In this document: piece after piece, positions 1 to 64,000 of the stretch | Layout: every line of letters begins with the position of its first letter | Position numbering within the stretch: position 1 is the stretch's first letter | NCBI GenBank assembly: GCA_964372135.1 | Contig: CAYJPS010000002.1 | Location: 1,979 to 65,978, forward strand | Reading direction: 5' to 3' | Length of the DNA stretch: 64,000 nucleotides | From: an uncultured Treponemataceae bacterium | Lineage (GTDB): Bacteria > Spirochaetota > Spirochaetia > Treponematales > Treponemataceae | The notes under the pieces: model-generated | What the model saw: the letters and a program-made list of their open reading frames with translations, nothing else | What the model was told of the DNA's origin: nothing | Database searches by the model: none | Made by a program: the position numbers and the translations under genes

Positions 1-423
1 TATTTCATCAAAAAATTCATTATCTGCAAAGTTAACTTCTTGACCGCTTGATACCATTCCAATTTTATCACTGCCCATAATTGTAATATTATCATATCGA
101 TAATAACTTTCAATTACATTTAAATAATCAAGTATGTCACTTCTTTCATAGCCTAAAACTACAAGTGAGTAGGCAATACTTTTTATAGAAGCAATGTCTG
201 AGCTAATTTTATTACTTAAACTGAACTGTTGTTGGGAAGCTATTTCACTTAAAGTATTAAGTGCTGTCTTAGCCATACGCTCTCTAACGAGTGAGTTGTA
301 TTGAAATGCGCTAAAAGCTATATATGTACCAATGCAAAGTGAAGCAATTAAGACCGCTATCCGTCTACTATTTTGAGACCATTTGATTTTTGAATGTTGA
401 GCACCTAACTCTTTACTTCTCAT
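1..423 (-). CDS. partial CDS (N-terminal part only, continues past window start): membrane-anchored sensor-type protein
   Basis: The reverse-strand ATG at 421-423 opens a frame that stays open to position 1: MRSKELGAQHSKIKWSQNSRRIAVLIASLCIGTYIAFSAFQYNSLVRERMAKTALNTLSEI... It has a short basic tail, one hydrophobic helix and then an extracytoplasmic stretch like those preceding Cache-type sensor domains. It is absent from the ORF track because there is no stop in the window. Confidence 0.45.
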   Translation of the reverse strand, partial: MRSKELGAQHSKIKWSQNSRRIAVLIASLCIGTYIAFSAFQYNSLVRERMAKTALNTLSEIASQQQFSLSNKISSDIASIKSIAYSLVVLGYERSDILDYLNVIESYYRYDNITIMGSDKIGMVSSGQEVNFADNEFFDEI

Positions 424-486
424 CTATTATTATATACTACAATTATTAATGTATTGCGTCAAGTGTACAAACACAGGTAATTCTAT

Positions 487-585
487 TTTCATCCGAGAGT
501 GTGTCGCCACGGATATACAGGATAATGGTATTTGTTCCCTGTACATAACTAAAAACCAGCCGTTATATCCTGTTCATCTGTGGCT
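487..585. repeat. ~100-nt dispersed intergenic repeat (family 2), copy 1
   Basis: tttcatc..cggatatacaggata..gtaca..taaaaa..ttatatcctgttcatctgtggct recurs at 54000-54098. It contains the inverted pair acaggata / tatcctgt. Confidence 0.7.
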
Positions 586-737
586 TTATATGATTTATTT
601 TTCGGTTCTTTACAAAATTGAATTCTGTGATACAAACATACTATTTGATTTTGTTTTTTTAATGCACAAAAGCTTTTCACATTGGTTTACCACCTTAAAA
701 TAATCTTAAAAAAAAAGCTGTATTTTAAAAAAAAGTC

Positions 738-766
738 TTGAAAAAAATGTGTAAAATCATTAGAAT
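738..766 (+). promoter_or_regulatory. sigma70-type promoter positioned for a leaderless transcript of the 772 CDS
   Basis: TTGAAA (738-743), 17 nt, TAGAAT (761-766). The ATG at 772 begins 6 nt after the -10. There is no Shine-Dalgarno in the 5 intervening nt. Confidence 0.5.
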
Positions 767-771
767 ACCGT

Positions 772-2253
772 ATGTTAAATACTTTTAAGGATGCCCCTGG
801 AGAAATTGGGGGAAGAAAGGCCGTAATCCCGGCTTTGGTTATAGTAACCGTCTCATTAATTGCATCAAACTTCTTACCTGATAATCCCGCTGAGTTGGGT
901 TTTGCGGTTTGTATTCCTGCAATATTCTTAATTGTGTACATTTTTGTAACAAAAAGAATTATTGAAGCATTAGCATTGGCTTCCGCTGTTGGCCTTATCA
1001 TGACTACGGGCAGCGGTGTGTTAAGTGATTTCAGCACTGTATTATTAGAAACAATGATGTCAGAAGACATCGCTTGGCTAATAATTGTGTGTGGTCTCAT
1101 GGGCAGTATTATTTCTTTAATTGAAAGAGCTGGTGGTTCTTTTGCCTTTGGAAATTGGATTTCAAACCATGCAAAAACAAGAAAATCATCTTTAATGTGG
1201 ACATGGTTTCTTGGCATTGTAGTATTTATTGACGACTACCTAAACTCTTTGACTGTTGCTACATGTATGTCGCCTTTAACCGATAAACATAAAGTTCCCA
1301 GAGAAATGCTTGCTTATGTAGTAGACTCAACTGCAGCTCCACTTTGTGTGCTTATTCCGATATCAACTTGGGCCGTTTTTTGTGCGAGAATCTTAGAAGC
1401 AAATGGTTGGGCTCCAGCTGGTGAAGGTATTCTATATTTTATCCAAACTATTCCATACAATTTTTATGGATGGATTGCAGCTCTCGTAGTTCCGATGGTT
1501 ATACTTGGAATAATTCCACCAATTGGTCCTATGAAAAAAGCGGAGGAACGTGTAAAAAGTGGTGGTTCTCTGGCTCCAGCTGATTCAGAAAAGATTGATA
1601 TACGGGGAGGAAACAATGCTGTTGTTCACCCAAAAAACCCAAAAATTAGAAACTTCTTTGTGCCAATTGTAGTACTTGTTGCATCAACGTTAGTTTTTGA
1701 TGTTGATATGCAAATGGGTGTATTATTCACCATAGCATTTATGTTTGTCTTTTTCTTAGTGCAAAACATAATGACGGCAGATGAGTTTACTGATGTTGCA
1801 ATAAAAGGGTTTCAAAACATGTTGTTACCTCTCATGCTCATGGTTCTTGCTTTTGTATTTGCTGCAATGAATGAGCGAATTGGCTTTACTGAATTTGTTA
1901 TTAATGCAGCGCTGCCAATTATGACACCAGAATTAATGCCGTTCTTTATTTTCTTAATATTATCGGTAACAGAATTCATTACTGGAACGAACTGGGGCAT
2001 GTATATTATTGCACTTCCAATCACAATCCCATTAGCAATTGGGCTAGATGCAAATGTTACACTAGTTGTTGCATCTGTACTATCTGCAGGAGTTTTTGGA
2101 AGTCATATCTGTTTTTATTCAGATGCAACAGTGTTGTCATCTGCAGCATCAGGTTGTAACAACTTTGACCATGCAGCAAGTCAAGCCCCCTATGGTTTTA
2201 TTGCGGCAGCAATCAGTGCTGTTCTTTTCCTCATAGCAGGATTTATATTTTAG
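772..2253 (+). CDS. NhaC-family Na+/H+ antiporter-like membrane transporter
   Basis: 493-aa polytopic membrane protein. The stretch FIDDYLNSLTVATCMSPLTDKHKVPREMLAYVVDSTAAPLCVLIP is characteristic of the NhaC-type antiporter C-terminal domain family. Confidence 0.65.
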   Translation: MLNTFKDAPGEIGGRKAVIPALVIVTVSLIASNFLPDNPAELGFAVCIPAIFLIVYIFVTKRIIEALALASAVGLIMTTGSGVLSDFSTVLLETMMSEDIAWLIIVCGLMGSIISLIERAGGSFAFGNWISNHAKTRKSSLMWTWFLGIVVFIDDYLNSLTVATCMSPLTDKHKVPREMLAYVVDSTAAPLCVLIPISTWAVFCARILEANGWAPAGEGILYFIQTIPYNFYGWIAALVVPMVILGIIPPIGPMKKAEERVKSGGSLAPADSEKIDIRGGNNAVVHPKNPKIRNFFVPIVVLVASTLVFDVDMQMGVLFTIAFMFVFFLVQNIMTADEFTDVAIKGFQNMLLPLMLMVLAFVFAAMNERIGFTEFVINAALPIMTPELMPFFIFLILSVTEFITGTNWGMYIIALPITIPLAIGLDANVTLVVASVLSAGVFGSHICFYSDATVLSSAASGCNNFDHAASQAPYGFIAAAISAVLFLIAGFIF

Positions 2254-2272
2254 TTTATTTTAAGGATTAACA

Positions 2273-3472
2273 ATGGCTATTGAATTATCGTATGTACTTA
2301 TAACCCCGCATAGCATCGTAAAATCTCGTACGGGCGGAATAATTGCGCGTATTTTATCAAGAACTGATTTAGAATTAGTAAGTGCTCAAATATTTGCACC
2401 AGAAGAAAGCTTAGTAAAAGAATTTGCAGATTCTGTAGACGACTATGAACTATATGGCTTACCTCAAAAAAAAGCAAAGCTTTTCCAAGATTATATCTTA
2501 GAAAATCTTATGCCATCAGATGGAAGAAGACACAGAACAATGCTCCTTCTTTTTAAAGGTGAAGGCGCAAGAGAAAAAATTTATAAAATTTGCGGTGGTT
2601 TGTATGAAGTACGATACATTGACGAAGGAGAAACCGCTGGAGAAACAGTTCGTGACACTTATGCAGATATTATTTGGGCAGATAAAGAAAAGACAGTTGT
2701 AAAATACTTTGAGCCTGCAGTAATCGTTGCACGAACACCTAAAAGCATCGCATTTACCCTAAAAATGTTTAGTAAATATCTTAAAACGCAACCAAATATT
2801 GTTGAAAATATTAAGCACATTAATCCTGTAAACATAGAAAGAACACTAGTTATTATTAAACCGGATAACTGGAAGTTTGCATCTTCAAGACCAGGCTCAA
2901 TTATTGATATGTTTTCACGCACTGGTCTTAGAATTATTGGCTGTAAAATGTTTAGAATGTCAGTAGCACAAGCTTTAGAATTTTATGGACCAGTTAAAGA
3001 TGTTTTAATTGAAAAACTCTCAGAAACTATGGGCGAAAAAGCAATAAAAACACTTGAAAAACAATTTGATATGCGAATGACCAGTGAATCAAGAAAAGCT
3101 ATCTGCAGTAGCTTTGGTAAAGATTTTGCTGTTGACCAATTTGAAAGTATTGTTGAGTTTATGTCAGGTACAAAGCCTTCACACTGTCCTGAAAATGAAC
3201 TAGAAGATCCAGGAAAAGTTAAGTGTATGGTTCTTATTTACGAAGGTGAAAATGCTGTTGAACGAATTAGACAAGTACTTGGAGCAACAGATCCTACAAA
3301 AGCAGAAGGTGGTACTATTCGTAAAGAGTTTGGCTCAAACGTTATGGTAAACTCGGCTCATGCGTCAGATTCACAAGAAAACGCAAAGCGAGAAATGGAA
3401 ATAATACAAGTTGATTTAAACACCATGTCTTTACGCATTGATGAATACTATGAAGAGTATGGGGAAGAATAG
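2273..3472 (+). CDS. ndk: nucleoside-diphosphate kinase-like protein, long two-lobed form
   Basis: The C-terminal half carries NDK signatures: LVIIKPDN, GLRIIGCKMF, GATDPTKAEGGTIRKEFG and NSAHASD with the catalytic His. The N-terminal ~170 aa (YVLITPHSIVKSRTGGIIARIL...) looks like a second, degenerate NDK fold. AAGGA RBS lies 6 nt upstream. Confidence 0.65.
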   Translation: MAIELSYVLITPHSIVKSRTGGIIARILSRTDLELVSAQIFAPEESLVKEFADSVDDYELYGLPQKKAKLFQDYILENLMPSDGRRHRTMLLLFKGEGAREKIYKICGGLYEVRYIDEGETAGETVRDTYADIIWADKEKTVVKYFEPAVIVARTPKSIAFTLKMFSKYLKTQPNIVENIKHINPVNIERTLVIIKPDNWKFASSRPGSIIDMFSRTGLRIIGCKMFRMSVAQALEFYGPVKDVLIEKLSETMGEKAIKTLEKQFDMRMTSESRKAICSSFGKDFAVDQFESIVEFMSGTKPSHCPENELEDPGKVKCMVLIYEGENAVERIRQVLGATDPTKAEGGTIRKEFGSNVMVNSAHASDSQENAKREMEIIQVDLNTMSLRIDEYYEEYGEE

Positions 3473-3477
3473 GTAAA

Positions 3478-3510
3478 TAATTACGAATTACGAATGCCTA
3501 ATTACTAATG
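3478..3510. repeat. fragment of the heptamer-arm repeat (family 1), inverted orientation
   Basis: aattacgaattacgaatgcctaattactaatg is the reverse complement of the cattagg.attaggcatt..cgtaattcgtaatt arms seen at 39.9, 41.1-41.6, 43.0 and 45.6 kb. Confidence 0.55.
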
Positions 3511-3513
3511 TTA

Positions 3514-3551
3514 GAAGAGCAGTGAAATAATATTTCTACTGCTCTTTTTTT
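3514..3551 (+). terminator. rho-independent terminator after the ndk-like gene
   Basis: Stem gaagagcagt / actgctcttt with a 14-nt loop, followed by a T-run (ttttttt). Confidence 0.7.
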
Positions 3552-3600
3552 ATGTTCTTATTATTAAACTCATAACTCGTAATTAGTAACTATCTAAGCC

Positions 3601-3629
3601 TTGAACTTTTCCCTACTTATCTATATAAT
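3601..3629 (+). promoter_or_regulatory. sigma70-type promoter, leaderless serS
   Basis: TTGAAC (3601-3606), 17 nt, TATAAT (3624-3629). The serS ATG at 3636 is the 7th nt after the -10. No SD. Confidence 0.6.
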
Positions 3630-3635
3630 AAACTC

Positions 3636-4913
3636 ATGTTAGATTATCGTTTTATTAAAGAAAACCTCGATGAGGTAAAGAAAAATATTAAAAATCGGAA
3701 CATGGTTGCCGATGCTGATGCCGTTGTAACTCTTTTTGATAAAAGAGCCGAAGTTGTTACTGCTTTACAAGAAAAGCAAGCCAAAAGAAATGAAAATGCC
3801 AATGCAATGAAAGCAAAACTTTCAGACGATGAAAGACAAAAGCTTATTGCAGAAGGTAAAGCAATAAAAGAAGAGATTGCAAACCTTGAGGCTGAAGTTA
3901 CAAAGGTTGAAGAAGACTTAAAGCAAGCTGCACTAAAAATCCCGAACATGGCACATAAAGATGCGCCTATTGGTGTTGAAGATACAGACAATCCGCAAGT
4001 ACATGTTTGGGGAGATATTCCAAAGTTTACTTTTGAAGCAAAAGACCACGTTCAACTAGGACAAGACTTAGATATAATTGATTTTGACCGTGCTACAAAA
4101 GTTTCTGGAACAAAATTCTATTACCTAAAAAATGAAGCAGTGTTTTTAGAGCAAGCACTCATTATGTACACACTCAATGTACTCAGAAAGCACGGCTTTA
4201 TGCCCTTCACTACCCCAGACGTTGCACGTGAAGAAATTCTAGAAGGCATTGGTTTTAACCCTCGTGGAAACGAGTCCAATGTATACACACTAGAAGGTGA
4301 AAATGCTTGTTTAGTTGCAACTGCAGAAATCACCCTTGGAGGATACCACTCAAATGAAATACTCAAAAAAGAAACACTACCGTTAATGTACGGTGGTATT
4401 TCGCACTGTTTTAGAAGAGAAGCGGGTGCTTCTGGACAATTTTCTAAAGGATTGTATCGCGTACATCAATTTACGAAAGTAGAAATGTTTGTATATTGCC
4501 TTCCAGAACAATCAGATGAAATACATGAAAAGCTTAGAAATATTGAACAAGAAATTTTTGAAGGATTAAACATTCCATACCGTGTTGTAGACACATGTAC
4601 AGGCGACCTTGGCGCCCCAGCATACCGAAAATGGGATTTAGAAGCATGGATGCCTGGTAGAAACGGTGGCGAATGGGGAGAAGTGACATCTACTTCAAAC
4701 TGTACGGATTTTCAATCTCGAAGGCTAAATGTTCGCTACAAAGACGATGACGGAAAAAATAAGTTTGTACACATGCTTAACGGAACAGCTATTGCAATTT
4801 CAAGGGCTATTATTGCGGTGTTAGAAAACAACCAAAATGAAGACGGCTCTGTTACTATCCCAAAAGCACTTGTTCCGCTCTGTGGATTTGAAACAATTTC
4901 TGCAAAAAAATAA
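3636..4913 (+). CDS. serS: serine--tRNA ligase
   Basis: 425 aa with an N-terminal coiled-coil tRNA-binding arm and class II core motifs (HCFRREAGASG, GLYRVHQFTKVEMF, LNGTAIAISRAI). Confidence 0.95.
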   Translation: MLDYRFIKENLDEVKKNIKNRNMVADADAVVTLFDKRAEVVTALQEKQAKRNENANAMKAKLSDDERQKLIAEGKAIKEEIANLEAEVTKVEEDLKQAALKIPNMAHKDAPIGVEDTDNPQVHVWGDIPKFTFEAKDHVQLGQDLDIIDFDRATKVSGTKFYYLKNEAVFLEQALIMYTLNVLRKHGFMPFTTPDVAREEILEGIGFNPRGNESNVYTLEGENACLVATAEITLGGYHSNEILKKETLPLMYGGISHCFRREAGASGQFSKGLYRVHQFTKVEMFVYCLPEQSDEIHEKLRNIEQEIFEGLNIPYRVVDTCTGDLGAPAYRKWDLEAWMPGRNGGEWGEVTSTSNCTDFQSRRLNVRYKDDDGKNKFVHMLNGTAIAISRAIIAVLENNQNEDGSVTIPKALVPLCGFETISAKK

Positions 4914-4939
4914 GATAGCACAAAGGGGAGAATTCAGCT

Positions 4940-6082
4940 ATGATGGATCACGAGAAGATTACAAAACTAAAAAAGCAAATGAATTTTGCGAGACCTATAT
5001 TTTTACTTTTGTTTATTCTTGTGATAATTGTCCTTACAGCTGTTTTAAAAATAACGGCAACTGTTGTAATTCCAGCAACACTTGCAATTCTAATTTCATT
5101 AGTATTTGAGCCACTACTCTTAACACTAAATAAAAAATTTAAGATTCCATGGATACTGGGAATTGTCGTAATATTAGTTATTGTATTAGCGGCAGTGCTA
5201 GCATTTGGAAGCTTATTGGTATCAAGTTTACTGACAATTGTTGATTTATTTCCAAAATATGAGGAAAGATTCACCATTATTTATACCTCCCTTGCAGATT
5301 TTTTTAATCTCACTTTTAATGAAGATTTTACACTAATCGAAAACTTATGGAGCCAAGTTAGTATCCGACAGTCAATACAAAATTTTGCATTAAGTTTTTC
5401 AGGAAACCTTTTATCGTTTTTTACAAATGTTACCCTTGTCACACTCTTTGCAGTTTTCTTTTTAATGGAACTACGATTTTTGCGCAAAAAACTCGACATA
5501 ATGTTTGGCGATGAAAACAAGGAAAAAGTTACTGGTATAATAACAAATATTATTGAACAAACAATTCGATATATGTCAGTAAAGTTCTTTATTTCACTTG
5601 CCACTGGGGTTTTAGTATTTATAGGAACAATATTTATTGGATTAGATTTTCCTATAATTTGGGCGTTTATTGCTTTCGTATTAAATTTTATTCCTAATTT
5701 TGGATCAATATTTTCAGGTGTACTCACCACTGGATTTGCACTTATTCAGTTTTTTCCTGAACCTGGTCCTGTAATTGCTACGGCAATATTAATGCTAGGG
5801 GTAAACTTTGCTTTAGGAAACTTTTTAGAGCCAAGAGTGCAAGGACGACAATTAGGTTTGTCACCTTTTGTTATAATTGTATCGCTTTCATTTTGGGGAT
5901 GGCTGTGGGGTTTTACAGGATTAGTTCTTGGTGTGCCAATGATGGTTGTTCTAAAAATTATTTGCGAAAACTTCTCCACCCTACATCCAGTATCTGTATT
6001 CTTAGGCAACTACACGGAAGAAAAAGAACGTGTTGAAGAAATGATGGAAGACAGTGCTGAGGAAAAAAATGAAACCATGTAG
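4940..6082 (+). CDS. AI-2E family (PerM-like) transporter
   Basis: 380-aa multi-TM protein with the C-terminal signature NFLEPRVQGRQLGLSPFVIIVSLSFWGWLWGFTGLVLGVPMMVV. AGGGGAG RBS upstream. Confidence 0.85.
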   Translation: MMDHEKITKLKKQMNFARPIFLLLFILVIIVLTAVLKITATVVIPATLAILISLVFEPLLLTLNKKFKIPWILGIVVILVIVLAAVLAFGSLLVSSLLTIVDLFPKYEERFTIIYTSLADFFNLTFNEDFTLIENLWSQVSIRQSIQNFALSFSGNLLSFFTNVTLVTLFAVFFLMELRFLRKKLDIMFGDENKEKVTGIITNIIEQTIRYMSVKFFISLATGVLVFIGTIFIGLDFPIIWAFIAFVLNFIPNFGSIFSGVLTTGFALIQFFPEPGPVIATAILMLGVNFALGNFLEPRVQGRQLGLSPFVIIVSLSFWGWLWGFTGLVLGVPMMVVLKIICENFSTLHPVSVFLGNYTEEKERVEEMMEDSAEEKNETM

Positions 6083-6139
6083 AAAAGACACTAAAGCGAT
6101 TATTATATGCTAACCATAACAGACATAGCAAAAGAATTA

Positions 6140-6619
6140 TTACGTTTTATACGAATTTATTTTTGCTCGTGTTTCTTTTGCTAGCATCTGCGTTTGAAGG
6201 ACAAAGCTTCCCTTTACATTTCCTTGGGTCGGTGAGCTTATTTCAAAATTCAGCACTAAGCTGTATTTCTCGAGTTTTTCCCAAAAAAATACTCTTTTGA
6301 TAGGTTGTTCAATGCTCCATGATAAAAAACTGTCAAATGAGAACAACTGCTCCTTGGGTGCTTTTTTTTGATTTCCAACTTTAAAACCAAGTATAGTCGT
6401 TTCACTTGGACTAACATATATATGCAACCCTTTTTCACCAAAGGCTAAAATTGCCCATAAATCTTTTCTTCCAGGCGGAAGAATTATTCCCAAATAGTTA
6501 AAATATGTTTCACTTCCTTGAAAGCTAACCAACTCTATGGACGTTATGGTATCATTACATTTTTCTGATAGTTCTTGATAAAACTCTTTTTGTTCTTCTG
6601 TTAAGCGTACTTTACTCAT
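6140..6619 (-). CDS. hypothetical protein
   Basis: 159-aa ORF with no recognisable motif. A perfect TATAAT lies 6 nt upstream of the ATG (see next feature). Confidence 0.5.
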   Translation of the reverse strand: MSKVRLTEEQKEFYQELSEKCNDTITSIELVSFQGSETYFNYLGIILPPGRKDLWAILAFGEKGLHIYVSPSETTILGFKVGNQKKAPKEQLFSFDSFLSWSIEQPIKRVFFWEKLEKYSLVLNFEISSPTQGNVKGSFVLQTQMLAKETRAKINSYKT

Positions 6620-6625
6620 TTATTC

Positions 6626-6654
6626 ATTATACCGTAATAAGGCGTAAAAGAAAA
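6626..6654 (-). promoter_or_regulatory. sigma70-type promoter, leaderless 6619 CDS
   Basis: On the minus strand, TATAAT (6626-6631) sits 6 nt before the ATG (6619). The -35 is weak (TTTTCT) at 17-nt spacing. No SD. Confidence 0.45.
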
Positions 6655-6730
6655 GAGGATTATTTGTCATTGGCTGCATGTTTTTGTGAAAAAAAATTAA
6701 ATCAGAAAAAAACCAATCCCAAGATCGCTT

Positions 6731-7936
6731 TTATCTCAATTTTGCTCTATTAAAACTTTCATACAAAAAGCGCTTGTCTTCCTCTTGTACATTGGAAAAT
6801 GAGCAAATAGCGCACGAAGCCTTATAATCATTTGAATATATCTTTGAGACGGTTATGGTTACCATAATTGTTCGAACCATAGTTTCTAGAGGGATATGCA
6901 ACTTTAATGTATACTCTTGTCCTTCTAATAGCGGAAATTCAACGATTTCTGATTTCTTTATCGATGATAGTATATTTTTTTTTGCCGATGATGATGCGAG
7001 CACTATTTTTGTGTCTGTTATACACAAAATTGATAGATCACTTGTATGGTTTGAAAAAAGGCTGTATCGTTTATTTTCGTGTGCCAAATAATTACAAACA
7101 GGAAGTAATAAAAGTGTTTCAAGAACATCGCTAGGACTTATCTTACTCTTTTGAGACGAAAGAGACATTATAGAGTGCACATCTTTTTTTGGACTTTCGC
7201 AAAGTGGAATCAGAACCCTATGCCCACTATTGGTTATTTCTTCTTCAAGTTTTTTGGTAGAGAGTATTTCTCTATTATTACGCGTAATTGTTAAGGGATA
7301 CGGAAAGTGATTTTTTTCTGGTAAATGCCTATCAGGTAAATACATAACAAGCTTTGTTTTTTTTATTAACTCTTGTGTATATTCACTTAACTCAACACCT
7401 TCTAAATTTGCAATATTCTTTAGAAGAGGACGAGCACTATCAAAGTCTTTTTTTGAAAAATTCATCCAAAGCCTATTTTCGAACATTCGATAGCCCTTAA
7501 GTTGCATACACCGTGCATATATTCCTGAAATTCCTTCTCTAAAAATACTTGCACTAACCAAACTAGCATTATCAAAGCTTAAATCATTCATTTTATACAC
7601 TTGTGGAGGTAATGTCAGCGCATAACCGTTTTGTACTAAATTTAAAGTACTCACAAAAAAAAGGGCTCTTCCACGATGATAAAAACTAACAGTGAGTCGA
7701 ATATTTGCCTTTGCGTTATTGCGCAACAATGTATCAATCGGTTGCCATTGGGGCAAAAACCTCTTAAAAAATAATATTCCTTGTGGATATATTTTGTATT
7801 CAGTATTTTGTAAAGTCATAGACTCAACAGGTACACCTTTTTTTACAACAGGAGAAATCATAATTGGGCTTTTGTCCTGTATGAGTGTATTAAATACAAC
7901 GTCTCTTTCTACGCCTACTACTAAGCCATCACTCAT
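6731..7936 (-). CDS. hypothetical protein
   Basis: 401-aa ORF whose start overlaps the stop of the upstream lipoprotein gene by 8 nt (operon). No confident domain assignment. Confidence 0.5.
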   Translation of the reverse strand: MSDGLVVGVERDVVFNTLIQDKSPIMISPVVKKGVPVESMTLQNTEYKIYPQGILFFKRFLPQWQPIDTLLRNNAKANIRLTVSFYHRGRALFFVSTLNLVQNGYALTLPPQVYKMNDLSFDNASLVSASIFREGISGIYARCMQLKGYRMFENRLWMNFSKKDFDSARPLLKNIANLEGVELSEYTQELIKKTKLVMYLPDRHLPEKNHFPYPLTITRNNREILSTKKLEEEITNSGHRVLIPLCESPKKDVHSIMSLSSQKSKISPSDVLETLLLLPVCNYLAHENKRYSLFSNHTSDLSILCITDTKIVLASSSAKKNILSSIKKSEIVEFPLLEGQEYTLKLHIPLETMVRTIMVTITVSKIYSNDYKASCAICSFSNVQEEDKRFLYESFNRAKLR

Positions 7937-8558
7937 TTTTTACAGCCCCAATATCGAATTGCTCCACTTTATATGTATCTCCGTCTAATTCACAGTATAG
8001 AAAACAATTAGCATACCCATTTTCAAATACTAGTCGAATAGGTATTTCATACGCTCCACTTGGGTTATCAAACAAAAAGGCCTCCCCTATTACGTGACTA
8101 ACAATTACAGGGTATTCTCGCATTTCATATTGTATTATTGTCTTTAAATACAGCTGCTCTTCATTGAAAAAACTTGCATCAATGTTTTTAGTATTTAAAG
8201 AATCCAAAAAATCGAGTATAAATTGATACAGATGATTAGGAACAGAGCTAGTATCTAAGCTCGCAAACCCATCCAAGTATGGATACAAGGCTACATCTGC
8301 GTTTAGATGTTGGAAAAATAACGGTGCAATTTCCCCATTTTCAATAGTAATGCGAGATGTCGGCTCCCACGTATTATTTTCAATTTGAGCATTTTCTTCG
8401 GATCCGCCTTTACTTTCATCTACCCATTGTATAGAATTTTTAGTTTGTTCTACTGAAGAGCGAATTGAGTTATTTTCAGGTGTATCAGAGTATGTGGAAC
8501 CACTGTCATTTGAACATGAGAAAAAAAATAAAATAAAACTAAAAATAACATACATCAT
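7929..8558 (-). CDS. putative lipoprotein
   Basis: The N-terminus MMYVIFSFILFFFSCSNDSG has a hydrophobic signal ending in a lipobox-like FFSC. Confidence 0.55.
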   Translation of the reverse strand: MMYVIFSFILFFFSCSNDSGSTYSDTPENNSIRSSVEQTKNSIQWVDESKGGSEENAQIENNTWEPTSRITIENGEIAPLFFQHLNADVALYPYLDGFASLDTSSVPNHLYQFILDFLDSLNTKNIDASFFNEEQLYLKTIIQYEMREYPVIVSHVIGEAFLFDNPSGAYEIPIRLVFENGYANCFLYCELDGDTYKVEQFDIGAVKNE

Positions 8559-8739
8559 ACGAGAACACTTGCCCTATTTTCTTAAATCGAACATACATAA
8601 AATAACATTTATACATAAGAGTAATAGACATTTACTTAATTAATCGGTACAATAATAGTAATTAATACAAAAAAAATCAAGCAAGATTACCTTAACATTA
8701 TCGACACATTCCCTCTTTTGCTTGACTATGGAGGCATAC

Positions 8740-10770
8740 ATGGCACTGACCGTAACAGAAAAAATTTTGCAATCACACATCAATAAAGATTCATGCTCCG
8801 AAACTAGTTTTGTTTTGGGGCAACCAATAAAAGAAGGTACACCAATTGCAATAAAAATTGATCAAACCCTAACACAAGATGCAACAGGCACCATGGCTTA
8901 TCTTCAATTTGAAACCATTGGAATTCCTCGTGTAAAAACTGAAGTTTCAGTATCATATATTGACCACAATACATTACAAACTGACTTTAAAAATATGGAT
9001 GACCACCAATATTTACAAAGCATAGCTGCAAAATATGGATTATGGTTTTCTAGACCTGGAAATGGAATTTGCCATCAAGTACACCTAGAAAAGTTTGGTA
9101 TTCCAGGAAAAACACTGTTAGGCTCTGACTCTCATACCCCAACAGGTGGTGGCTTGGGGATGATAGCCATTGGTGCAGGAGGATTAGATGTTGCAGTTGC
9201 AATGGGGGGTGGCGCTTTTCACCTTGTAATGCCAAAAATAATAGGTGTGCATCTAAAAGGTAGCCTCAAAAACGGAACAAGTGCTAAAGATATTATTTTA
9301 GAAGTATTACGACAAGAGACTGTTAAAGGTGGTGTTTCTGCTGTTTATGAATATTTTGGTGAAGGTATAAAAAACTTATCTGTACCGCAAAGGGCAACTA
9401 TCACAAATATGGGAGCAGAACTCGGTGCAACTTGCAGTATTTTTCCTTCTGATTCAAACACAAAAGACTTTATGGACCTCATGGGAAGAGAAAGTGATTG
9501 GGTAGAAGTTAAAGCTGACGAGGGCGCAGCATACCACAAAGTTATCGAAATTAATCTTGATACATTATCACCACTGGCTGCTTGTCCACATTCTCCAGAT
9601 GCAATAAAAAAAATATCCGATATTGAAGGGAAAAAAGTAGACCAAGTTGTAATAGGTTCTTGCACAAACTCCTCACTTGATGATTTAGCAGCTGTTGCTA
9701 AAATCGTAAAAGGAAAACACATTGCACCCCATGTAGAGGCAGGCATAGCACCAGGTAGCCGTGCTACCCTGCTTTTAGCAGAAAAGTCTGGCATCTTAGG
9801 AGAACTCATTAGAGCTGGTTTCAGAATTCTAGAAAGCGCTTGTGGACCATGCATAGGACAAGGTTTTGCACCATCAACAGGTGCTGTAACACTGAGAACA
9901 TTTAATCGAAATTTTAAAGGAAGAAGTGGAAGCGCTGAAGCAGAGGTATATCTTGTATCCCCTGAAACAGCAGCTAGTGCCGCAATTACGGGAGTAATTA
10001 CTAACCCTCAAACTATCATTGATAATCCAACACATGATGCAAACGCAACATTTGCTGGTAGCACAAATCTTTTGTCCGAAGACATCCAATCAATTACAAA
10101 AGATGAGGGCATGCTTATAGCACCTATTAACGAAGCAGAAGCTGAAAAAATTGAAATAATTAGAGGTCCAAATATAAAACCATGCCCAAAAGCACCAGAA
10201 ATGAAGGCAACATTAGAGCTCCCGCTAGTACTAAAAGCATCAGACAATGTTTCAACAGATGACATACTTCCAGCTGGTGCAAAAATGCTTCCATTGCGTT
10301 CAAACATTCCTGAAATTTCAAAGTTTACTCTTGAAAGAATAGATGAAAATTTTTATGCAAATGCTAAACTCATCATGGATAATGGCTATGATGGCTCTAT
10401 CATTGTTGGCGGTGATAACTATGGACAAGGTTCATCGAGGGAACACGCAGCGTTAGCACCAATGTACTTAGGAGTTAGATGCGTATTGGTAAAATCATTT
10501 GCTCGTATACACAAAGCAAACCTCATAAATTATGGGATAATTCCGCTTCAATTTAAGAATCCAGAAGATTATGACAAACTGTCCAAGGATGATATTATTG
10601 TTCTTACGAATATTGAAGATGCCTTGAAAACAGGAAATGATTTTATTCTTGATGTAAAAACAAGCTCTGGAAATATAACTATTGAAGCAATTAATGATTT
10701 TCCAGAACGTTCTAGAAAAATAATAAAAGCAGGTGGACTTACTCAATACACAAAATGTGGAGGCCAATAA
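8740..10770 (+). CDS. aconitate hydratase (aconitase family, catalytic plus swivel domains in one chain)
   Basis: DQTLTQDATG, GSDSHT, IGSCTNSS, CGPCIG and YGQGSSREHAA motifs. I moved the start to the ATG at 8740 because GGAGG (8730-8734) precedes it; the ORF-track start at 8722 is a TTG. Confidence 0.85.
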   Translation: MALTVTEKILQSHINKDSCSETSFVLGQPIKEGTPIAIKIDQTLTQDATGTMAYLQFETIGIPRVKTEVSVSYIDHNTLQTDFKNMDDHQYLQSIAAKYGLWFSRPGNGICHQVHLEKFGIPGKTLLGSDSHTPTGGGLGMIAIGAGGLDVAVAMGGGAFHLVMPKIIGVHLKGSLKNGTSAKDIILEVLRQETVKGGVSAVYEYFGEGIKNLSVPQRATITNMGAELGATCSIFPSDSNTKDFMDLMGRESDWVEVKADEGAAYHKVIEINLDTLSPLAACPHSPDAIKKISDIEGKKVDQVVIGSCTNSSLDDLAAVAKIVKGKHIAPHVEAGIAPGSRATLLLAEKSGILGELIRAGFRILESACGPCIGQGFAPSTGAVTLRTFNRNFKGRSGSAEAEVYLVSPETAASAAITGVITNPQTIIDNPTHDANATFAGSTNLLSEDIQSITKDEGMLIAPINEAEAEKIEIIRGPNIKPCPKAPEMKATLELPLVLKASDNVSTDDILPAGAKMLPLRSNIPEISKFTLERIDENFYANAKLIMDNGYDGSIIVGGDNYGQGSSREHAALAPMYLGVRCVLVKSFARIHKANLINYGIIPLQFKNPEDYDKLSKDDIIVLTNIEDALKTGNDFILDVKTSSGNITIEAINDFPERSRKIIKAGGLTQYTKCGGQ

Positions 10771-10773
10771 TAA

Positions 10774-12021
10774 ATGCATAGTGAGACCTATGAGGCAGTA
10801 AGAGATCCTTTATGGAAACATGTTCACATTCCTTCAAAACTCTATGAAGCGGTAAACACCGAAGCCTTTGCACGTCTCACTCGAATTCGACAATTAGGAC
10901 CGACGTTTTTAGTGTATCCTGGAGCAACCCATACTAGAGCGTCACACTCTTTTGGTGTTTTCCACATTGCCATGAGACTTTTGGAAAGGCTCCTCCCACT
11001 AGGCGCAAAGGAATGGACAACAGAAAAAGGATGCAAGTCTTTCGCTGCTGCTGCTCTATTTCATGATTTAGGACATTTTCCATACACCCACTCACTAAAA
11101 GAGCTCCCCTTAGTTGAGCATGAAGAGCTCACCGCTAAGCTGATTCTTTCTGAACCACTTTGTTCCATTATTGAATCATATGGAGCTGATGTAGAGCAAA
11201 CGGCAGCAATAGTCGATGACAATTGTAATATTTCAACAAATATGGAAGAAACTCTTTTTTTTAGAAAGTTGCTATCTGGCGTCCTAGATCCAGATAAACT
11301 TGATTATTTGAACAGAGATGCGTTTTTTTGTGGTGTTCCCTATGGTGTACAAGACATTGATTTTATACTTTCCGTTATTTATCCTGATATACACAATGGC
11401 ATTTGTGTTGAATCAAGCGGTATTTCATCTGTAGAAAATATACTTTTTTCTAAATATTTAATGTACAAGGCGGTTTATTGGCACAAACAAGTAAGAATGG
11501 CCACAGCAATGATGAAAAAAACGCTCTCCTTTGCACTACAGAATAACATAGTTAAACCTGAAGAATTATATCCCCTAGATGATGAAGGCATCCACCGACT
11601 CTTATTTGAACGGTATACATCAGTCGGAAATAGGAATTTTGAAGAGTACATATGTGCTTTAGAACTAAGAGAACAGCGCCTTTACACTACAATAGTAGAA
11701 ATACCATTTAACAGTAGCAATAGCAATCATGCTTATCTTGAAATTTTAGAAAACAGAACACAAAATGAAAAAGAGGTTGCACATATTTTGCAATGTTCTC
11801 CTTCGAATGTGATCATTGATATTCCTGAGAGAATTAGTTTTGAAAGCGATTTACAAATAAGGGATTTAGATACTAGCTTTTCGAATAGCCCAACCGTTTT
11901 TTCTCAAAGTACCGTTTCTTCATTTGTGTCTTCACTAAGAAAAATTCGAATTGGAGTACACTCAAAAAAAGTACAGGTAAATAGCAAACTTATCGAAAAA
12001 ATCATTGCATTATATCAATAA
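10774..12021 (+). CDS. HD-domain phosphohydrolase (dNTP triphosphohydrolase / SAMHD1-like family)
   Basis: RASHSFGV, FHDLGHFPYTHS and LDPDKLDYLNRDAFFCGVPYG motifs. The start is 1 nt after the aconitase stop. Confidence 0.75.
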   Translation: MHSETYEAVRDPLWKHVHIPSKLYEAVNTEAFARLTRIRQLGPTFLVYPGATHTRASHSFGVFHIAMRLLERLLPLGAKEWTTEKGCKSFAAAALFHDLGHFPYTHSLKELPLVEHEELTAKLILSEPLCSIIESYGADVEQTAAIVDDNCNISTNMEETLFFRKLLSGVLDPDKLDYLNRDAFFCGVPYGVQDIDFILSVIYPDIHNGICVESSGISSVENILFSKYLMYKAVYWHKQVRMATAMMKKTLSFALQNNIVKPEELYPLDDEGIHRLLFERYTSVGNRNFEEYICALELREQRLYTTIVEIPFNSSNSNHAYLEILENRTQNEKEVAHILQCSPSNVIIDIPERISFESDLQIRDLDTSFSNSPTVFSQSTVSSFVSSLRKIRIGVHSKKVQVNSKLIEKIIALYQ

Positions 12022-12075
12022 TTAGTATATACTGTTAATAATAATATTTTAATTATCTATTTCGGTGGTAAAAAA

Positions 12076-12780
12076 ATGAAAATACATAACATCCTTGAAG
12101 AGCAAATATTAAGTCGCGTAAAAACAATTTACGAAGACAAGGACATTCAAAGTGCTCCTTGGTTTCATTGTGGTTGTGAACAATGTAGACTTGATACAAC
12201 AGCTTACGTACTCAACAGAATGCAACCTCGTTACGTAGTATCAGAAAGAGGTATTGCGCATGCTGTAGCGGACCAGGGTGACCAACTTGATGCCGATGTA
12301 GATTTTTTAATCATTGAAGGAATAAAGAAAATATCAACTGTAAGACGATCTTTCCATGGGAAAACAGACCTATTTGAAGATGATATCAACGACTTAGAGT
12401 CTGCTTATAATTTTCCTATTTTTCATGGCGCTCTTTTTGATGGGGAATCATTTGAGCCAGTAATTAAAGGTACCATAATTCTCAAATTAGACAATATGCC
12501 TGTTGAAATGATTGATGAAACGTGGAGTAATCCATACCCTCTTCATGATTCTACAAATGGAGCGTACGCATTTTGGGTGAAGCCAATCCCTTCTGAAGTT
12601 TATGACCAGGAAAAGGTGTTTAATTTTCAAATTGAAGTTATTTCAGATGATTATAATACAACTCACTATGCTTTTTCACTTCCGATTACGAGCGAAAAAC
12701 ATCATAGTATAACCCCTGACACAACATATAGATTTAAAATTGAAGACTTACACTTATTTTCGGGTGATGAAGACGAATAA
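12076..12780 (+). CDS. ComFB-like domain protein with a C-terminal domain of unknown function
   Basis: The N-terminal ~90 aa contain CGCEQCRLDTTAYVLNRMQPRYVVSERG, which resembles the Cys-rich ComFB motif. The remaining ~140 aa are unassigned. Confidence 0.45.
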   Translation: MKIHNILEEQILSRVKTIYEDKDIQSAPWFHCGCEQCRLDTTAYVLNRMQPRYVVSERGIAHAVADQGDQLDADVDFLIIEGIKKISTVRRSFHGKTDLFEDDINDLESAYNFPIFHGALFDGESFEPVIKGTIILKLDNMPVEMIDETWSNPYPLHDSTNGAYAFWVKPIPSEVYDQEKVFNFQIEVISDDYNTTHYAFSLPITSEKHHSITPDTTYRFKIEDLHLFSGDEDE

Positions 12781-12782
12781 TT

Positions 12783-12807
12783 AAAAAGGCACGGACTGCC
12801 TTTTTTT
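12783..12807 (+). terminator. rho-independent terminator, possibly bidirectional
   Basis: The hairpin aaggca-cggac-tgcctt is flanked by an A-run upstream and a T-run downstream. It lies between convergent genes. Confidence 0.65.
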
Positions 12808-12824
12808 GTGTTCAAAATTTTTCG

Positions 12825-13631
12825 TTATAATTGAATTACTGACTTTGCAATATTAACTATACATGTTGCAATGATTAAGACTTGAATTCCGTTAAATAAT
12901 ATAGCAATAGAATCGTTTGTCATTTTCTTTTTTATTCCAGTTCCAACAAATCCACCAATAATTGCAAATAAAATCATAAAAGGTGCAATTGTTAAATCAT
13001 AGCTCGAAAATCCTGTTGTTAATAATATTTGTAAAAGCTTCGATGATTGAGAAAAGAATATTACTAATATACTAGAAAATGCTGCGGTTTTCATATCAAA
13101 TGAAAACATGAACATAATAACTGCTACATTTATTGGCCCGCCACCAATACCTAAAAATGCAGAAACTAAACCGAGTCCAATACCAGTGCAAATATATGCT
13201 ACATAAGATGAATGCTTTAGAGTCCTGATTCTTTTTAATAGGAATAAAAATATTGATATTGAAACACTCACGAAAAAGAATATAATATTTTGTATGAGTG
13301 TTATAAGTGTACTTGAACCTACTGATTGTGCTACAAGGTTGAAAATAGTTTGCCCTAGAATGCCACCAATTACACCACCAAGCCCAAGCACAACTAAACG
13401 TGAAGGTGATGACCAAGGCTCATCTTGAATATCGCTTTTCCCCCTACTTTTAATGAGAGAAACTATAGACATAGAATAGACGGTAATACTACTTAATAAA
13501 CTGATTGTTATTGCATCATAATGGCCAATTAAATCCATTATTGGCTTTACAATTACCCCACCACCCATGCCACTTATTGAGCCAGCGGTACAGGCAACTA
13601 AAGCAAGAATTGAATAAATTACGTATTGCAT
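12825..13631 (-). CDS. TauE/SafE family sulfite/anion exporter
   Basis: 268-aa multi-TM protein with MQYVIYSILALVACTAGSISGMGGGVIVKPIM and a second GIGGGPINV repeat. The 31-codon N-terminal extension in the ORF track is tRNA sequence read as protein. Confidence 0.8.
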   Translation of the reverse strand: MQYVIYSILALVACTAGSISGMGGGVIVKPIMDLIGHYDAITISLLSSITVYSMSIVSLIKSRGKSDIQDEPWSSPSRLVVLGLGGVIGGILGQTIFNLVAQSVGSSTLITLIQNIIFFFVSVSISIFLFLLKRIRTLKHSSYVAYICTGIGLGLVSAFLGIGGGPINVAVIMFMFSFDMKTAAFSSILVIFFSQSSKLLQILLTTGFSSYDLTIAPFMILFAIIGGFVGTGIKKKMTNDSIAILFNGIQVLIIATCIVNIAKSVIQL

Positions 13632-13632
13632 T

Positions 13633-13705
13633 TCGGAACGACAGGATTCGAACCTGCGACATCCTGGTCCCAAACCAGGCGCGCTACCAGCTGCGCTACA
13701 TTCCG
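13633..13705 (-). tRNA. tRNA-Pro (anticodon TGG), no encoded CCA
   Basis: The minus strand folds by hand into a cloverleaf: CGGAATG TA GCGC AGCTGGTA GCGC G CCTGG TTTGGGA CCAGG ATGTC GCAGG TTCGAAT CCTGT CGTTCCG A. The T-loop is TTCGAAT and the anticodon loop is TT-TGG-GA. Confidence 0.9.
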
Positions 13706-13744
13706 TTGTAAACTTCCTTGACAATGCAAGTCATTACGTGAAAT

Positions 13745-13774
13745 ATATTAGCACAAAACGGTTATTTTTGTCAA
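13745..13774 (-). promoter_or_regulatory. sigma70-type promoter for tRNA-Pro / tauE-like transcript
   Basis: Minus strand TTGACA (13769-13774), 18 nt, TGc-TAATAT (extended -10, 13745-13753), about 35 nt upstream of the tRNA 5' end. Confidence 0.55.
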
Positions 13775-13789
13775 GAGGGCATGGGGAAT

Positions 13790-14074
13790 AATTCGTAATT
13801 CGTAATTCGTAATGAAATTAATGCTTCATTCTGATTTTTGCGTCTCCCACCAAGACTGGTCATTTTTAAATCCACAGATTTCACAGATGACGCAGATTTT
13901 TATTTTTGAGTATTGAATTTTATTGCGAAAACCACCACAATAGTAAAAGCAAAAATAATTATATTTTTGACATGTTTTAGTCTTCATTTTATCTAAAAAT
14001 TTCTGTAGAATTTTCCAGTAAAAATCCCCAGCAATCTGTAAATACCTTTCCGCTAATTCCTAATTACAATCCCC
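13790..14074. repeat. family 1 composite repeat element, copy at tRNA-Pro/ileS intergenic
   Basis: In order: 3 tandem AATTCGT heptamers (13790-13810), cattctgattttt, ctcccaccaagactggtcat, atccacagatttcacagatgacgcagatt, an internal ~110 nt similar to 45.43-45.55 kb, then aatctgtaaa...ctaattcctaatt. Confidence 0.7.
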
Positions 14075-14103
14075 TTGAGTATTTAGTAAAAATATGGTAT
14101 TTT
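14075..14103 (+). promoter_or_regulatory. possible sigma70-type promoter for ileS
   Basis: TTGAGT (14075-14080), 17 nt, TGg-TATTTT (14096-14103). The -10 is weak. Confidence 0.3.
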
Positions 14104-14137
14104 ATTACATATATATAAATAAATGTGAGGTTTTATT

Positions 14138-17100
14138 TTGTACCAGAATGTAGATCCAAAGGTAAATTTTTCAAAGCAAGAAGAAACAATTTTAGAGTTT
14201 TGGAAAAAGAACGATATTTTTAAAAAGTCAATTGACGCACGTGAAGGCCAAGCTGAATATGTTTTTTATGATGGGCCTCCTTTTGCAACCGGCTTACCAC
14301 ACTTTGGGCACTTTATTCCAAATACTATAAAAGACATTATTCCACGCTACCAAACAATGAAAGGTAAAAAGGTTGAACGCCGCTTTGGTTGGGATTGTCA
14401 TGGGCTTCCGGTTGAAAACCTCATTGAAAAAGAACTCGGTCTTAACTCAAAGACAGATATTGAAAAATTTGGTGTAGATAAATTTAACGAAGCATGCCGA
14501 GAAAGTGTTTTGCGCTATGTAAACGAATGGAAACAAACAATTACACGTCTTGGCCGTTGGGTAGATTTTGAAAACGACTATAAAACCATGGATTCAAGCT
14601 ACATGGAATCTATTTGGTGGATTTTAAAAACGCTGTGGGAAAAAAATCTTTTGACTGAAGGTTTTTATATTTTGCCATACTGCCCACGTTGTGCAACCGT
14701 TCTTTCTAACCATGAATTAAGTCTCGGTGGATACAAAGATGTTCACGACCCAGCAGTTACCGTGCGCTTCAAGATAAAAGAAGGAAACGCAAATGTTACA
14801 GACATAGAGAACACCTACTTTTTAGCATGGACAACAACACCTTGGACTCTACCTTCTAACCTTGGGCTTGCAGTAGGTCCAGACGTTGACTACGTAAAAA
14901 TTAAAGACGGAGACGCCTTTTACATTTTTGCTCAATCTCGGCTTTCAGCTTATTATAAAAATGAAGAAGATTACAGTATTGTATGGACAAAAAAAGGCTC
15001 TGAGCTTAAAGATATGCGCTATGAGCCACTCTTCCCATACTTTGCTGAGCACGCTAACGCAACTGAAGACTATCCTAAATCAATTGGTGCTTTTAGAGTT
15101 TTTGTTGGAGAATTTGTTACAACAGAAGATGGTACTGGTATTGTACACACAGCACCTGGTTTTGGTGAAGAAGATAATAAACTTTTTAAAGGTACAAATA
15201 TTCCAACTGTTTGTCCAATAGATGCAGAATGTAAGTTTACCAATGAAGTTTCAGATTATGAAGGACGTTTTGTAAAAGAATGTGACAAAGATATTATAGA
15301 ACGCCTCAAAAACGAAGGAAGTCTTGTAAAACGAGACCAAATTCTTCACTCATACCCCCACTGCTGGAGATGCGGAAGTCCACTTATTTACCGAGCTATC
15401 GGAAGTTGGTTTGTTGGTGTAGAATCAATCCGTGATAAGCTCTTAAAAGCAAATGATCAAATCACGTGGCAGCCCGAACATATCAAGGCAGGACGCTTTG
15501 GTAAATGGCTCGAAGGAGCACGCGACTGGGCAATTAGTAGAAACCGCTACTGGGGAAACCCAATACCAGTGTGGAAATGCGATGATTGTGGAAAAAACAT
15601 TTGTGTTGGAAGCCGAGATGAGTTAAAAGAGCTCTCTGGCCAATATCCAGAAGATTTACACAAACACTTTGTAGACAAAATAGAAATACCTTGCGAATGT
15701 GGAAAAACGATGAAACGTGTTCCAGAAGTATTAGACTGTTGGTTTGAATCAGGTTCTATGCCGTATGCGCAAAATCATTACCCATTTGAAAACAAAGAAT
15801 ATTTTGAAGGCCACTACCCTGCTGATTTTATTTCTGAAGGACTCGACCAAACAAGAGGATGGTTTTACTCTCTCACTGTTTTGGCAGCAGCGCTTTTTGA
15901 AAAACCAGCATTTAAGAATTGTATTGTAAACGGCCTAATCTTAGCTTCAGATGGGAAGAAAATGTCTAAAAGCTTAAAGAATTACACCGACCCTGCCATT
16001 GTTATGGATCAGTTTGGCGCAGATGCAATTCGTATGTTCTTAATTCACTCAGCTGCAGTAAAAGCTGATGACCTAAAATATTCCGATGAAGGTGTGCGCG
16101 ATGTTCTCAAAGGCGTTCTTATTCCACTATGGAACTCATACAGCTTCTTTGTAACGTACGCAAACATTGACGGCCTAAAAGCTTCTGGGAAAGCGTTTGA
16201 TAATGCATTACCAGTAAATCCTTTGGACCGTTGGATATTATCAATTACACAGAAAATGGTTAAAGATGTAACAGAAGCAATGGATAACTACGACTTATCA
16301 AAAGCGATAGATCCAATTGTTTTATATATTGACCAATTAAATAACTGGTATATCCGACGAAGCAGAAGGCGCTTTTGGAGAAGTGAAAATGATGGCGATA
16401 AAACAGAAGCATATGAAACATTGTACAGTGCACTAAAAACATTTACACAAGTTGCGGCTCCTGTTATTCCTTTTATTACTGAAGCGATGTGGCAAAATCT
16501 TCGACTGGGCGATGATAAAGAGTCTGTTCACTTATGTGACTACCCTCAATATGATGAATCAAAGAGAGATTTAAGCCTAGAGTTCGAAATGGATACAGTA
16601 CAAAAAGCTGTATCAATGGGTCGCTCTTTACGATATCAGTACAACTTAAAAATTAGACAACCATTAAAAAGTGTTGAATTTGTAACTCGAAATCCGGAAG
16701 AAAAAACAGTTTTACTTGCAATGGAAGAATCAATTCGAGAAGAATTGAATGTTAAAAAAATCGTATTCCACGAAAGAGAAGATGAACTTGTTGAATATAA
16801 GGCAAAGGCAAACTTTAGAACACTAGGTAAAGAACTTGGCCCATTAATGAAAAAAGCCTCTAGCATAATTGAAGAGCTTGACCAAAATGCAATACAGTCA
16901 TTATTGGAAGGTTCTACATTAAGTATTGACGTAGAAGGAAAAACAGTTGAGCTTACCGAAGAAAAAATTATTGTTGAGCGTATTGAAAAAGCTAACCTTA
17001 AAGTATTAAATGAAGGTACTCTCACCGTTGCACTTGATTCAGAAATTACCGAAGAGCTACGACTTGAAGGATATGTTCGAGACTTAGTACGAGGTATTCA

Positions 17101-17329
17101 AAATGAACGAAAAGAAAAAGGACTTGAAGTAAGTGATAGAATAAACCTATGCGTGTCAAGTAGCAGTAAAGATGATTTTGAAGATCTGAACAAAGCCTTT
17201 GATGATTTCGTCGATTATATTTCTAGTGAAACACTTTGCGTAGAGGCAACATGGGTTGACTCTATTACAAAAGGAACAGACATCGAAGCAGGCGACTGCA
17301 CTTGGAGGATTTCAATTGAAAAAGCATAA
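14138..17329 (+). CDS. ileS: isoleucine--tRNA ligase (long, type 2-like form)
   Basis: 1063 aa with PPFATGLPHFGHF (HIGH region), KMSKSLKNY (KMSKS) and an editing-domain insertion. TTG start with GTGAGG RBS 8 nt upstream. Confidence 0.95.
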   Translation: MYQNVDPKVNFSKQEETILEFWKKNDIFKKSIDAREGQAEYVFYDGPPFATGLPHFGHFIPNTIKDIIPRYQTMKGKKVERRFGWDCHGLPVENLIEKELGLNSKTDIEKFGVDKFNEACRESVLRYVNEWKQTITRLGRWVDFENDYKTMDSSYMESIWWILKTLWEKNLLTEGFYILPYCPRCATVLSNHELSLGGYKDVHDPAVTVRFKIKEGNANVTDIENTYFLAWTTTPWTLPSNLGLAVGPDVDYVKIKDGDAFYIFAQSRLSAYYKNEEDYSIVWTKKGSELKDMRYEPLFPYFAEHANATEDYPKSIGAFRVFVGEFVTTEDGTGIVHTAPGFGEEDNKLFKGTNIPTVCPIDAECKFTNEVSDYEGRFVKECDKDIIERLKNEGSLVKRDQILHSYPHCWRCGSPLIYRAIGSWFVGVESIRDKLLKANDQITWQPEHIKAGRFGKWLEGARDWAISRNRYWGNPIPVWKCDDCGKNICVGSRDELKELSGQYPEDLHKHFVDKIEIPCECGKTMKRVPEVLDCWFESGSMPYAQNHYPFENKEYFEGHYPADFISEGLDQTRGWFYSLTVLAAALFEKPAFKNCIVNGLILASDGKKMSKSLKNYTDPAIVMDQFGADAIRMFLIHSAAVKADDLKYSDEGVRDVLKGVLIPLWNSYSFFVTYANIDGLKASGKAFDNALPVNPLDRWILSITQKMVKDVTEAMDNYDLSKAIDPIVLYIDQLNNWYIRRSRRRFWRSENDGDKTEAYETLYSALKTFTQVAAPVIPFITEAMWQNLRLGDDKESVHLCDYPQYDESKRDLSLEFEMDTVQKAVSMGRSLRYQYNLKIRQPLKSVEFVTRNPEEKTVLLAMEESIREELNVKKIVFHEREDELVEYKAKANFRTLGKELGPLMKKASSIIEELDQNAIQSLLEGSTLSIDVEGKTVELTEEKIIVERIEKANLKVLNEGTLTVALDSEITEELRLEGYVRDLVRGIQNERKEKGLEVSDRINLCVSSSSKDDFEDLNKAFDDFVDYISSETLCVEATWVDSITKGTDIEAGDCTWRISIEKA

Positions 17330-18194
17330 CTATTTTTTTGCATTAACCATTTTAATTATTCTTGCTCTTACCGGCTGTGCTACTATGCCAGACTTCACAA
17401 AAGAGATAGACCCACTAACTATTTTTGATGAAAATGCTACAATGTATGCACATGTAAAAATATCAGGAAATGAGGGTGTATTAGAAAACCTTATTCTTAA
17501 TAATATTGAGGGAATGGATGAAGACTCATTAGATACTATTCTTGAGCGAAGTCATTCACTGTATATTGCAGTTTTTGAGGAAACTGCAAGTACACCTGCA
17601 TATATTCAACTTGCACTTCAAGGCTCTTTTCCAGTATTATTTGTCAATGCCTCCCTCAACTCAAATAGGGGCTGGCAAAACCATAGTGCAGACATTGACG
17701 GTAGTACCTATAGGTACAAACAACATTCTACAGGAATAGAACTTGCAACTCTTTCTTCAAATCTCATTGTATTATCAAGCCACAATGTAAGCAGAATGCA
17801 AAACAGATTTATGAAATCCTTGTTTAATACCATTGTATTCCCTGTAGCCTACGATGAACAAGGTATAGCTAATTCAATCAACACATTATTTATGAATGAT
17901 TCATCAATTGCTTTTTATTTTCCTGAAGCTAAGTCTCTCATTTCATCTATGATTCCTATTCCCATTGAGCTTGCAGTTGATTATGCGTATGCATCTATAA
18001 CCATTATAGATGATGAAAACTTTTTGCTTTCGGTACAATTAAAAATGCAGGATGAAAGACTGGCAAGAGGAACCATGACATTGCTGTCTCTTGCACTACT
18101 TGGATCAAATATAAAAGCAGAGCTTCTAGAAGGCGGAATCATTGCACTCTCAGATTTACCTCTTAGCGCTACTTTTTTAGAAGAAATGTTTTAA
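17316..18194 (+). CDS. putative lipoprotein
   Basis: I place the start at TTG 17316, preceded by GGAGGA (17304-17309); it overlaps the ileS stop. The N-terminus (M)KKHNYFFALTILIILALTGCATM has lipobox LTGC. Confidence 0.6.
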   Translation: MKKHNYFFALTILIILALTGCATMPDFTKEIDPLTIFDENATMYAHVKISGNEGVLENLILNNIEGMDEDSLDTILERSHSLYIAVFEETASTPAYIQLALQGSFPVLFVNASLNSNRGWQNHSADIDGSTYRYKQHSTGIELATLSSNLIVLSSHNVSRMQNRFMKSLFNTIVFPVAYDEQGIANSINTLFMNDSSIAFYFPEAKSLISSMIPIPIELAVDYAYASITIIDDENFLLSVQLKMQDERLARGTMTLLSLALLGSNIKAELLEGGIIALSDLPLSATFLEEMF

Positions 18195-18199
18195 TAAAT

Positions 18200-18227
18200 C
18201 ACGACTTGCGTCGTGGCTCCTTTTTTT
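18200..18227 (+). terminator. rho-independent terminator
   Basis: cacgac-ttgc-gtcgtg hairpin followed by gctcc and ttttttt. Confidence 0.7.
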
Positions 18228-18240
18228 AATTAATTTTTAT

Positions 18241-18361
18241 GAGGGGGAAAACCAAGCTACTTGCGAAGCGCAGTTTTTCCCCCTCAAACTCCCCCTATAG
18301 CTCGCTACGCTCCCTGCTCTAAGGGGTGTAGCAAGAGGGTTAAACGGGTCCTTGCACGCTG
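18241..18361. other. GC-rich structured intergenic element of unknown nature
   Basis: A 12-13 bp perfect inverted repeat gagggggaaaac / gtttttccccctc encloses 20 nt. It is followed by further G/C-rich self-complementary stretches (ctcccc..agggg, ccctgct..agcaagaggg) within otherwise AT-rich DNA. Confidence 0.4.
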
Positions 18362-18638
18362 TTTACTATAAATGAATTAAAACCACATAGAACTACCACT
18401 AATTCTATCTCATATTTACTCATCTATTTTAGTAATACTATTTGCCAATCTATTAAGTATTAATATCAAGGAAATCATGAATTGTAACAAAAAAAATTGA
18501 ATTTTTAGTAAATAGGTATTGTATTCCCAATATTTATATGTTATATTAGTATTATATTACTATAATTTACATAAAAATAAGTAATTATTTCCCATTATTT
18601 TTGTAATTATAGGGAATTAACTACCAAAGGAATGCTTT

Positions 18639-19850
18639 ATGATACCAAATTTGCTTATAGAATCAAAAAAATTTCTTGAAAGAAGTGGATTACCGTACAG
18701 AAGATACTTTATAAAAGGCGATAAAATTAAGCACCGTCTTACCATAATTACAGGCCAAAGAGGTGTTGGTAAAACGGTAACAATTGCCCAGTACATGAAA
18801 GAACAAAGTCATTTAAAATCTCTATATGTAAGCATGGACAGCTTTATTGTTGGTGATACAAGTATGTACGAAATAGCAGAGCAATTTGAAATGCATGGAG
18901 GAAAGCTTCTTTGTTTTGATGAAATTCACAAATATTCAAATTGGTCTCAAGAGTTAAAATCAATCTATGATAATTTTCCTAACCTTCAAATTCTTGCAAG
19001 CGGTAGCTCCGCACTAGAAATTAACAAAGGTGCATACGATTTAAGTAGGAGAGCGCATATTCTTAAAATGGAAGGTATGAGTTTTAAAGAGTTTTTAGAA
19101 TTGAGTCTAAACATAGAACTGCCTGAACTCACCCTTGAAGAGATACTAAAAAACCATGAAACCCTCGCATTTGACATTGTAAGCAGGCTTGAAAAACTTG
19201 ATAAAAAAGTACTTCCCCTTTTTAACAGGTATTGCAAAATTGGATATTATCCCTACTTTTTAAGTGTAAATGATGATAACATTTTTTTTGACATGTTACA
19301 AGAAAATATTAATGTATCAATTTCTAGTGATTTACTCTTTGTATATCCAAGTTTAGACGGCAATGCAATAAAAAAGCTAAAACTACTGGTGAGTATAATT
19401 ATGGAAAGTGTCCCCTTTGTACCTGTAATGGAAAAACTAAAAACATCTCTTGATGTGGGAGATGCAAGAACATTAAAAGAATACTTTTTAAAACTAGAAG
19501 ATGCAGGAATTATTAAACTTCTTATGAAGTCAAGCTCTAAAGGACTTGCAAAACTTGAAAAGCCTGAAAAAATTTATTTAAACAACACAAACCTCTTACA
19601 CATACGAAACGCAGAGATAGGCACAATTAGAGAAACTTTTTTCCTAAAAATGCTCAGCGTTGTAAGCACTGTTACCTATCCCAAAAAGGGCGACTTTTTA
19701 GTTGATAACAAGTATGTTTTTGAAATTGGTGGCAGAAACAAAAGTTTTGAGCAAATAAAAGACATTGAAAACAGTTTTCTTGCTCTTGGCGACATTGAAA
19801 TTGGTTATAGAAATAGGATACCTTTGTGGTTGTTTGGGTTTATGTATTAG
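18639..19850 (+). CDS. AAA-family ATPase (AAA_14 / DUF4143-type)
   Basis: Walker A ITGQRGVGKT, Walker B-like LLCFDEIHKY, then ILASGSSALEI. The size (403 aa) and C-terminal region are typical of this orphan ATPase family. Confidence 0.65.
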   Translation: MIPNLLIESKKFLERSGLPYRRYFIKGDKIKHRLTIITGQRGVGKTVTIAQYMKEQSHLKSLYVSMDSFIVGDTSMYEIAEQFEMHGGKLLCFDEIHKYSNWSQELKSIYDNFPNLQILASGSSALEINKGAYDLSRRAHILKMEGMSFKEFLELSLNIELPELTLEEILKNHETLAFDIVSRLEKLDKKVLPLFNRYCKIGYYPYFLSVNDDNIFFDMLQENINVSISSDLLFVYPSLDGNAIKKLKLLVSIIMESVPFVPVMEKLKTSLDVGDARTLKEYFLKLEDAGIIKLLMKSSSKGLAKLEKPEKIYLNNTNLLHIRNAEIGTIRETFFLKMLSVVSTVTYPKKGDFLVDNKYVFEIGGRNKSFEQIKDIENSFLALGDIEIGYRNRIPLWLFGFMY

Positions 19851-19873
19851 GGGTAATTAATTAATTCCCCCGC

Positions 19874-19902
19874 TTGCAAAAATCACACTATTAAGATATA
19901 CT
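19874..19902 (+). promoter_or_regulatory. sigma70-type promoter for the UPRT-like gene
   Basis: TTGCAA (19874-19879), 17 nt, TATACT (19897-19902). This one has a ~28-nt leader with a GGAG RBS. Confidence 0.55.
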
Positions 19903-19930
19903 AAAATTAAGAAATTACACAGGAGCCACT

Positions 19931-21004
19931 ATGAAAGACAATTCAAAAATAATACTAAAAGCAGAAGCACTTGACGGCTATTTAACAGAAAAAGATCAAG
20001 CTTATCTTTCAAAAATGGATAAACTCTATGATGAAACAATGGCTTCTTTTAAGATTATTGCTTCAGGTGGATTTGGATCAACCCTAGCACAAGAAGAAAA
20101 AAAGATTATTTCATCTTTTAACGAAATGGGCCAGTTTATGCAAGAAATTTGCAAAGAAGTTCCTGCACTTAAAGTTTTTTCATTTGAAACAGACCCTTCA
20201 GCCCATGCAGAAGCCTCTCGTGTAATAGCAAAACTACGCGACACCAGAACAGGCCACGATGAGTTTGTGTATTATACACAGAGAGCGTATGAAATGCTTT
20301 TTAGAATGGCGTATGCAGGAAATCAAACTGAAAACAAAAACTATCTTGTGGTAAAAACACCTGTAACCGTACCAGTACAAAACTATTCAGTTCATAAAAT
20401 ACCAGATATTGACTATAAAATTGAAAACACCGTAATGTGTGTTATGCTTAGAGGAGCCCTACTTCCTTCTATGATTATGTCAAAAGAATTTGAAGAATAT
20501 TCATCTCACGGATATGTGACACCTTTTGCATTATTTAAGATAAAGAGAGATGATACGAAAAAAGAATCAAATATGGAATACATATTAGATTTACAGAAGT
20601 CATTTTTTTCTTTAGAAGAACTCGATGGAAAAGATTTGGTTTTTGCTGATCCAATGAACGCAACAGGCGGCTCACTTGTAACAATTGTAAACTATTTATT
20701 AGAAAATGGTGTAAAACCAAAGTCAATTAAGTTTTTTAACGTAATTTCAGCCCTTAAGGGAAGTTTACGAATTGTTAGAGCCCTTGAAAACTGTACATGT
20801 TATACCTTATGGATGGATCCTGTTTTAAATGCTTCAGCGTATATTATGCCAGGCCTTGGAGATGCAGGAGATAGGCTTAATGGAGTTGATACAGAAGAGA
20901 ATCAGCGAAACATTATTCAATTAATTGCAGACTATGGTTCAAACATATCAGGGCTTTATCGCTCGCAATTAAACAAAATAGAGCAAACAGTTTTGGGTCA
21001 ATAA
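19931..21004 (+). CDS. uracil phosphoribosyltransferase-family protein with ~150-aa N-terminal extension
   Basis: The C-terminal part has the PRPP-binding loop [14 protein letters not shown] and the UPRT signature [15 protein letters not shown]. Confidence 0.65.
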
Positions 21005-21618
21005 TGAAACCTATTGTTTCTTTGCTATGCGCATTTTTATATATCCTTATGTTTGCTTCCTGTGCAAGTTCAAGTAAGGTAAAGAATGATTTAATAGACA
21101 ACGAAAAATTACTTTCTGAATACGCACTTTTAGCACAGGAACATTCTAACTTAGGAGAACATGAAAAAGCGCTAGAACTTTTACTTGAGGCGGAAAGTCT
21201 TTCAAGCAAAAACAACGAATTAACATATATGATAGCTCGAACTGCAGCGCTTGCTAAACAATGGCCAATTGCTATAGAGCAGTATGAATTGCTCCTTAAG
21301 CAAGATTCAGAAAACCTATTACTACAAAAGTCTATTGCGTGGATTTATGCACAAAGCGGAGATATTAGCACTGCTGAAAACATGTACGAATCTTTATACG
21401 AAAAGCATAGTTATGATAAAGACATCTGTACTAATTACATCCTTGTGTTGGCTGCTAATAACAATCAAGAAAAGGCATTAAGCATTCTCACCGAATATGC
21501 TTCTATATACCCAGAAGAAGCAAATATTTCTGAACTTAGAGAAATAATAAACAGCAAAGAAAATTCAGAGGAACATCAATCTTCTAATGAAACAAATAAC
21601 GAAACCTCTATAGAGTAG
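21004..21618 (+). CDS. TPR-repeat lipoprotein
   Basis: [23 protein letters not shown] (lipobox FASC), followed by helical TPR-like repeats (A..Y..LL..D..N). The start overlaps the upstream stop (ATAATG). Confidence 0.55.
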   Translation: MKPIVSLLCAFLYILMFASCASSSKVKNDLIDNEKLLSEYALLAQEHSNLGEHEKALELLLEAESLSSKNNELTYMIARTAALAKQWPIAIEQYELLLKQDSENLLLQKSIAWIYAQSGDISTAENMYESLYEKHSYDKDICTNYILVLAANNNQEKALSILTEYASIYPEEANISELREIINSKENSEEHQSSNETNNETSIE

Positions 21619-23077
21619 AGTTAGAAACATACTGGCTGTATTTTTCAGGACTCACTCTAAAGGCAACAATAGGAACATCTTCTTCCATAAATGATCTAGC
21701 AACAGCCTGTGAAGCTTCTGTAATTATTCTACTTCCTGGAAGCATACGTAGTGCTCTTGTAGAAAGACCTATCCCAATTGATGTATCAGTAAGCTCTTCA
21801 TTACTTAAAAGCTCCGACAACAAACGGTATAATTCTTCAGTCAACAGCATTGATTGGTCTAAATTTACATCCAGCATAATTCCAGCAAAGCCATCAGCCT
21901 TATATTCAAATACAAGGTCACGATACTTGAAATAATTTAAAAGTAAGGTTGCTATCTTTTTTTTAATTGCTATATTGCTTTCTACACCTTTTACTTGTAT
22001 AAAAACTAAAGCGAGATCTTGCTCTGATGATGCAGCACGTCTCAACTCTGAATCTAAACGTGTTTCTAAGTATGATTCCCAGCCAATGCCCGTGGAATCT
22101 GAAAAAAGTCCTTTTGGATCATTTGACGGAGAAGCAGCAATAGCGTCTTCTTCTTCAACACTTGCATCATCCTTAGTTACAGTTACATTTTGTATATTTA
22201 CAGTCTCAGAAACTTCTTCTTTTTCACTTACAAGATTTGAATTATTAGCAGTTTCTTCATGCACATATTCTTCAACAAAATTTAGATCGTATCCTGCATC
22301 ATCATCATCAATTGCTTGCTCATGTTCTGATTCTCGTATTTCATCGTGAATTTCATCAACCGTATCTTTAACTTCACTTTCTTCTGATGATTCTTTTTCT
22401 GTTCCTACAAAAAAATTATCCCACGAACTTTCTGTTTCCTTAAAAACAACAGGTATTGTTTCACGCTGGTTTTCTACAGTTTCATTATACTTTTTGTATG
22501 AATCATTTTTAGGCCCAATACGCATAACTGCTGTCGATTGTGAATTTGACAAAGATGCATACACAATTATAACTACAAGAAACAATGTATATGCCAGAAT
22601 AATTAAAAAAGATACCCTTGCAGAATTGTATATATCTTCAGGGCGCAAAATGTAGCTTACCGCATTTAACACACTACTTGAACCACTTTGGCTTAAAATT
22701 GACATTGAATGCGTTTTTAACATTGGAGAAGAACTTAATAACATTGGCATATTATTTGTGTCAAATTGAATGACGTTGGAAGAAAGCGGATACGCAAAAA
22801 TTGGCGTATTATTTTCTGAAAAAATAACAGCACCTATGTATGAGTTTTGATCAACGGCATTTTTTACATTTTGATAATAGAGCTCAAAATCTTCCGCATC
22901 TTTCAAAGACATATAAGAATTGATGTCTGCTTGTTGAACAAACGCAGAAAACTCATTCTGAGATTGCTCTTCACCACGAATCATAGTTGCATAAATGGAA
23001 ACACCAAAGTAGACTATAGACAAAATGAATACTATTACCCCACTATATGCAACAAACTTGTATTTATTACCACCCAT
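21608..23077 (-). CDS. membrane protein with periplasmic loop, acidic linker and a possible degenerate GGDEF-like C-terminal domain
   Basis: Two TM helices (FVAYSGVIVFILSIVYFGV; FLIILAYTLFLVVIIVYASL). The C-terminus LALVFIQVKG...RDLVFEYKADGFAGIMLD...IGIGLS...ASQAVARS follows GGDEF-domain spacing but has ADGFA in place of GGDEF. Confidence 0.4.
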   Translation of the reverse strand: MGGNKYKFVAYSGVIVFILSIVYFGVSIYATMIRGEEQSQNEFSAFVQQADINSYMSLKDAEDFELYYQNVKNAVDQNSYIGAVIFSENNTPIFAYPLSSNVIQFDTNNMPMLLSSSPMLKTHSMSILSQSGSSSVLNAVSYILRPEDIYNSARVSFLIILAYTLFLVVIIVYASLSNSQSTAVMRIGPKNDSYKKYNETVENQRETIPVVFKETESSWDNFFVGTEKESSEESEVKDTVDEIHDEIRESEHEQAIDDDDAGYDLNFVEEYVHEETANNSNLVSEKEEVSETVNIQNVTVTKDDASVEEEDAIAASPSNDPKGLFSDSTGIGWESYLETRLDSELRRAASSEQDLALVFIQVKGVESNIAIKKKIATLLLNYFKYRDLVFEYKADGFAGIMLDVNLDQSMLLTEELYRLLSELLSNEELTDTSIGIGLSTRALRMLPGSRIITEASQAVARSFMEEDVPIVAFRVSPEKYSQYVSNSTL

Positions 23078-23097
23078 AATAACTCCAATATATTGTA

Positions 23098-23106
23098 ATT
23101 ATAACA
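23098..23106 (-). promoter_or_regulatory. possible extended -10 promoter for the 23077 CDS
   Basis: Minus strand TGt-TATAAT, with a ~20-nt leader containing TGGAG 5 nt before the ATG. Confidence 0.35.
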
Positions 23107-23113
23107 CTATTAT

Positions 23114-24607
23114 CTATTTATGTATAGTTGCATTTAAGCCAATTTCATAAATTTTTGTAGTTTTTAAGTCTTCTGGAAAATGCATTGCAAACCATGAAAT
23201 GTATGGTAATAGTGTGACAGCAAGTGCCTTTTTATCATTTGCATTTGGATTTTGTATGAGTTTTTTTAACTCATCACAATAATGCTCAACAAAACCCTCA
23301 GCTGGAAACGTACAGCTTTGTTTATGCGGCACAAAATCAGTTGCAAAGTTCTTTGAAACTACATTCCGTGTAGCAAAAAAATCGTCAAAATGTTTTTTGT
23401 AGTTTTGGAGAAGATGTGTCGTTTTTTCTCCCCCTACTGAAACAAGCTCTGTTCTAAACATTATTGAAGAGAATAAATTCTGGGTAGTACAAAGCTTAGT
23501 TGAACAAGCGTCAAATATCCTATCCATATAAATACCTTTTGCGTACATTTTTCCTTGAAGGTACGCAAAATCGCATCCTGCGCTTTCAATCTTCGTAAAG
23601 CCAGCTTGATTTGCAAAATTTAATGCAGCAAGGGTTACGGTACCTGCAGAACTACTGAATGTGGGAAAAAAACTTTTACTTGTTGCTTCTTCATACCAAT
23701 TGCTAATGTAGGAGCAAAGAGGATGTTCACTTTTAAAATAGCACAGAAGCCCTCCCTTATCCATAATACTCTTTGGCGCTATTGAATTGGCACATAAATC
23801 AAATGCAAATATTGTCGAAGCTTCTTTTTCACCCATATAATGGCTATACGATATGTGTTGTGCATCCACACTGATAACAACATCACACATAATTCCTTGC
23901 TCCCTTAGAGAGCTGTATGCAGTGTCAGTTGCAATAATAAAATATTTGTTTCTATTACTGTGAAGATTTGAATATGAAGTTTCTAAGCTTGGCCCAGCTC
24001 CTGCAATAAATGCTGTTTTATTAATAGGAAACGTTGTGTTATAAAAATCGATCAAGTTGTTATCACCGCATTGTTCACATATTTGTAAGTTTTGAAATAT
24101 ATTTCTATGCCACAGTTTTCCAAAGTGTGCTTGAACAGAAATATCTAATGAAATCTTTTCTAAAGTGCTTTTTACAATTGATTTTATTGATGAAAAATCA
24201 TCACCATTCACATCTACCCACGAACGAACAGGGTATAACGAAAAGTTTCCATCCAAGGGAGGATAGTACGAGTTTAATAATGTGAGCTCCAGCATGTCAA
24301 TTGTGCATAATATATAATCTGTTGAAATTTCTACACTATATTGAGATTTCAAAAAATCAATACTTTGGGAATTCTTTTCAACGACGATAATTTTATTGTT
24401 CGGAAAACGCTCTTTTACTTTTTGAACATGAATACCTGAAGTGTATCCTACAATGACTGTAAATCCTTCCTCAACCATTTGTGCAAATTGTTCGGCTTCT
24501 TTCGTGGGGTTGTATAAAGAACTTGCAGGCTTCTCACCTACGTAACAAGGAACCTTTTCACCAGTCTTTGCCGTTTTCCATGACTCATAACAAGAACTCA
24601 TACGCAT
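23114..24607 (-). CDS. motility-associated factor (Maf) / DUF115 MptE-like glycosyltransferase family protein
   Basis: The central motif KTAFIAGAGPSLE...YFIIATDTAYSSLREQGIMCDVVISVDAQH matches the Maf flagellin-glycosylation family core. It is paralogous to the upstream gene. Confidence 0.55.
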   Translation of the reverse strand: MRMSSCYESWKTAKTGEKVPCYVGEKPASSLYNPTKEAEQFAQMVEEGFTVIVGYTSGIHVQKVKERFPNNKIIVVEKNSQSIDFLKSQYSVEISTDYILCTIDMLELTLLNSYYPPLDGNFSLYPVRSWVDVNGDDFSSIKSIVKSTLEKISLDISVQAHFGKLWHRNIFQNLQICEQCGDNNLIDFYNTTFPINKTAFIAGAGPSLETSYSNLHSNRNKYFIIATDTAYSSLREQGIMCDVVISVDAQHISYSHYMGEKEASTIFAFDLCANSIAPKSIMDKGGLLCYFKSEHPLCSYISNWYEEATSKSFFPTFSSSAGTVTLAALNFANQAGFTKIESAGCDFAYLQGKMYAKGIYMDRIFDACSTKLCTTQNLFSSIMFRTELVSVGGEKTTHLLQNYKKHFDDFFATRNVVSKNFATDFVPHKQSCTFPAEGFVEHYCDELKKLIQNPNANDKKALAVTLLPYISWFAMHFPEDLKTTKIYEIGLNATIHK

Positions 24608-26148
24608 GCCGCCTCAACAATTTTGAAGCAAGCACTTAATGCTTCTTCTAGCTTTTCTTTGCAATCTTTTGACTGTGGATGTTTTTGTAATGCGAGCATT
24701 TCTGCAAGAGCGCAGTGTTCTAACCATTCATCACAAGGCGTCTCTTTTTGCATAGAAATAAATTTTTGCAAAAGTATTTTTCTACTTTTAGAATCCAAAA
24801 GAACCCTTTCATGCTTAAAGAAAATAGAGCTTTCATTATTTGAAGTACTATATGGAAAAGAAATACTTTCCCACGCAATGTCTTTTATATCGCCAAGAGT
24901 CTTAACATATTCGTCATTTGTCACTATCCTAAAAAATTTTTTTGAAAAGTCTTTGTTTCGAGTACTAAACCATTGACGATAGATATCCATCGGAGAAAGT
25001 TTTTCATTTCTATTTTGAAGCAAGGGCAAAGATATGCGAGATGACAAGGGCTTTAAGCGATAGTCATGAAGTGAATGAATTTTTTCATGCGCATTTGGCT
25101 GAGCATGTGAATATGTATTTCCAACAGATAAATCTAAACCAACCGAATAAACATTTTCGTCAGTTAAAGACAATGCAAAAACCGCTGCAGTTCCACTCAC
25201 AGTACCATTTCTCTCAGCATTCATTGCAGAAATATCGCAATATTTTAGCAGCCTTGCTTCTAAGCCGTCATTATACGTTAAGGGTATTATAGGGAACCTT
25301 TCCAGTATTTTTTTAGGAACATTTCCTTCTGCTGGAACGGCAAGAGGAATATGTATATTTCGCCTATGCAATTTTAGTAGAACATCTAAATGATTTTTTG
25401 CATAATATCCACCATCGGTCGAAATACACATATCGGGAATGATATCATTTTGAACCAAACATTCTAAAGCAGATGAAAGTGATATAACAAAAAATCTATC
25501 TTTGTATTCTTTTATGTGCCCAATAGATTTTTGTAATGTATAACCAGAAGCTATGAGAAGTATAGGTTTCTCGACTTTTTTTAACAACACACTGTTTTTT
25601 GTAAATATACAAAAATTAAACATATTTTTAAGCCATCTTTTAGAAAAATAGGACCTTGTTGCTAGTACATTATGTGTTTTTTGCAACAGCAAGCGTACTG
25701 TTTCCCATGCAATTATACTTTCATTGGAAAAATATGATGCGGCAGCTTTCCACTCAATTATGAGAGGAGCCGCTAGAACTATTTCGCCTAATTCTGAAAA
25801 AATTTCTTCGCAAAAGTTTTCTTTATGCGTAGAATGTGTGCATAAAAATGTTGCACTGCATTCATAGCTATTGTCTTTGAACGCTGTATATATTTCGTTG
25901 TTTTCACAAAAAAAAGAGTGATATTGCACATTATAGATTTGTGCATTTGGAAAGCGCATTTTTAAAAACGAGTTGCAATATGGAAGAGTACTCCCTAACA
26001 ATATTACACAAGAGGGTTCGTATGTACATTCAATTGATTCAACAAATTTTTCAGCTTCATTTTCAGGATTGTATGTAGAATGCAAAAAACGCCCATCAAC
26101 CGAACAGGTCACGCTAGCGTTTTTTGCGGTATCAAGGCGTATTTTCAT
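24598..26148 (-). CDS. motility-associated factor (Maf) / DUF115 family protein, second paralog
   Basis: PILLIASGYTLQKSI...FVISLSSALECLVQNDIIPDMCISTDGGYY has the same architecture with a degenerate G-x-G-P-S loop. It overlaps the downstream paralog by 10 nt. Confidence 0.5.
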   Translation of the reverse strand: MKIRLDTAKNASVTCSVDGRFLHSTYNPENEAEKFVESIECTYEPSCVILLGSTLPYCNSFLKMRFPNAQIYNVQYHSFFCENNEIYTAFKDNSYECSATFLCTHSTHKENFCEEIFSELGEIVLAAPLIIEWKAAASYFSNESIIAWETVRLLLQKTHNVLATRSYFSKRWLKNMFNFCIFTKNSVLLKKVEKPILLIASGYTLQKSIGHIKEYKDRFFVISLSSALECLVQNDIIPDMCISTDGGYYAKNHLDVLLKLHRRNIHIPLAVPAEGNVPKKILERFPIIPLTYNDGLEARLLKYCDISAMNAERNGTVSGTAAVFALSLTDENVYSVGLDLSVGNTYSHAQPNAHEKIHSLHDYRLKPLSSRISLPLLQNRNEKLSPMDIYRQWFSTRNKDFSKKFFRIVTNDEYVKTLGDIKDIAWESISFPYSTSNNESSIFFKHERVLLDSKSRKILLQKFISMQKETPCDEWLEHCALAEMLALQKHPQSKDCKEKLEEALSACFKIVEAACV

Positions 26149-26163
26149 ATCTGTACTATCTAT

Positions 26164-28044
26164 TTAAGCTATTCCCAAATCTGTAAATAATTTCTTATAT
26201 CTATCAAAATATTCAGATTGTGCAAATTCTGAAATCTTGTCTTCAGGCAAACTTTCAAGAAGTCGATCCATGTACGAAAGAACAGATTTTATTTCCTCTT
26301 GCATATTTCCACCAATGCTGCCACTTTCATTAATTGTAGTGCTTGAATCGTCTGCAATATCTGTTTCCCATTGATCACTGCTAAATACTGAGCTCACTGG
26401 ATCATTGATATCAGGTTCATAAAAACCGTCGACAATATCGCTGTCTTTTATATCATCAGATAACTCATCATCTGCTTCAATAAAATCTGAATCATCAATA
26501 ATAGTATCTTCATCAAGCGCTTCTTCCGCTGGGTCTTCTTGTAAGTGCTTCATTGAATCGTCTGAAATATCATCTTGCTCTTCTTCGTCATCAAAAAAGT
26601 TTACAGGAGATGAATCAACAACTAAGTCTTCAATTACAGGAACATCAATTTCATCAGGCAATGAATCCTCAGAATCAATGTCAAAATCAATGTCATCCAA
26701 ACTTGGTTCAACGAGTTCTTTATCTTCTATAACTAAATCATTATCTGAACTTGAAAAATAATCATCATCTAAAGAGTCAACATTGAATTCATCTTCATCG
26801 ATTACAGAATCATTATTCTCTTCTATTTCATTTGTAATAACTACTTCTTCGTTTACTTCTTTGTTTACTTCTTCACTTGCTTGACTTTCTTCTTCATGAG
26901 CTTCATCATCAATAGTAAAATCAGCACTTGTTAGAATGTTATTTAGCTCATCACCAGACAATGCAATTGTATCATCGCCTTCGTAATCGCTAAAGAATCC
27001 ACCCTCTGGTGTTGCTTCACCTTTTGCAGGCGCTTGCCCGCCGTCTGTTTTTATTTTTGCAAGTTCAGATTTGAACTGAGACATTTCTTGTCGTAAGTTA
27101 GATAGCTCTTCAACAATTTTGCTGAGCATATCATTTGAGTCTGAAACCTTAGCGCTGCTTTGCGCTTGAGTATCTTCTCTTGGCTCTATATTTATATCAA
27201 AGTCTTGCACACTTTCTTCTTCATCAAAGCTATCTGCATAAACTGTATTGTCAGTTGAAGAAGGGATGTCATCTAGAGATATTTCTTCGCCTAAGTTAAT
27301 TTCATCATTCTCTTCAATATCCATACTATAATCAGTTTCATCAATAATATCTTCAAATACAGTACTTTCGCTTGTATCTTCAAAGGAAACATCCATATCT
27401 ATTGGAGAATTATCTTCATCTTCTTTGATAGCTGATCCCTCTTCCATAAACTCATCAAATGATATATCCATGTCAGATGAATCATCAAAAACAGATAAAT
27501 CATCCTCACCAACATCAATGCTTGAAATACTTTGGCTAGAGTCTTCACCCATTAAATCAAAATCTGAATTTAGATCTGGATCAATGCCATCAGAATCATC
27601 AGATGCAACTTCTGTTGAAAAATCATCCATAGAGGTTGTATCACCAACTTCCATAAAGCTGTCAAAATCAACATCTAAACTATCACTTTCAGTACCATCA
27701 TCATCATCAATGCTCATTCCACTTGTAATGTTTAACAGTTCATCGGTTGTAAGTGTAGTGTTCTCTGATTCATCCTCTATAACTTCATCGTCTTTCATCT
27801 CAATGTCATCACCAAAACTTATGCCAACATCTTCATCTACATTTTCATCTTCAGAGAATATTTCTAAATTATTTGTATCAAAATCACTTTCATCCAAATC
27901 AAAATCATCACCGAAGTCTGTATCAGTTATTTGAGTCATTTCATCTGCACTATTTTCAGTTGGAGATTTTTTTACCCAAACTCCGTATTGTTCTAGTGTA
28001 TCATCGGTGTTTTCACCATCTAGTCTTTCGTGTTCTATTGACAT
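26164..28044 (-). CDS. extremely acidic (Asp/Glu/Ser-rich) protein with a short central coiled coil and a conserved-looking C-terminal helix bundle
   Basis: ~626 aa. I chose the start at ATG 28044, preceded by GGGAG. There are long runs of D/E/S with recurring D-x-D-F-D, a central LSKIVEELSNLRQEMSQFKSELAKIK, and a C-terminal SVLSYMDRLLESLPEDKISEFAQSEYFDRYKKLFTDLGI. Confidence 0.6.
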   Translation of the reverse strand: MSIEHERLDGENTDDTLEQYGVWVKKSPTENSADEMTQITDTDFGDDFDLDESDFDTNNLEIFSEDENVDEDVGISFGDDIEMKDDEVIEDESENTTLTTDELLNITSGMSIDDDDGTESDSLDVDFDSFMEVGDTTSMDDFSTEVASDDSDGIDPDLNSDFDLMGEDSSQSISSIDVGEDDLSVFDDSSDMDISFDEFMEEGSAIKEDEDNSPIDMDVSFEDTSESTVFEDIIDETDYSMDIEENDEINLGEEISLDDIPSSTDNTVYADSFDEEESVQDFDINIEPREDTQAQSSAKVSDSNDMLSKIVEELSNLRQEMSQFKSELAKIKTDGGQAPAKGEATPEGGFFSDYEGDDTIALSGDELNNILTSADFTIDDEAHEEESQASEEVNKEVNEEVVITNEIEENNDSVIDEDEFNVDSLDDDYFSSSDNDLVIEDKELVEPSLDDIDFDIDSEDSLPDEIDVPVIEDLVVDSSPVNFFDDEEEQDDISDDSMKHLQEDPAEEALDEDTIIDDSDFIEADDELSDDIKDSDIVDGFYEPDINDPVSSVFSSDQWETDIADDSSTTINESGSIGGNMQEEIKSVLSYMDRLLESLPEDKISEFAQSEYFDRYKKLFTDLGIA

Positions 28045-28185
28045 AACCACTCCCATGGTATAATTTACATACATTTATATATCGGCACATTTGTTAAAAT
28101 AATTTAACTAAAAAAGTTTCTCTAATTTTCATTATACACTCTTTTTCTATTCAAGAAAACCCTAAAAAAGCCGAAAATTGAAAAT

Positions 28186-28641
28186 ATGAGCCGATTTCAT
28201 TTATTATTTTCAGCCTGCTGCGCTGTATTTGTGTATGTTTGTATTTCAGTATTTGTTGGTCAAAACGGAATGTGGGCATACAGACAACTAGAAAGCCACA
28301 AGATTGTTTTGGCACAACATTTAATCTCATTACAAGAAGTAAATGAGCAATTAACCATTGATACTCACGCTCTCAGGCAAGATGAAGGAGTTTTAAGAGC
28401 ATATGCAAAGAAAATGGGATTTGTGAATGAGGGAGAGCGACTGTTGAAAATAAGTGGTTTTGCAGATACTCCGGCATTTGTCTACAATGCTGGATCAAAA
28501 ATTTTAAGTCCCGAAATTATATATGTGCCTGATTGGCTTGCTAAATGCATAGGCTTTTTTATATTTATTTGCATTAATGCAATTCAATCATTAGTTTATT
28601 TAAAAAAAAGTATAAAAGTATATGATAGTATCCAAGTCTAA
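28186..28641 (+). CDS. FtsB/DivIC-like septum formation initiator family protein
   Basis: N-terminal TM helix, a coiled coil (YRQLESHKIVLAQHLISLQEVNEQL), then the LRAYAKKMGFVNEGE motif typical of this family. Confidence 0.5.
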   Translation: MSRFHLLFSACCAVFVYVCISVFVGQNGMWAYRQLESHKIVLAQHLISLQEVNEQLTIDTHALRQDEGVLRAYAKKMGFVNEGERLLKISGFADTPAFVYNAGSKILSPEIIYVPDWLAKCIGFFIFICINAIQSLVYLKKSIKVYDSIQV

Positions 28642-29185
28642 TCCAGATAGCGAATTCATTGTTGCAAAAGCATTAAAAGAGCATCAAGTTGTAATTATTC
28701 CTACTGATACTGTTTATGGATTTTCTGGTATTGTACCTTTTTCTGATGCGGCAATTAGATCTATAAAGGGCAGAAGTGAAACAAAGCCGTTTATACAGCT
28801 AATATCAGATCCTAGCGAAATAGAAAAATATTCATCTACAAAAGTGCCTGATAACATACTGCAATATATGCCAGGACCTCTTACGGTCATTGTAAAAAAC
28901 AAACAAAACGACGGCACAACAGCATTTAGATGTCCAGATGATAATTGGCTTAGAAACCTAATCAAGCAATGCAACGCTCCCCTTTATTCTACTAGCACAA
29001 ATAGATCTGGTGAAAAAATTTTATTTGATGTAATGGAAATGGAAAAAGAGTTTGGTAAAGAAGTTTATTGCATTGTTGAAGATAACGCAACTATTAATAA
29101 AGAAAGTAGTCCTTCTACCATTGTTGATGTGAGTAGCGGTGAAATAGTTGTTGTTAGACAAGGCGCTCTTCGCCTAGAAGTTTAA
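28622..29185 (+). CDS. tsaC: L-threonylcarbamoyladenylate synthase, YrdC/TsaC type
   Basis: 187 aa with VVIIPTDTVYGF, KGRSETKPFIQLI, PGPLTVIV and STSTNRSGE motifs. Confidence 0.8.
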   Translation: MIVSKSNPDSEFIVAKALKEHQVVIIPTDTVYGFSGIVPFSDAAIRSIKGRSETKPFIQLISDPSEIEKYSSTKVPDNILQYMPGPLTVIVKNKQNDGTTAFRCPDDNWLRNLIKQCNAPLYSTSTNRSGEKILFDVMEMEKEFGKEVYCIVEDNATINKESSPSTIVDVSSGEIVVVRQGALRLEV

Positions 29186-29188
29186 AAC

Positions 29189-30073
29189 CTAGCGATACCA
29201 TTTTACAGGGATTTCTTCTTTTACTGCAACAGTCTGTCCGTTTGGATCTCTACCCTCTCCAAATGTATGCTTTACGCCAGTAAGTGAATTCTCATTATCA
29301 ATAGTAAGTTCCCATTCTATAAGACTACCATCCAAAGCTTTTACAAGCGCAACTTCTCTCGGAAGCTCTGGAAAAAACGATGCATTTGATTTACTTTCTT
29401 GCTTTGCAAAGAATGAATTGCCATCTACACTGACACTAATGTTCATGCTTGCTCCATTTTCAAATATTACAAAGCCCTTTCCACCTCTCAGAATTACGAT
29501 TTTATCTATATGTTCTTCTCCATACCAAGTGCCAAACAGATTTGCTATGGTAACAGATCCCACATCTTCCTCGCTCGATGAAGTACTTTGTGCATATTCT
29601 TCGGGTTTATCGGTGTTTGATTCATATTTTTGAAGCAAGTCATTTAAAGTGTCTTTTGCATCGATAAGAATTCTATAATACTCATTATATTTATACTCAA
29701 CCTGAACTTCTTCATTTGATAAAAAATCAATGAGATGCAAACTTGTAAGCCACATGCTGTCATCTTCTACTATTTTATTATAAAAAACTATATCATCGCT
29801 TTCTTTATGTTCTTCAAGCACTTCTTGTGTATAGACCGTTGAGCGCATATCGTGGAGATTAAATGAATTGCTCAACTGAAACTGTGAATAAAAAAGATCT
29901 GCTGAAACCTTAAATTTTGATGCATCACTTGAGGCTATTGAAGAGCCATAAACATAAAGGTCTCTTTTTTCGCTTGACGTCTCTTGCGAAAAAGCAGTAT
30001 GCATTAATGAGAAAAAAAGAATTGTTAACACTGCAAGATGCATTGTAGCACCTGTGCAGTTTTTAATATTCAT
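29189..30073 (-). CDS. secreted hypothetical protein
   Basis: Signal peptide MHLAVLTILFFSLMHTAFSQE (alternative start at 30043). The ATG lies 1 nt after the smpB stop. Confidence 0.5.
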   Translation of the reverse strand: MNIKNCTGATMHLAVLTILFFSLMHTAFSQETSSEKRDLYVYGSSIASSDASKFKVSADLFYSQFQLSNSFNLHDMRSTVYTQEVLEEHKESDDIVFYNKIVEDDSMWLTSLHLIDFLSNEEVQVEYKYNEYYRILIDAKDTLNDLLQKYESNTDKPEEYAQSTSSSEEDVGSVTIANLFGTWYGEEHIDKIVILRGGKGFVIFENGASMNISVSVDGNSFFAKQESKSNASFFPELPREVALVKALDGSLIEWELTIDNENSLTGVKHTFGEGRDPNGQTVAVKEEIPVKWYR

Positions 30074-30074
30074 G

Positions 30075-30545
30075 TTATCTGTCTTGCAACCCCTTGCGAA
30101 ATTCTCGTTGCATATCGAGTTTCACATCGCGATCTCGAATATCAGATCTTTTATCGTAGCTTTTTTTACCACGGCACAAGCCTAACGTAACTTTAACTCT
30201 TCCATTTTTTAGATAAAAATCAAGCGGAATAAGGGTAAAACCTTTTTCATCTACCTTTCTTTTAAGTCTCTTTATTTCATCGGAATGAAGCAAAAGTTTT
30301 TTATGACGCTCTGGCGAGTGATTAAAAATTGATGAAAAAACATACTCAGAAATATGCCAATTCTTAACCCACACTTCACCATTTATAATCTCAGCAAATG
30401 CATCAGGAAAAGACATATTTCCAGCCTTAACCGACTTCACCTCGGTTCCTTTTAATTCAACACCACATTCAATAGTATCATCAATTGTATAATTAAAGCG
30501 TGCTTTTCTATTTTGTGCAATGGTCTTCACTTTGCCGATACTCAT
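30075..30545 (-). CDS. smpB: SsrA-binding protein
   Basis: 156 aa with IAQNRKARFNY, LKGTEVKS, KKLLLHSDEI and a basic C-terminal tail. Confidence 0.95.
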   Translation of the reverse strand: MSIGKVKTIAQNRKARFNYTIDDTIECGVELKGTEVKSVKAGNMSFPDAFAEIINGEVWVKNWHISEYVFSSIFNHSPERHKKLLLHSDEIKRLKRKVDEKGFTLIPLDFYLKNGRVKVTLGLCRGKKSYDKRSDIRDRDVKLDMQREFRKGLQDR

Positions 30546-30551
30546 ACGTAT

Positions 30552-30580
30552 AGTATACGATAAGTTTTAAAAACGCTCAA
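30552..30580 (-). promoter_or_regulatory. sigma70-type promoter, leaderless smpB
   Basis: Minus strand TTGAGC (30575-30580), 17 nt, TATACT (30552-30557), 6 nt, ATG (30545). No SD. Confidence 0.6.
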
Positions 30581-30666
30581 GAGGTAAAGTGATAATAATT
30601 AAAATAAATAAAAGCTAAAAAAGTGTATAACAAAGTCATTTTTTGTATGAGTAAAAATTAAAACTG

Positions 30667-31299
30667 TTATTGGGAGTAATGAAGATCAATAATTAGCTGC
30701 ACTTCGCTAATACTTTTGCCAAGTTTATTTGCAATATGCTCGCTTGATAAACCATTTTCAACCATTTGCAAGACTTTTTCCTTAAATGACACTTGTGGCA
30801 GTGGCGAGTCTTCTACGTGCACAATAGTAGGCATATCTACTTGATTGCCCCCATCACTTTCTTTGCTATCAACTTTATACGAATCAAAATCTATAGACAA
30901 TTGTACGGCTTGAGAATGGTCACCTTCATCTGATACCTGACTCATTTTTTGGTACATTTGCGCAGCTTTTTGTTTTGGCTTTATTTCTGTTCTTGTGGAT
31001 AAGCGATCCAATACTTCTTTTTCACGTATTTTACCTGCTTCCTGACCCTGCATGAGAAGAAGTCTTCTATCTGCTTCTTCAATCAGCGATCTTAAGCTTT
31101 TAGCCCTTTCTTCCATCAATGTAACATCATCTAGTGCTGTTTTATTTATCTCAATTAGAAGTTTATCAACCTCATTTTTTATATCAGTAAGTAATGCTTG
31201 GGGTGAAAAAGTACGTCGCAACCGAAGAAAGAATACAATCCACAAAGCAAGATTTATAAGAGTAATTATTATTAGTAGAACAACTTCACCTGATATCAT
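30667..31299 (-). CDS. membrane-anchored coiled-coil protein with a C-terminal HTH-like segment, last gene of the flagellar cluster
   Basis: N-terminal TM helix (VVLLIIITLINLALWIVFFL), a coiled coil, and C-terminal VENGLSSEHIANKLGKSISEVQLIIDL. Confidence 0.5.
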   Translation of the reverse strand: MISGEVVLLIIITLINLALWIVFFLRLRRTFSPQALLTDIKNEVDKLLIEINKTALDDVTLMEERAKSLRSLIEEADRRLLLMQGQEAGKIREKEVLDRLSTRTEIKPKQKAAQMYQKMSQVSDEGDHSQAVQLSIDFDSYKVDSKESDGGNQVDMPTIVHVEDSPLPQVSFKEKVLQMVENGLSSEHIANKLGKSISEVQLIIDLHYSQ

Positions 31300-31304
31300 G
31301 TAAA

Positions 31305-31631
31305 CTACCCTGATATATCGATGTGCTGGCCGAGGTGAGGGTCCGTAATAACTTGAAACACGTCTTCTTTTGGGTCATCCTTTTTTTCTTCACGCTCCCT
31401 TGCTGTATCACTTTCACTTTCGCCATTTTTTCTATCTTTGACATTCATTGGACCTTCATCATCCATATCAGTTTTTTCAACAGTAGTTGACTTTTCTTGT
31501 AGTCTCTTTGTAAGTTCTTCTTGTTGTATAGCACCTTGCAATTGCATCGCTTGCTGCTTTTGTGCCGTTATCTTGGAAACTTTTTCTAGAGAAGTATAGA
31601 TTGTTTGTAAATCAATTGGTTGAATAGCCAT
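31305..31631 (-). CDS. small conserved-looking hypothetical protein in the flagellar cluster
   Basis: I chose the start at ATG 31631 (MAIQPIDLQTIYTSLEKVSKI...). It is glutamine-rich and then acidic. It overlaps the end of the FapA-like gene by 20 nt, and the start is uncertain. Confidence 0.4.
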   Translation of the reverse strand: MAIQPIDLQTIYTSLEKVSKITAQKQQAMQLQGAIQQEELTKRLQEKSTTVEKTDMDDEGPMNVKDRKNGESESDTAREREEKKDDPKEDVFQVITDPHLGQHIDISG

Positions 31632-33585
31632 CAGGTACTCGTGCTTCGTCTTCGGCTTGTGCAGCCTCATATTTTCCGTATCGAATAAAACCATCTTCAT
31701 AGAAGAAGGTTACCGCTTTTGTTTCATTTCTTATTTCTTCTTTGACGTCACGAATATTTATTTTAACACCTGAATAAACAGCTCCTGATGCAGATACTGT
31801 TCCAACGATTTTTAGTTCGCGTAAATGATCTTGCAATTCCTGAATTTCAGCAGACATTTGGTCTACTTCAGAGTGAATCTCTTCTTTTCTATTCATGAGC
31901 GTACCCAAGTTTTCTTCTTTTTCAGGTGGAAGCGTTTTACGAATTTTCTTTTGTTGTTCAAGGGTCTGAATGTCAAGTTCGAGTTCGTTAAGTTCTTTTA
32001 TCAATGTTGCTTGCTTTTCTGTTAACTCATCAAGGCGTTTTTTCGCTTTAGGATCATAACCTACTGACAAAATTGTTTCACTAGCACCAGCACTATTACC
32101 TATTGTCTTTGCTCTAATTTCTTCTGTAGCAAAGGAATGCCCACCAATAATACTTGCCCGCTTTCCTTGAACTAATATTTTTTTATTACTGGTTACATTC
32201 GAATTAATAATACCATCCCTAACAACTATAAAACCTTCTGCATCTACGGTTGCGTTTTGAATAAATTTCGCCCACATAGAACCACCAGCTCGTATGTACC
32301 CCTGATCTTTACCCATAACACCCAAAGACACAACAATATCACCATCTGCTTCAAGTACACTGTTCTCAACGGTTCCATATACTTCAATGTTTCCAGAAGC
32401 TTTTACTTGGAATCCATCTTCAACATTACCCTTAATTATAACGGTACCGAGGAATGTAATATTTCCTGTTTTAATATTTACACCGTCGACTTCCATAATT
32501 GGTTCAACGTTTATTTTATCATTAACAAGCAATACTTGCCCATTTACCGTTGCTCTTATCGTTCTTCCATCTGCATCAACTGAAACATTTTTTCCTAACG
32601 GCAATGAAATATCTTTACCATTTTTTGCTTCTAAGAATCGTCCTAACAATGTATGCCCAGGTTTTCCTCTTTCTGGAAGCATTTTTTGTGCTAGCGCTTG
32701 GCCTTCTACAACATTTTGAATAAGATTAAGCTCTTTAAAATCTACTTGGCCAGAATCTGATTCTTTCATATGAAGATTGGATTTATCTGTTTCAAAATTA
32801 TATGCAATATATGCATCTCGCCCATCAACAGGTTCAAGTCCTTCTGCAACAACATATGGCACACCATATACAGGGTTATCAATATATTCTAGAATTTTAT
32901 CATGCTCAAAGTCATTGGCGATGCCTTGACTTCGAAGTACTTGCTCAATTCTTTGAGCTGAAATATCTGCACCACCAATGGCAGGGGCAGTTGCAACAAT
33001 ACTTGCTCGCATTTCATCTGGAGATAAATCAATGTAGAATGTAGCATCCCCTGATTGATTATGAGTATATTGCCCCACAGGCTCATACTCGCCATTTGTA
33101 GTATTTTTTGCATATTCTTTAACAAGATTTTGGTCAACAGATATTGTATCACTTCGTTGGAGACCTTCTAAAATCATCTTAGGATCTACAGGAAGTCCTG
33201 AACCAATAGGTGCAATAACCTTAATGTGCAACTCAGATCCAAATCTATGTATGTAGAATACACCATCAACATTTTTAATTTGTGCTACATTGTCTATATC
33301 ATCATTTTCTAATTGGCCATCGCCAGTATTCTTTCTTCCTTTTTTTGCATGCGATTCATTTTCATACACACGCAATGACCACGGCTTTTTCATTAAAGAC
33401 ATAAAGCCTTTATACCCTTGTTCTAGTACTTCATATTCAAGCACAGAAACGCGGGATTCTAATTGTATGGCAGCATCGGCTAAAGCTTCTTCTATAGAAT
33501 CTGCGTGAATATCCACATACCGAATATTCCTATCTTTTTCAAATTGAGATTCCATATCAGCACGTAGCTTTTCTAGTGTTACCAA
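31612..33585 (-). CDS. FapA-family (DUF342) flagellar-assembly-associated protein
   Basis: 657 aa. The central region has repetitive beta-helix-like segments (GNITFLGTVIIKGNVEDGFQVKASGNIEVYGTVENSVLEADGDIVV...), followed by a C-terminal coiled coil. TTG start with GGAGGA 5 nt upstream. It lies directly downstream of fliA. Confidence 0.6.
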   Translation of the reverse strand: MVTLEKLRADMESQFEKDRNIRYVDIHADSIEEALADAAIQLESRVSVLEYEVLEQGYKGFMSLMKKPWSLRVYENESHAKKGRKNTGDGQLENDDIDNVAQIKNVDGVFYIHRFGSELHIKVIAPIGSGLPVDPKMILEGLQRSDTISVDQNLVKEYAKNTTNGEYEPVGQYTHNQSGDATFYIDLSPDEMRASIVATAPAIGGADISAQRIEQVLRSQGIANDFEHDKILEYIDNPVYGVPYVVAEGLEPVDGRDAYIAYNFETDKSNLHMKESDSGQVDFKELNLIQNVVEGQALAQKMLPERGKPGHTLLGRFLEAKNGKDISLPLGKNVSVDADGRTIRATVNGQVLLVNDKINVEPIMEVDGVNIKTGNITFLGTVIIKGNVEDGFQVKASGNIEVYGTVENSVLEADGDIVVSLGVMGKDQGYIRAGGSMWAKFIQNATVDAEGFIVVRDGIINSNVTSNKKILVQGKRASIIGGHSFATEEIRAKTIGNSAGASETILSVGYDPKAKKRLDELTEKQATLIKELNELELDIQTLEQQKKIRKTLPPEKEENLGTLMNRKEEIHSEVDQMSAEIQELQDHLRELKIVGTVSASGAVYSGVKINIRDVKEEIRNETKAVTFFYEDGFIRYGKYEAAQAEDEARVPDGYSTN

Positions 33586-33600
33586 CCTTTTCCTCCGCTC

Positions 33601-34389
33601 CTACATAATGCCTTTGCGAACATTTGTTAATTTTGCTCTAAGCCTCATATTTGCCTTTGTATGCAATTGGGAAATTCTTGATTCACTTACTTGCAATACT
33701 TGGCCAATTTCTTTAAATGTTAAATCTTCATGGTAATACAAAACTAGTACCATTTTTTCTTTTTCTGGAAGCTCGTTAATTGCCTCCATTATTACACGTT
33801 TTACTTCCTCACGCTCAACAATAACATCAGGATTTAAGCTAGAAGGGGATTCTATGCTGTCTCCAATAGACATTCTATCAGATGATTCACCAGAATACCA
33901 AACATCATTTAATGACAATACGCTTGTTCCTGATACTTTTAATACAGTATTATTAAAACTTTCAAGGCTTAGTCCCATAGCTGCCGCTATTTCTTCATCT
34001 GCAGCAGGTCGTCCAAGCCTCGCTTCAAGTTCAACAATTGTATCCTCGATTTCTCTCGACTTTTGACGCACAGAGCGAGGAACCCAATCCAATTGACGCA
34101 GTTCATCAAAAATTGCTCCACGAATACGAGTTACTGCATATGTCTTAAACTTTACCTTTTTATCTGGATCAAATTTATTTATTGCATCCAAAAGTCCAAA
34201 TTGTCCGAATCCTACCAAATCATCAAATTCAACACTACTTGGCATATTGACAGCAACTTTCCCAGCCACATATTTAACCAAAGGCATGTATTGGCGTATA
34301 AAAGCATCACGCAATTGCGTTGACTTCGACTTTCGAAATTCTATCCAGAGTTCTTCTTCTGTTTTTTGCTCGTAGAGCGACGTTACCAT
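33601..34389 (-). CDS. fliA: flagellar RNA polymerase sigma factor (sigma-28 / FliA-WhiG family)
   Basis: Sigma-70 family regions 2, 3 and 4 (FIRQYMPLVKYVA, FDDLVGFGQFGLLDAINKFD, FKTYAVTRIRGAI, LTFKEIGQVLQVSESRISQLHTKA). The ATG at 34389 is preceded by AAGGTG. Confidence 0.9.
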   Translation of the reverse strand: MVTSLYEQKTEEELWIEFRKSKSTQLRDAFIRQYMPLVKYVAGKVAVNMPSSVEFDDLVGFGQFGLLDAINKFDPDKKVKFKTYAVTRIRGAIFDELRQLDWVPRSVRQKSREIEDTIVELEARLGRPAADEEIAAAMGLSLESFNNTVLKVSGTSVLSLNDVWYSGESSDRMSIGDSIESPSSLNPDVIVEREEVKRVIMEAINELPEKEKMVLVLYYHEDLTFKEIGQVLQVSESRISQLHTKANMRLRAKLTNVRKGIM

Positions 34390-34418
34390 TTTTAACACCT
34401 TTTTTATTTATAAAACAA

Positions 34419-35210
34419 TTACGTATCTTTTGCCATAGCTGTTCTAATAGCCGCAGCTATATCCTTTGCATCTCCCATTTCAGAAACCGCAACGGGCTCC
34501 GCACTTGGCCGGGTTGCGCCTGTTTCAGCAAAAACTGAATCCTGTATTACGTCATCAGAGTTGCCAACATCGGCTTCACTTTCATCGACTCCTAAGCTTT
34601 CTATATCTGGAAGCTCTCCAAGTTCGGAATCGCCTTCTTCTCCTAACACCTCAGCACTTACATTATAACTAGAAGGGGTGCTATGCTGAGCTACACTACT
34701 TCCTGTATTTTCATTCGGTCCACTTGACCCCGAAATCATTGTCTCTGGTTCAACTTCCTCTAGTTCTTCTACAGCTTCTGCATCTTCAATAGAGCTCTGT
34801 GTCATTGATGCCAATGAACTATTTTGAAATGCTGCTGGTGTATCTACGTCAACTTGATTCTCAATTGAAGATTCTTGTTGGGAATTTGCATTCGGAGGTG
34901 GTGTATAGTCAGCAACATTAAAAGAAGGAGCAGTAGCACTATCGGGCAATTCGTCTTCAACCACAATGTCAACAGAATTAGCCGATTCTTCAGTCTTTTG
35001 TTCAGAAGACTCTGAATCTGAACTCTCTACACCTGCAAGAAAGTGGTTGTAAACTGTTATAGCACCAAAATACAATAACACAAAAACCCCACCAGAAAGT
35101 ATTGCACGTAAAAGAATAACCCCAAAACTAACTTGACCAACAATTCCGGCTAAAAAAGATAAGAGAAAGCCCATGAAAAAAATAATTGATATAGTTTTTA
35201 GGTTAAACAT
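34419..35210 (-). CDS. membrane protein with an acidic Ser/Glu-rich tail, hypothetical
   Basis: Start at ATG 35210 (AGGGGGG upstream). Two TM helices are followed by a low-complexity acidic region. Confidence 0.5.
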   Translation of the reverse strand: MFNLKTISIIFFMGFLLSFLAGIVGQVSFGVILLRAILSGGVFVLLYFGAITVYNHFLAGVESSDSESSEQKTEESANSVDIVVEDELPDSATAPSFNVADYTPPPNANSQQESSIENQVDVDTPAAFQNSSLASMTQSSIEDAEAVEELEEVEPETMISGSSGPNENTGSSVAQHSTPSSYNVSAEVLGEEGDSELGELPDIESLGVDESEADVGNSDDVIQDSVFAETGATRPSAEPVAVSEMGDAKDIAAAIRTAMAKDT

Positions 35211-35300
35211 ATCCCCCCTATAAAAGCAACCTTCTAACACCGTATATATACACTATTAATATGAATACATACATACTTTGTATTAATGGCCTATTATTCT

Positions 35301-35329
35301 TTTATACTCCTTCTATTAGATTACGTCAA
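35301..35329 (-). promoter_or_regulatory. possible internal sigma70-type promoter ahead of the hyp-fliA-FapA sub-operon
   Basis: Minus strand TTGACG (35324-35329), 17 nt, TATAAA (35301-35306). A second TTGACG-17-TAATCT lies just upstream. Confidence 0.4.
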
Positions 35330-35363
35330 AAACCGCAAAACGTCAAGCTCTAATTTCGTGCAT

Positions 35364-36254
35364 TTACCATTTTTGCTTGAATTTTCTGAAAAAGCGCCCA
35401 AAGCCTTCTTCAGCATTTAAATCCGTTTTTTCTATCCTTCCTACTATGTGTTTTATACACATAGAACACTTTGCATTTGGTTGCGATACAATAAAAGGCT
35501 TTTGGCGCAAAACAGAAGCCGATACCGCAGCATCATCATAAATAAATCCTAAATATTCAATCTCATAGTTTAAAAACTGTTGTGCAATAGAAATAATTTG
35601 TTCTGCAACTCTTTTTCCTTCCGAAGCTGAATGTACTCTATTTACCAAAAGTTTTAAATTTGGTCGATTATCAATCATTTCAGTTGCAATAATTTTAATA
35701 ATTCCATAAGCATCAGTGATTGAAGTTGGTTCTGGCGTAGTTAGCACGTAGATTTCATCTGCAGCTGCAAGCAAGCCTAATACACTTTGAGCTATACCAG
35801 CGCCAGTATCAATAATAATAATGTCAGCGCTGGAAAGTTGCATAAATTCATCAGAAAAACTGGCCAATTCAGCTTCGTTCAAATTGGCTATTCGGGAAAA
35901 GCCATTAGCCCCAGGAACAAATTGAAACCCATACTCTGTATCACAAACGATATCTTTCATTTTATATCGATTATTCATAACATCTAAGAGGTTTGCCTTT
36001 GGAGCTGTTCCTATTAAAATATTGACGTTAGCCATTCCTAAATCACCATCAATAAGAATAACCTTTTTTCCTGCTTGGGAATACGCTATAGCCATGTTAA
36101 CAGAAAGGTTCGTTTTTCCAACACCACCTTTACCACTTGTAACTGCTATAATTCGAGTTTTGTGATTATCAACAGCACTGGTTGGACGATACATGTCTTG
36201 TCTCTCCAATCTCTGCTGCATTAGGTCACGTAATTCAGATGCTTGATCTTCCAT
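35364..36254 (-). CDS. flhG: MinD/ParA-type ATPase FlhG (YlxH/FleN)
   Basis: Deviant Walker A VTSGKGGVGKTNLSVNMA and IIIDTGAG. It lies directly downstream of flhF. Confidence 0.85.
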   Translation of the reverse strand: MEDQASELRDLMQQRLERQDMYRPTSAVDNHKTRIIAVTSGKGGVGKTNLSVNMAIAYSQAGKKVILIDGDLGMANVNILIGTAPKANLLDVMNNRYKMKDIVCDTEYGFQFVPGANGFSRIANLNEAELASFSDEFMQLSSADIIIIDTGAGIAQSVLGLLAAADEIYVLTTPEPTSITDAYGIIKIIATEMIDNRPNLKLLVNRVHSASEGKRVAEQIISIAQQFLNYEIEYLGFIYDDAAVSASVLRQKPFIVSQPNAKCSMCIKHIVGRIEKTDLNAEEGFGRFFRKFKQKW

Positions 36255-36257
36255 AAA

Positions 36258-37481
36258 CTACCCTATCTTATCCTGAATAAATTTTTCATCTATATGATTC
36301 CTGTCTACAATAAACCCTGTTAAATTTGTTAAAAACGAAACTTCGTCTGCTTTTTTGAAATTGCGCGGAACTTTTTGTCCATCAGTAATATATGATACAG
36401 ATTTTTGCTTTTCATCTAAAACACTAATTACGGTACCCATTGTGTCAGTTTCATCCAACTTTGTAACGATAACGGAGTCGTATCCAAATGTCTCATACTG
36501 TTGCAAAATTGTTCTAAGATCATTAGCTTTTGTTGGCGCAGAAACAGTTAAAAATGTTTTTAACTTGTGTGCTTTTAAATCTAACTTTGTTCGCAATTTT
36601 GCTAAACTATCATAATCTTTAGGACTATGACCTGCTGTATCTATCAGTATTACATCAACATCCCTACCATACAGCGTTAACAAATTTTGTAAATCCTCTA
36701 TTGAATCTGCATATTCAACAGGAATCCCCATATGCAAGCCATAGGTTTCCAGTTGTTCTTTTGCTTGAACTCTAACATTATCAATTGTAATGAGGCGAAT
36801 ACTTAAACCTTTTGGAACACCGACATTCCCAATACCACTAAAATACGCTGCAAGCTTTGCTATGGTAGTTGTTTTACCAATACCAGTTGGGCCAACAAGT
36901 ACAATGATTTCTGGTCGCTCAGTTGTGGAAATATCTGTAATCTGAATTGATTCCCCTATCCAGTCAATTACCGTTTTTTGAATTAAGTCGAAGTCTTCTA
37001 AATCATCAATAGAAAATTCTTTTTTAATTCGTTCCGTAATTTTTTTAATATACTCAGGAGTAAAATCATTCCCCTCTAGCAATTGCTTAATTTTCACGAT
37101 TGAAGCTGGTTCATCTTGCTGATGCATATATACGTTATCAGTAATATGACTTCGTAGCTCTTGTATTTCATCCAAAATAAGCTTCATTTGTGGACTTTGA
37201 ACATTTTGATTTGCCTCAAGAATTTTAGTTCTTTCTTCGTTAAAATCCATTGGCTGCGTAGTTGGCAAGCCTTGAAATGGGCGTTTTTGTTCTGTTAATA
37301 AGGGTACGTACCAAACTGTGCATTGCTTTCGCTTAATAGGTCCGAAAATCTTTTCATACGACTCTTGTTTTCGAACTATTTTATAGTGCTCTCCGTAAAG
37401 CTCTTTTATTCGCTTTCTGCATGCTTCTTCTGTGTCTGCAATTATTTGAATAGGTTTTTGTGTAAATGCATCAGTTACCAA
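36258..37481 (-). CDS. flhF: flagellar biosynthesis SRP-type GTPase FlhF
   Basis: GPTGIGKTTTIAKLAA, DTAGHSP and TKLDET G-motifs. It overlaps the flhA stop. Confidence 0.9.
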   Translation of the reverse strand: MVTDAFTQKPIQIIADTEEACRKRIKELYGEHYKIVRKQESYEKIFGPIKRKQCTVWYVPLLTEQKRPFQGLPTTQPMDFNEERTKILEANQNVQSPQMKLILDEIQELRSHITDNVYMHQQDEPASIVKIKQLLEGNDFTPEYIKKITERIKKEFSIDDLEDFDLIQKTVIDWIGESIQITDISTTERPEIIVLVGPTGIGKTTTIAKLAAYFSGIGNVGVPKGLSIRLITIDNVRVQAKEQLETYGLHMGIPVEYADSIEDLQNLLTLYGRDVDVILIDTAGHSPKDYDSLAKLRTKLDLKAHKLKTFLTVSAPTKANDLRTILQQYETFGYDSVIVTKLDETDTMGTVISVLDEKQKSVSYITDGQKVPRNFKKADEVSFLTNLTGFIVDRNHIDEKFIQDKIG

Positions 37482-39552
37482 CTTTTATCTCTCCTAGATT
37501 TTCTAGCTTTATATCATTTGTTATTTCCGGAACCGAGATTACCACTAAGTTTGGCATTTCTCTTTCTGTGCTTGCTTTTACTAAGGCCCTTGCCTCTTCT
37601 GGACATAAAATAATTGGCATATACCCCTTGCCTTGTGAAAGTGCCACAGAAGAACTTAGGGCTGTAATCCAAGCACGTTGCAACATTGGATCTAAAGCTG
37701 CTATTGGACCATTAACTGTTTCAACTTTACTTTCAATTAATTTCTGTAAAAAGTCTTGGGCTACAGTTATTACATGCAATGTTTTATTTTCATCTGCATA
37801 TTGAAGACATATTTGCCTACCAAGCGCTTGACGAACTTTTTCAACAAGAATATCGGCTTTTTTTGTAACGGCACCAAAATCGGCGATAGTTTCAAAAATA
37901 ACAACCATATTTCTAACAGAAACCTGTTCTCTAAGCAGTCCTTGTAACACTTTTTGTATTTCGCCAATAGTAAATATTTTTGTTGCCTCTTCGACAGCAG
38001 TGGGATATTCTTTTTTTAGAGTATCAACAATTGACTGAACTTCTTGCCTTCCAAGAATTTCTGCTGCATGAGCTTTTATAAGCTCAGTTAAATGAGTTGC
38101 GATAATTGTTGGAGGGTCTACTACAGCATATCCTGCACGCTCTGCCCTATCCTTGTCTGCTTCTGAAACCCATATTGCGGGCAATCCAAATGCTGGATCT
38201 GTTGTTGATTCTCCTTGTAATTCTTCTGAAACCGTTCCTGTATTCATGCACATATATGATCCCATTCTAATACGGCTGGAACCAACTTCTATGCCTTTAA
38301 CTTTAAAACTATATGCATTTGGCTCTATGTGCATATTATCCGTAATACGAATTCTCGGAACAACAAGACCTAAATCTAGGGCAAACTCACGCCTGATTCT
38401 TGTTACACGCTCTAAGAGTTCTGCACCTTTTTCTTTGTCTACTAATGGAATCAAGGCTAAGCCCAATTCTAACGAAAGTGGATCTAATGGCACTACAGGA
38501 CTTATTTCTGCAATTGGTGTACCTTGAGTTTGTTGCATTTCTTTTTCTTTATTAAGTTTTGCTTCAAAAGATGCTTTTTCAAGTGACTGTAATCTTCTAC
38601 CAATAAAAAAGAGCGCTACGCCTATCGGTGTAAGTATATACCACGGAAAACCAGGAACCAATCCCATTAAGGCCATAGTAACACCTGAAACATAAAAAAC
38701 CCATGCATTTTGCGAAAATTGTTTTTGTATATCTGTTCCAAGAGTTGTTTTTCCATCGGACACTGACCGTGTAACAATAATACCAGTTGCAACCGAAATA
38801 AGGAGTGACGGGATTTGAGATAAAAGACCATCGCCAATGGTAAACTTTGCGAATATTTGAATAGCTGAAGCAAAATTTTCACCACTTGTCATACCAACTA
38901 TGACTCCACCTATAAGGTTGATAAGGGTTATAAAAATGCCTACTTTAACGTTACCCGAAACAAATTTCGTTGAACCGTCCATAGAACCATAGAAATCTGC
39001 TTCTCTTTGCACATCCGCTTTTCTAATTCTGGCTTCTTCTTCGGTAATTGCTCCTGAGTTATACTCTGCTTCAACAGCAGCTTGTTTCATAGGCATCGCA
39101 TCTAAGGTAAAGCGCGCTGCTACTTCCGCGATACGAGTAGCTCCCTTTGTAATAACGAAAGTTTGCACCGCAATAAGAATAATAAAGATAACCAGCCCTA
39201 TAACAAGACCCCTTGTTCCACCGGTTCCTACAACGAATGTTCCAAACGCGGTAACAAGTTGTCCCTTAAAGTCTGTACCATCCATAAGGATAAGACGTGT
39301 TGAAGACACATTAAGTGCTAAACTGAATACAGTAGAAACAAGCAATACTGTTGGAAAAGAGGAAAAATCTATTGCACGGGGGGTATACATAACTATTAAC
39401 AAGATTATCAGCGCAATCAAGAGATTAAGTGACATAAATGTATCAAGTAATATTGGTGGAAGAGGAATAATCAACATCATTATAACCGTAATTACTACAA
39501 TAGCAACTACTAAGTCTGAGCTTCTTCCAAAACGCTGTGCGACGTCAGCCAT
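37471..39552 (-). CDS. flhA: flagellar type III export apparatus protein FlhA
   Basis: 693 aa with an N-terminal 8-TM domain containing FPTVLLVSTVFSLALNVSSTRLIL and ITKGATRIAEVAARFTLDAMPMKQ, plus a cytoplasmic C-terminal domain. GGTGGG RBS. Confidence 0.97.
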   Translation of the reverse strand: MADVAQRFGRSSDLVVAIVVITVIMMLIIPLPPILLDTFMSLNLLIALIILLIVMYTPRAIDFSSFPTVLLVSTVFSLALNVSSTRLILMDGTDFKGQLVTAFGTFVVGTGGTRGLVIGLVIFIILIAVQTFVITKGATRIAEVAARFTLDAMPMKQAAVEAEYNSGAITEEEARIRKADVQREADFYGSMDGSTKFVSGNVKVGIFITLINLIGGVIVGMTSGENFASAIQIFAKFTIGDGLLSQIPSLLISVATGIIVTRSVSDGKTTLGTDIQKQFSQNAWVFYVSGVTMALMGLVPGFPWYILTPIGVALFFIGRRLQSLEKASFEAKLNKEKEMQQTQGTPIAEISPVVPLDPLSLELGLALIPLVDKEKGAELLERVTRIRREFALDLGLVVPRIRITDNMHIEPNAYSFKVKGIEVGSSRIRMGSYMCMNTGTVSEELQGESTTDPAFGLPAIWVSEADKDRAERAGYAVVDPPTIIATHLTELIKAHAAEILGRQEVQSIVDTLKKEYPTAVEEATKIFTIGEIQKVLQGLLREQVSVRNMVVIFETIADFGAVTKKADILVEKVRQALGRQICLQYADENKTLHVITVAQDFLQKLIESKVETVNGPIAALDPMLQRAWITALSSSVALSQGKGYMPIILCPEEARALVKASTEREMPNLVVISVPEITNDIKLENLGEIKVGN

Positions 39553-39632
39553 ATTCCCACCTACTGTTTGATATAGGATAAACCCCCATTTACCCTTGTA
39601 AGACGAGTATAAATTCCGACCTACTTTAAATA

Positions 39633-39641
39633 ATTATAACA
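39633..39641 (-). promoter_or_regulatory. possible extended -10 promoter for flhA
   Basis: Minus strand TGt-TATAAT about 80 nt upstream of the flhA ATG, at the inner edge of the inserted island. Confidence 0.35.
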
Positions 39642-39706
39642 TAGTTTGAAAATAAAATAAAGTAAAAAGTGAGTTTTTTTGTAAAAAAAGTGATTTTTTT
39701 TAGGGG

Positions 39707-39967
39707 TATCCGCAAGAATGACGCAAATTTTTTTATTGCGAATACCACTTGCCTATCATTCTGATTTTTTCACCACATCTATCCCCGTGAAGAATCTCCG
39801 TATCGGCGTAGAAAATTTTTATCTTTGCTTCTACCACTAAGATTGGTCATTATTTAATTCCTAATTCCCAATTCGTAATTAATTAAAATCTGCGGTTCCT
39901 TTTTCTCCCTCGCTTTACCCACCACCATTAGGAATTAGGCATTTATAATTTCTAATTAATTTATTCG
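39707..39967. repeat. family 1 repeat mosaic (C-like, module A copy 1, module B copy 1)
   Basis: atccgcaagaatgacgcaaattt. Module A at 39743-39850. Module B at 39856-39939 (aattcct aattccc aattcgt aattaatt aaaatctgcggttcctttttctccctcgctttacccaccacc attaggaattagg). Confidence 0.8.
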
Positions 39968-39978
39968 TCCTAAAAAGC

Positions 39979-40851
39979 TTAAAAGGAGGAAGTATTAAAA
40001 TAACGGATAGCACGAACGGCTTCTGTTTTGTCTTTCTCTCCGTAGGTCAGAGCGCCAGAGTAGAAATTCTGCCCATACATAAGATTATCCTGTTGCTCAG
40101 ACGACGACCAAAGAGTTCGAGTTTCGAATATATATTCTGGCACTCTTGCATTTGTGTATGCCTGTTGAAGTTCTTCTATTGTCGGCAAATACCAATCCGT
40201 AAAATCACCACCATCATAATCCTTTGCAATACTGATACTGTTGGAGTTATGGGTTTCATGAAACATACCACTTGCTTGATACCAATTATACTCACCTAGA
40301 TTATCACTTATTTCTTTATACTCACTGGTAGTACTGTCTGCATAAAAAATTATACCGCCGCCCGGACCTGTGTCACCTATCTTATACACGACAGTGAGCA
40401 ATGTAGCTATATACAAAGAATTTTCGCCTTCTACCATTTTTTTAGTTTTAGAGCGACCTTCTTTTATCTCACCATCCTGTTCTACTCGCACCTTTGCATA
40501 CACTATTTTTCCTACGATTGCAAGGTTGTCAAATATAACACTTTCATCTTCTTTTACTACCAGCGTTTTACTTATAATTACACTATCATTACCTGCATTG
40601 TGTAAACTTAACGTCATCTCAATACCATCGTCGTCAAAATCTATTGAACGTGTAAGGCCTATATTTTCATGACCACTTCCATTATAAGAGGCAGCTTGTA
40701 CACTGTCGTTTTTTAAAAATTCTTCAAGGGCGCTTTTACTTACCTTAAAGGTTATGTCAGTTGTTTCTTTTACGCTCCAAAGTGAATCGCAACTTATTAG
40801 TACGATTACTGCCATTACAAAAAGGGCTACTAAAAATAGTCTTTGTTTCAT
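39979..40851 (-). CDS. lipoprotein, shared N-terminal module plus DUF1566 (Lcl C-terminal)-like domain
   Basis: MKQRLFLVALFVMAVIVLISCDSLW has lipobox LISC. The C-terminus GPGGGIIFYAD...FTDWYLPTIEELQQAY...LWSSSE...VRAIRYF follows the DUF1566 pattern. GGAG RBS. Confidence 0.65.
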   Translation of the reverse strand: MKQRLFLVALFVMAVIVLISCDSLWSVKETTDITFKVSKSALEEFLKNDSVQAASYNGSGHENIGLTRSIDFDDDGIEMTLSLHNAGNDSVIISKTLVVKEDESVIFDNLAIVGKIVYAKVRVEQDGEIKEGRSKTKKMVEGENSLYIATLLTVVYKIGDTGPGGGIIFYADSTTSEYKEISDNLGEYNWYQASGMFHETHNSNSISIAKDYDGGDFTDWYLPTIEELQQAYTNARVPEYIFETRTLWSSSEQQDNLMYGQNFYSGALTYGEKDKTEAVRAIRYFNTSSF

Positions 40852-40888
40852 ATTTTCTCCAAAAAAACTTTTTACCTATTTTTTATAT

Positions 40889-40916
40889 ATTATGTAGTAT
40901 ACCGCATGACTGTAAA
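40889..40916 (-). promoter_or_regulatory. sigma70-type promoter of lipoprotein gene a
   Basis: Minus strand TTTACA (40911-40916), 16 nt, CATAAT (40889-40894). The same arrangement is conserved at 42884-42911. Confidence 0.5.
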
Positions 40917-40980
40917 TTATTCTACATTTTTGCAAAATATGTCGTAGAATTTTACATTTTTTACGATTAAAGAACGCAAC

Positions 40981-41654
40981 TACCACTTGCCTGTCATTCT
41001 GATTTTTTCACCACATCTATCCCCGTGAAGAATCTCCGTATCGGCGTAGAAAATTTTTATCTTTGCTTCTACCACTAAGATTGGTTATTTTTAAACCACA
41101 GATTATTTTATAATTCCTAATTCGTAATTAATTAAAATCTGCGGTTCCTTTTTCTCCCTCGCTTTACCCACCACCATTAGGAATTAGACATTGCGAATCA
41201 GAAATTAATCTACCACCAAGATTGGTCAGGTGTTATCCACAGATTACACAGATTACGCAGATTATTATCTGTCGCATTTTGAACTACTCTTACATTTACC
41301 ACAAAAAATTTATAAGTCAAAACTATTTATAGTTTTGTCACGAATTTGTCTTTACGCTTTGTTAAAAATTACATAGCACGTTTCAATAGAAATCCCATTA
41401 ATCCTTTAATCTGTGGTTAAAACTTCTCCCTCGCTTTACTCGCACCATTAGGAATTATGCATTGCGAATCAGGAATTAATCTCCCACCAAGATTGGTCAG
41501 GTGTTATCCACAGATTATTTTATAATTCCTAATTCCTAATTCCCAATTCGTAATTAATTAAAATCTGTGGTTCCTCTTTCTCCCTCGCTTTACCCGCCAC
41601 CATTAGGAATTATGCATTGCGAATCAGGAATTAATCTCCCACCAAGTCTGATTA
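40981..41654. repeat. family 1 repeat mosaic: module A copy 2, three module B copies and one full composite element
   Basis: Module A at 40981-41088 (2 mismatches versus 39743-39850). Module B at 41112-41229, 41407-41499 and 41524-41654. A C/D interior lies at 41230-41406. Confidence 0.85.
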
Positions 41655-42848
41655 AGGCGCAGCAGAACGAGCCACTCGAAAACCAACGGACGCATCCCGA
41701 AAGGTAGGCACATTGTTGACGCGGTTGCTTACGGTCAAATTATTTTCAGTATTGTTCCAATGTCCGCCACGATACACACGGTTCGTAGAGCCAGCAAGCG
41801 GCGTGTCATAACACCATTCCCACACATTACCACTCATGTCATACAAGCCTAAGGCGTTGGCATTTCCGGTTTTTTCAGTCGGTAAACTTTCATTCCTTCC
41901 TGCTGTTCCAACTATATGTGTTGTAGCATTTGCATTATCCTTATACCATGCATAGCTTCCTAAGTCAGTGTCTGTACCAGCATAGATGGTACGTTCTTTT
42001 GCTGCTCCATCAAGACTAAACCCACCATGTCCAGCTGCGTATTCCCATTCCCTTTCTGTTGGTAAGCGGTAGCCTGTTCCGCCTATTATGGTTCCGTCTG
42101 ATTCATAATAAGGGCTTAAATTTTCTTTTTCACTTAGCGTATTACAAAACTCTACCGCATCATTCCAACTTACATTATATGCAGGTTTATTATCTCCAAG
42201 TCCTTTTTCCAAAGTTGGGTCAGCTCCGGGCCATGTTCCCATTACATCTAGCCACTGACCCTGCGTTACCTCGGTTTCACCTAGGTTAAAATTTGCGACT
42301 ATGACGTTTTCTTGTAGAGCTACATTACCACCAGCTGTTCCTTGAAACATGTATGTGCCACCTGGTATGCCTATTAACTTTCCAACCGTTGAACTTTCAA
42401 TATCTATAGGTACTAAGCCACCAAATACAAACTCAAGTCTATTAAGTCCTTCTTTTACAACAATGGAATCAGATTTTTCAATTCGTGGCTTGTATCCCTC
42501 GTGCATAAACTCTATTTGTGCATACACGGCTTCCCCCACAATGTATAGTTTTTCAAATGTTATAGTGTCGCTAAGAGAATCTCCAAGGTACACTGTTTGT
42601 TTAGCCCAAACCTCATCGGTATTTGCATTGTGTATAGATACTGTGGCACTAATGCTTGTATATAGTCCTGCACGAGACATGCTTTGCACGCTTGCCCTTT
42701 CTTCTTCAAATTCCTCGAGCCATTCTTGCGGAATGGTAAAGCTAATTTCAACTGGCTTTTCTGCTTTATGATCCCAGAGCGAATCACAACTTGTTAGTGC
42801 GAATACTGCTATTACAAAAAGAGACACTAAAAATACATTTTGTTTCAT
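41652..42848 (-). CDS. lipoprotein, shared N-terminal module plus formylglycine-generating-enzyme (FGE/SUMF1)-type C-lectin-fold domain
   Basis: MKQNVFLVSLFVIAVFALTSCDSLW. The C-terminal domain has GYRLPTEREWEYAAG, LGLYDMSGNVWEWCYD, RVYRGGHW and VGFRVARS. Confidence 0.8.
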   Translation of the reverse strand: MKQNVFLVSLFVIAVFALTSCDSLWDHKAEKPVEISFTIPQEWLEEFEEERASVQSMSRAGLYTSISATVSIHNANTDEVWAKQTVYLGDSLSDTITFEKLYIVGEAVYAQIEFMHEGYKPRIEKSDSIVVKEGLNRLEFVFGGLVPIDIESSTVGKLIGIPGGTYMFQGTAGGNVALQENVIVANFNLGETEVTQGQWLDVMGTWPGADPTLEKGLGDNKPAYNVSWNDAVEFCNTLSEKENLSPYYESDGTIIGGTGYRLPTEREWEYAAGHGGFSLDGAAKERTIYAGTDTDLGSYAWYKDNANATTHIVGTAGRNESLPTEKTGNANALGLYDMSGNVWEWCYDTPLAGSTNRVYRGGHWNNTENNLTVSNRVNNVPTFRDASVGFRVARSAAP

Positions 42849-42883
42849 ATCTTCTCCAAAAAAAAATTACATATTTTTTATAT

Positions 42884-42911
42884 ATTATGTAGTATAACGT
42901 ATTACTGTAAA
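42884..42911 (-). promoter_or_regulatory. sigma70-type promoter of lipoprotein gene b
   Basis: Minus strand TTTACA (42906-42911), 16 nt, CATAAT (42884-42889). It lies within a ~118-nt block shared with 40852-40970. Confidence 0.5.
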
Positions 42912-42980
42912 TTATTCTACATTTTTGCAAAGTATATCGTAGGAATTTTACACTTTTTAGGGTAAAAAAATGACACAAAC

Positions 42981-43245
42981 AGCCACCACTAAGACTGGTC
43001 ATTATAATTCCTAATTCACAATTCGTAATTAATTAAAATCTGCGGTTCCTTTTTCTCCCTCGCTTTACCCACCACCATTAGGAATTAAGCATTGCGAATC
43101 AGGAATTAATCTCCCACCAAGATTGGTCATGAATCATCCGCAAGAATTACGCAGATTTTTTTTCGAAGGCGTGGACTGTTGGATTTGCTACGAAGATTGT
43201 TGTGATTGTATAAAGGTTTTATCCGCAAATGTACGCAGATTTTTA
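42981..43245. repeat. family 1 repeat mosaic (junction motif, module B copy 5, two C-like motifs)
   Basis: agccaccactaagactggtcat. Module B at 43006-43130. atccgcaagaattacgcagatt and atccgcaaatgtacgcagatt. Confidence 0.8.
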
Positions 43246-43334
43246 CTTTTTCATGTAGTAAAAACTTTTTTATGCGCTACGAGGATTTGGTTTTTTAAGT
43301 GAGGTGTTGTTTTTCGAGTACAAAAAAGGCACGT

Positions 43335-43375
43335 TTCAAAATACAATTGCAAGGGCAAGCACCGTGCTGTACCCT
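43335..43375 (-). terminator. possible terminator after the LRR lipoprotein gene
   Basis: Imperfect hairpin agggcaagcac-cg-tgctgtaccct (43352-43375). On the minus strand it is followed by tgcaattgtattttg. Confidence 0.35.
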
Positions 43376-43389
43376 CACAATTGTTATGC

Positions 43390-45201
43390 TTACTTTTCTT
43401 GTATCTTTGCTGAGTGGACACTCCAACCTTGTGCACCTTGATAAGCATCACCACTACCTGCAGGTACATAAATAGTGGTTAAAGCTGTAGCTCCATCAAA
43501 TGAGTCAGTTTGCAAAGCAGGAGGAACAGGATCCCTAAGGGTAACTGTTTCTAAACTAGTACAGCCCATAAAAGCAGACTGATTAATACTTTTAACACTA
43601 GAAGGAATATCGATACTTGTTAAACCTGTATTCTGAAATGCAAAATTATCAATACTTGTAACATTAGTGGGGAGAATTATGCTTGTTAATTTTTCACAAC
43701 CCACAAATGCTCTTATACCTATGCTTGTAACACTTGAAGGAATTATTACATTAGTTAGTCCTGTACAACCTGAGAAAGTGGCCTCTCCAATACTTGTAAC
43801 CCCTAAAGGAATTTCTATACTAGTTAGTCCTGTACAACCTGAAAAAGCTGCAACACCAATATTTGTGACACTAGAAGGTATATCTATATTTGTTAACTCT
43901 GTACAATCTGCAAATGCACTACTACCAATACTTGTAACACTAGAAGGTATATCTATACTTGTTAAACCCGTATTCTTAAATGCACTACCACCAATACTCG
44001 TAACTCCAAAAGGAATAGCAAAGTGTTCATCAGTTTTAGAGGGCAGATACAGAACTAAGCTTTTATTTTTACCTTTTGTGTAAATAACATTATCAATTGC
44101 TTCAAACGTAGCATTTTTTGGATGTACAGTTATTTTTTGTATTCCTGAATCCTGCACAATAAAACTACCAATACTTGAAACAGTACTGGGTATACTTATC
44201 TCTGTTAAACTCGTGCAATTATAAAATGCATAATCCCCAAGAATTTTAAGACCTTCATTTAGAATAACACTCCTAAGGTTAGGCGTATTTGAAAATGGCT
44301 CATCCTTAAGTTCCACAATAAACTCGGAAAAAATGATGCTATTTATTGCTGTATTGTCTTCAAAAGCAAAAGTACTTATAGAAGTTATTGGTTTACCCTT
44401 ATATACAGGGGGTATTATAACATCTGCATCACTATCAGTATTATAACCAATAGTTAGTTCATCTGGTCCATTATCCTCAACCTCTAATTCCGTGTACTCC
44501 CCGGGGTTTGCCCATCGTGCATAGAGGGTATCGCTTTCGGTTACTTCGTATGGGAACACTACCCAGTCGTTTCCATTTCTTGTTTTTGTCCAACCTAAGA
44601 AAAACTCTTTGTCACTTGGAACAGTCATAGAAGCACTTTCGCCTGGTAGTGTCGCTTTTTCTAAGTGTAATACCGATTGAGTATCCACTGCATCGATTCC
44701 ACCGTTTGAATCAAAACTTAATTTCCAAGTAACTTTTTCTGCTTCTCCCATGTCAAACGTAACGGGATTATTACCTTCAACTACCGTAAGAGGGTCTGAT
44801 TTTCTACTTCTTGATAAGTGCCCATATTGCGTAAGCTCTACTTGTACATACACGGTACTTCCCACAATATACAAAGGTTGAAAGCGTATGCTTTCATTAA
44901 GATTGTTTCCAAGATTTACCGCTTGCTCTGCTAAAACGGCTCCTGTTTCTGCATCTTGAATGGATGCTTTAGCGGTAATGCTTGTGTTTACACTTGCCCT
45001 TTGGAGGCTTTGCCCACCTGAAGCACGTTGCGCCTGTTGTACAGCCTCTGCTTCTTCTACAAAAGAATCTAGCCACTCTTGAGGAATAGTAAAGCTAATT
45101 TCAACCGCTTCTTTATTTTCGTGTTCCCAAAGTGAATCGCAACTAAAAAATGCAAACACTGCCATAATAAAAAGAGACACTAAAAATGCTTTTTGTTTCA
45201 T
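43390..45201 (-). CDS. lipoprotein, shared N-terminal module plus BspA-type leucine-rich-repeat (LRR_5) surface protein
   Basis: I set the start at ATG 45201 (GGAGGA 4 nt upstream): MKQKAFLVSLFIMAVFAFFSCDSLW. The C-terminal half holds ~10 tandem ~23-aa repeats IPSSVTSIG.SAF.GCT.LTSI. The 51-codon extension in the ORF track lacks support. Confidence 0.8.
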   Translation of the reverse strand: MKQKAFLVSLFIMAVFAFFSCDSLWEHENKEAVEISFTIPQEWLDSFVEEAEAVQQAQRASGGQSLQRASVNTSITAKASIQDAETGAVLAEQAVNLGNNLNESIRFQPLYIVGSTVYVQVELTQYGHLSRSRKSDPLTVVEGNNPVTFDMGEAEKVTWKLSFDSNGGIDAVDTQSVLHLEKATLPGESASMTVPSDKEFFLGWTKTRNGNDWVVFPYEVTESDTLYARWANPGEYTELEVEDNGPDELTIGYNTDSDADVIIPPVYKGKPITSISTFAFEDNTAINSIIFSEFIVELKDEPFSNTPNLRSVILNEGLKILGDYAFYNCTSLTEISIPSTVSSIGSFIVQDSGIQKITVHPKNATFEAIDNVIYTKGKNKSLVLYLPSKTDEHFAIPFGVTSIGGSAFKNTGLTSIDIPSSVTSIGSSAFADCTELTNIDIPSSVTNIGVAAFSGCTGLTSIEIPLGVTSIGEATFSGCTGLTNVIIPSSVTSIGIRAFVGCEKLTSIILPTNVTSIDNFAFQNTGLTSIDIPSSVKSINQSAFMGCTSLETVTLRDPVPPALQTDSFDGATALTTIYVPAGSGDAYQGAQGWSVHSAKIQEK

Positions 45202-45267
45202 ATTGTCCTCCAAAGTAACTACAATAAAGTATAACGCAGTACTGAAATAAATTCCAGATTTTGGACA

Positions 45268-45276
45268 ATTATAGCA
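45268..45276 (-). promoter_or_regulatory. possible extended -10 promoter of lipoprotein gene c
   Basis: Minus strand TGc-TATAAT about 65 nt upstream of the ATG. Confidence 0.35.
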
Positions 45277-45357
45277 TAGAAAAATAAGTCTATCATGTGC
45301 CATTTGGCACATTTTTAAAGGAATTTTGCACTTTTTACGGTAAAAAAATGACACAAA

Positions 45358-45630
45358 CAGCCACCACTAAGACTGGTCATGTTTTATCCACAGATTACAC
45401 AGATTAGGCAGATTACAACTATTGCGTATTCGACAACCCTAACATCTGCCACCAAAATAGTAAAAGCAAAACTAGTTATAGTTTTGTCACGAATTTGTCT
45501 TTACATTTTATTAAAATTTCTGTAGAACGTTCCAATAGAAATCCCACTAATCTGTGCAATCTGTGGTTCCTTTTTCTCCCTCGCTCTACCCGCACCATTA
45601 GGCATTTCTAATTCGTAATTAGGAATTAAT
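45358..45630. repeat. family 1 composite repeat element abutting and overlapping the flhB stop
   Basis: In order: gccaccactaagactggtcat, atccacagattacacagattaggcagatt, a ~120-nt interior similar to 41290-41400 and 13920-14030, aatctgtgcaatctgtggttcctttttctccctcgctctacccgcaccattagg, then a heptamer arm. Confidence 0.8.
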
Positions 45631-46725
45631 TGTCTTTCCTTTCATTGCATAGATCTTGCTTAAAATCGTGGCCAGTACCGTATAATATGTTTCAGGAATA
45701 ATATCGCCAACTTCTACATTGGCATACAAGGCGCGCGCCAAGGGTCGGTTTTCTATCATTGGAACATCGTTCTCTGTTGCTAAGCGTTTAATTTGTTGCG
45801 CAAGTTCATCCTGACCTTTTGCGGTGACCATTGGTCCCTGCATTGTATCTCTTTCATATAAAATTGCAATAGCAAAGTGAGTCGGGTTGGTAATAATAAC
45901 ATCTGCTTTGGCAACATTTTCTCTAATGCTATTTTGTAACAGTTCCCGCATAAATTGCTTTAGCTTACTTTTTACAAGAGGATCCCCTTCAAGGGTTTTA
46001 TATTCTTCTTTTACTTCTTGCTTAGTCATTTTTAATGAATCAATAAATTGCTTACGCTGCACTAAATAATCCGGAATAGCAATGCCCATAAAAATAAAGG
46101 TAGCAATTAATAATATTTTTGCCGCCATTTGCGCTATGTGCGTAATTCCTTGCCATAGGTTTTGATCTAAGAGCGACAGTAGCGTGGGTAAATCCGAAGA
46201 AATAACTGTATAAGATGCTATAAAAATAACGACTACTTTTAATATTGATTTAAATATATTAAATACGCCTTCAAAAGAAAACATTGTTTTTTTAAAATAT
46301 TCGCCAAATTTGGGAATAATTTTAGAAAACTTTGGCTCTATAGGTTTTGTTGAAAAAATAAAACCTCTATTTTGAATTAGATTTGCTAATATAGCACCAA
46401 TAATCGCGGTAATAACTATCGGAGTTACCATTCTAATTAAATAATAAAAAAAACCGTAAGCAAGACTCGCGTTTATTTCTGCTGTAGTGCTAATTTGAAA
46501 ATAGTATAATAGGATTTCAAGAAAATTTGTAAACAACCATGGAGCTAGAATAATCAGCGCAATAGTGGGAAAAAGCATTACAAGAGCAGCACTTAACTCT
46601 TGACTTTTGGCAACTCGGCCTTCTTCTCTAGCTTTACGAAGCTTATGCTCGGAAGGATCTTCTGTTCGACCTTCATCTTCTGCTGCAAACCATTGTAAAT
46701 CTAAATCTTCTGAATAAAAACTCAT
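45619..46725 (-). CDS. flhB: flagellar type III export apparatus switch protein FlhB
   Basis: 368 aa with the N-terminal EKTEDPSEHKLRKAREEG-type motif (GRTEDPSEHKLRKAREEGRV), 4 TM helices and the autocleavage site NPTH (VIITNPTHFAIAI). Confidence 0.95.
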   Translation of the reverse strand: MSFYSEDLDLQWFAAEDEGRTEDPSEHKLRKAREEGRVAKSQELSAALVMLFPTIALIILAPWLFTNFLEILLYYFQISTTAEINASLAYGFFYYLIRMVTPIVITAIIGAILANLIQNRGFIFSTKPIEPKFSKIIPKFGEYFKKTMFSFEGVFNIFKSILKVVVIFIASYTVISSDLPTLLSLLDQNLWQGITHIAQMAAKILLIATFIFMGIAIPDYLVQRKQFIDSLKMTKQEVKEEYKTLEGDPLVKSKLKQFMRELLQNSIRENVAKADVIITNPTHFAIAILYERDTMQGPMVTAKGQDELAQQIKRLATENDVPMIENRPLARALYANVEVGDIIPETYYTVLATILSKIYAMKGKTINS

Positions 46726-47513
46726 TGTATTGTATTCCCCACCTCAGTAAATAAGCGCTCTAATCTTAAAAATCCAGCGTTAAATAAATTTATAAAAAAG
46801 TCTGCCATGTACGGTAATAAAACGGTGAGCATAAAAAATGCTACCATGATAGTTATAGGAAAACCTTCTGACAAAAGGTTCATTTGAGGAGCAGCTTTTG
46901 ATAAGAGTCCCATACAAACTGAAATTAAAAACAAGGTACCTACTAAGGGAAGTGAAATAACAAGAGCATCAAAAAAAAGCTGCGTTAATCCATAAAGCAG
47001 AAAATTCATAAAACCTTCACGCTCCGCTACAAGTGTAAATGCATTAAGCGATTGGAAGCTTCGTAATATTCCACCTAAAAACAATTTTTGAAAACCTTGC
47101 GTTTGTATAAATAATAAAAATCCAATAAAATTTAAATACTGACCCATTAGGGGGTTAGACACTTGAGATAATGCATCATACACCTCAGATGCACCAAAAC
47201 CCATTTGGTAGGTAAAAAATTGCCCTGCAGAACTAAAAGCGGCAAAAAGCATCGAGATATAAAAACCAGTAATTATACCTATTAATGCCTCTCCAATTAA
47301 AATAAGTGCGTAATGCAAACTAAATGGATCTACATTCCAACCTTGCACATAAGCATGAGGCAATACTAAAAAAGCCGCATAGCCCGCCAAGGCAATTTTT
47401 GCAACCCGCGGTACAACATTTGTTGCCATCAGAGGCATGGTGAGTATTAATGCTAAACAGCGTGCAGCTACAAGAAAAAAATCTGGTGCACGGGCAACAA
47501 GTTCTTGTAACAT
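46722..47513 (-). CDS. fliR: flagellar export apparatus protein FliR
   Basis: 263-aa polytopic membrane protein in the position between fliQ and flhB. It overlaps flhB by 4 nt. Confidence 0.9.
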   Translation of the reverse strand: MLQELVARAPDFFLVAARCLALILTMPLMATNVVPRVAKIALAGYAAFLVLPHAYVQGWNVDPFSLHYALILIGEALIGIITGFYISMLFAAFSSAGQFFTYQMGFGASEVYDALSQVSNPLMGQYLNFIGFLLFIQTQGFQKLFLGGILRSFQSLNAFTLVAEREGFMNFLLYGLTQLFFDALVISLPLVGTLFLISVCMGLLSKAAPQMNLLSEGFPITIMVAFFMLTVLLPYMADFFINLFNAGFLRLERLFTEVGNTIQ

Positions 47514-47555
47514 AAAACTACTGCGACCTCATATAGCTCATCATACTCGCTCACA

Positions 47556-47825
47556 TTATCTCGTAATTTGAGATATTAATTCAAAAATTCTAATAGTATA
47601 TTGTTCTAAACTTGTGAACATCCATCCGCCCAAAAGAGCCAACATTCCCAAAATTGAAACCAGTTTTGGAACAAAGGTAAGAGTTTGTTCTTGAATTGAT
47701 GTTGTTGCTTGAAATATTGCTACAATTAAACCAACCACTAGTGCTACAATTAAAATTGGGCCTGCAAGTACAAGTATTTGAAAAACGCCATCTCGTAATA
47801 ATGTTACTAATTGACCTACATTCAC
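47556..47825 (-). CDS. fliQ: flagellar export apparatus protein FliQ
   Basis: 89 aa with two TM helices and AGPILIVALVVGLIVAIFQATTSIQEQTLTFVPK. Confidence 0.9.
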   Translation of the reverse strand: MNVGQLVTLLRDGVFQILVLAGPILIVALVVGLIVAIFQATTSIQEQTLTFVPKLVSILGMLALLGGWMFTSLEQYTIRIFELISQITR

Positions 47826-47837
47826 TATCTACCTTCC

Positions 47838-48656
47838 TTACCGAATTATTGAATTAAAAAGTTGCTGTGTCAAAAGCCCCCAACCATCTACCAATACAAA
47901 CAACATTAGTTTAAAGGGCATCGAGATTTGTACTGGAGGCAACATAATCATACCCATTGACATAAGAATGCTCGCAACAACCATGTCGATTATGATAAAT
48001 GGTATGTATAAAAGTATCCCAATCTTAAAAGCAACCGTTAATTCATGTAATACAAATGCCGGAATTAATACATGAGTTGGAACATCGGCCAAGGTATTCG
48101 GACGAGGATAATCACCCATAGACATAAATAATGTAATGTAGTCGGTATCATTTACCATTTGACTATACATAAAAATTCTCATAGGTGACTCTGCTTCTTC
48201 AATTGCCTGTTCAATTGAGATCTCGCCGTCGGCTAGAGGTTGATATGCATTTTCATAAATTGCAAAGAATGTTGGCCACATTATAAATATGGTCATAAAA
48301 AAGGCAATGCCATTCAATACTGCTGTTGGCGGCACTTGTTGTAATGATAATGCTCTTTTAATAAAATCAAGTACAATGGTAAAACGCAAAAAAGAGGTAA
48401 GTAGTATTAAAATACTTGGAGCGAGCGTTAAAACAGTTAACAGTAATAAAATTTGTACAGAAAAAGCGAGTTCTTGACCTGATTCAGGTTCTCTAATTTG
48501 AACATCAATAGCAGGCAGTGGAATGGGTGTTACATCTCCATCCATCTGCTGTGTTCCATCAGTTGTGCCTTGAGGAAAAGAAGTTTGCGAATAAACCGAT
48601 GTAGTTGAAACGAGAAATGCCATTAAGCAAAATAAGAATATAGCCTTTTTACTCAT
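47838..48656 (-). CDS. fliP: flagellar export apparatus protein FliP
   Basis: Signal peptide plus LLTVLTLAPSILILLTSFLRFTIVLDFIKRALSLQQVPP and MSMGMIMLPP motifs. Confidence 0.95.
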   Translation of the reverse strand: MSKKAIFLFCLMAFLVSTTSVYSQTSFPQGTTDGTQQMDGDVTPIPLPAIDVQIREPESGQELAFSVQILLLLTVLTLAPSILILLTSFLRFTIVLDFIKRALSLQQVPPTAVLNGIAFFMTIFIMWPTFFAIYENAYQPLADGEISIEQAIEEAESPMRIFMYSQMVNDTDYITLFMSMGDYPRPNTLADVPTHVLIPAFVLHELTVAFKIGILLYIPFIIIDMVVASILMSMGMIMLPPVQISMPFKLMLFVLVDGWGLLTQQLFNSIIR

Positions 48657-49224
48657 CTTGGCCGCCCCTTCTTAGGCGCTCTCTTTGCTTTTTTAATGTT
48701 ACTTCAGTTAATTTAGCTGAATTAGCAAAAGTTGACGAAAAAGTATTGAGCATACTCGCAAAGTCTCTAGGTTTTGAAAGAGGTTCTTTTTCTGCCTCTA
48801 ATATCATTTGATTTACAAGATCTTCGTCAGTAATTTCACCAATAAGATTTATTCCAGCATCTGTAACACCAACAATCCAAGCTTTATCGCTCATAGTAAT
48901 GACTTGAAGAGTTTTTCCAGGTGCTAAAGTTAATGTAGCAGCTTTTTTTAGAAAAAGGTTTTCTGCCTCTTTTGGCACAAATCCTTTTTTCAATATGTAG
49001 ACTATACCATATATAAGTGCAACTACAACTACAAGGGCAAACACCATTCTAATGAAAAGCCATAAAACGCTGCCTGTACCCTCGTCTTCGGCTGTTTCAC
49101 TAACGTTATTTTCAATAGAAGTTTCATTAGAGATAATAAAATCGCTTTCACTGCTTGTTACTTGTGTTTCACCGTCATGCATAGGTGCTGTTTGCTGTTC
49201 TTGAGCGTACACAAATACAGCCAA
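48649..49224 (-). CDS. fliO: FliO/FliZ-type flagellar biosynthesis protein (5' end uncertain)
   Basis: TM helix VLWLFIRMVFALVVVVALIYGIVYIL in the position between fliY and fliP. The ORF-track start is a TTG inside what reads like a signal peptide (see findings). Confidence 0.6.
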   Translation of the reverse strand: MAVFVYAQEQQTAPMHDGETQVTSSESDFIISNETSIENNVSETAEDEGTGSVLWLFIRMVFALVVVVALIYGIVYILKKGFVPKEAENLFLKKAATLTLAPGKTLQVITMSDKAWIVGVTDAGINLIGEITDEDLVNQMILEAEKEPLSKPRDFASMLNTFSSTFANSAKLTEVTLKKQRERLRRGGQDE

Positions 49225-49299
49225 GAAACAACTTATTACACTTATGCATAGTATTTTTTTTGAAATATTTTTAATAATAGGCCCCCACCCAATAAAAAC

Positions 49300-50385
49300 T
49301 TAATGCAAGTCGCTAACCCGCTCTATTGGTGATAAAATTTCAGTTACACGAACACCGAAGTTTTCATCAATAACTACAACTTCACCTTTTGCTATTGGTT
49401 TATGATTTACAAGAATATCTACAGGCTCACCAGCAAGCTTATCAAGCTCAATAATAGTACCTTCACCCATACCAAGAATTTCCTTGATTTGTTTTTTTGT
49501 ACGACCAAGCTCTACAGTCATTTCCATGTAAACATCCATGATAAGACTGATATTTCCTTGCTCCATTGAATTCATACCCTGCTGCAAATTTGGATATTGC
49601 AATGATTGAACGTTTGGTATATTCATACCTGGAATAGTCATTCCTCCTCCCATTCCTTCCATGCCTCCCATTCCAAGACCTGACATACCTCCACCGAGGC
49701 TAGCCATTTCATCTGCGGAAAGACCACCACCCATTGAAGGAGGCGGAGCACTAAAAGCATTACTTATTTCTGTAGCTACATTTTGAGACATAACTTCCCA
49801 TATCGTGTATACACCTTCATCACCAGAAACTGGATATGAAATTACTAAAACCTGGTCTGAACTAAAACTCACCGTTGATTTAGGCGTATGAATAGCTTGT
49901 GCAGGGTTTGCTGCCAAGCCAGGAAATTTTGATGCTAATGCAGTAATTTCCGTTCCTACCTGTTGTGATACTAATTCGCCTACAACAGAAAGAGCCATGT
50001 CATCAATTTCGGCACCTTCTTCTTTATTAACGAGGCTTGAAACAGTTTGCGCAAGTTCAGGTGCAAGAACAAAATTATGTTCTCCAACCAAACCTTGTGA
50101 AAAATCGGTAGCAACTGAAACCACCATATCTGGAAGTTTTAATAACAGCATATCCCGACTTGTGAGTTCAACAACAGGAACGCCTATAGAAAATGTAGCA
50201 CCTGTCATTGTTTGAATACCAGATGTAAAGGCATCAACTGTACCGTTAATAAAATTTTGTATAGCGTTCATATCAATTGAAGGACCTGCAGGCATTCCAC
50301 CTGAACTTCCTCCGCCACCTGCGACTCCTGATAACAAAGCTTCAATTTCATCTTGTGAAATGGCACCATCACTCATATGATTCAT
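49300..50385 (-). CDS. fliY: flagellar motor switch protein FliY (long FliN-family protein)
   Basis: N-terminal SQDEIEALLSG peptide, a Gly/Met-rich linker, and a C-terminal SpoA/FliN domain (VELGRTKKQIKEILGMGEGTIIELDKLAGEPVDILVNHKPIAKGEVVVIDENFGVRVTEI). Confidence 0.85.
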   Translation of the reverse strand: MNHMSDGAISQDEIEALLSGVAGGGGSSGGMPAGPSIDMNAIQNFINGTVDAFTSGIQTMTGATFSIGVPVVELTSRDMLLLKLPDMVVSVATDFSQGLVGEHNFVLAPELAQTVSSLVNKEEGAEIDDMALSVVGELVSQQVGTEITALASKFPGLAANPAQAIHTPKSTVSFSSDQVLVISYPVSGDEGVYTIWEVMSQNVATEISNAFSAPPPSMGGGLSADEMASLGGGMSGLGMGGMEGMGGGMTIPGMNIPNVQSLQYPNLQQGMNSMEQGNISLIMDVYMEMTVELGRTKKQIKEILGMGEGTIIELDKLAGEPVDILVNHKPIAKGEVVVIDENFGVRVTEILSPIERVSDLH

Positions 50386-51403
50386 CTCCTTCTACTGATA
50401 ATTCTTCAAACTCTTCTGCTTCAACCTGCTCCATTTTGCCAATAACTTGAACTGCCATTTTTTTGCCAATAATACCGGGCTGACAAAAGAACTTCTTTTT
50501 ATTCCCAACATTAATTACCAGTGGGTCACCCACTCGTACATTTGACAATCGAACAATGTCACCTGTTCTAAGGCTCAATACATCCCTAATAGGAACATTG
50601 ATAGAACCGATTTCCGCTACTACATCCATATCTACTGTCGATAGTTTTTCTTTTAATACATTCAAATACTGAGTAGTTGAACTTCTTCTAACCGATGAAA
50701 ACCAAAATTGTGAAGACAATTTAGAAATAATCGGCTCAATGGTGATGTAAGGAATACAAAAATTCATCATACCTTCTTCATCACCTATTTTTGTTTCTAA
50801 AGTAACCAAAACAACCATTTCTGAGGGTGGAACAATTTGTGCAAACTGTGGATTAGTTTCAATTTGTCCTAATCGAGGGCGAAGGTCAATTACTTGAGCC
50901 CATGCTTCCCTCATATTTGCCAAAATACGAACAATAATACCTTCCATAACAGATTGTTCAATATCAGTTAGGTCTCGTTGAACTTTTGCTGCTTGCCCTT
51001 GTCCACCAAAAAGACGATCTATTATAGAAAAAGTAATTGATGGGTCAATTTCTAGTATTGCATTCCCTTTTAAAGGATCCATGTTTATTACAGCTAAAGT
51101 TGTAGGTGTTGGAATTGAACGAATAAATTCTTCGTATGTTAACTGATCTACCGATGCAACGTGTACGTGTGCCATACTGCGAAGTTGCGCAGACAAAGCA
51201 GTAGTTGTTAAACGGGCAAACGTTTCATGCATAATTGAAACAGTACGAATTTGTTCTTTAGAGAATTTATCGGGGCGTTTAAAGTCATAAATTTTTATTT
51301 TACGAGTATCATTTACTGGCTTAAAATCTTCAGTCTCGTTTTCACCAGTACTGATAGCCATCAAAAGTTGATCAATCTCGTCTTGTGACAAAACTTCGTT
51401 CAT
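50369..51403 (-). CDS. fliM: flagellar motor switch protein FliM
   Basis: LSQDEIDQLL N-terminus, KIYDFKRPDKFSKEQIRT, and a C-terminal SpoA-like domain. Confidence 0.95.
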   Translation of the reverse strand: MNEVLSQDEIDQLLMAISTGENETEDFKPVNDTRKIKIYDFKRPDKFSKEQIRTVSIMHETFARLTTTALSAQLRSMAHVHVASVDQLTYEEFIRSIPTPTTLAVINMDPLKGNAILEIDPSITFSIIDRLFGGQGQAAKVQRDLTDIEQSVMEGIIVRILANMREAWAQVIDLRPRLGQIETNPQFAQIVPPSEMVVLVTLETKIGDEEGMMNFCIPYITIEPIISKLSSQFWFSSVRRSSTTQYLNVLKEKLSTVDMDVVAEIGSINVPIRDVLSLRTGDIVRLSNVRVGDPLVINVGNKKKFFCQPGIIGKKMAVQVIGKMEQVEAEEFEELSVEGDESYE

Positions 51404-51488
51404 TACTGTTTGCCCTTTTGTTTAAAATATAAACCACCAACGGTAGTATCTTTAGTATAACACAATACTAAAATGTTTCATAGCTCAA

Positions 51489-52037
51489 TTATTGCTCAAT
51501 TACCTCAAAAGATAAAAAACGTACATCTTTTATCGATGATTGTGTCAATAAATCATTAATATCATTTTTAATTTCAAGTTTTAAAGCATCTTCATTCATG
51601 GGAGTAAGCTCTACACGTTTTTTACTTGAAAAATATTTTCTAAGATAATCCTGTAGTTCAACTCTTCGTTGCGTTATTTCAGTTGAAGCCGTTGCATCAT
51701 CTACTTCATATCCTAGTACAACCTTTACAATAACACTCGCTGGAATGGTATCATATGTTTTTGCACGAATATCAGGTAAGCTTTCATACCATGAATATAC
51801 TTCTCTTTGAGGAGTGTACTCTTCATTTATTGGAATGTATGTAGTTGAAGGAGAATTGCTTCCCATCACTGACATGGTAATTACAACAACCGTTACAATG
51901 AGAATAATAGCACCTACTGCAATGGCAACCCACTTTAATAAACCAGGTAATAATCCACCAAGGGCACCACCCTTTTTGGGCGAAGATCCACCACCACCAA
52001 GATCACCATCATCTAAATTCATATCATCATCTGCCAT
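51489..52037 (-). CDS. fliL: flagellar basal-body-associated protein FliL
   Basis: Gly-rich N-terminus, a single TM helix and a periplasmic FliL-like domain, in the position between motB and fliM. Confidence 0.8.
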   Translation of the reverse strand: MADDDMNLDDGDLGGGGSSPKKGGALGGLLPGLLKWVAIAVGAIILIVTVVVITMSVMGSNSPSTTYIPINEEYTPQREVYSWYESLPDIRAKTYDTIPASVIVKVVLGYEVDDATASTEITQRRVELQDYLRKYFSSKKRVELTPMNEDALKLEIKNDINDLLTQSSIKDVRFLSFEVIEQ

Positions 52038-52082
52038 ATTGTCGTACCTCTCTTATATAATTTTTTTCTATCATTAAAAACT

Positions 52083-52802
52083 TTAAAAATGACCTTCGTC
52101 AAGGATAATTATATCAACCCTACGATTATAACCACGCCCTTCAGCTGTATCGTTCGGAAACTTTGGCTGGGTATCGGCATATCCTAAAAAGGAAAAATTT
52201 TCGTCATTTACCCCAAAATCAGATAAATAATACAAAACGTTCAAAGCGCGTGCACCTGAAAGTTCCCAATTACTCGACCATAGATTTTCATCTACTGGCG
52301 TCGAATCTGTGTGCCCCTCAATTCTAAAATCTCTGCCAACTAACTCTTCCGATGTTAAAAATTGTGAAAGCCGAAGCAATGTATCTCGAGTTTCTGTAAT
52401 GAGAAGTTCGGCAGACCCTTCTCTAAAAAATGAATCAGATGCAAGTGTTACAACAAGCCCTCTTTCATCGGTTGTTACAGTAATTCTATTTGACTTTATA
52501 TCAGGAGCAAACAAACTTACTGCTTTTTTTACCGCTAAACCTAAACTATTTCCCTTCTCTATCGATGGAAGGCTATTTATAGTGTTACCTAAATCAGCTA
52601 AACGCCCAGCAGTAAGCGACATACCTCCAGAAGTTGGATCACCCTCCAAAGCAACCGTTAGCTGAGCTTGTTGCGTTTCATCAACTTGCACTGGATTAAA
52701 AAGCATAACGAAGAAACAAAGCATGAGTGTAATCATATCTCCATATGTTTCAAGCCACGCCTTGGAGGCTCCTTCTGGCTTTTTTGATTCGCGCTTACCC
52801 AT
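52083..52802 (-). CDS. motB: flagellar stator protein MotB
   Basis: An N-terminal TM helix with a conserved Asp ([16 protein letters not shown]) and a C-terminal OmpA-like peptidoglycan-binding domain (GHTDSTP...NWELSGARA...NRRVDI). Confidence 0.9.
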
Positions 52803-52805
52803 TCA

Positions 52806-53597
52806 CTAATCCTTTAGAACTTCAGATTCAATTGCTTTTCTTGAACCAGTATCAAGATAGGTTAACAATTTCATAGCTAAAACACGAGGGTTATCCCCTG
52901 CCTGAATAGATAGAACGCCTTCAATAATCATTTCTCTTGTTTGTATTTCCATGGTGTTGTGATACGTGAGCTTAGCGGCAATAGGAACCAAGAACATGTT
53001 TGCAACAATAGAACCGTACAAGGTAGTTACAAGCGCAACCGCCATGTTTCCACCAATAGAAGCTGTATCTTCAAGGTTTGCTAACATACCAATAAGACCG
53101 ATAACGGTACCCATCATACCATAAGAGGGCCCTAACCCTGCCCAGTGGATAACCATACCTATCCAGCTTAAGTGTCGACCTTCAAGCTTTGTTAATTCAT
53201 TTTCCATGATTGTTCTAATAATAGCACCATCGGTACCGTCAACTACAAGACGCAAACCTGTTTTCATAAAAGCATCATCTAAGTCTTCTAAACCTTCTTC
53301 AAGTGCAAGAATACCTTCACGACGTGCTTTTTCTGCTAAACCTACCATGTTTTGAACTAAGCTCTTTTCCCCAAAATCAAATACTTTGAAAATTCTACCC
53401 ATGATCTTAAACATTGCAAGAACTCTACTCATAGGAAAACTGAGAAACATAGCAAGGAAAGAACCTATAACTACGAATATAAATGAAGGAAGATCCCATA
53501 GCCCTGCAAGACCTGCAAGACCAGTACTACCTGTAGCAACAGCGAACACGATAACGGCAAAGGCACCGACTAGTCCTATAATACTCGCCAAATCCAT
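52806..53597 (-). CDS. motA: flagellar stator protein MotA
   Basis: 263 aa with a 4-TM MotA/ExbB-type channel, GMMGTVIGLIGML and ALVTTLYGSIVANMFLVPIA. Confidence 0.9.
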   Translation of the reverse strand: MDLASIIGLVGAFAVIVFAVATGSTGLAGLAGLWDLPSFIFVVIGSFLAMFLSFPMSRVLAMFKIMGRIFKVFDFGEKSLVQNMVGLAEKARREGILALEEGLEDLDDAFMKTGLRLVVDGTDGAIIRTIMENELTKLEGRHLSWIGMVIHWAGLGPSYGMMGTVIGLIGMLANLEDTASIGGNMAVALVTTLYGSIVANMFLVPIAAKLTYHNTMEIQTREMIIEGVLSIQAGDNPRVLAMKLLTYLDTGSRKAIESEVLKD

Positions 53598-53615
53598 ACT
53601 ATATCCCTCCCAAGA

Positions 53616-53813
53616 CTACAGTTCGTTTTTAAACGCGCCAATAAGGCGTCTATATGAAATAATTTTTTCAATTATTTCTTCAGGTGTATTTTTAACCACC
53701 AATTTTTTACCAGATAACATCATAAAAGTTACATCGGGATTTGTCTCAATGTATTCAATTTGATGCGGGTTAATCCAATAGGTTTTACCATCTAAACGCA
53801 TTACTTCTATCAT
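53616..53813 (-). CDS. flbD: flagellar protein FlbD
   Basis: I set the start at ATG 53813: MIEVMRLDGKTYWINPHQIEYIETNPDVTFMMLSGKKLVVKNTPEEIIEKIISYRR. This matches the FlbD family pattern, and the ORF-track N-terminal extension is not needed. Confidence 0.8.
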   Translation of the reverse strand: MIEVMRLDGKTYWINPHQIEYIETNPDVTFMMLSGKKLVVKNTPEEIIEKIISYRRLIGAFKNEL

Positions 53814-53897
53814 ATCTATTTTCCACTCTAATCCCAATACAGTCAAGTACTTTTTTGTAATTTTTTGCATTTTTTTCAAAAAAAAGTGCCTATTTAT

Positions 53898-53925
53898 TTA
53901 TCGGAACAAAAAATATACGCCTTTA
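53898..53925 (-). promoter_or_regulatory. candidate sigma-28-type promoter upstream of flbD
   Basis: Minus strand TAAA (53922-53925), 16 nt, TCCGATAA (53898-53905), compared with the consensus TAAA-N15-GCCGATAA. It lies about 85 nt upstream of the flbD ATG. Confidence 0.35.
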
Positions 53926-53999
53926 GAGTATTATGGAAACTATTTTCTTGATAATCATGCTTTAATAGCATAAGGCGCCTTATATACTGGGTGTTCAAT

Positions 54000-54098
54000 T
54001 TTCATCAAAGGTGTCTAGCAGCGGATATACAGGATTAAACAGGATAATGATTTATATGTACTAAAAAAGCATCCTTTATATCCTGTTCATCTGTGGCT
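54000..54098. repeat. ~100-nt dispersed intergenic repeat (family 2), copy 2
   Basis: Matches 487-585 and includes a tandem acaggat duplication. Confidence 0.7.
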
Positions 54099-54148
54099 AA
54101 ATTTAGTTTGTATTTAAATTGAGTTTACAGCCTCATATAACACTCTTA

Positions 54149-54177
54149 TTGACATAAGCAAATTATTTTGATATTAT
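54149..54177 (+). promoter_or_regulatory. sigma70-type promoter of the 54219 lipoprotein gene
   Basis: TTGACA (54149-54154), 17 nt, TATTAT (54172-54177), with a ~35-nt leader carrying GGAGG. Confidence 0.6.
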
Positions 54178-54218
54178 GCGATATTGCTTTGTTTTATTAT
54201 TACATTTTGGAGGTAAAT

Positions 54219-54893
54219 ATGAACAAAAATACTTTATCAATTGGCAGACGATTTGTGCTCTTTGGATTATTAATTGCCGTAATCTTTTCTTTAACAGGGT
54301 GCTTAGGAATGCCTGAGTTTGAAGATGTTGACTACGAAGTTGAGCCAACACAAAACAAGCTTCATAGCTTACGTTACTACGGACGAGACCTTGATGCAGA
54401 AGAAAAAACTGTAGCGGTTATTGAACCTGCTCTTTTAGACACCTCAACAGAGGATTATGGATATTATTTCCTTGAATATGGTTATTCACGAGACAGTTCT
54501 TTGATTTACCAGTCAATGTATACGCTCTTTTTTCCTCTTCTTATCTTAACACCAGTAGGGCTTCCAACAGACTCAGCTGAATATGAAACATACGTTTCAT
54601 TAGCAATTTTTGATTCAAATGGAGATCTTGTTCAACGTTATTCAAAAACTGATTCATTCAAGCAAACAGCTGGTATGTACTACGGTTGGTATATGACTGA
54701 CAACAGACTTTCAGAATCTTTCTCTGGGTTAATTCAAGAAGTTATTGAAATGGCTTCAAGAAATAGTGATGAAATCAATGAAACATTAGAACTCATCGGC
54801 CCTATCAATGCAGAAAACAGATCTGCTGCTACTAAGAACTTAGAAGCATATATCTTCGAAAAAGATGTATACATTCACGACGAAGATAAATAA
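54219..54893 (+). CDS. putative lipoprotein
   Basis: Start at ATG 54219 (GGAGG 6 nt upstream): MNKNTLSIGRRFVLFGLLIAVIFSLTGCLG with lipobox LTGC. Confidence 0.65.
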   Translation: MNKNTLSIGRRFVLFGLLIAVIFSLTGCLGMPEFEDVDYEVEPTQNKLHSLRYYGRDLDAEEKTVAVIEPALLDTSTEDYGYYFLEYGYSRDSSLIYQSMYTLFFPLLILTPVGLPTDSAEYETYVSLAIFDSNGDLVQRYSKTDSFKQTAGMYYGWYMTDNRLSESFSGLIQEVIEMASRNSDEINETLELIGPINAENRSAATKNLEAYIFEKDVYIHDEDK

Positions 54894-54912
54894 TACTTTT
54901 TCATCGTAAAAA

Positions 54913-54947
54913 AGCCCATAGTGCTCTGCATTATGGGCTCTTTTTTT
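54913..54947 (+). terminator. rho-independent terminator
   Basis: agcccata-gtgctctgcat-tatgggct hairpin followed by c and ttttttt. Confidence 0.8.
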
Positions 54948-55018
54948 GTACATTTAATAATTGAACAAAATTGATATGCCAAGTGTCTTTTTAACTACCA
55001 TATTTTTTCTAAGAGCTA

Positions 55019-55047
55019 TTGAACTCTTTTAATATTTAGCCTACAAT
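55019..55047 (+). promoter_or_regulatory. sigma70-type promoter, leaderless helicase gene
   Basis: TTGAAC (55019-55024), 17 nt, TACAAT (55042-55047), 6 nt, ATG (55054). No SD. Confidence 0.6.
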
Positions 55048-55053
55048 AGCGTC

Positions 55054-57162
55054 ATGCATATTGAGGAACTAAAACGAGAACTAAACCCTGAACAACTTAG
55101 AGCAGTAACAACAACCGAGGGAGCCTTATTAATAATTGCTGGAGCAGGGAGTGGAAAAACACGGGTAATAACATATCGAATTGCCCATATGTTAAACGAA
55201 GGGATTCCTCAAAGTCAAATACTCGCCCTAACCTTTACCAACAAAGCAGCAAAAGAAATGGAAGAGCGAATAAAAGAGCAAACTCAAAAAAAGCTCACTC
55301 ATTTAACGGTTTCTACGTTTCACGCTTTTGGCGTGCGAATACTTAGACACGATATTGTACATCTTGGCTGGAGAGAAAATTTTTCAATTTACGATGAAAC
55401 AGACAAATCACAGCTTATAAAAGAAGCAGGGCGAGAACTTGGTTTTACACAAGACGCACTTGATGTATATAAAATTGGATCCCTTTTTTCAAATATCAAA
55501 TCAGGAAGATGGTCATGGGATGGTGAGGACGGAAGACCAAAAGTACACTCAGTCAACGACATTTACCGTCCTCTTTTTAAAAGCTATCAAGAAGGACTGA
55601 AATTATTCAATGCTGTTGACTTTGACGATCTTATCGCCTTACCTATTCGCCTTTTTAAAGAGCACCCTGAAGTGCTGGAAAAATACCGAGAAAGATTTAA
55701 GTACATTATGGTTGATGAGTTTCAAGATACCTCTTTGCAACAATACGAGTTTATGCATCTTTTAGCACATGAGAATGTTGCAGTTGTTGGTGATGATGAT
55801 CAATCGATTTATTCATGGCGAGGTGCAAATTATGAGAACATCCTCATGTTTGAAAGAGATTTCCCTAACGTCGCTGAAATTAGGCTTGAACAAAACTATC
55901 GTTCAACTGAAACAATATTAGCAGCAGCGAATGGTGTAATTGCAAATAACACCAATAGAAAAGACAAGGCTTTGTGGTCAGGAAATGGATCTGGAAAACC
56001 TATTGAGCTTTTCTTTCCAGAAAATGACGCAGCTGAAGCAGATTTTATAGCGGAAAAAATACTTTCGATACAAGCAGAAGAAAAGCTTCGTTTTGGCGAG
56101 TTTGGTGTTCTTGTTCGCGCTAATACACTTACACAAAGTTTAGAAGAAGCTTTTTTAGATTCAAATATTCCCTACACAGTTTCAGGTGGTACAAGTTTTT
56201 TTCAAAGAAAAGAAATTAAGGATATTATCAGCTACCTACGAGTATGTTCAAATCACCATGATGATATTAACCTTTTGCGTATAATAAATACTCCGAGGCG
56301 TGGTGTTGGAAGAAAAACAATAGAACAGCTAAATGCAATTGCAAAAGAAAAATCATGCTCTCTTTGGGAAGCCATTGAATATCATATTGATGCTGAACTT
56401 GAAAAAAAACATAATAAAAACAGTAATCAAGAAATGTTTTCAACAGAAGAAATGGGCTCACCTGATATTCATTCAACGGTACTTTCTGCAGGAGTAAAGG
56501 GCTTACAAGAGTTTCATGAACTCATTACCACCCAACGAACTCACCTTTTAGGCGGAGGAAAGGGCCTTGGAAAAAGGGTAAAAGAGCTCGTTGATGAGGT
56601 AGATTATTGGTCACATTTAGTAGGTGAACATCAAAAGAACGAAAAGGCTGCGCGCTTTAAGTACTTAAACATAGAGCACCTTATAAACTCAATCACCCAA
56701 TGGGAAAATAATCCTGATAACTTTGACACAGGCCTTTACGCATGGTTAAACCGCATTACCCTTTTATCAAGGGATGACCAAGAAGATGATTCATTATCGG
56801 GAAAAGTAAATTTAATGACTATTCATGCATCAAAGGGATTAGAGTTTCCAGTGGTATTCATCGTGGCTTGCGAAAATGGTATTATACCACATGCCAGAAG
56901 CATAGAAGAAGATGAAAAGAACATTGAAGAAGAACGTCGTCTTTTTTATGTAGCTATAACTCGAGCACAAGATAAGCTATTTATTACATCGTGTAGAAAA
57001 CGCAAAAGAAACAAAGAACTTATGGAATCAGAACCTTCACCCTTTTTAGAAGAAATACCTTCTGAGCTTGTAGCATTTCATGAACCAGAGATAGAGTCTG
57101 ATGACATGGCTATTGAAAAAATGTTTGCTCACATGAAAGAAAAATTCGGCACTGAAGGGTAA
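55054..57162 (+). CDS. ATP-dependent DNA helicase, UvrD/PcrA/Rep family
   Basis: SF1 motifs: AGAGSGKTRVI, TFTNKAA, VDEFQDTS, VGDDDQSIYSWRGA, NYRS, TIHASKGLEFPVVF and YVAITRA. Confidence 0.92.
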   Translation: MHIEELKRELNPEQLRAVTTTEGALLIIAGAGSGKTRVITYRIAHMLNEGIPQSQILALTFTNKAAKEMEERIKEQTQKKLTHLTVSTFHAFGVRILRHDIVHLGWRENFSIYDETDKSQLIKEAGRELGFTQDALDVYKIGSLFSNIKSGRWSWDGEDGRPKVHSVNDIYRPLFKSYQEGLKLFNAVDFDDLIALPIRLFKEHPEVLEKYRERFKYIMVDEFQDTSLQQYEFMHLLAHENVAVVGDDDQSIYSWRGANYENILMFERDFPNVAEIRLEQNYRSTETILAAANGVIANNTNRKDKALWSGNGSGKPIELFFPENDAAEADFIAEKILSIQAEEKLRFGEFGVLVRANTLTQSLEEAFLDSNIPYTVSGGTSFFQRKEIKDIISYLRVCSNHHDDINLLRIINTPRRGVGRKTIEQLNAIAKEKSCSLWEAIEYHIDAELEKKHNKNSNQEMFSTEEMGSPDIHSTVLSAGVKGLQEFHELITTQRTHLLGGGKGLGKRVKELVDEVDYWSHLVGEHQKNEKAARFKYLNIEHLINSITQWENNPDNFDTGLYAWLNRITLLSRDDQEDDSLSGKVNLMTIHASKGLEFPVVFIVACENGIIPHARSIEEDEKNIEEERRLFYVAITRAQDKLFITSCRKRKRNKELMESEPSPFLEEIPSELVAFHEPEIESDDMAIEKMFAHMKEKFGTEG

Positions 57163-57425
57163 TTCCTAATTTTTGCGTATACCACAAAGACTGGTCATTA
57201 TATATCCACAGATTAAAGGATTACGCAGATTTTTATTTTTGAGTGCTTAAAATTTATTATGCTCACCACAAAAAACTAAAAAAATTATATTATTATTGTA
57301 AAGGAATCTCACTATGAAGATAACATCTCTGTAGCACTGTCAAATAAAAATCCCATAAATCTGTGTAATCTGTGGTTCCCTTTCTTCCTTGCTCTACCCA
57401 CCCGCCAGATTCGTATTCATGAATT
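57163..57425. repeat. family 1 composite repeat element between the convergent helicase and 57428 genes
   Basis: In order: taattcctaatt (contains the helicase stop), taccacaaagactggtcat, atccacagattaaaggattacgcagatt, an interior, then aatctgtgtaatctgtggttccctttcttccttgctctacccacc. Confidence 0.7.
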
Positions 57426-57427
57426 GT

Positions 57428-57868
57428 TTACTTAACCTGGCTATACAGTCCTGCAATTTCTTCTCGCCATGGAGAAGGTGAATCGCGATCTTCCCAATCT
57501 ATTGTCTTTACAATGGAAAACTTACGCAAGTCATGAGGGTTTTCAAAATGCACTACTGCAAAGCGCCCTTGCCCAATATAAGTGATTTTTTGCCCTTCTT
57601 CGAGATTTTCAGTTTCATTTAGTTTAGAGAGCACACAATCAAAATGAATTGCACCGCCTGTTTTTTTGTCTACCAAGGCCGAAACAAGTTCATGAATTGG
57701 GCGAGAACAATATTCACATGTTATAACATTCTCTTTATGAAGCCGAATAGCTTCTGAGTTCTCTGCAACAAAGGCTACTTCTGAAGTTTTTTCTAGTCGT
57801 TCTTTTTTTTGATTGTCGCGTCGATTTCTATTGTTCCACTTTTTCTTATGTTTCTTAGTATGATCCAT
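57428..57868 (-). CDS. hypothetical protein with a basic N-terminus and a Cys/His cluster
   Basis: Start at ATG 57868 (AAGGA upstream): MDHTKKHKKKWNNRNRRDNQKKE..., then CEYCSRPIHE...HFDC, a possible zinc ribbon. Confidence 0.5.
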   Translation of the reverse strand: MDHTKKHKKKWNNRNRRDNQKKERLEKTSEVAFVAENSEAIRLHKENVITCEYCSRPIHELVSALVDKKTGGAIHFDCVLSKLNETENLEEGQKITYIGQGRFAVVHFENPHDLRKFSIVKTIDWEDRDSPSPWREEIAGLYSQVK

Positions 57869-58007
57869 TGCGTTTTCCTTATTTATTGCTTGTAATAAAA
57901 TCAGCGGACTGCGAGTCAAAATCATGCATCAATGTATAATATCTATTTCATTGATAACATGATTTTATTACACAGCATTCGCAACCTCAAGGAAACACTA
58001 CATACAA

Positions 58008-58193
58008 TTAGTACACCTTTGGTTGCTCTACAATTCGCTTACTTAATACTATAGCAATTACTTGCACAGCATTGTTTATGTAAGCTGAATCTTCGATTTT
58101 TGTTCGCATTGCGAGGATTTTTTCCGAGACACTATTGACACTTGATATGACACTAGAACTCACTTGACTCTTTTTTAAACCACTCATATTCAC
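58008..58193 (-). CDS. small hypothetical protein
   Basis: 61-aa ORF whose ATG overlaps the stop of the YraN-like gene (ATGA). No motif. Confidence 0.3.
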   Translation of the reverse strand: MNMSGLKKSQVSSSVISSVNSVSEKILAMRTKIEDSAYINNAVQVIAIVLSKRIVEQPKVY

Positions 58194-58558
58194 TCCGAAA
58201 AGGCATCTTCTATATGATACACTGAAGGAAACCCAGGCATATCGACAACAAGCACATCAAATCTAATGTAGCCCTGTATATATTGTCGATTAATCTCCAA
58301 AAAACATTTAGCCGTTTCAACGATTTTTTTTTGTTTTATTTTACCTAGGACTATTTCAAGCGTCTCGGCAGTACTATTTGTGAGTGTTTTTACTTCAAAG
58401 AACACTAAAACACTGTTCTTCAAAGCTATTATGTCAATTTCTCCTCGTCTATTCCTCCAATTACATGCAAGTATTGTATAACCTTTTTCGGTCAAAAAAT
58501 CACGAGCCTTTTTTTCACCTATTGCACCGCGCTCTTTTTTTGACCTATATTCTATCAT
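58190..58558 (-). CDS. YraN family (UPF0102) endonuclease-like protein
   Basis: 122 aa with GEKKARDFLTEKGYTILACNWRNRRGEIDIIA and VFFEVKT motifs. Confidence 0.8.
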   Translation of the reverse strand: MIEYRSKKERGAIGEKKARDFLTEKGYTILACNWRNRRGEIDIIALKNSVLVFFEVKTLTNSTAETLEIVLGKIKQKKIVETAKCFLEINRQYIQGYIRFDVLVVDMPGFPSVYHIEDAFSE

Positions 58559-58561
58559 AAT

Positions 58562-59692
58562 TTAAATAAAGTTACTTATTTCGTTTTGCTTTAAAGCTCT
58601 TGCTATTGTTATCTCTTTTTGTCCTTGCAAATCAACAATATTATTTAAAGGTAGTGCAATTGATTTTGATGCAGTTATCTTTATAGTTGGGAAAAAAGGT
58701 GCTTCAGCATTTACTTTAATAATTTTGGCAACACTACCATCACTTAGTAATACGTGAGAACCAACTGGATACAAACCAATACAAGATATAAATGCCTTAA
58801 GAACAGCAGGGTCAAATTTTGCTCCCTTATCGGCTAATAATGTTTTAACTGCGTCATGTGCAACATAAGAATGGCGGTACGATCTTTCTGAAAGCATAGC
58901 TTCAAAAGAATCTGTAACAGCAAGCACTCGAGCAGGTAGGTATATTTGTTGTCCAGATTTTCCTTCTGGATAGCCTTTACCGTCCCATCTTTCATGATGT
59001 TGCATAACAATTAAAGCAACTTCCTTAGGGTATGATAATGTTTCCAAAATTGTTGCGAGTACTTTTTGTGAATGTGTTTTTATTCGATAGAACTCATCAT
59101 CTGTTAATTTACCTGGCTTGTTAACTATTTTCTCTGGTTGTTTAACCATATCAATATCATGAAGCAATGCTGCGGTAATTATAAGCAAAATATCTTTTTG
59201 GGGAAACTTCATTTCATGAGCAATTAATGCAGATAAGACAGCAATGTTCACCGCATTAACTACAAGAGGTTTATGCCCTTTAACAGTAATGAAACTTATT
59301 CCTGCCATAAAAGATTTTTCATCGCTCATCATTCCATAAATTCCCTTTACACTTTCGTCTACAAGGTTTTTATCAATTGTTGAGCCCGATTCATACGCAA
59401 GGAATACTTTTTCCATTTCTTTAATTATTTGAACATATTTTGATAAAAGAGGATTTTCTTCATCTTCATCAAGATCATCTAATAATTCAAGATCATCAAG
59501 ACCTTCATCTGCAGATTCTATTTGCTTGCCATATGTAATAACTTTTTCAATATTCCATCGGCGAACACTATCAAGATGCATTCTTCCTACAGGCATCCTC
59601 TCTGCTAAAAACATATTTTTACCATCGTCAAATAGTAACGGAGATGAAAAAATCATTCCTTCTTTTAATGTCTTTGTGTTAATTTCTGTCAT
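58562..59692 (-). CDS. HD-GYP domain protein (putative c-di-GMP phosphodiesterase)
   Basis: AALLHDIDM and HHERWDGKGYPEG motifs, plus an N-terminal non-catalytic region. Confidence 0.8.
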   Translation of the reverse strand: MTEINTKTLKEGMIFSSPLLFDDGKNMFLAERMPVGRMHLDSVRRWNIEKVITYGKQIESADEGLDDLELLDDLDEDEENPLLSKYVQIIKEMEKVFLAYESGSTIDKNLVDESVKGIYGMMSDEKSFMAGISFITVKGHKPLVVNAVNIAVLSALIAHEMKFPQKDILLIITAALLHDIDMVKQPEKIVNKPGKLTDDEFYRIKTHSQKVLATILETLSYPKEVALIVMQHHERWDGKGYPEGKSGQQIYLPARVLAVTDSFEAMLSERSYRHSYVAHDAVKTLLADKGAKFDPAVLKAFISCIGLYPVGSHVLLSDGSVAKIIKVNAEAPFFPTIKITASKSIALPLNNIVDLQGQKEITIARALKQNEISNFI

Positions 59693-59936
59693 ATTCCCTA
59701 ACCTTTTTTAAAAAAGCAAATATTCCTGCTAATACTTCGTATGTTTCAAATGGAACACATTGTCCAATGTCATGAAGCAAAAGCACCGATGCAACCTCAC
59801 TATCACTCACTACAGGCACATCATTATCTTTAGCAATTTCTAGCATTTTTTCTGCCACAGCACCGCTACCTTTATACGCAATAAATGGAGCTGGAGCACT
59901 CTCTGGGTATTGCAAAGCTATAGCAGTCTTTTTCAT
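59679..59936 (-). CDS. FlhB C-terminal-domain-like small protein (EscU/YscU/HrcU family paralog)
   Basis: 85 aa. AIALQYPESAPAPFIAYKGSGAVAEKMLEIAKDNDVPVVSDSEVASVL resembles the post-cleavage cytoplasmic domain of FlhB. Confidence 0.7.
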   Translation of the reverse strand: MKKTAIALQYPESAPAPFIAYKGSGAVAEKMLEIAKDNDVPVVSDSEVASVLLLHDIGQCVPFETYEVLAGIFAFLKKVREYDRN

Positions 59937-61075
59937 TATACATCAAGCTTAACAACCGATATGATTGAATCTACAGTAAAAATACCAGCGCCTAAAAGCT
60001 TTTCTGAATACTCAACAGTACAATGTAAGTCCTGCGGTAGACATGTTCGGAGTAAATCACATAATTTGTGTTGACTCTGAATAGATTCAGGCGTATCTGA
60101 GCAAAATTTTATTTCACATCGCTGTTTATTTGAAGCCTCTCCTTCACATGTATATTTTACCATAAGAGTATAATTTTTTCCACCCAAAAAAGCAGAAATT
60201 ATCATTTTTTCTGTACTTTTTTTATCTAAATCTAACAACATTCGAATTACGCCTGCTATTTTAGTTTTTTCAACTCCATACTCAAAGGGAATAATGATCC
60301 AATGCGATGGATTTGTAGCATGATGGTTAATGAGTGTTAGCAAGCCTTTTTCTTTACCAAGGGCATCGGTTGCATTTTCAAACAACTGCGATAAAATGGG
60401 TGTATCGCCATAATCATCTTTTTCTTGATTTTCACTTTTTTCATCAATGGCTTGCACATCATCAAGAACCTTATTTTCCTCATTAGAATGAGCGCTCTCA
60501 TCTTTTTTTTTCCCACTTCCACCAAAATCATTGCTATATATAACTTTAAGAAGGGCACCTACCGTTTCTACATCTGCACTAATATCTTTTTGCTCTAAAA
60601 AAAGAGCAATCTCTGCGGCATCATCTTCATTTCCCGGAAATTGAAGAGCAATTGAGCGTGCTTTACTTGCTCTTTTTGCATCAAAGCTTATGCCAGATGC
60701 TTGAAAATATTGCACAATGCGCAACGACATACTATCGCTCTTTAAGCCTAATTCTTGCAAAAATCCTGATAACTTTGAAAGAGATTCTGCATTCGAAAGT
60801 AAAAAGGTTTGTACAGATTTTTGATTAGAGGAGTTTTCAGGGCTAAGAAAAATTTTCCCATCTTTAATAGTAACTTGGGCTGAAAATGCAGTTCCTGGTT
60901 GTAGTTGTTTTTGTGAAAAGACAGTATATCTACTACCAGCAAAACTCACAATGTATTCCCCTCCTCTTGCCTGTGAAAGCACACGAACAAAAATCTTGCT
61001 GCCATTTTGCAGTGTATTTTCATTTGAGCCCATCTTTGTTAATTGAATAGATGAAAGAAAATGTTCGCCGCTCAC
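59936..61075 (-). CDS. hypothetical protein, possibly FliK-like
   Basis: 379 aa, translationally coupled to the FlhB-CTD-like gene (1-nt overlap). The assignment rests on context only, with no strong motif. Confidence 0.3.
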   Translation of the reverse strand: MSGEHFLSSIQLTKMGSNENTLQNGSKIFVRVLSQARGGEYIVSFAGSRYTVFSQKQLQPGTAFSAQVTIKDGKIFLSPENSSNQKSVQTFLLSNAESLSKLSGFLQELGLKSDSMSLRIVQYFQASGISFDAKRASKARSIALQFPGNEDDAAEIALFLEQKDISADVETVGALLKVIYSNDFGGSGKKKDESAHSNEENKVLDDVQAIDEKSENQEKDDYGDTPILSQLFENATDALGKEKGLLTLINHHATNPSHWIIIPFEYGVEKTKIAGVIRMLLDLDKKSTEKMIISAFLGGKNYTLMVKYTCEGEASNKQRCEIKFCSDTPESIQSQHKLCDLLRTCLPQDLHCTVEYSEKLLGAGIFTVDSIISVVKLDV

Positions 61076-61992
61076 GGTGAGTCCTCGTCATTGGTATTAG
61101 TTTTGGCCACCAAGCGGTTTTCTACTTCTAAAATAACCTCGTCGGGCGTAGAGGCACCTGCAGTTAAGCCGACTCTTTTAAACGAAAAAAAAGTTTTTGG
61201 TATTTCTTGAGCTGTTTCAATATGGCAAACAGGTGCAGGTACGTTTTTTTTAGAATCCTGCAGAGTCAAGGATTTTGCTGTTTGATATAACCGTGTTGTA
61301 TTTGCAGAGTTTTTCCCACCAACAACAAGAATGGCATCAACGTCGCTACATAAATCTTTCAATGCTCCTTGCCGCTCTTGGGTAGCAGGGCAAATAGTCT
61401 CAAAAATAACGATTTTTTCGATAGCTACTTTGAGAACTTCGCGTACGTTATTGTATTCATCTTGAGTGATTGTTGTTTGACTAATTAATATCGCTTTATT
61501 ATTTATTGAGTTCTTTTCAACGAGCTCTTTTGCCTCAGCAGCATTTTGTAAAATATAATATTCACAACCTTCGGGGACAGATCCCGCTAAGGCAATTACT
61601 TCTCCATGATTTTTATCACCTACGATAAATATTGTATAATTGTCTATGGCATAATCATTAATTCGTTTTTGATTAATTAATACACGGGGGCATGTTGCAT
61701 CAATGATTTTCGCACCTGTTTTTTCAATATCATGCCTTACAGCTTTTGATGTTCCGTGGGCACTTAATATTACAACAGAAGGTTTTACACTTTCTTTTAA
61801 TGACGGAATAGCATTTTTATCCAAAACTTCAATGCCTTTTTCACGAAGCATAGTTATAGCAGTATTATTGTGAATGAGTGGACCGAGAGTATATATGCTG
61901 TGATTCGGATACTTAGTTAAGGCATTCATTGCCATATCGACTGCGCGTCGAACTCCCATACAATATCCTAAAATCTTTGCTCGAATAACCAT
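61072..61992 (-). CDS. ispH: 4-hydroxy-3-methylbut-2-enyl diphosphate reductase
   Basis: GYCMGVRRAV, GPLIHNN, SAHG, DATCP and a third Cys in ICPAT, with a C-terminal TAGASTP. Confidence 0.93.
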   Translation of the reverse strand: MVIRAKILGYCMGVRRAVDMAMNALTKYPNHSIYTLGPLIHNNTAITMLREKGIEVLDKNAIPSLKESVKPSVVILSAHGTSKAVRHDIEKTGAKIIDATCPRVLINQKRINDYAIDNYTIFIVGDKNHGEVIALAGSVPEGCEYYILQNAAEAKELVEKNSINNKAILISQTTITQDEYNNVREVLKVAIEKIVIFETICPATQERQGALKDLCSDVDAILVVGGKNSANTTRLYQTAKSLTLQDSKKNVPAPVCHIETAQEIPKTFFSFKRVGLTAGASTPDEVILEVENRLVAKTNTNDEDSP

Positions 61993-61998
61993 ACACTT

Positions 61999-62031
61999 AG
62001 TATAGTCAAAAATATATTTTTTTGCTATAGT
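61999..62031. promoter_or_regulatory. interlocked divergent promoters for leaderless ispH (minus) and sbcD (plus)
   Basis: On the minus strand TATACT (61999-62004) lies 6 nt before the ispH ATG. On the plus strand TGc-TATAGT (62023-62031) lies 5 nt before the sbcD ATG. Each -10 overlaps the other's -35 position. Confidence 0.5.
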
Positions 62032-62036
62032 TTTGT

Positions 62037-63260
62037 ATGCTAAATATTTTACAAACGGGCGATTTACATTTAGGGAAAGTCTTGTATGAATATTCCCTTA
62101 TCGAAGATCAGAGACATGTATTAAATTTGTTATTACTTGAACTTAAATCTTTTGCGTATGATGCACTTATCATTTCAGGCGATATTTATGATAGAGCCGT
62201 CCCAAGCCCAGAGGCAGTTAGTTTATTTGATGACTTTTTAACCCACATTAATAAAGAATTTCCTACCTTACCCATTTGTATTATTTCAGGAAACCATGAC
62301 TCACAAACAAGGCTTTCTTTCGCAAGCACATTCTTAAAAAGCAAAAATATTTATATCACCACTAACCCTGAAGATTGTGATACACCAATCATCATCACTT
62401 CAAAAAATAATGACCATTTTGCATTATACCAAGTACCTTTTTTACATCCAGGCTCACTTAAATCCAACGCAGGAGAATTATTAAAAAATCAAAGTGAACT
62501 TGTAGAGCAGGCCATACAAAGAATTCAAACTGCCCACAAAAAACTTCAAAAAGACAGAGAGGATAATACACTGCCTGCATTACTGAATTGTCATCTTTTT
62601 ACCCTGAAAGGAGCCACAAGCGATTCTGAGAGACTTTTTTTAGGAAATGCAGAGTTGATAGACCCAAAGCTATTCTCCTCATTTTTATATACCGCTATTG
62701 GTCACCTACATAAAAAGCAAAAGGTAACAAATAAAGCGTATTACTCTGGATCTCCCCTCGCCTATTCTTTTAGTGAAACAAATACTGAAAAAGGTTTCTT
62801 AAGAATTGAGCTTAATTCAAAAGACATTGCAGACATAACAGTTACTACTATTCCCATTATACCTTTACGCAAGCTTGTACAAGTAGAATCCAGTTTTGAA
62901 GACTTTGAAAAAATGACTAATCTTAAAGATGATTTTATAGAATTTACCTGCACGAACAGTATTCCAATTGAAAACATAGCTCCAAAGCTTCGCAAGAACT
63001 TTCGCTATTTGCTTTCAATTAAACAAAAAGCAATTACAAGCGCGTACCAAAACACAGAAGAATCGTTAGCAAACAGAAAGAGTCTATTTGAAAAAAAGGA
63101 TTCATTTCCTGTAAAAGAAATTCTAGGTAGTTTTTTAAAAAGTGTTGACTTAATGGCTGAAGAGGATACGTGCGAAGCAAACACAGAATGGAAAGACGCC
63201 ATAGAATTATTTGAATCTATAGCTAAACAAGTAGAGGCACACCAACATGAAGCCAATTAA
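62037..63260 (+). CDS. sbcD: exonuclease SbcD (Mre11-family nuclease)
   Basis: LQTGDLHLGK, ISGDIYDR, ISGNHDS and GHLH phosphoesterase motifs. Confidence 0.9.
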   Translation: MLNILQTGDLHLGKVLYEYSLIEDQRHVLNLLLLELKSFAYDALIISGDIYDRAVPSPEAVSLFDDFLTHINKEFPTLPICIISGNHDSQTRLSFASTFLKSKNIYITTNPEDCDTPIIITSKNNDHFALYQVPFLHPGSLKSNAGELLKNQSELVEQAIQRIQTAHKKLQKDREDNTLPALLNCHLFTLKGATSDSERLFLGNAELIDPKLFSSFLYTAIGHLHKKQKVTNKAYYSGSPLAYSFSETNTEKGFLRIELNSKDIADITVTTIPIIPLRKLVQVESSFEDFEKMTNLKDDFIEFTCTNSIPIENIAPKLRKNFRYLLSIKQKAITSAYQNTEESLANRKSLFEKKDSFPVKEILGSFLKSVDLMAEEDTCEANTEWKDAIELFESIAKQVEAHQHEAN

Positions 63261-64000
63261 TATACGTATAAATAATATTGGCCCTTTTGTTGGGAGCCAC
63301 ACAATTAATTTTGATAGTCTTGATAATATTTATGTAATAACCGGAAAAACAGGATCGGGAAAAACCACTATTCTTGAATGCATTACGTATGCACTTTACG
63401 GAAGATTACCTGGATCTAAGTCAAGTCACGACAAGAGGCACTTACGCTCCGATTTTTGTTCTTCTAACGAAGTAAGCAGCATTGTATTTGACTTTTCGCT
63501 AAATGGTACTACCTATCGTGTTGAAAGAACACTGCCTTACAGCAAGATAACAAAAAGAGGAACAAAGACAGAAGCAGACGAAACAGCACTACTCTACACA
63601 ATTGAAAAAGAAAGTCCACCCTTGCACAACGATCTCTTTTCAGATGATACAGGCTTAACGCTTTTAGAAAGTCAAAAATCAAAAGTGGACGATACCATTG
63701 AGGGACTTCTACTTCTTTCGATAGACGAGTTTACACGTATTGTACTTTTACCGCAAGGCGAATTTGCAACATTCTTAAAACAAAATTCAAAAGAAAAAAA
63801 AGGGCTTCTCTTAAAATTATTCCCCATTGAATTGTTTACAAGAATCACAGAAAAAATTAAAGAAGAAAAACTAGAAAAAAAAGCCGCCTTTGACGCACTC
63901 TTATTTCAAACTGAGCAATTAAAAACCTCATTTAATCCAGAGACAGCCGAAGAAGAAAAAGACAAGCTCGAAAAAGAATGTAAAACAATAAAAATCAATA
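63247..64000 (+). CDS. sbcC: exonuclease SbcC (Rad50-family ATPase), partial, continues past window end
   Basis: The ATG at 63247 overlaps the sbcD end by 14 nt. The sequence is MKPINIRINNIGPFVGSHTINF...VITGKTGSGKTTILECITYALYG (Walker A), then a coiled coil begins. There is no stop in the window. Confidence 0.85.
   Translation, partial: MKPINIRINNIGPFVGSHTINFDSLDNIYVITGKTGSGKTTILECITYALYGRLPGSKSSHDKRHLRSDFCSSNEVSSIVFDFSLNGTTYRVERTLPYSKITKRGTKTEADETALLYTIEKESPPLHNDLFSDDTGLTLLESQKSKVDDTIEGLLLLSIDEFTRIVLLPQGEFATFLKQNSKEKKGLLLKLFPIELFTRITEKIKEEKLEKKAAFDALLFQTEQLKTSFNPETAEEEKDKLEKECKTIKIN

Follow-up and report, generated by a model that had tools for sequence, protein, structure and literature searches.

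The core flagellar export operon of this uncultured Treponemataceae bacterium is interrupted between flhB and flhA, and we consider it likely, with a probability of roughly 0.75, that the interruption is a secondary, lineage-specific islet that accumulated stepwise in an already permissive spacer. It is a case of operon plasticity rather than a new kind of system. In the window, i.e. the whole 64,000-nt stretch of DNA analysed, the split of about 6.07 kb described in the initial annotation measures exactly 6,066 nt (39553-45618) between the TIGR00328 and TIGR01398 matches (Table 1). The tight packing reported on both sides is borne out: upstream the order is flbD-motA-motB-fliL-fliM-fliY-fliO/Z-fliP-fliQ-fliR-flhB with gaps of at most 85 nt, flhB being the final gene of this block, while flhA heads the run flhA-flhF-flhG-orf273-fliA-fapA, in which flhF and flhG follow after an 11-nt overlap and then a 3-nt gap. 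The gap itself contains, as had been noted, three minus-strand ORFs co-oriented with the operon, each with a lipoprotein signal peptide and Pfam domains, and 2,184 nt of non-coding DNA in which repeats make up the larger share, close to the roughly 2 kb of repeats first estimated. In the characterised operons of T. pallidum, T. denticola and B. burgdorferi and in the Bacillus fla/che operon, flhB and flhA are adjacent. The gene order flbD...flhB ... flhA-flhF-flhG of the spirochaete fla/flgB-type and Bacillus fla/che operons is retained here, but 6.07 kb of unrelated genes and repeats lie between flhB and flhA, the block begins at flbD with a divergent gene upstream, and flhA is preceded throughout the clade by a predicted extended -10 promoter and a structured leader, both conserved.

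Table 1. Features of the flhB-flhA interval and its borders, listed from flhB towards flhA (positions in the window).
Feature	Positions	Strand	Description
flhB	45619-46725	-	TIGR00328, 377 bits (cutoff 349); Pfam Bac_export_2
H' half-copy of hairpin repeat	45556-45630	-	nhmmer E=2e-13; begins at flhB stop codon
T element, ~200 nt	45363-45570	-	terminal inverted repeats CCACAGATT.CACAGATTAG / ...AATCTGTGG
LipC putative promoter and 5'UTR	45205-45362	-	ATGATA-17-TATAAT with TG at 45268-45296; RBS GGAGGA
LipC	43390-45201	-	N-domain + BspA-type LRR_5 repeats; Pfam LRR_5 8.9e-74
69-nt periodic array in LipC LRR region	43585-44017		TRF
LipC 3' flank	43163-43389	-	common to L061 single-gene island (pairwise alignment; BLAST 90% over 63 nt)
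27-nt direct repeat, upstream copy	43136-43162	-	AAAAAAATCTGCGTAATTCTTGCGGAT; resembles T element right end
H hairpin repeat, full copy	43003-43142	-	nhmmer 2e-36; RNA fold -31 kcal/mol, z=-2.5
LipB putative promoter and 5'UTR	42849-43002	-	TTTACA-16-CATAAT at 42884-42911
LipB	41652-42848	-	N-domain + FGE-sulfatase / C-type-lectin-fold; Pfam FGE-sulfatase 9.8e-35, 121 bits
H hairpin repeat, full copy	41528-41667	-	~20 nt past LipB stop codon; RNA fold and nhmmer
Second H' + T block	41212-41484	-	79% identity over 270 nt with block after flhB
H hairpin repeat, full copy	41103-41241	-	nhmmer
X module copy 1	40976-41095	-	holds CAAA-N16-GCCGATAC (sigma-28-like)
LipA putative promoter and 5'UTR	40852-40975	-	TTTACA-16-CATAAT at 40889-40916; RBS GGAG
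LipA	39979-40851	-	N-domain + Lcl_C (DUF1566-like); Pfam Lcl_C 36.6 bits (cutoff 34.9)
H hairpin repeat, full copy	39854-39992	-	after LipA stop codon; RNA fold and nhmmer
X module copy 2	39738-39857	-	92-nt exact stretch with copy 1 (39756-39847 = 40994-41085)
27-nt direct repeat, downstream copy	39708-39734	-	end of 3.43-kb block absent from L061
Ancestral flhA promoter (predicted) and leader	39553-39707	-	conserved in 11/11 close relatives; hairpin covariation
Leader hairpin 1	39598-39624		
Leader hairpin 2	39575-39596		GGGG loop
flhA RBS	39555-39562		AGGTGGGA
flhA	37471-39552	-	TIGR01398, 820 bits (cutoff 772)

The case for a secondary insertion comes from comparison with 54 related Treponemataceae loci carrying both flhB and flhA. 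The median spacer in this set is 44.5 nt and the lengths lie between -10 and 368 nt, except in L061, where a spacer of 2,393 nt houses one member gene of this lipoprotein family. Because the relatives' spacers are this short, L061 aside, the proposal that the island is a secondary insertion is upheld, and the insertion appears lineage-specific. The same three genes were found at this site in none of the relatives, and flhB-flhA adjacency predominates in the clade, although it is not absolute, since in L002, L035 and L046 flhA is preceded by other genes. For the same reason, the premise of an essential, stoichiometry-sensitive operon is weaker in its stoichiometry part than was claimed. In the group formed by T. 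lecithinolyticum, OMZ 840 and HNW the spacers measure -6 to 12 nt and have no promoter; in more distant treponemes and outgroups they measure 9-60 nt. An alternative in which the clade's ancestor already had the island, so that repeated deletion produced the short spacers seen in the relatives, is unlikely. Loss would be plausible at the scale of L061 and L004, which are very close and of which only one has a cassette, and the repeats would favour deletions. However, eight close lineages and all outgroups are without any cassette, the outgroup spacers bear no repeat scars, the block containing LipB and LipA occurs in one genome only, bounded by a direct repeat, and many independent clean losses would be needed.

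The comparison with the nearest relatives also indicates in which order the islet grew. In a neighbour-joining tree the present genome is sister to the pair of L061 and L004, with one lipoprotein gene in L061 and none in L004; their flanks are 95-99% identical and the inserts unrelated. The N-domain encoded by the L061 gene is 81% identical to that of LipC, and the flanks of the two genes are homologous both upstream and downstream, the downstream flank in L061 joining the leader directly and omitting the equivalent of 39708-43135. This 3.43-kb stretch, extra in the present genome and bracketed by the 27-nt direct repeat, is the block of LipB and LipA. On these alignments, the island was built in at least two steps, a LipC-type cassette shared with L061 and the LipB and LipA block added here. 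The LipC-type cassette could represent an ancestral gain followed by loss in L004, or it could have been exchanged between lineages.

Taken further back, the comparison shows that the clade ancestor gained a dedicated putative flhA promoter and leader between flhB and flhA. In several lineages the H' and T repeats then came to lie immediately behind the stop codon of flhB, the H'/T junction after flhB being present also in L001, L016 and L004, to give an "empty site" of the form flhB-H'-T-leader-flhA, as in L004 and L001. A self-contained cassette, with its own promoter, lipoprotein N-domain and variable C-terminal module, was subsequently placed upstream of the leader, as the flanks common to L061 show. 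The LipB and LipA cassettes followed, and with them came four full H copies, duplication of the X module and the second H'+T block. The mechanism of insertion is reached by elimination, because no target-site duplications were identified and no recombinase, integrase, transposase or reverse transcriptase is encoded by any ORF of at least 110 aa in the window. The likely mechanism is homologous recombination, with copies of the dispersed repeats as substrates within a genome and allelic replacement via the conserved flhB and flhA flanks between relatives; no dedicated mobility enzyme appears to take part.

When the composition of the island was compared with its flanks, as had been suggested initially, no difference emerged: the three genes lie within the host range for GC, GC3 and codon-usage distance, and therefore an origin within the genome or clade is indicated rather than a foreign one. 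It is very improbable that the island was acquired horizontally as a mobile element, be it an integron array, an ICE or phage remnant or a DGR locus, by site-specific recombination. The chromosomes of Treponema species do harbour integrons, whose attC sites reach 132 nt (PMC3607928), and the tandem, co-oriented genes, each followed by an imperfect palindrome of about 110-140 nt, are reminiscent of the gene-attC cassettes in these arrays; moreover, the closest solved relative of LipB is TvpA, the variable protein of a T. denticola diversity-generating retroelement. However, the 64 kb contain no intI, transposase or reverse transcriptase, the H copies lack the RYYYAAC/GTTRRRY cores with their AAC/GTT triplets, and eight T. 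denticola attC representatives are not significantly similar to them (best 13 nt, E=0.72). Furthermore, each cassette has a putative promoter of its own, H lies behind flhB as well, and a template-repeat copy of the LipB 3' end was not found. Thus, an explanation by mobile elements is largely refuted within the 64-kb window, which holds neither integron sites nor DGR parts.

All exact repeats of at least 25 nt in the window (203 k-mers, far beyond chance) touch the island, the longest being 92 nt. H and T have no Rfam match and resemble MITE-like families (Neisseria Correia, REP/BIME/ERIC, BOX/RUP): they are non-coding, 110-210 nt long, bordered by terminal inverted repeats and able to form stable hairpins, and each is present in several diverged intergenic copies that often begin directly after stop codons. 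They differ from these families in that no target-site duplication or matching transposase is recognised, in that H occurs within the island only (6/6 copies in 64 kb) and in that the modules are composite and mosaic. Other T copies lie at 41212-41423, 13846-14045 and 57181-57379. Since the 72,928-nt contig is known from one SPAdes-type metagenome assembly only, and exact repeats reach 92 nt, the order and copy number of cassettes could be mis-resolved. It is nevertheless quite unlikely that the assembler threaded flhB to flhA via dispersed repeats, pulling in cassettes from elsewhere in this or a co-occurring genome. The exact repeats of 68-92 nt inside the island do exceed typical SPAdes k-mers, and related MAG contigs break at this spacer, that of L005 beginning 8 nt before the leader. 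However, 150-nt reads would span the repeats, the copies of which have diverged by 4-20% overall, the independently assembled L061 has a family member at the exact site with flanks homologous to those of LipC, and the three genes run in the direction of the operon and share the codon usage of the host.

A stepwise insertion raises the question, posed at the outset, of whether flhA-flhF-flhG are transcribed by read-through or from an extended -10. This element, TGTTATAAT, is located as claimed (39641 to 39633, minus strand) and is preceded by an A/T tract and followed by hairpin 1, the GGGG-loop hairpin 2 and the RBS. The extended -10 and the leader are invariant or nearly so in all 11 close-clade loci, with or without an island, the remaining spacer being unalignable. 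Pairing in hairpin 2 is kept through compensatory changes at four of its nine pairs, and a GGGG-loop hairpin, with at least six different stems, is found in 12/12 spacer-bearing lineages. Because this conservation is independent of the island, the putative promoter and leader predate the insertion. That flhA was by then served by a conserved promoter of its own is probably why the island could be tolerated. Thus, the extended -10 is the likely source, and we infer that flhA-flhF-flhG(-fliA) is most likely driven mainly from this predicted promoter; read-through into the lipoprotein genes may still occur. The sigma-28-like motif in the X module at 39801-39830 could be an additional feed for flhA.

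Each lipoprotein gene is preceded by a GGAG-type RBS and a sigma-70-like match, in agreement with the initial annotation. Promoter-like matches in the region are no more frequent than in shuffles (25 versus 21.7 +/- 4.8), and support for the promoters therefore comes from conservation between paralogues and orthologues, not from the consensus match. The LipB upstream region is 85% identical to that of LipA, and the LipC upstream region, which includes the palindrome TGTGCCAAATGGCACA at 45296-45311, has homologues in L061 and L062. The three genes are probably transcribed independently of one another, although transcripts of the flagellar operon may also read through into them. That they are new functional members of this operon, transcribed with it and kept here by selection, for example as accessory proteins of the periplasmic flagellar collar or sheath, is highly doubtful. 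Their orientation, the absence of a canonical intrinsic terminator from both the flhB-LipC and the LipA-flhA interval, and the sigma-28-like motif in the X module preceding LipA would fit such a role. However, the closest paralogues reside at unrelated, non-flagellar loci with their own promoters of the same type (L062 beside an OmpA gene, L064 beside a permease), the adhesin-type or lectin-type C-terminal modules are swapped between species at the same flhB-flhA site, and most sister species have no such gene there.

Judged from their sequences, LipA, LipB and LipC belong to a small, clade-restricted modular family. All three share a signal peptide of the pattern MKQ..FLVSLF..[LF][TIF]SC|DSLW and an architecture in which the lipobox is followed by a beta-sandwich N-domain of about 150 aa and a swappable C-terminal module. 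The N-domain has no Pfam match, is modelled by AlphaFold as a 7-strand beta sandwich (pLDDT 84) and accounts for only 41 clusters in a set of 1.84 billion representative proteins, always in N-terminal position and fused to Flg_new, FGE-sulfatase, LRR_5, DUF285, CHB_HEX_C_1, Lcl_C or beta-helix modules. The predicted products are probably surface or periplasmic binding lipoproteins in which a beta-sandwich stalk carries a head of adhesin-like or lectin-like type. Among solved structures, LipB aligns best with T. denticola variable protein 1, TvpA (2Y3C, E=6e-22), the match of its C-terminal domain extending across the ...RGG.W...GFR... region, where TvpA is hypervariable. Its stalk domain differs, however, and the window contains neither a template repeat nor a reverse transcriptase or accessory gene. 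LipB also scores far under the equivalog cutoffs of PorK/GldK and GldJ, lipoproteins of the FGE-sulfatase/C-type-lectin fold. For LipC, a longer ORF or gene call (654 or 637 aa) was rejected in favour of the ATG at 45201. LipC is akin to the BspA/LrrA/TpLRR surface proteins of oral bacteria and treponemes in its C-terminal LRR_5 array and lipoprotein signal peptide, but adds the clade-specific N-domain; its PDB matches are LRR surface proteins, including T. pallidum TpLRR (6MLX, E=1e-28).

We put the probability at roughly three in four that the DNA between flhB and flhA is an islet to which resident cassettes of modular lipoprotein genes, and MITE-like repeats, were added stepwise, in a spacer that already had a promoter and leader for flhA. 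Such an islet is an instance of operon plasticity, not a new kind of system. That some 6 kb of lipoprotein and repeat DNA splits the two genes, as the initial annotation stated, is borne out by the distance of 6,066 nt from the flhB stop codon to the flhA start codon, over which three co-oriented open reading frames with lipoprotein signal peptides (LipA, LipB and LipC) are set in 2,184 nt of non-coding DNA, mostly repeats; flhB and flhA are hence not directly adjacent. The tight packing reported from flbD to flhB is likewise found, with gaps of at most 85 nt along flbD-motA-motB-fliL-fliM-fliY-fliO/Z-fliP-fliQ-fliR-flhB, and beyond the island flhA, flhF and flhG follow one another with an 11-nt overlap and a 3-nt gap and continue into orf273, a FliA-like sigma factor gene and the FapA gene. 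The genes of this region are without exception on the minus strand, every motility gene has an NCBIfam or Pfam equivalog match, and the spirochaete core motility order (...fliP-fliQ-fliR-flhB-flhA-flhF-flhG) is kept. The flagellar block starts at flbD, which flgD and flgE do not precede in the window, unlike in the fla operon of T. pallidum and T. denticola.

Positions of genes, elements and sites in the window
Feature	Position	Strand	Remarks
flhA	37471-39552	minus	TIGR01398, 820 bits, above curated cutoff
flhB	45619-46725	minus	TIGR00328, 377 bits, above curated cutoff
Island	39553-45618		between flhB and flhA
LipA	39979-40851	minus	Lcl_C (PF07603), 36.6 bits against a cutoff of 34.9, marginal
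LipB	41652-42848	minus	FGE-sulfatase (PF03781), 120.9 bits against a cutoff of 23.3
LipC	43390-45201	minus	BspA-type LRR_5, 245.9 bits against a cutoff of 27.7
flhA leader	39553-39707		conserved promoter and 5' region
Extended -10 (TGn)	39633-39641		TGTTATAAT, read 39641->39633; 80 nt before the flhA ATG
GGGG-loop hairpin	39575-39596		in the leader
Sigma-28-like motif	39801-39830		in X module; ~250 nt upstream of flhA
Sigma-28-like motif	41039-41068		in X module; ~190 nt upstream of LipA
Sigma-28-like motif	~28080-28106		TAAA-N16-GCCGATAT
MptE/Maf-like genes	23114-26148		two genes
T copy outside island	13846-14045		directly upstream of tRNA-Pro(TGG), 13633-13705
T copy outside island	57181-57379		between two convergent genes (UvrD-like helicase, 165-aa ORF); preceded by H-core-like GGTGGGTAGAGCAAGGAAGAAAGGGAACC
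flbD with upstream region	53616-54167		start of flagellar block
Gene upstream of flbD	54168-54893		divergently oriented
TP0453 homologue	17256-18194		PF20740, 1.3e-27
Palindrome	45296-45311		TGTGCCAAATGGCACA, perfect

A single FlhA scan of a collection of species-representative genomes yielded 61 related loci, 54 of which carry flhA and flhB on the same strand. The spacer in 53 of these 54 measures -10 to 368 nt (median 44.5 nt), against 6,066 nt here, the sole exception being L061, a close relative with a spacer of 2,393 nt and one gene of the same lipoprotein family at the same site. The nearest relatives, uncultured Treponemataceae MAGs with FlhA identities of 86-92%, have spacers of 80-368 nt, and those of the next group (T. 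lecithinolyticum, Treponema sp. OMZ 840 and Treponema sp. HNW) measure -6 to 12 nt. The arrangement of LipA, LipB and LipC occurs in none of the 61 FlhA-matched loci. The comparison supports the proposal of the initial annotation that the island is a secondary insertion. One could suppose that the island is ancestral and was lost repeatedly, but this would take many clean deletions and is contradicted by the outgroups. The accompanying assumption, that flhB-flhA adjacency is conserved in the clade, stood in part: adjacency is the rule in the family but not an absolute one, because the upstream neighbour of flhA is adk in L002 and a divergent gene in L035 and L046. In L002 (1-1670) the conserved flhA leader is preceded by a lipoprotein gene and adk, and in L035 and L046 the divergent genes lie at ~8400-10000; flhA would head its own operon in these three loci, unless the contigs are chimeric. 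The window shows that in spirochaetes not even the core flagellar type III export block is indivisible. The current understanding of flagellar biology is left unchanged; in many other bacteria, for example Helicobacter and Campylobacter, flhA is unlinked from flhB.

The non-coding part of the island is made of three modules: H, a hairpin element of ~110-140 nt whose stem is A/T-rich and 18 bp long and whose purine-rich centre is conserved (also present as a half-copy, H'); T, a ~200-nt element with terminal inverted repeats of ~27 nt; and X, a 120-nt module whose two copies share an exact stretch of 92 nt. In the direction of transcription, the flhB stop codon is followed by H', T, the LipC promoter, LipC, a unique 3' flank and a 27-nt direct repeat; then by H, the LipB promoter, LipB, H, H' with T, H and X; and finally by the LipA promoter, LipA, H, X, the second 27-nt direct repeat, the leader and flhA. 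Every exact repeat of at least 25 nt in the 64-kb window touches the island. H and T qualify as MITE-like, being small, non-coding and dispersed in multiple copies (six of H and four of T in the window, and more in four related loci, L001, L004, L016 and L062) with terminal inverted repeats of 18-27 nt. No target-site duplication was recognised at the H and T copies, whose flanks are themselves conserved module sequence. Neither the island nor the leader has an Rfam match, even at E<=5.

How these parts came together can be read in part from the relatives. An 'empty site' is kept in L004, L001 and L016, where the flhB stop codon gives way to H' and/or T, and these to the leader. The L061 cassette encodes an N-domain (the N-terminal domain common to the Lip proteins) 81% identical to that of LipC, its flanks on both sides are homologous to those of LipC, and its downstream flank passes without a break into the leader: the alignment covers window positions 43294-43136 and then jumps to 39707-39553. 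The 3.43 kb that the window holds in addition (43135-39708, with LipB, LipA, four H, H' with T and two X) are therefore a further insertion in the window lineage; at either end stands the 27-nt direct repeat AAAAAAATCTGCGTAATTCTTGCGGAT, similar to the right end of T. A neighbour-joining tree of FlhA and FlhF places the window as sister to L061 and L004; since these two have flanks 95-99% identical and completely different inserts, the site turns over between very close genomes. It is possible in principle that the island is an artefact of assembly, as the MAG contig has been seen once and carries exact repeats of up to 92 nt, but L061, which was assembled independently, speaks for a real site of insertion, and doubt is limited to the internal order of the island's parts. 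The L005 contig (1-129, against window 39553-39670) begins 8 nt upstream of the conserved leader, and its leader is 96.6% identical to that of the window while FlhA is only 89% identical; between L004 and L061 the leaders are 99% and the flhA genes 91.7% identical. The L005 pattern suggests either an assembly break at the repeats or a recent exchange of the leader region. For the annotation of spirochaete MAGs, the repeats constitute an undescribed family that breaks assemblies at the flhB-flhA locus.

The three lipoproteins share the signal peptide MKQ..FLVSLF..A(V/L)(T/I/F)SC, with n-region, h-region and terminal Cys, an SCDSLW lipobox and the ~150-aa N-domain, at 35-54% identity. We place the start of LipC at the ATG at 45201 (603 aa), where a GGAGGA ribosome-binding site precedes the signal peptide MKQKAFLVSLF...; the gene is overextended upstream (45202-45354), across its own promoter, in both the mechanical ORF (654 aa) and the public call (637 aa), and the family alignment points to 45201. 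Homologues of the N-domain came only from an exhaustive profile search, which found just 41 clusters among 1.84 billion representative proteins, while a word-indexed protein search with the N-domain returned no homologue and a scan of JGI metagenomes matched the signal peptide only. In all 41 clusters the lipobox Cys is invariant and the domain is N-terminal, in proteins of 142-2,224 aa that carry Flg_new, FGE-sulfatase, LRR_5, DUF285, CHB_HEX_C_1, Lcl_C or beta-helix modules at the C-terminus. An AlphaFold2 model of the N-domain (pLDDT 84) shows a helix and a seven-strand beta sandwich, for which Foldseek found only generic Ig/FnIII-like beta sandwiches in the PDB, all at E>0.03. Spirochaete MAGs thus hold an unannotated modular lipoprotein family defined by its SCDSLW lipobox and beta-sandwich N-domain. 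LipC carries LRR_5 and the L061 gene (746-2557), at the orthologous site, DUF285, while their N-domains and both flanks are kept, which is evidence of module replacement in this family. It is conceivable that the lipoprotein genes are functional flagellar genes, but paralogues in related MAGs (L062 and L064) stand at unrelated, non-flagellar loci with promoters of their own, and the swapping of C-terminal modules likewise makes a flagellar role unlikely. The nearest FGE-type paralogue (P0005, in L064) shares neither flanks nor repeats with LipB, so that no donor locus for LipB was found there; exact look-up of the window FlhB and LipB, and of the proteins P0006 and P0012, in a contig index gave no record, nor did a literature search under study accession ERP123703. 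Elsewhere in the window, a homologue of TP0453, an outer-membrane-associated lipoprotein of T. pallidum, adjoins an isoleucyl-tRNA synthetase-like gene.

The comparison of GC and codon usage between island and flanks, put forward in the initial annotation as a check on insertion, revealed no difference. The Lip genes have GC contents of 0.372, 0.422 and 0.373, against 0.361 +/- 0.021 for the host, and their GC3 and codon-usage distances lie inside the host range, which rules out a foreign island. No integrase, transposase or reverse transcriptase was found by Pfam and NCBIfam searches among all window ORFs of at least 110 aa, and the island, 26 kb from the only tRNA of the window, does not classify as horizontally acquired. 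Composition, the N-domain family and the paralogues elsewhere thus identify the island as resident, clade-specific modular lipoprotein genes, not foreign DNA. Chromosomal integrons do occur in treponemes, and their attC sites reach 132 nt (PMC3607928). An integron cassette array is ruled out here: the 64 kb hold no tyrosine recombinase and no intI with attI/Pc, no H copy contains attC cores (R'' RYYYAAC, R' GTTRRRY) and the island has no properly spaced pairs, H does not significantly match any of the eight representative attC sites of T. denticola (13 nt identical to 'denti5', at E=0.72, are no more than chance), and the cassettes have their own promoters. The best solved relative of LipB is TvpA (2Y3C), of the T. 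denticola diversity-generating retroelement, and the Asn-rich C-terminus of LipB (41652-41800, ...RGGHWNNTENNLTVSNRVNNVPTFRDASVGFR...) aligns with the hypervariable region of TvpA. A retroelement locus in the window is unsupported, as the ORFs contain no reverse transcriptase domain and neither the window nor the relatives' loci hold a second copy of the LipB 3' end that could be a template repeat. Possibly, a remote retroelement elsewhere in the genome acts on LipB in trans.

The last ~120 nt before flhA are conserved in 11 of 11 close-clade loci, and everything further upstream differs. This stretch consists of an A/T tract, CTTTATTTTATTTTC, TATG[T/A]TATA[A/C]T, hairpin 1 of variable sequence, hairpin 2 (GGTAAA-TGGGGG-TTTACC) and AGGTGGGAAcATG. 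The extended -10 noted in the initial annotation was recovered at its position, and the motif has the form of an extended -10 of sigma-70 in all 11 loci. Because the element is present in all of these and absent from the outgroups with spacers of 9-12 nt, the putative flhA promoter arose in the clade ancestor and predates the island. This suggests that the split is tolerated here since an internal flhA promoter and leader came first: the clade ancestor would have gained both, turning the spacer into a safe landing site in which cassettes and MITE-like repeats would then have accumulated step by step. Transcription of flhA-flhF-flhG, and then of orf273 and the FliA-like and FapA genes, would start mainly from the conserved extended -10. 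Read-through into flhA from LipA or flhB is possible; the H hairpins have no U-tracts, and such terminator-like sites as there are score weakly.

In hairpin 2, compensatory changes at four of nine pairs preserve the pairing. Because MAFFT misaligned the loops, the leaders were folded one by one; all 12 of the 12 Treponemataceae lineages with a spacer, more distant ones included, then showed a hairpin with GGGG in its apical loop, 20-70 nt ahead of the flhA start and on at least six different stem sequences (besides the window, L018, L060, L021/22, L059, L020, L019 and L049), and in L018 and L060 it stands directly behind TGTGATATAAT. No other strong hairpin of this kind occurs in the 64-kb window, and Rfam has no match for it. 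The conserved leader hairpin is a candidate regulatory element, perhaps a cis-regulatory or mRNA-stabilising one that has yet to be described. A more far-reaching scenario, which we regard as quite improbable, is that the spacer is a dedicated diversification hotspot, in which the composite H and T repeats would serve as mobile sites of recombination, by which modules of the clade-specific lipoprotein family are captured, duplicated and swapped (as LRR_5 here against DUF285 in L061), adhesin expression would be coupled to motility-gene transcription by its place in the flagellar operon, and the GGGG-loop hairpin would control flhA-flhF-flhG-fliA post-transcriptionally.

Both X modules contain a sigma-28-like CAAA-N16-GCCGATAC of uncertain significance. 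A better match stands before a 636-aa ORF that is followed by the two MptE/Maf-like genes, and GCCGATA occurs eight times against 2.8 expected. Upstream of LipC lies a perfect CRP/FNR-like palindrome (TGTGN-N6-NCACA), centred ~42 nt upstream of the inferred transcription start; TGTGCCAAATGGCACA recurs exactly before a related gene in L062 (9899-9914), and L061 has GAGCCATTTGGCACA (~655-675).

Follow-up and report, generated by a model that had tools for sequence, protein, structure and literature searches.

A spirochaetal lipoprotein family with a shared, previously undescribed N-terminal module and differing C-terminal domains

Three neighbouring genes of an uncultured Treponemataceae bacterium, here called LpA, LpB and LpC, encode paralogous lipoproteins that share a signal peptide and an N-terminal module and then continue into different C-terminal domains (payloads). 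They lie between flhB and flhA within the stretch of 64,000 nucleotides that was analysed, referred to below as the window. Here we present evidence that they are members of a modular, recombining lipoprotein family with a shared pedestal and swapped payloads, a reading to which we assign a probability of roughly 70%.

The three genes and their common N-terminal part

The genes and their parts are located as follows:

LpA, 39979-40851, minus strand: 290 aa; signal peptide, module and Lcl_C/DUF1566 domain (residues 186-283, coordinates 40003-40296)
LpA module, 40402-40791, minus strand: Cys21 to about residue 150; second module subfamily (W-x-V-..-DITF)
LpB, 41652-42848, minus strand: 398 aa; signal peptide, module, linker and TvpA-like FGE-sulfatase (C-type lectin fold) domain
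LpB module, 42423-42788, minus strand: Cys21 to about residue 142
LpB Asn-rich stretch RGGHWNNTENNLTVSNRVNNVPTFRDASVGF, 41679-41771, minus strand: aligns with the TvpA variable region
LpC, 43390-45201, minus strand: 603 aa from the MKQ start; signal peptide, module, one Flg_new-like repeat and BspA-type LRR_5 array
LpC module, 44740-45141, minus strand: Cys21 to residue 154 (CDSLW ... GNNPVTF-DMGEA)

An earlier note on this DNA had described three paralogous lipoproteins with a common start at these coordinates, and the ORFs, all on the minus strand, confirm this. The longest ORF of LpC extends to 45354, and in the public call (P0001, 637 aa) the start lies 34 codons farther upstream; the MKQ start at 45201 is backed by the paralogue alignment and by an upstream GGAGGA ribosome-binding site. 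All three N-termini follow the pattern MKQ..FLV.LF..AV....SCDSLW. The signal peptides consist of MKQ with R, N or K, a hydrophobic stretch and then L-I-S-C, L-T-S-C or F-F-S-C, with the Cys as residue 21. Judged by eye, each protein has the positive n-region, the hydrophobic h-region and the lipobox Cys of an SPase II substrate, and LpA, LpB and LpC would be lipidated at this Cys.

The N-terminal parts were compared by BLASTP from residue 22 on, with the signal peptide excluded and composition correction applied. LpB and LpC are 47% identical over 131 aa (E 4e-39), LpA and LpC 29% over 131 aa (E 2e-10), and LpA and LpB 32% over 111 aa (E 1e-8). The similarity is real and reaches about 110-130 aa past the signal peptide, in agreement with the alignment over ~130 aa that had been read from the sequence; counted from the CDSLW Cys, the module common to the three measures 120-135 aa. 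These E-values, 1e-8 to 4e-39, refute the idea that it is only signal peptide plus low complexity, or chance, to which we give practically no credence; conserved core positions in a 32-sequence alignment, a confident fold prediction and the purifying selection on the module likewise speak against it. Within the 64-kb window, tblastn detected no additional module copy.

Compared with one another by BLASTP, the C-terminal parts gave nothing better than E 0.1. Pfam assigned them to the classes that had been proposed, namely DUF1566-like, FGE/C-type-lectin and BspA-type LRR. In LpA, Lcl_C (formerly DUF1566) covers residues 186-283 with a marginal score of 36.6 bits against a cut-off of 34.9, and the call is backed by a match to the C-terminus of the NCBIfam model adhesin_Lcl (E 1.7e-8). 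LpB carries FGE-sulfatase (PF03781) at residues 157-394 (E 1e-34, 120.9 bits, cut-off 23.3), and LpC carries LRR_5 (PF13306) in three stretches (E 9e-74, 245.9 bits, cut-off 27.7), preceded at residues ~155-275 by a weak Flg_new match below the cut-off (E 1.4e-4). The closest PDB sequence to LpB is TvpA, Treponema denticola variable protein A (2Y3C, E 6e-22). LpB was rejected as a GldK or GldJ protein, because its NCBIfam scores are 57.4 bits for GldK (cut-off 350) and 33 bits for GldJ (cut-off 458). The earlier note had called the three C-terminal domains unrelated, and this holds for their sequences, which share no similarity, but less surely for their folds. FGE-sulfatase and DUF1566 are perhaps not fully unrelated in fold, because the literature on diversity-generating retroelements (DGRs) treats them as two C-type-lectin-fold classes of target domain, CLec1 and CLec2 (PMC5758913).

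Novelty, predicted fold and distribution of the module

The module, which the earlier note could not place in any named domain, is a previously undescribed domain that is absent from Pfam, NCBIfam and the PDB sequences. In Pfam-A 2025, no family was matched by more than one of 32 module segments, even at E <= 10, and NCBIfam r20 had no model on the module. A search of the PDB sequences with the module profile gave no match (best E = 6), and Foldseek with the module model gave none at E < 1e-3 (best TM 0.42). Profile searches led to no known family, and structure prediction produced a beta-sandwich model.

The AlphaFold2 model of the LpB module (alignment A4; pLDDT 81.6, pTM 0.71) has, in order, one strand, one helix and six strands, arranged as a generic beta-sandwich. 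The module is accordingly predicted to be a small beta-sandwich that contains one helix and one variable loop. Its first 10 residues have low confidence (pLDDT 55), so that the structural role of CDSLW is not readable from the model. In the full-length AlphaFold2 model of LpB, the module is confident, the linker (143-153) is of low confidence and the FGE domain is partly confident. The best structural match of the module model is ExsB (PDB 2YJL), the pilotin of a T3SS secretin, which is likewise a lipoprotein with a small beta-sandwich, but at E 0.015, TM 0.42 and 12-14% identity the match is not significant. Apart from ExsB, the model matched generic sandwich domains of the Ig-like, C2 or GH2 kind.

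A module profile search among 1.84 billion (1.84e9) representative proteins returned 33 carriers with varied payloads, found in MAGs only. LpC, LpB and LpA score at E 2e-67, 1e-59 and 1e-50, having helped to build the profile; independent members score down to E 1e-3, and all start at the Cys. The module is N-terminal, single-copy and directly after the lipobox in 33 of 33 representatives, and the lipobox Cys is followed by [DNST]-x-[LFI]-W in every one, the CDSLW motif being near-invariant. Beginning at the CDSLW Cys, the module is about 115-145 aa long across the family; C1 and W5 are invariant in its alignment, and L4, F17, F78, G85, Y89, S106 and N116 are at least 90% conserved. The family is a small, lineage-restricted group of spirochaetal (Treponemataceae) lipoproteins.

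Payloads among the 33 representatives are FGE-sulfatase (11), Flg_new (10), LRR_5 (8), DUF285 (7), CHB_HEX_C/Fn3_assoc (2), Lcl_C (at least 2) and beta-helix repeats. With at least six payload types following it, the module is not bound to fixed partners. Most members lie in unrelated contexts, and two others lie near fliS and flgN.

Locus structure and exchange of payloads

The array fills the gap between two genes of the flagellar export operon, with these flanks and spacers:

flhB, 45619-46725, minus strand: upstream flank; Pfam Bac_export_2, E 4e-113
Spacer 1 (flhB to LpC), 45202-45618, minus strand: MITE-like element 45363-45606, D10 block 45319-45380, promoter-like site 45296-45268
Spacer 2 (LpC to LpB), 42849-43389, minus strand: terminator-like hairpin 43335-43384, 63-bp block common with the MAG 43232-43294, junction-motif copies 43205-43233 and 43132-43162, R1 element 43005-43121, promoter-like site 42911-42884
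Spacer 3 (LpB to LpA), 40852-41651, minus strand: R1 copies 41530-41646, 41424-41499 and 41111-41220, MITE-like element 41212-41456, arm of the LpA-flanking direct repeat 40981-41192, promoter-like site 40916-40889
Spacer 4 (LpA to flhA), 39553-39978, minus strand: second direct-repeat arm 39743-39943, junction-motif copy 39705-39735, flhA upstream region common with the MAG 39553-39719
flhA, 37471-39552, minus strand: downstream flank; Pfam FHIPEP, E 2e-239

The spacers are packed with MITE-like repeats. Every one of the three genes has a promoter-like site to itself, LpC in addition a terminator-like hairpin, and LpA is flanked by a direct repeat (91% over 213 nt). DNA identity is mosaic: the promoter regions of LpA and LpB are 88-91% identical, whereas their coding regions are 40-50% identical. 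In a sister MAG, one gene instead of three occupies the flhB-flhA gap. Copies of the motif AAATCTGCGT..TTGCGGAT lie at both ends of the LpB-LpA segment, which may have been inserted in the present genome or, alternatively, lost from the MAG by deletion between direct copies of the motif. The array was rejected as a component of the flagellar operon, since the sister MAG has one gene with another payload and other family members occur in unrelated contexts.

The gene of the sister MAG, M1, is the positional counterpart of LpC. Their modules are 83-84% identical in amino acids, but at the same locus the payload is LRR_5 in LpC and DUF285 in M1. A breakpoint test placed the best LpC/M1 breakpoint at codon 155, directly after the module end at residue 154 (Fisher p 3e-19). 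M1 and M2 have modules that are 78% identical and carry DUF285 and FGE payloads, respectively; differing payloads also follow the close modules of P0009/P0010 (68%) and of P0017/P0019/P0027 (about 51%). Relatedness of the FGE domains tracks that of the modules weakly (Spearman 0.36), with discordant nearest neighbours. Payload shuffling is supported because closely related modules carry different payloads, and together with the LpC/M1 breakpoint this favours the cassette-style shuffling that the first reading of the sequence had suggested. The comparisons directly support repeated swapping of C-terminal domains through recombination at the edge of the module.

M1 and M2 also share a perfectly identical tract of 318 nt (-119 to +198), which may be an assembly artefact because it comes from a metagenome co-assembly, although the two contigs run on for more than 8 kb to either side. 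Purifying selection acts on the module, with a dN/dS of 0.16-0.28. Module pS is 0.42, compared with 0.66-0.68 for the flanking flhA, flhB and flhF between the same two genomes.

Known systems and alternative explanations

In the Vlp, Vsp and Vsa systems of Mycoplasma, clustered paralogous lipoprotein genes have a highly conserved promoter, signal peptide and N-terminus with divergent C-termini, and recombine among copies. Their variable parts are mostly low-complexity tandem repeats, and switching occurs by site-specific inversion or slippage; the family described here varies instead in globular domains that are unrelated to one another, with no sign of switching machinery. The antigenic-variation systems of mycoplasmas and relapsing-fever Borrelia are the models for a programmed arrangement in which the promoter/5' segment and flanking repeats would switch the payload on an expressed handle. 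Such a system would fit the identical M1/M2 tract, which spans the promoter and first 66 codons, the contrast between promoter and coding identity in LpA and LpB, the direct repeats around LpA and a module pS below that of the flanking genes. We nevertheless consider it highly unlikely. Each of the three genes is intact and equipped with a start codon, a ribosome-binding site and a promoter-like site of its own; the array includes no silent cassettes lacking a promoter, has neither a recombinase nor an invertase gene beside it and shows no promoter enclosed by inverted repeats. Module identity within the array (29-47% aa) is also too low for frequent homologous exchange.

Conserved or required segments right after the lipidated Cys occur in the Bacteroidetes lipoprotein export signal and the Borrelia N-terminal tether. 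CDSLW is likewise conserved directly after the Cys and has a putative sorting function, but it differs from the acidic K-(D/E)2-type signal, and what follows it is a folded domain instead of a tether that is disordered. In E. coli, Asp at +2 acts to retain lipoproteins in the inner membrane, and for this reason a periplasmic location is conceivable. The proteins might then act at the periplasmic flagellum or cell envelope, with the module docking a common envelope partner. The retention signal would fit, as would the family genes between flhB and flhA in two genomes, the members near fliS and flgN, the weak structural match to the pilotin ExsB (E 0.015, TM 0.42), and weak NCBIfam and PDB matches of LpB to GldK/PorK, FGE-fold lipoproteins that make periplasmic rings. 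These scores, however, fall far short of the cut-offs (57 against 350 bits), and LpB matches TvpA better; most members lie elsewhere, the window genes have their own promoter-like sites and LpC its own terminator-like hairpin, and LRR_5, DUF285 and Flg_new payloads are typical of surface proteins. The LRR_5/DUF285 swap at flhB-flhA is also hard to square with a conserved flagellar role, and we regard the periplasmic explanation as rather improbable.

The LRR_5 array of LpC resembles those of BspA/LrrA-type surface proteins of oral and gut anaerobes, and DUF285 arrays such as that of M1 and other members resemble the DUF285 "BspA-like" proteins of Mollicutes. Unlike in BspA-type proteins, the arrays of LpC and M1 sit on a lipid-anchored, family-specific module and are swapped for non-LRR payloads in close paralogues. 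TvpA, from Treponema, is like LpB a lipoprotein that ends in a C-type lectin fold of the FGE-sulfatase type; its paralogues are scattered over the genome and thought to be surface-exposed binders (PMC4891356), and it is reported to be without FGE activity (PMC5758913). It differs from LpB in having no room for the N-terminal module, as its FGE domain begins about 50 residues into the crystallised chain, and from the family at large in that only 11 of 33 representatives have an FGE payload. LdtA, a DGR lipoprotein of Legionella pneumophila displayed on the outer leaflet, has a C-terminal DUF1566-type domain (PMC5758913) and by this description is like LpA; LpA differs in its marginal Lcl_C score and in having no Asn-rich variable region and no DGR nearby.

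These proteins raise the question whether a DGR located elsewhere in the genome acts at a distance on LpB, and possibly on LpA. The family would then in essence consist of variable proteins of the TvpA/LdtA type to which an N-terminal pedestal has been added. TvpA is the closest solved relative of LpB (E 6e-22), and the Asn-rich C-terminal stretch (41679-41771; 22.6% Asn against 6.8% overall) aligns with its variable region. The DNA of this stretch is not alignable with M2 although both flanks are 84-88% identical, and its dN/dS is 0.85 against 0.41 for the rest of the FGE domain. The T. denticola DGR works on several remote FGE lipoprotein targets (PMC4891356, PMC5758913), and DUF1566 is the CLec2 target class (PMC5758913). 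On the other side, neither a template repeat matching the LpB 3' end nor a YxDD reverse-transcriptase ORF was found in the 64-kb window and seven related loci, L001-L007. Variable codons among paralogues are not purely NNY but include codons for E, Q, K and W. By a count from the paralogue alignment, differences fall on the third codon position about as often as on the first and second, and the LpA C-terminus is not Asn-rich. A DGR link is plausible for LpB as judged from its sequence, while the DGR explanation as a whole seems to us unlikely; it is compatible with the modular reading and would add a second diversification mechanism.

In the modular, recombining family that we favour, each protein would consist of a type-II signal peptide, the CDSLW module, a short linker and a swappable payload of the adhesin or ligand-binding kind. 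Payloads of these types are familiar from surface lipoproteins and adhesins, namely TvpA (PMC4891356), LdtA/DUF1566 (PMC5758913) and LRR_5. Payloads would be replaced by recombination at the module/linker boundary, the promoter and 5' region may undergo gene conversion between paralogues, and genes may be duplicated or inserted via short dispersed repeats. The outcome here would be a three-gene array, with its own promoter-like sites, in the flhB-flhA gap. The module would serve as a membrane-proximal pedestal, possibly also as a sorting determinant, that holds a putatively ligand-binding payload off the membrane, most likely at the cell surface.

The shared module and its payloads

The three lipoprotein genes, LpA, LpB and LpC, lie between flhB and flhA:

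39979-40851, minus strand, LpA, ORF of 290 aa
41652-42848, minus strand, LpB, ORF of 398 aa
43390-45201, minus strand, LpC, ORF of 603 aa counted from the MKQ start

All three proteins begin with what are predicted to be typical lipoprotein signal peptides: MKQ and one basic residue come first, followed by a hydrophobic core and then by a lipobox with Cys21 as its last residue. Conservation continues well past the signal peptide in a MAFFT alignment. After removal of the signal peptide, the N-terminal parts were still matched by BLASTP for LpB/LpC (47% identity, 131 aa, E 4e-39), LpA/LpC (29%, 131 aa, E 2e-10) and LpA/LpB (32%, 111 aa, E 1e-8); chance similarity was excluded. The C-terminal parts, compared with one another, gave no BLASTP match better than E 0.1. 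In Pfam, LpA matched Lcl_C (formerly DUF1566), LpB matched FGE-sulfatase and LpC matched LRR_5; the shared N-terminal part had no assignment. The earlier note, which had described one signal peptide and N-terminal part diverging into DUF1566-like, FGE and BspA-type LRR C-termini, proved correct in every particular. We refer to the shared domain, which starts at the lipidated Cys, as the module and to the exchangeable C-terminal part as the payload.

At 45202-45354, the public call of LpC (P0001, 637 aa) begins 34 codons 5' of the MKQ start. This public start is probably mis-annotated, because both the paralogue alignment and a GGAGGA ribosome-binding site support the start at 45201.

An exhaustive HMMER search with the module profile against 1.84 billion representative proteins (E<=1e-3) returned 33 carriers, 18 of them at E<=1e-10 and three being the window proteins themselves. 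The family amounts to 33 clusters at 50% identity, with members known from uncultured MAGs only. The match starts in 33/33 at the lipobox Cys followed by [D/N/S/T]-x-[L/F/I]-W, mostly as CDSLW, and the module is N-terminal and single-copy in every representative. It spans 115-147 aa, the last segment being a conserved G-x-N-x-L-x-[I/F] strand; two residues, C1 and W5, are invariant, and L4, F17, F78, G85, Y89, S106 and N116 are at least 90% conserved.

The earlier note did not recognise the module as a named domain, and profile searches agree. Even at E<=10, no Pfam family matched two or more of the 32 module segments, NCBIfam gave no match, and a profile search of PDB sequences gave only irrelevant matches at E>=6; the module is therefore not a described domain. 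Structure prediction with AlphaFold2 (32-sequence alignment) gave a confident model (pLDDT 81.6, pTM 0.71) in which a low-confidence N-terminal tail (the CDSLW segment) leads into one strand and one helix, then a variable loop and finally six strands. Foldseek found nothing below E 1e-3 in the PDB. The top match was the pilotin lipoprotein ExsB (E 0.015, TM 0.42), followed by weak matches to generic Ig-like, C2 and GH2 sandwich domains, and since these matches are weak and generic the predicted fold may be assigned no further than 'Ig-like sandwich'. A transthyretin/CarboxypepD_reg-like core found no support from Foldseek or Pfam. In a model of full-length LpB the module was again confident, with a low-confidence linker (143-153) before the FGE domain and residues 290-387 at pLDDT <50.

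Recombination at the module boundary

Among the 33 representatives, Pfam recognises the following families after the module.

Payload families behind the module (Pfam)
FGE-sulfatase, 11 representatives
Flg_new, 10 representatives
LRR_5, 8 representatives
DUF285, 7 representatives
CHB_HEX_C_1 / Fn3_assoc, 2 representatives
Lcl_C, 2 representatives by Pfam, more by motif

GGGxY beta-helix repeats are also present in several members, and protein lengths range from 290 to 2224 aa. A genome scan yielded three further relatives, M1, M2 and M3, all in one sister MAG (CAYJLT01, 'uncultured Treponemataceae bacterium'). Clustering by module identity shows that close modules bear different payloads: LpC (LRR_5) and M1 (DUF285) have modules 83% identical, M1 and M2 (FGE) 78%, P0004 (DUF285) and LpC 70%, and P0009 (Flg_new-DUF285-beta-helix-Lcl_C) and P0010 (Flg_new-beta-helix-FGE) 68%. 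The modules of P0017 (CHB_HEX-LRR_5), P0019 (beta-helix-Lcl_C) and P0027 (Flg_new-FGE) are about 51% identical, and those of LpA (Lcl_C) and P0014 (FGE) 49%. Both major module subfamilies contain each of FGE, LRR_5, DUF285 and Lcl_C. Among 12 FGE-bearing members, FGE relatedness tracks module relatedness weakly (Spearman 0.36); in P0027 and P0010, for example, the FGE domains are 55% identical whereas the modules are 25% identical.

Two family-type genes stand almost in tandem beside ftsH, fliS and flgN in another of the seven loci fetched for comparison (L004, 708-3275 and 3948-6686). One is P0017 and the other an 855-aa Flg_new+FGE gene that matches P0027 by length and Pfam content; the two are separated by an opposite-strand ORF of 133 aa that has no Pfam match.

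The flhB-flhA interval of CAYJLT01 holds one gene only, M1 (module plus DUF285 repeats), the positional counterpart of LpC, while M2 and M3 (module plus FGE) lie elsewhere in that MAG. DNA identity between LpC and M1 is 88-95% across most of the module and then drops to about 35%. The maximum chi-square breakpoint falls at LpC codon 155, directly after the module end motif GNNPVTF-DMGEA, that is, at the junction where the earlier note had proposed shuffling. A 318-nt tract (-119 to +198) is perfectly identical in M1 and M2, which are unalignable upstream of it and about 25% diverged downstream; it looks like a gene-conversion tract, with the caveat that both copies lie on metagenome-assembled contigs. 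Recombination breakpoints thus occur at the module/payload junction and in the 5' region. Module dN/dS values of 0.16 (LpC/M1) and 0.28 (LpB/M2) point to purifying selection. Module pS is 0.42 against 0.66-0.68 in the adjacent flhA, flhB and flhF of the same two genomes, which indicates that the lipoprotein genes, or parts of them, were exchanged after species divergence. In another assembly (L007), the modules of two adjacent members do not differ in protein sequence; the 5' ends of these genes are 93% conserved and the 3' ends, with the downstream FecR genes, 97%, but the repeat payloads between are rearranged.

No conserved neighbour was found for the whole family; a FecR-domain gene follows the DUF285-type members among those examined, and no others. 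It encodes a secreted protein of about 222-239 aa and follows such members immediately (L005 9612-9818; L006 6556-7275; L007 5840-6508 and 9718-10386). In L007 it was duplicated along with the lipoprotein gene, the two copies being identical at 220/223 positions. Both L005 and L007 have an OmpA-like gene on the upstream side, and the window has no FecR-type partner gene. About 700 bp downstream of M2, a PD-(D/E)XK nuclease-family transposase (Rpn-like, PF12784, E 5e-23; L002 10075-10761) could promote recombination at the M2 locus.

The flhB-flhA array

The array is bordered by fliO, fliP, fliQ, fliR and flhB at one end and by flhA, flhF and flhG at the other; further downstream lies a sigma-70-family factor gene, taken to be fliA-like. 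Every one of the three lipoprotein genes carries a sigma-70-like promoter match and a ribosome-binding site of its own, and LpC is followed by a strong hairpin with a U-run (dG -26 kcal/mol, z -3.3). In the four spacers, which measure 417, 541, 800 and 426 nt, two repeat families form a mosaic:

43005-43121, 41530-41646, 41111-41220 and 39855-39943, copies of the short spacer repeat R1
45363-45606, 41212-41456, ~13850-14050 and ~57180-57400, and L005 4083-4151, copies of the MITE-like element

R1 measures about 100-120 nt, with 17-bp terminal inverted repeats that form a long hairpin (RNA fold z -0.6 to -4.1), and follows immediately after the stop codons of LpB and LpA. It had no Rfam match, nor did 39400-45800 as a whole at E<=1; R1 could act as a REP-like terminator or stabiliser. 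The MITE-like element measures about 190-250 nt and has ~34-nt inverted ends containing the octamer AATCTGYG. Of this octamer the window has 24 copies where 4.1 are expected, 16/24 of them in the flhB-flhA spacers. Copies also adjoin an ileS-like tRNA synthetase gene (~13.9 kb) and a UvrD-type helicase gene (~57.3 kb), and one is present in another MAG (L005), so these are dispersed genomic repeats and not parts of a lipoprotein cassette. The idea that intergenic repeats travel with the module genes was rejected, as they are absent around M2 and M3 and present beside housekeeping genes. The DnaA-box consensus TTATCCACA has three copies in the spacers, inside the MITE-like element; a DnaA-box reading was also rejected, the motif not being significantly enriched (4 matches against 0.9 expected, with 2/100 shuffles reaching 4).

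Compared with CAYJLT01, the window has an extra ~3.5-kb segment with LpB and LpA, bordered by copies of the motif AAATCTGCGT..TTGCGGAT; LpA is flanked by a 213-nt direct repeat (91% identity). The array lies at a repeat-rich insertion site, and the junctions can be explained either by insertion/duplication in the window lineage or by a deletion in the MAG that joined direct motif copies. The upstream region of flhA itself, with an extended -10-like TGTTATAAT, is conserved in both genomes (window 39553-39640; L001 ~2800-2870), so that lipoprotein insertion would not necessarily disrupt flhA expression.

Elsewhere in the window, the cumulative GC skew peaks at ~20000-22000 and gene orientation turns from plus to minus (convergent) at about 21.6 kb; the region looks like a replication-terminus-type junction. 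An ORF at 17256-18194 (plus strand) matches the TP0453 outer-membrane-associated lipoprotein family (Pfam E 1e-27), which fits a Treponema-lineage genome.

Proposed surface display and possible routes of diversification

LpA, LpB and LpC combine a common lipoprotein signal peptide with a folded, selectively constrained module, a short linker and unrelated payloads. We infer, with good support, that they would be lipid-anchored via Cys21, the module forming a shared membrane-proximal base. Each of the three payload types occurs in known surface-exposed binding proteins, and mainly for this reason, independently of DGRs, the proteins can be read as surface-exposed adhesins or lectins, with a probability of roughly 0.55. 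A periplasmic or flagellar role is, in our estimate, quite unlikely, and programmed recombinational switching highly improbable. That the near-invariant CDSLW segment is a sorting signal is speculative.

The nearest solved relative of LpB is TvpA (2Y3C, E 6e-22), a lipoprotein of T. denticola in which a DGR hypermutates the C-terminal lectin-fold surface (PMC4891356). The LpB stretch RGGHWNNTENNLTVSNRVNNVPTFRDASVGF aligns with the TvpA variable region; it contains 22.6% Asn against 6.8% overall, has a dN/dS of 0.85 against 0.41 in the rest of the FGE domain, and is the sole part of the LpB 3' end unalignable with M2 as DNA. DUF1566, the domain of LpA, ranks as the second major class of DGR targets; one example is LdtA, a surface lipoprotein of Legionella (PMC5758913). 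These points favour targeting by a remote DGR; however, neither template repeat nor reverse transcriptase was found in the window or the seven fetched loci, and the variable codons are not purely NNY. Remote targeting is accordingly a reasonable hypothesis, though a rather unlikely one, and not a finding. A more elaborate scheme, which we regard as very unlikely, would give the module two roles, as sorting signal and pedestal for a putative lipoprotein flippase and as a conserved DNA recombination handle for any binding domain, and add remote-DGR hypermutation of FGE/DUF1566 payloads. If true, the module would be a spirochaete device specialised for surface display, with domain swapping and retroelement mutagenesis as the two tiers of diversification.

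The principle of joining exchangeable binding heads to one conserved N-terminal anchor is well known, for instance from mycoplasma variable lipoproteins, polymorphic toxins and those DGR targets that have N-terminal extensions, and the present family is tiny. New are the CDSLW module itself with its strict placement at the lipidated Cys, the wide payload range inside a very narrow lineage, and the clean payload swap at the same locus. The family is an unusually clean natural case of payload replacement at a domain boundary in a syntenic locus, and adds a new architecture to the TvpA-type lectin-fold lipoproteins. Spirochaetes interact with their hosts or neighbouring microbes mainly through surface lipoproteins, whose sorting and display in Treponema are, to our knowledge, poorly understood. 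A compact, conserved module that accepts many payloads and invariably occupies the lipidated N-terminus is a candidate sorting/display determinant, and might serve as a spirochaete surface-display scaffold.

Follow-up and report, generated by a model that had tools for sequence, protein, structure and literature searches.

The 64,000-nucleotide (nt) stretch analyzed here, which we refer to as the window, is part of contig C2 of a metagenome-assembled genome (MAG) from the family Treponemataceae. This host assembly (G000) comprises 2.94 Mb in 367 contigs at 35.5% G+C, has a marker-gene completeness of 83%, and encodes an FlhA protein with 75 to 76% identity to those of Treponema lecithinolyticum and related oral treponemes. 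Between flhA and flhB, the window holds an island made up of three lipoprotein genes (of the Lcl_C, FGE-sulfatase, and BspA-type LRR kinds) and about 2 kb of repeats (Table 1).

An earlier note on this DNA had described one of these repeats, Module B, as inverted arrays of AATTCNT heptamers around a conserved core, and had listed seven copies, including diverged ones. All seven exist, and shuffled sequence is devoid of such matches. More specifically, a 34-nt core pattern, with up to 3 mismatches allowed, was found at 39887, 41136, 41562, 43037, and 45558 (each match carrying at most 1 mismatch) versus 0 times in 100 shuffles, and a double-heptamer pattern, AATTCNTAATTCNTAATT, was matched 11 times in the window versus 0.02 matches expected. 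Comparisons were made with a genus set of 12 genomes (the host and 11 others), all of them MAGs that are 59 to 83% complete, break at repeats, and comprise 150 to 390 contigs each, and with an outgroup sample of 29 genomes from other genera of the same family and order. Cores were located genome-wide by means of nhmmer, using a profile built from the full copies.

Table 1. Repeats and associated features; positions are those of the window unless a contig is named
Feature	Position	Strand	Parts	Neighboring gene end
flhB-flhA island	39553..45618	-	6.07 kb between flhA (37471-39552) and flhB (45619-46725)	
Module A	39747..39827	+	about 81-100 nt, hairpin-bearing, directly left of the D of c1	
Module B copy c1	39833..39960	+	D 39833-39849; left heptamers 39856-39880; core 39887-39926 (first 9 nt are one 9-mer unit); degenerate right arm to ~39960	Lcl_C lipoprotein gene (39979-40851, minus strand), whose stop codon c1 follows at 16-19 nt
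Module B copy c2	41071..41228	+	D 41071-41087; 9-mer unit CCACAGATT 41096-41104; left heptamers 41112-41129; core 41136-41175; right arm 41176-41208; D 41212-41228	
Element X	41237..41416	+	left inverted end (9-mer array) 41237-41268; 124-nt interior with AT hairpin 41274-41397; right inverted end finishing AATCTGTGG 41408-41416	
Module B copy c3	41408..41499	+	diverged core 41408-41451, attached to element X; right arm 41452-41480; D 41483-41499	
Module B copy c4	41508..41654	+	9-mer unit 41508-41516; four left heptamers 41524-41555; core 41562-41601; right arm 41602-41634; then truncated D	stop codon (41652-41654) of the FGE-sulfatase lipoprotein gene (41652-42848, minus strand) lies inside the truncated D
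Module B copy c5	42985..43129	+	D 42985-43001; left heptamers 43006-43030; core 43037-43076; right arm 43077-43109; D 43113-43129; then variant 9-mer end ATCCGCAAGAATTACGCAGATT 43136-43157	
Composite c6	45363..45632	+	D 45363-45379; left 9-mer array 45388-45415; X interior 45424-45546; right 9-mer array 45548-45566; core 45558-45597; right heptamers to 45632	final codons of flhB and its stop codon (45619-45621) come from the heptamers
Composite c7	57181..57420	+	D 57181-57197; 9-mer unit 57206-57214; X interior 57243-57354; right 9-mer array 57357-57375; diverged core 57367-57405	30 nt beyond the stop codon of a 165-aa ORF (57428-57925, minus strand)
Nuclease cassettes	C164:1632-2090; C32:1317-1775; C63:6489-6984		inverted 9-mer arrays on both sides	

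Makeup of Module B and its companion modules

Read in the orientation of the window, the units of Module B follow one another as D, AATTCNT heptamers, a single 9-mer, a pyrimidine-rich core of about 35 nt, inverted heptamers, and D. The two to four left-arm heptamers reported earlier are borne out in the Module B copies, and the motif said to close the right arm is real as well. This motif, (C/A)CCACCAAGATTGGTCA, which we named D, is a short interrupted palindrome (ACCA-N7-TGGT(CA)) found at 39833-39849 and in seven other window copies. D also precedes the left arm, and most Module B copies are therefore bracketed by direct D copies. In c2 and c4, the heptamers stand alone between single 9-mer units, one of which is missing from c1 and c5. 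The first 9 nt of the core (AATCTGYGG) equal one unit of the 9-mer arrays, and TGGTGG (gene strand) is common to D and the start of the core. Over 45 nt, the cores of c1, c2, and c5 are identical, and that of c4 is 93% identical to these; the corresponding values for the diverged cores are 91% (c6, 45558), 78% (c3, 41409), and 71% (c7, 57367).

The copy at 41407-41499 had been taken for a 5'-truncated one. What we found at its left is a complete element of about 180 bp with inverted 9-mer-array ends (element X; Table 1), and the same left neighbor is present at 45558 and 57367. The inverted ends of element X (27 nt) are 85% complementary. Genome-wide, X amounts to about 37 MITE-like copies of about 180 bp. 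The spacing from CCACAGATT to the next AATCTGTGG is 161 to 173 nt in most of the approximately 37 cases, i.e., a tight MITE-like size class, and the end 9-mer occurs 72 and 75 times on the two genome strands. The 9-mer arrays (CCACAGATTACACAGATT, up to 78 copies), together with AATTNNN heptamer arrays, constitute the commonest 14-mers in the genome. Inside X lies an AT-only 9-bp hairpin (41318-41337, 45467-45486, and 30 other genome copies) that exists in three variants. Two of its positions are fully compensated (A-T replaced by C-G in 7 copies and by G-C in 8), and half-changed copies are absent, indicating that this palindrome is either under selection or repaired as a hairpin. About two thirds of X elements adjoin a recognizable core and the rest do not; the core almost always adjoins the 9-mer unit CCACAGATT. 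Adjoining tRNA-Pro (13633-13705) are one more X copy (13913-14028) and an array of AATTCGT heptamers (13790-13814).

Clustering of the module hits revealed a recurrent order (window orientation), namely, Module A, D, 9-mer end, X interior, inverted 9-mer end, core, and heptamers. D is present in 51 genome copies versus 1 in a reversed-sequence control. Module A, with 24 genome copies, carries a 10-bp stem (GATTTTTTCAC..GTGAAGAATC) and usually lies beyond D at the far end of the composite; within the island, it is duplicated at 40985-41065 together with D and the start of Module B (95% identity). We rejected a DnaA-box reading of TTATCCACA, which is part of the left 9-mer end, as its 54 genome occurrences versus 48 in the reversed-sequence control represent no enrichment. 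A variant 9-mer end (ATCCGCAAGAATTACGCAGATT, followed by a T-run) was seen at 39708-39734, 43136-43162, and 43222-43246, as well as at the same locus in genome G007.

Dispersal in the genus and position at gene 3' ends

The family of which Module B, a real DNA repeat, is a member consists of small mosaic repeats that are restricted to the genus and located just after stop codons. A profile scan of the whole genome and of related genomes, which the earlier note had asked for, found copies in both: about 39 cores are spread over the 2.94 Mb of the host assembly on more than 25 contigs, many of them at contig ends, and related modules occupy more than 100 loci. Matches were obtained in 9 of the 11 other genus genomes versus 0 of the 29 genomes from other genera. 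Thus, the family is dispersed and restricted to the genus rather than specific to the island, and plain local duplication, which the earlier note would have favored had neither further copies nor covariation turned up, cannot be the whole story. The many copies at contig ends further indicate that the genus genomes assemble poorly because of these repeats. An exact search of metagenomes for a 27-nt core gave 0 matches.

None of the 39 cores lies inside an open reading frame (ORF), i.e., all are intergenic. Based on crude ORF calls (at least 100 aa, greedy selection), on which all gene-end statistics rest, and with the island copies being non-independent data points, the right-arm side of the core faces a gene 3' end in 28 of 36 cases (P = 0.0012); 22 cores lie at most 80 nt from a stop codon, and 8 overlap one. 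Likewise, strict heptamer arrays at most 40 nt from 3' ends were sense in 34 cases versus antisense in 9 (P = 1.7e-4). Element X alone displayed no orientation bias (18 versus 14). On the gene strand, the order is constant: stop codon, heptamers, purine-rich core, and CCACAGATT. An AATTCCT array, as read from its sequence, offers TAA in all three frames within 21 nt, and the stop codons of flhB, trpS, and the FGE lipoprotein gene are supplied by the repeats. Gene 3' ends, stop codons included, are rewritten by this family.

Orthologous loci differ in what they carry. The lipoprotein island is specific to the host genome and absent from 8 genus genomes, in which the flhB-flhA spacer measures 108 to 375 bp. 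A repeat element with a core is present in this spacer in G000, G003, G004, and G001, and absent in G002, G008, and G011. As for genes, the spacer is a hot spot, with three lipoprotein genes in G000 and one in G007; the latter (C11:24400-27000) is of the BspA-type LRR kind and has the same signal-peptide region.

The region downstream of trpS was compared using TrpS, which is 93 to 97% identical across the genus, as the anchor. At this site, a canonical GC-rich terminator and no repeat are found in G010, and a repeat is missing from G001 as well. Four AT-only heptamers are present in G006, G011 shows just a heptamer hairpin, and in G004 and G007 arms enclose a degenerate insert. In G000, the same outer arms enclose the core, a 9-mer end, a nuclease gene, another 9-mer end, and D; the first 17 nt of the outer arms are identical in G000 and G011. 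We found neither a clear target-site duplication nor a near-identical pair of empty and filled sites for Module B: the direct D copies (17 nt) that flank c2 and c5 differ at 2 of 16 to 17 positions, D is itself dispersed, and the orthologous spacers (flhB-flhA and trpS) are too diverged for a target-site duplication to be defined.

Nuclease cassettes and the unit of spread

Three end-to-end spacings in the host genome are 449 to 486 nt long, and each encloses one ORF of 123 to 124 aa that matches PF13366 (PDDEXK_3, E about 1e-41) and TIGR04256 (GxxExxY). No further GxxExxY PD-(D/E)XK nuclease genes are present in the assembly. The three, of which the one on C164 codes for 123 aa at 1677-2048, are co-oriented with the upstream host gene (e.g., directly after trpS) and have no obvious promoter of their own. 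The cognate gene of the repeats appears to be this GxxExxY nuclease, which is carried inside the larger family members. The earlier note had proposed looking for a RAYT-like transposase; the corresponding domain (Y1_Tnp, PF01797) gave 0 matches in the 83% complete assembly, and control genomes gave matches.

Between the first CCACAGATT and the last AATCTGTGG, the cassettes on contigs C164 and C32 share 92% identity, whereas identity in their flanks, including the core, drops to 39% and 29%. The recently spread unit thus extends from 9-mer end to 9-mer end, and the core lies outside it. The pairwise divergence of X was also uncorrelated with that of the adjacent core (Mantel r = -0.04, P = 0.63). 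Together with the flank identities, this result rules out joint spread of X plus core and identifies core, heptamers, and D as a layer outside the recently spread unit that often lies beside such units, with the core varying independently. The sharp end-to-end boundary of identity could stem from gene conversion between inverted ends instead of transposition.

Within the genus, the GxxExxY gene was detected in 2 of 12 genomes (G000 and G004), as against 10 of 12 for the repeats, indicating that the nuclease is not needed for the repeats to persist, although these counts are tempered by the incompleteness of the MAGs (59 to 83% complete) and their breaks at repeats. One GxxExxY gene of G004 also lies between inverted arrays of short units. 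Across 301 Spirochaetota genomes, PF13366 genes occur in 65, in 1 to 9 copies each and in some cases decayed. At 29 Spirochaetota GxxExxY loci, the flanks are inverted arrays of 8- to 10-nt units (CACAGAG, CGCAGAG, CGCAGAT, and others), and their median inverted-repeat score was 15 versus 8 in shifted controls (P = 3e-13). Gene-less arms were found 97, 52, and 368 times in three genomes (G074, G091, and G127), each of which has a single such gene.

The 18-nt end motif of the present family, AATCTGTGTAATCTGTGG, is present in exact form in 43 viral-labelled IMG/VR contigs, compared with about 2 expected by chance (a rough estimate), and one 29.7-kb contig (64% G+C) carries 11 copies of it. As the 43 contigs range from 34 to 67% G+C, the arm motif is common to very different organisms. 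Module B, X, and a close homolog of the nuclease are absent from all 43. Among solved structures, no relative of the nuclease was found by sequence, and PF13366 is listed as of unknown function in the searchable literature (PMC3424549). Our literature search returned no description of a GxxExxY gene combined with palindromic arrays, none of GxxExxY function, and nothing on Treponema MITEs of this kind.

Possible roles of Module B and its place among known repeats

The Module B family appears selfish and seems to mark where short mobile elements come to lie. We assign a probability of roughly 0.55 to the reading that Module B is a cargo-less mosaic repeat serving as a preferred docking flank for 9-mer-ended elements. 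Module B would then be the smallest, cargo-less member of a nested palindromic repeat family, in which the layout on the gene strand runs from the stop codon through heptamer array, purine-rich core, inverted 9-mer end, cargo, and 9-mer end to D and sometimes Module A. Three states of the cargo are seen: it is missing or consists of a heptamer array (Module B), it is a non-coding piece of 130 nt (about 37 copies), or it is the 123-aa nuclease gene (3 copies). Core and heptamers would act at the DNA level, as the preferred flank or docking site beside which 9-mer-ended elements may arrive by insertion or by recombination end to end, possibly with the GxxExxY nuclease as mediator; the heptamer arms would be a by-product able to form a hairpin. 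As a side effect, gene 3' ends would be remodeled, and homology may have let lipoprotein cassettes accumulate between flhB and flhA. The repeats mark spots at which surface-lipoprotein genes have accumulated, even within the flagellar export operon.

A more specific scenario is possible, though we would bet against it: the heptamer/core/D platform may be where a REPIN/RAYT-like system built around the GxxExxY nuclease specifically lands or recombines. Here, the nuclease would recognize the 9-mer arrays and place or exchange cargo beside the core, behind host stop codons, the cargo would ride on host transcription, and the trpS series would represent stages of colonization. If the nuclease-docking reading is true, it would provide the first function for a large orphan protein family. 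The window is a well-resolved case of an apparently undescribed pairing of a GxxExxY nuclease gene with palindromic repeats, to which it adds an orthologous series in one genus, a sharp end-to-end boundary of spread, and an extra docking layer, and these three render the function of the GxxExxY family testable.

We consider it unlikely that Module B is instead a co-transcribed 3'-UTR element whose heptamer-arm hairpin ends transcription or protects mRNA, comparable to REP/BIME and ERIC in enterobacteria. Such a role agrees with the fixed place after stop codons and the co-orientation with the upstream gene, and also with the trpS locus of G011, where the heptamer hairpin, followed by ATTGCTTTTT, stands where G010 has its GC-rich terminator. 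The compensated X interior hairpin points the same way, as does c5, in which the arms form a continuous 18-bp stem with G-U pairs in the gene-strand (minus-strand) RNA at positions where the plus strand has A-C mismatches (c5 fold, -34.5 kcal/mol, z = -2.15). However, this G-U asymmetry comes from a single lineage of near-identical copies, and the island copies have modest fold z-scores (-1.2 to -4.4), with the better-folding strand varying from copy to copy.

The arms themselves also argue against a role as a hairpin. Of the arm complementarity claimed earlier, the inverted heptamers are present in the island copies, but the complementarity is imperfect (ungapped inverted-repeat scores of 11 to 16). 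The long hairpin that the earlier note envisaged is not a property of the family, since inverted heptamers lie on both sides of the core in only about 6 of about 39 cases, i.e., in four island copies and C24, and weakly in C32. For the part shared by 35 copies (right arm, core, and 9-mer), RNAalifold gave no consensus structure (mean fold z-score, -1.07), and the compensatory-change test proposed in that note thus had nothing to act on. A promoter and terminator scan placed no site on any Module B copy, with counts at shuffle level. An intrinsic terminator was rejected on this basis and because the stems are AT-rich and no T-run (U-tract in the RNA) follows the stem in the island copies.

A structured noncoding RNA was likewise rejected, given the lack of both a covariance-model match and a conserved fold: Rfam returned only tRNA at the gathering threshold and nothing at E ≤ 1 over 39550-45650. 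The repeats form a genuine class, in keeping with the statement that they could not be assigned to a known one. What is conserved in the core, given the lack of an RNA fold, is thus its primary sequence (AAT-GTGGTGGGTARAGCGRGGAAGAA..GGAA, gene strand). We also dismissed the possibility that the core is coding; a short minus-strand ORF is readable, but its ATG is unconserved and copies differ by indels.

More doubtful still is the proposal that the heptamer arrays are iteron-like protein-binding or contingency repeats, in which slippage in unit number tunes the neighboring surface lipoprotein genes. Left arms of 2, 3, 3, and 4 heptamers in otherwise near-identical copies are what such slippage would leave, the neighboring genes do encode surface-type lipoproteins, and both the short palindrome D and a core conserved as primary sequence could suit a protein-binding site. 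Yet the arrays lie 3' of genes, whereas the island promoters (TTTACA-16-CATAAT) are elsewhere, at 40916-40889 and 42911-42884; the units within one array differ (AATTCCT, AATTCCC, AATTCGT), making slippage harder; and the same arrays follow the housekeeping genes flhB and trpS. Iterons proper are direct repeats of about 17 to 22 bp at an origin or rep gene, whereas the units here are 7 nt long, form inverted arrays, and recur at about 39 gene ends, with no rep gene beside them and no origin or replication gene nearby within the window. The iteron-like array raised in the earlier note is thus unlikely, given that the copies are found at an origin nowhere but at chromosomal gene ends by the dozen. 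Module B is best read as neither a structured RNA nor an iteron array.

Equally improbable is simple local segmental duplication without function or mobility of its own. As a full account, it is refuted by the approximately 35 additional cores, which are distributed over more than 25 contigs, by the matches in 9 of 11 genus genomes, and by differing presence and absence at orthologous sites. It stands only for the origin of the island copies: the four full island cores are 93 to 100% identical to each other versus 65 to 85% for other copies, no other genome copy comes near that identity, and Module A, D, and the start of Module B were duplicated along with promoter and signal-peptide blocks (about 80% identity for the latter two). 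Given this block duplication inside the island, its four near-identical copies are local segmental duplicates.

Several known systems come close to Module B. The family resembles REP/BIME and REPIN-RAYT (REPtrons of Proteobacteria) in its extragenic, multi-copy palindromic units that are combined in mosaics with other short motifs, in its tens to hundreds of copies that lie mostly after genes and can be co-transcribed, and in its lineage-specific sequence. As in REPtrons, one or a few small enzyme genes lie between inverted copies of the same repeat. Unlike in REPIN-RAYT, there is no Y1/HUH transposase here, the enclosed gene encoding a GxxExxY PD-(D/E)XK nuclease instead; unlike REP, which is a single 20- to 40-nt palindrome, the arms are arrays of 7-nt and 9-nt tandem units; and unlike in REPtrons, the enzyme gene was detected in only 2 of 12 genus genomes.

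Terminal inverted repeats, as in MITEs, are present in element X, and in Module B inverted arms are restricted to the island copies and C24. As for an autonomous partner, the only gene between the same ends is that for the 123-aa PF13366 nuclease, which is no known transposase (Y1_Tnp was searched, with 0 matches). Correia elements (Neisseria), BOX (pneumococcal), and BrickBuilt (Porphyromonas gingivalis) are modular small non-coding elements that are intergenic and fragment assemblies. By description, the family shares with them terminal inverted repeats, a tight size class (X, about 180 bp), and a variable number of short modules. Unlike in those elements, we found no clear target-site duplication and no autonomous partner with a recognized transposase (Y1_Tnp searched), and Module B is bounded by direct D copies and has heptamer arrays as arms. 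The cyanobacterial STRR sequences are intergenic arrays of tandem heptanucleotides that have small dispersed repeats within or next to them. The likeness, again by description only, lies in the intergenic heptamer arrays with nested small repeats, whereas unit sequence (AATTCNT) and phylum differ.

Two further candidates were rejected. Integron arrays have one imperfect palindrome per cassette, with RYYYAAC...GTTRRRY ends, and an IntI integrase. An integron attC or cassette array was set aside on inspection by eye, as several repeats stand between genes, each gene has its own promoter, and GTTRRRY ends are absent; it is also disfavored by copies that follow housekeeping genes. The second was a link to diversity-generating retroelements, given the position of Module B at the 3' ends of the Lcl_C and FGE genes. 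Such retroelements typically target C-type-lectin folds of the kind that the Lcl_C (DUF1566-like) and FGE-sulfatase domains adopt. The reverse transcriptase domain RVT_1 gave 0 matches in the 83% complete assembly, and the repeat also follows flhB and trpS.

Finally, the design of GxxExxY cassettes is seen in the host genome, where 3 of 3 genes lie between inverted arrays and gene-less arms occur as well; Module B has a single 9-mer unit only. Unlike other GxxExxY cassettes, those described here have an extra outer layer of heptamers, core, and D, which is located at gene 3' ends, outside the recently spread unit, and Module B corresponds to that outer layer without cargo.
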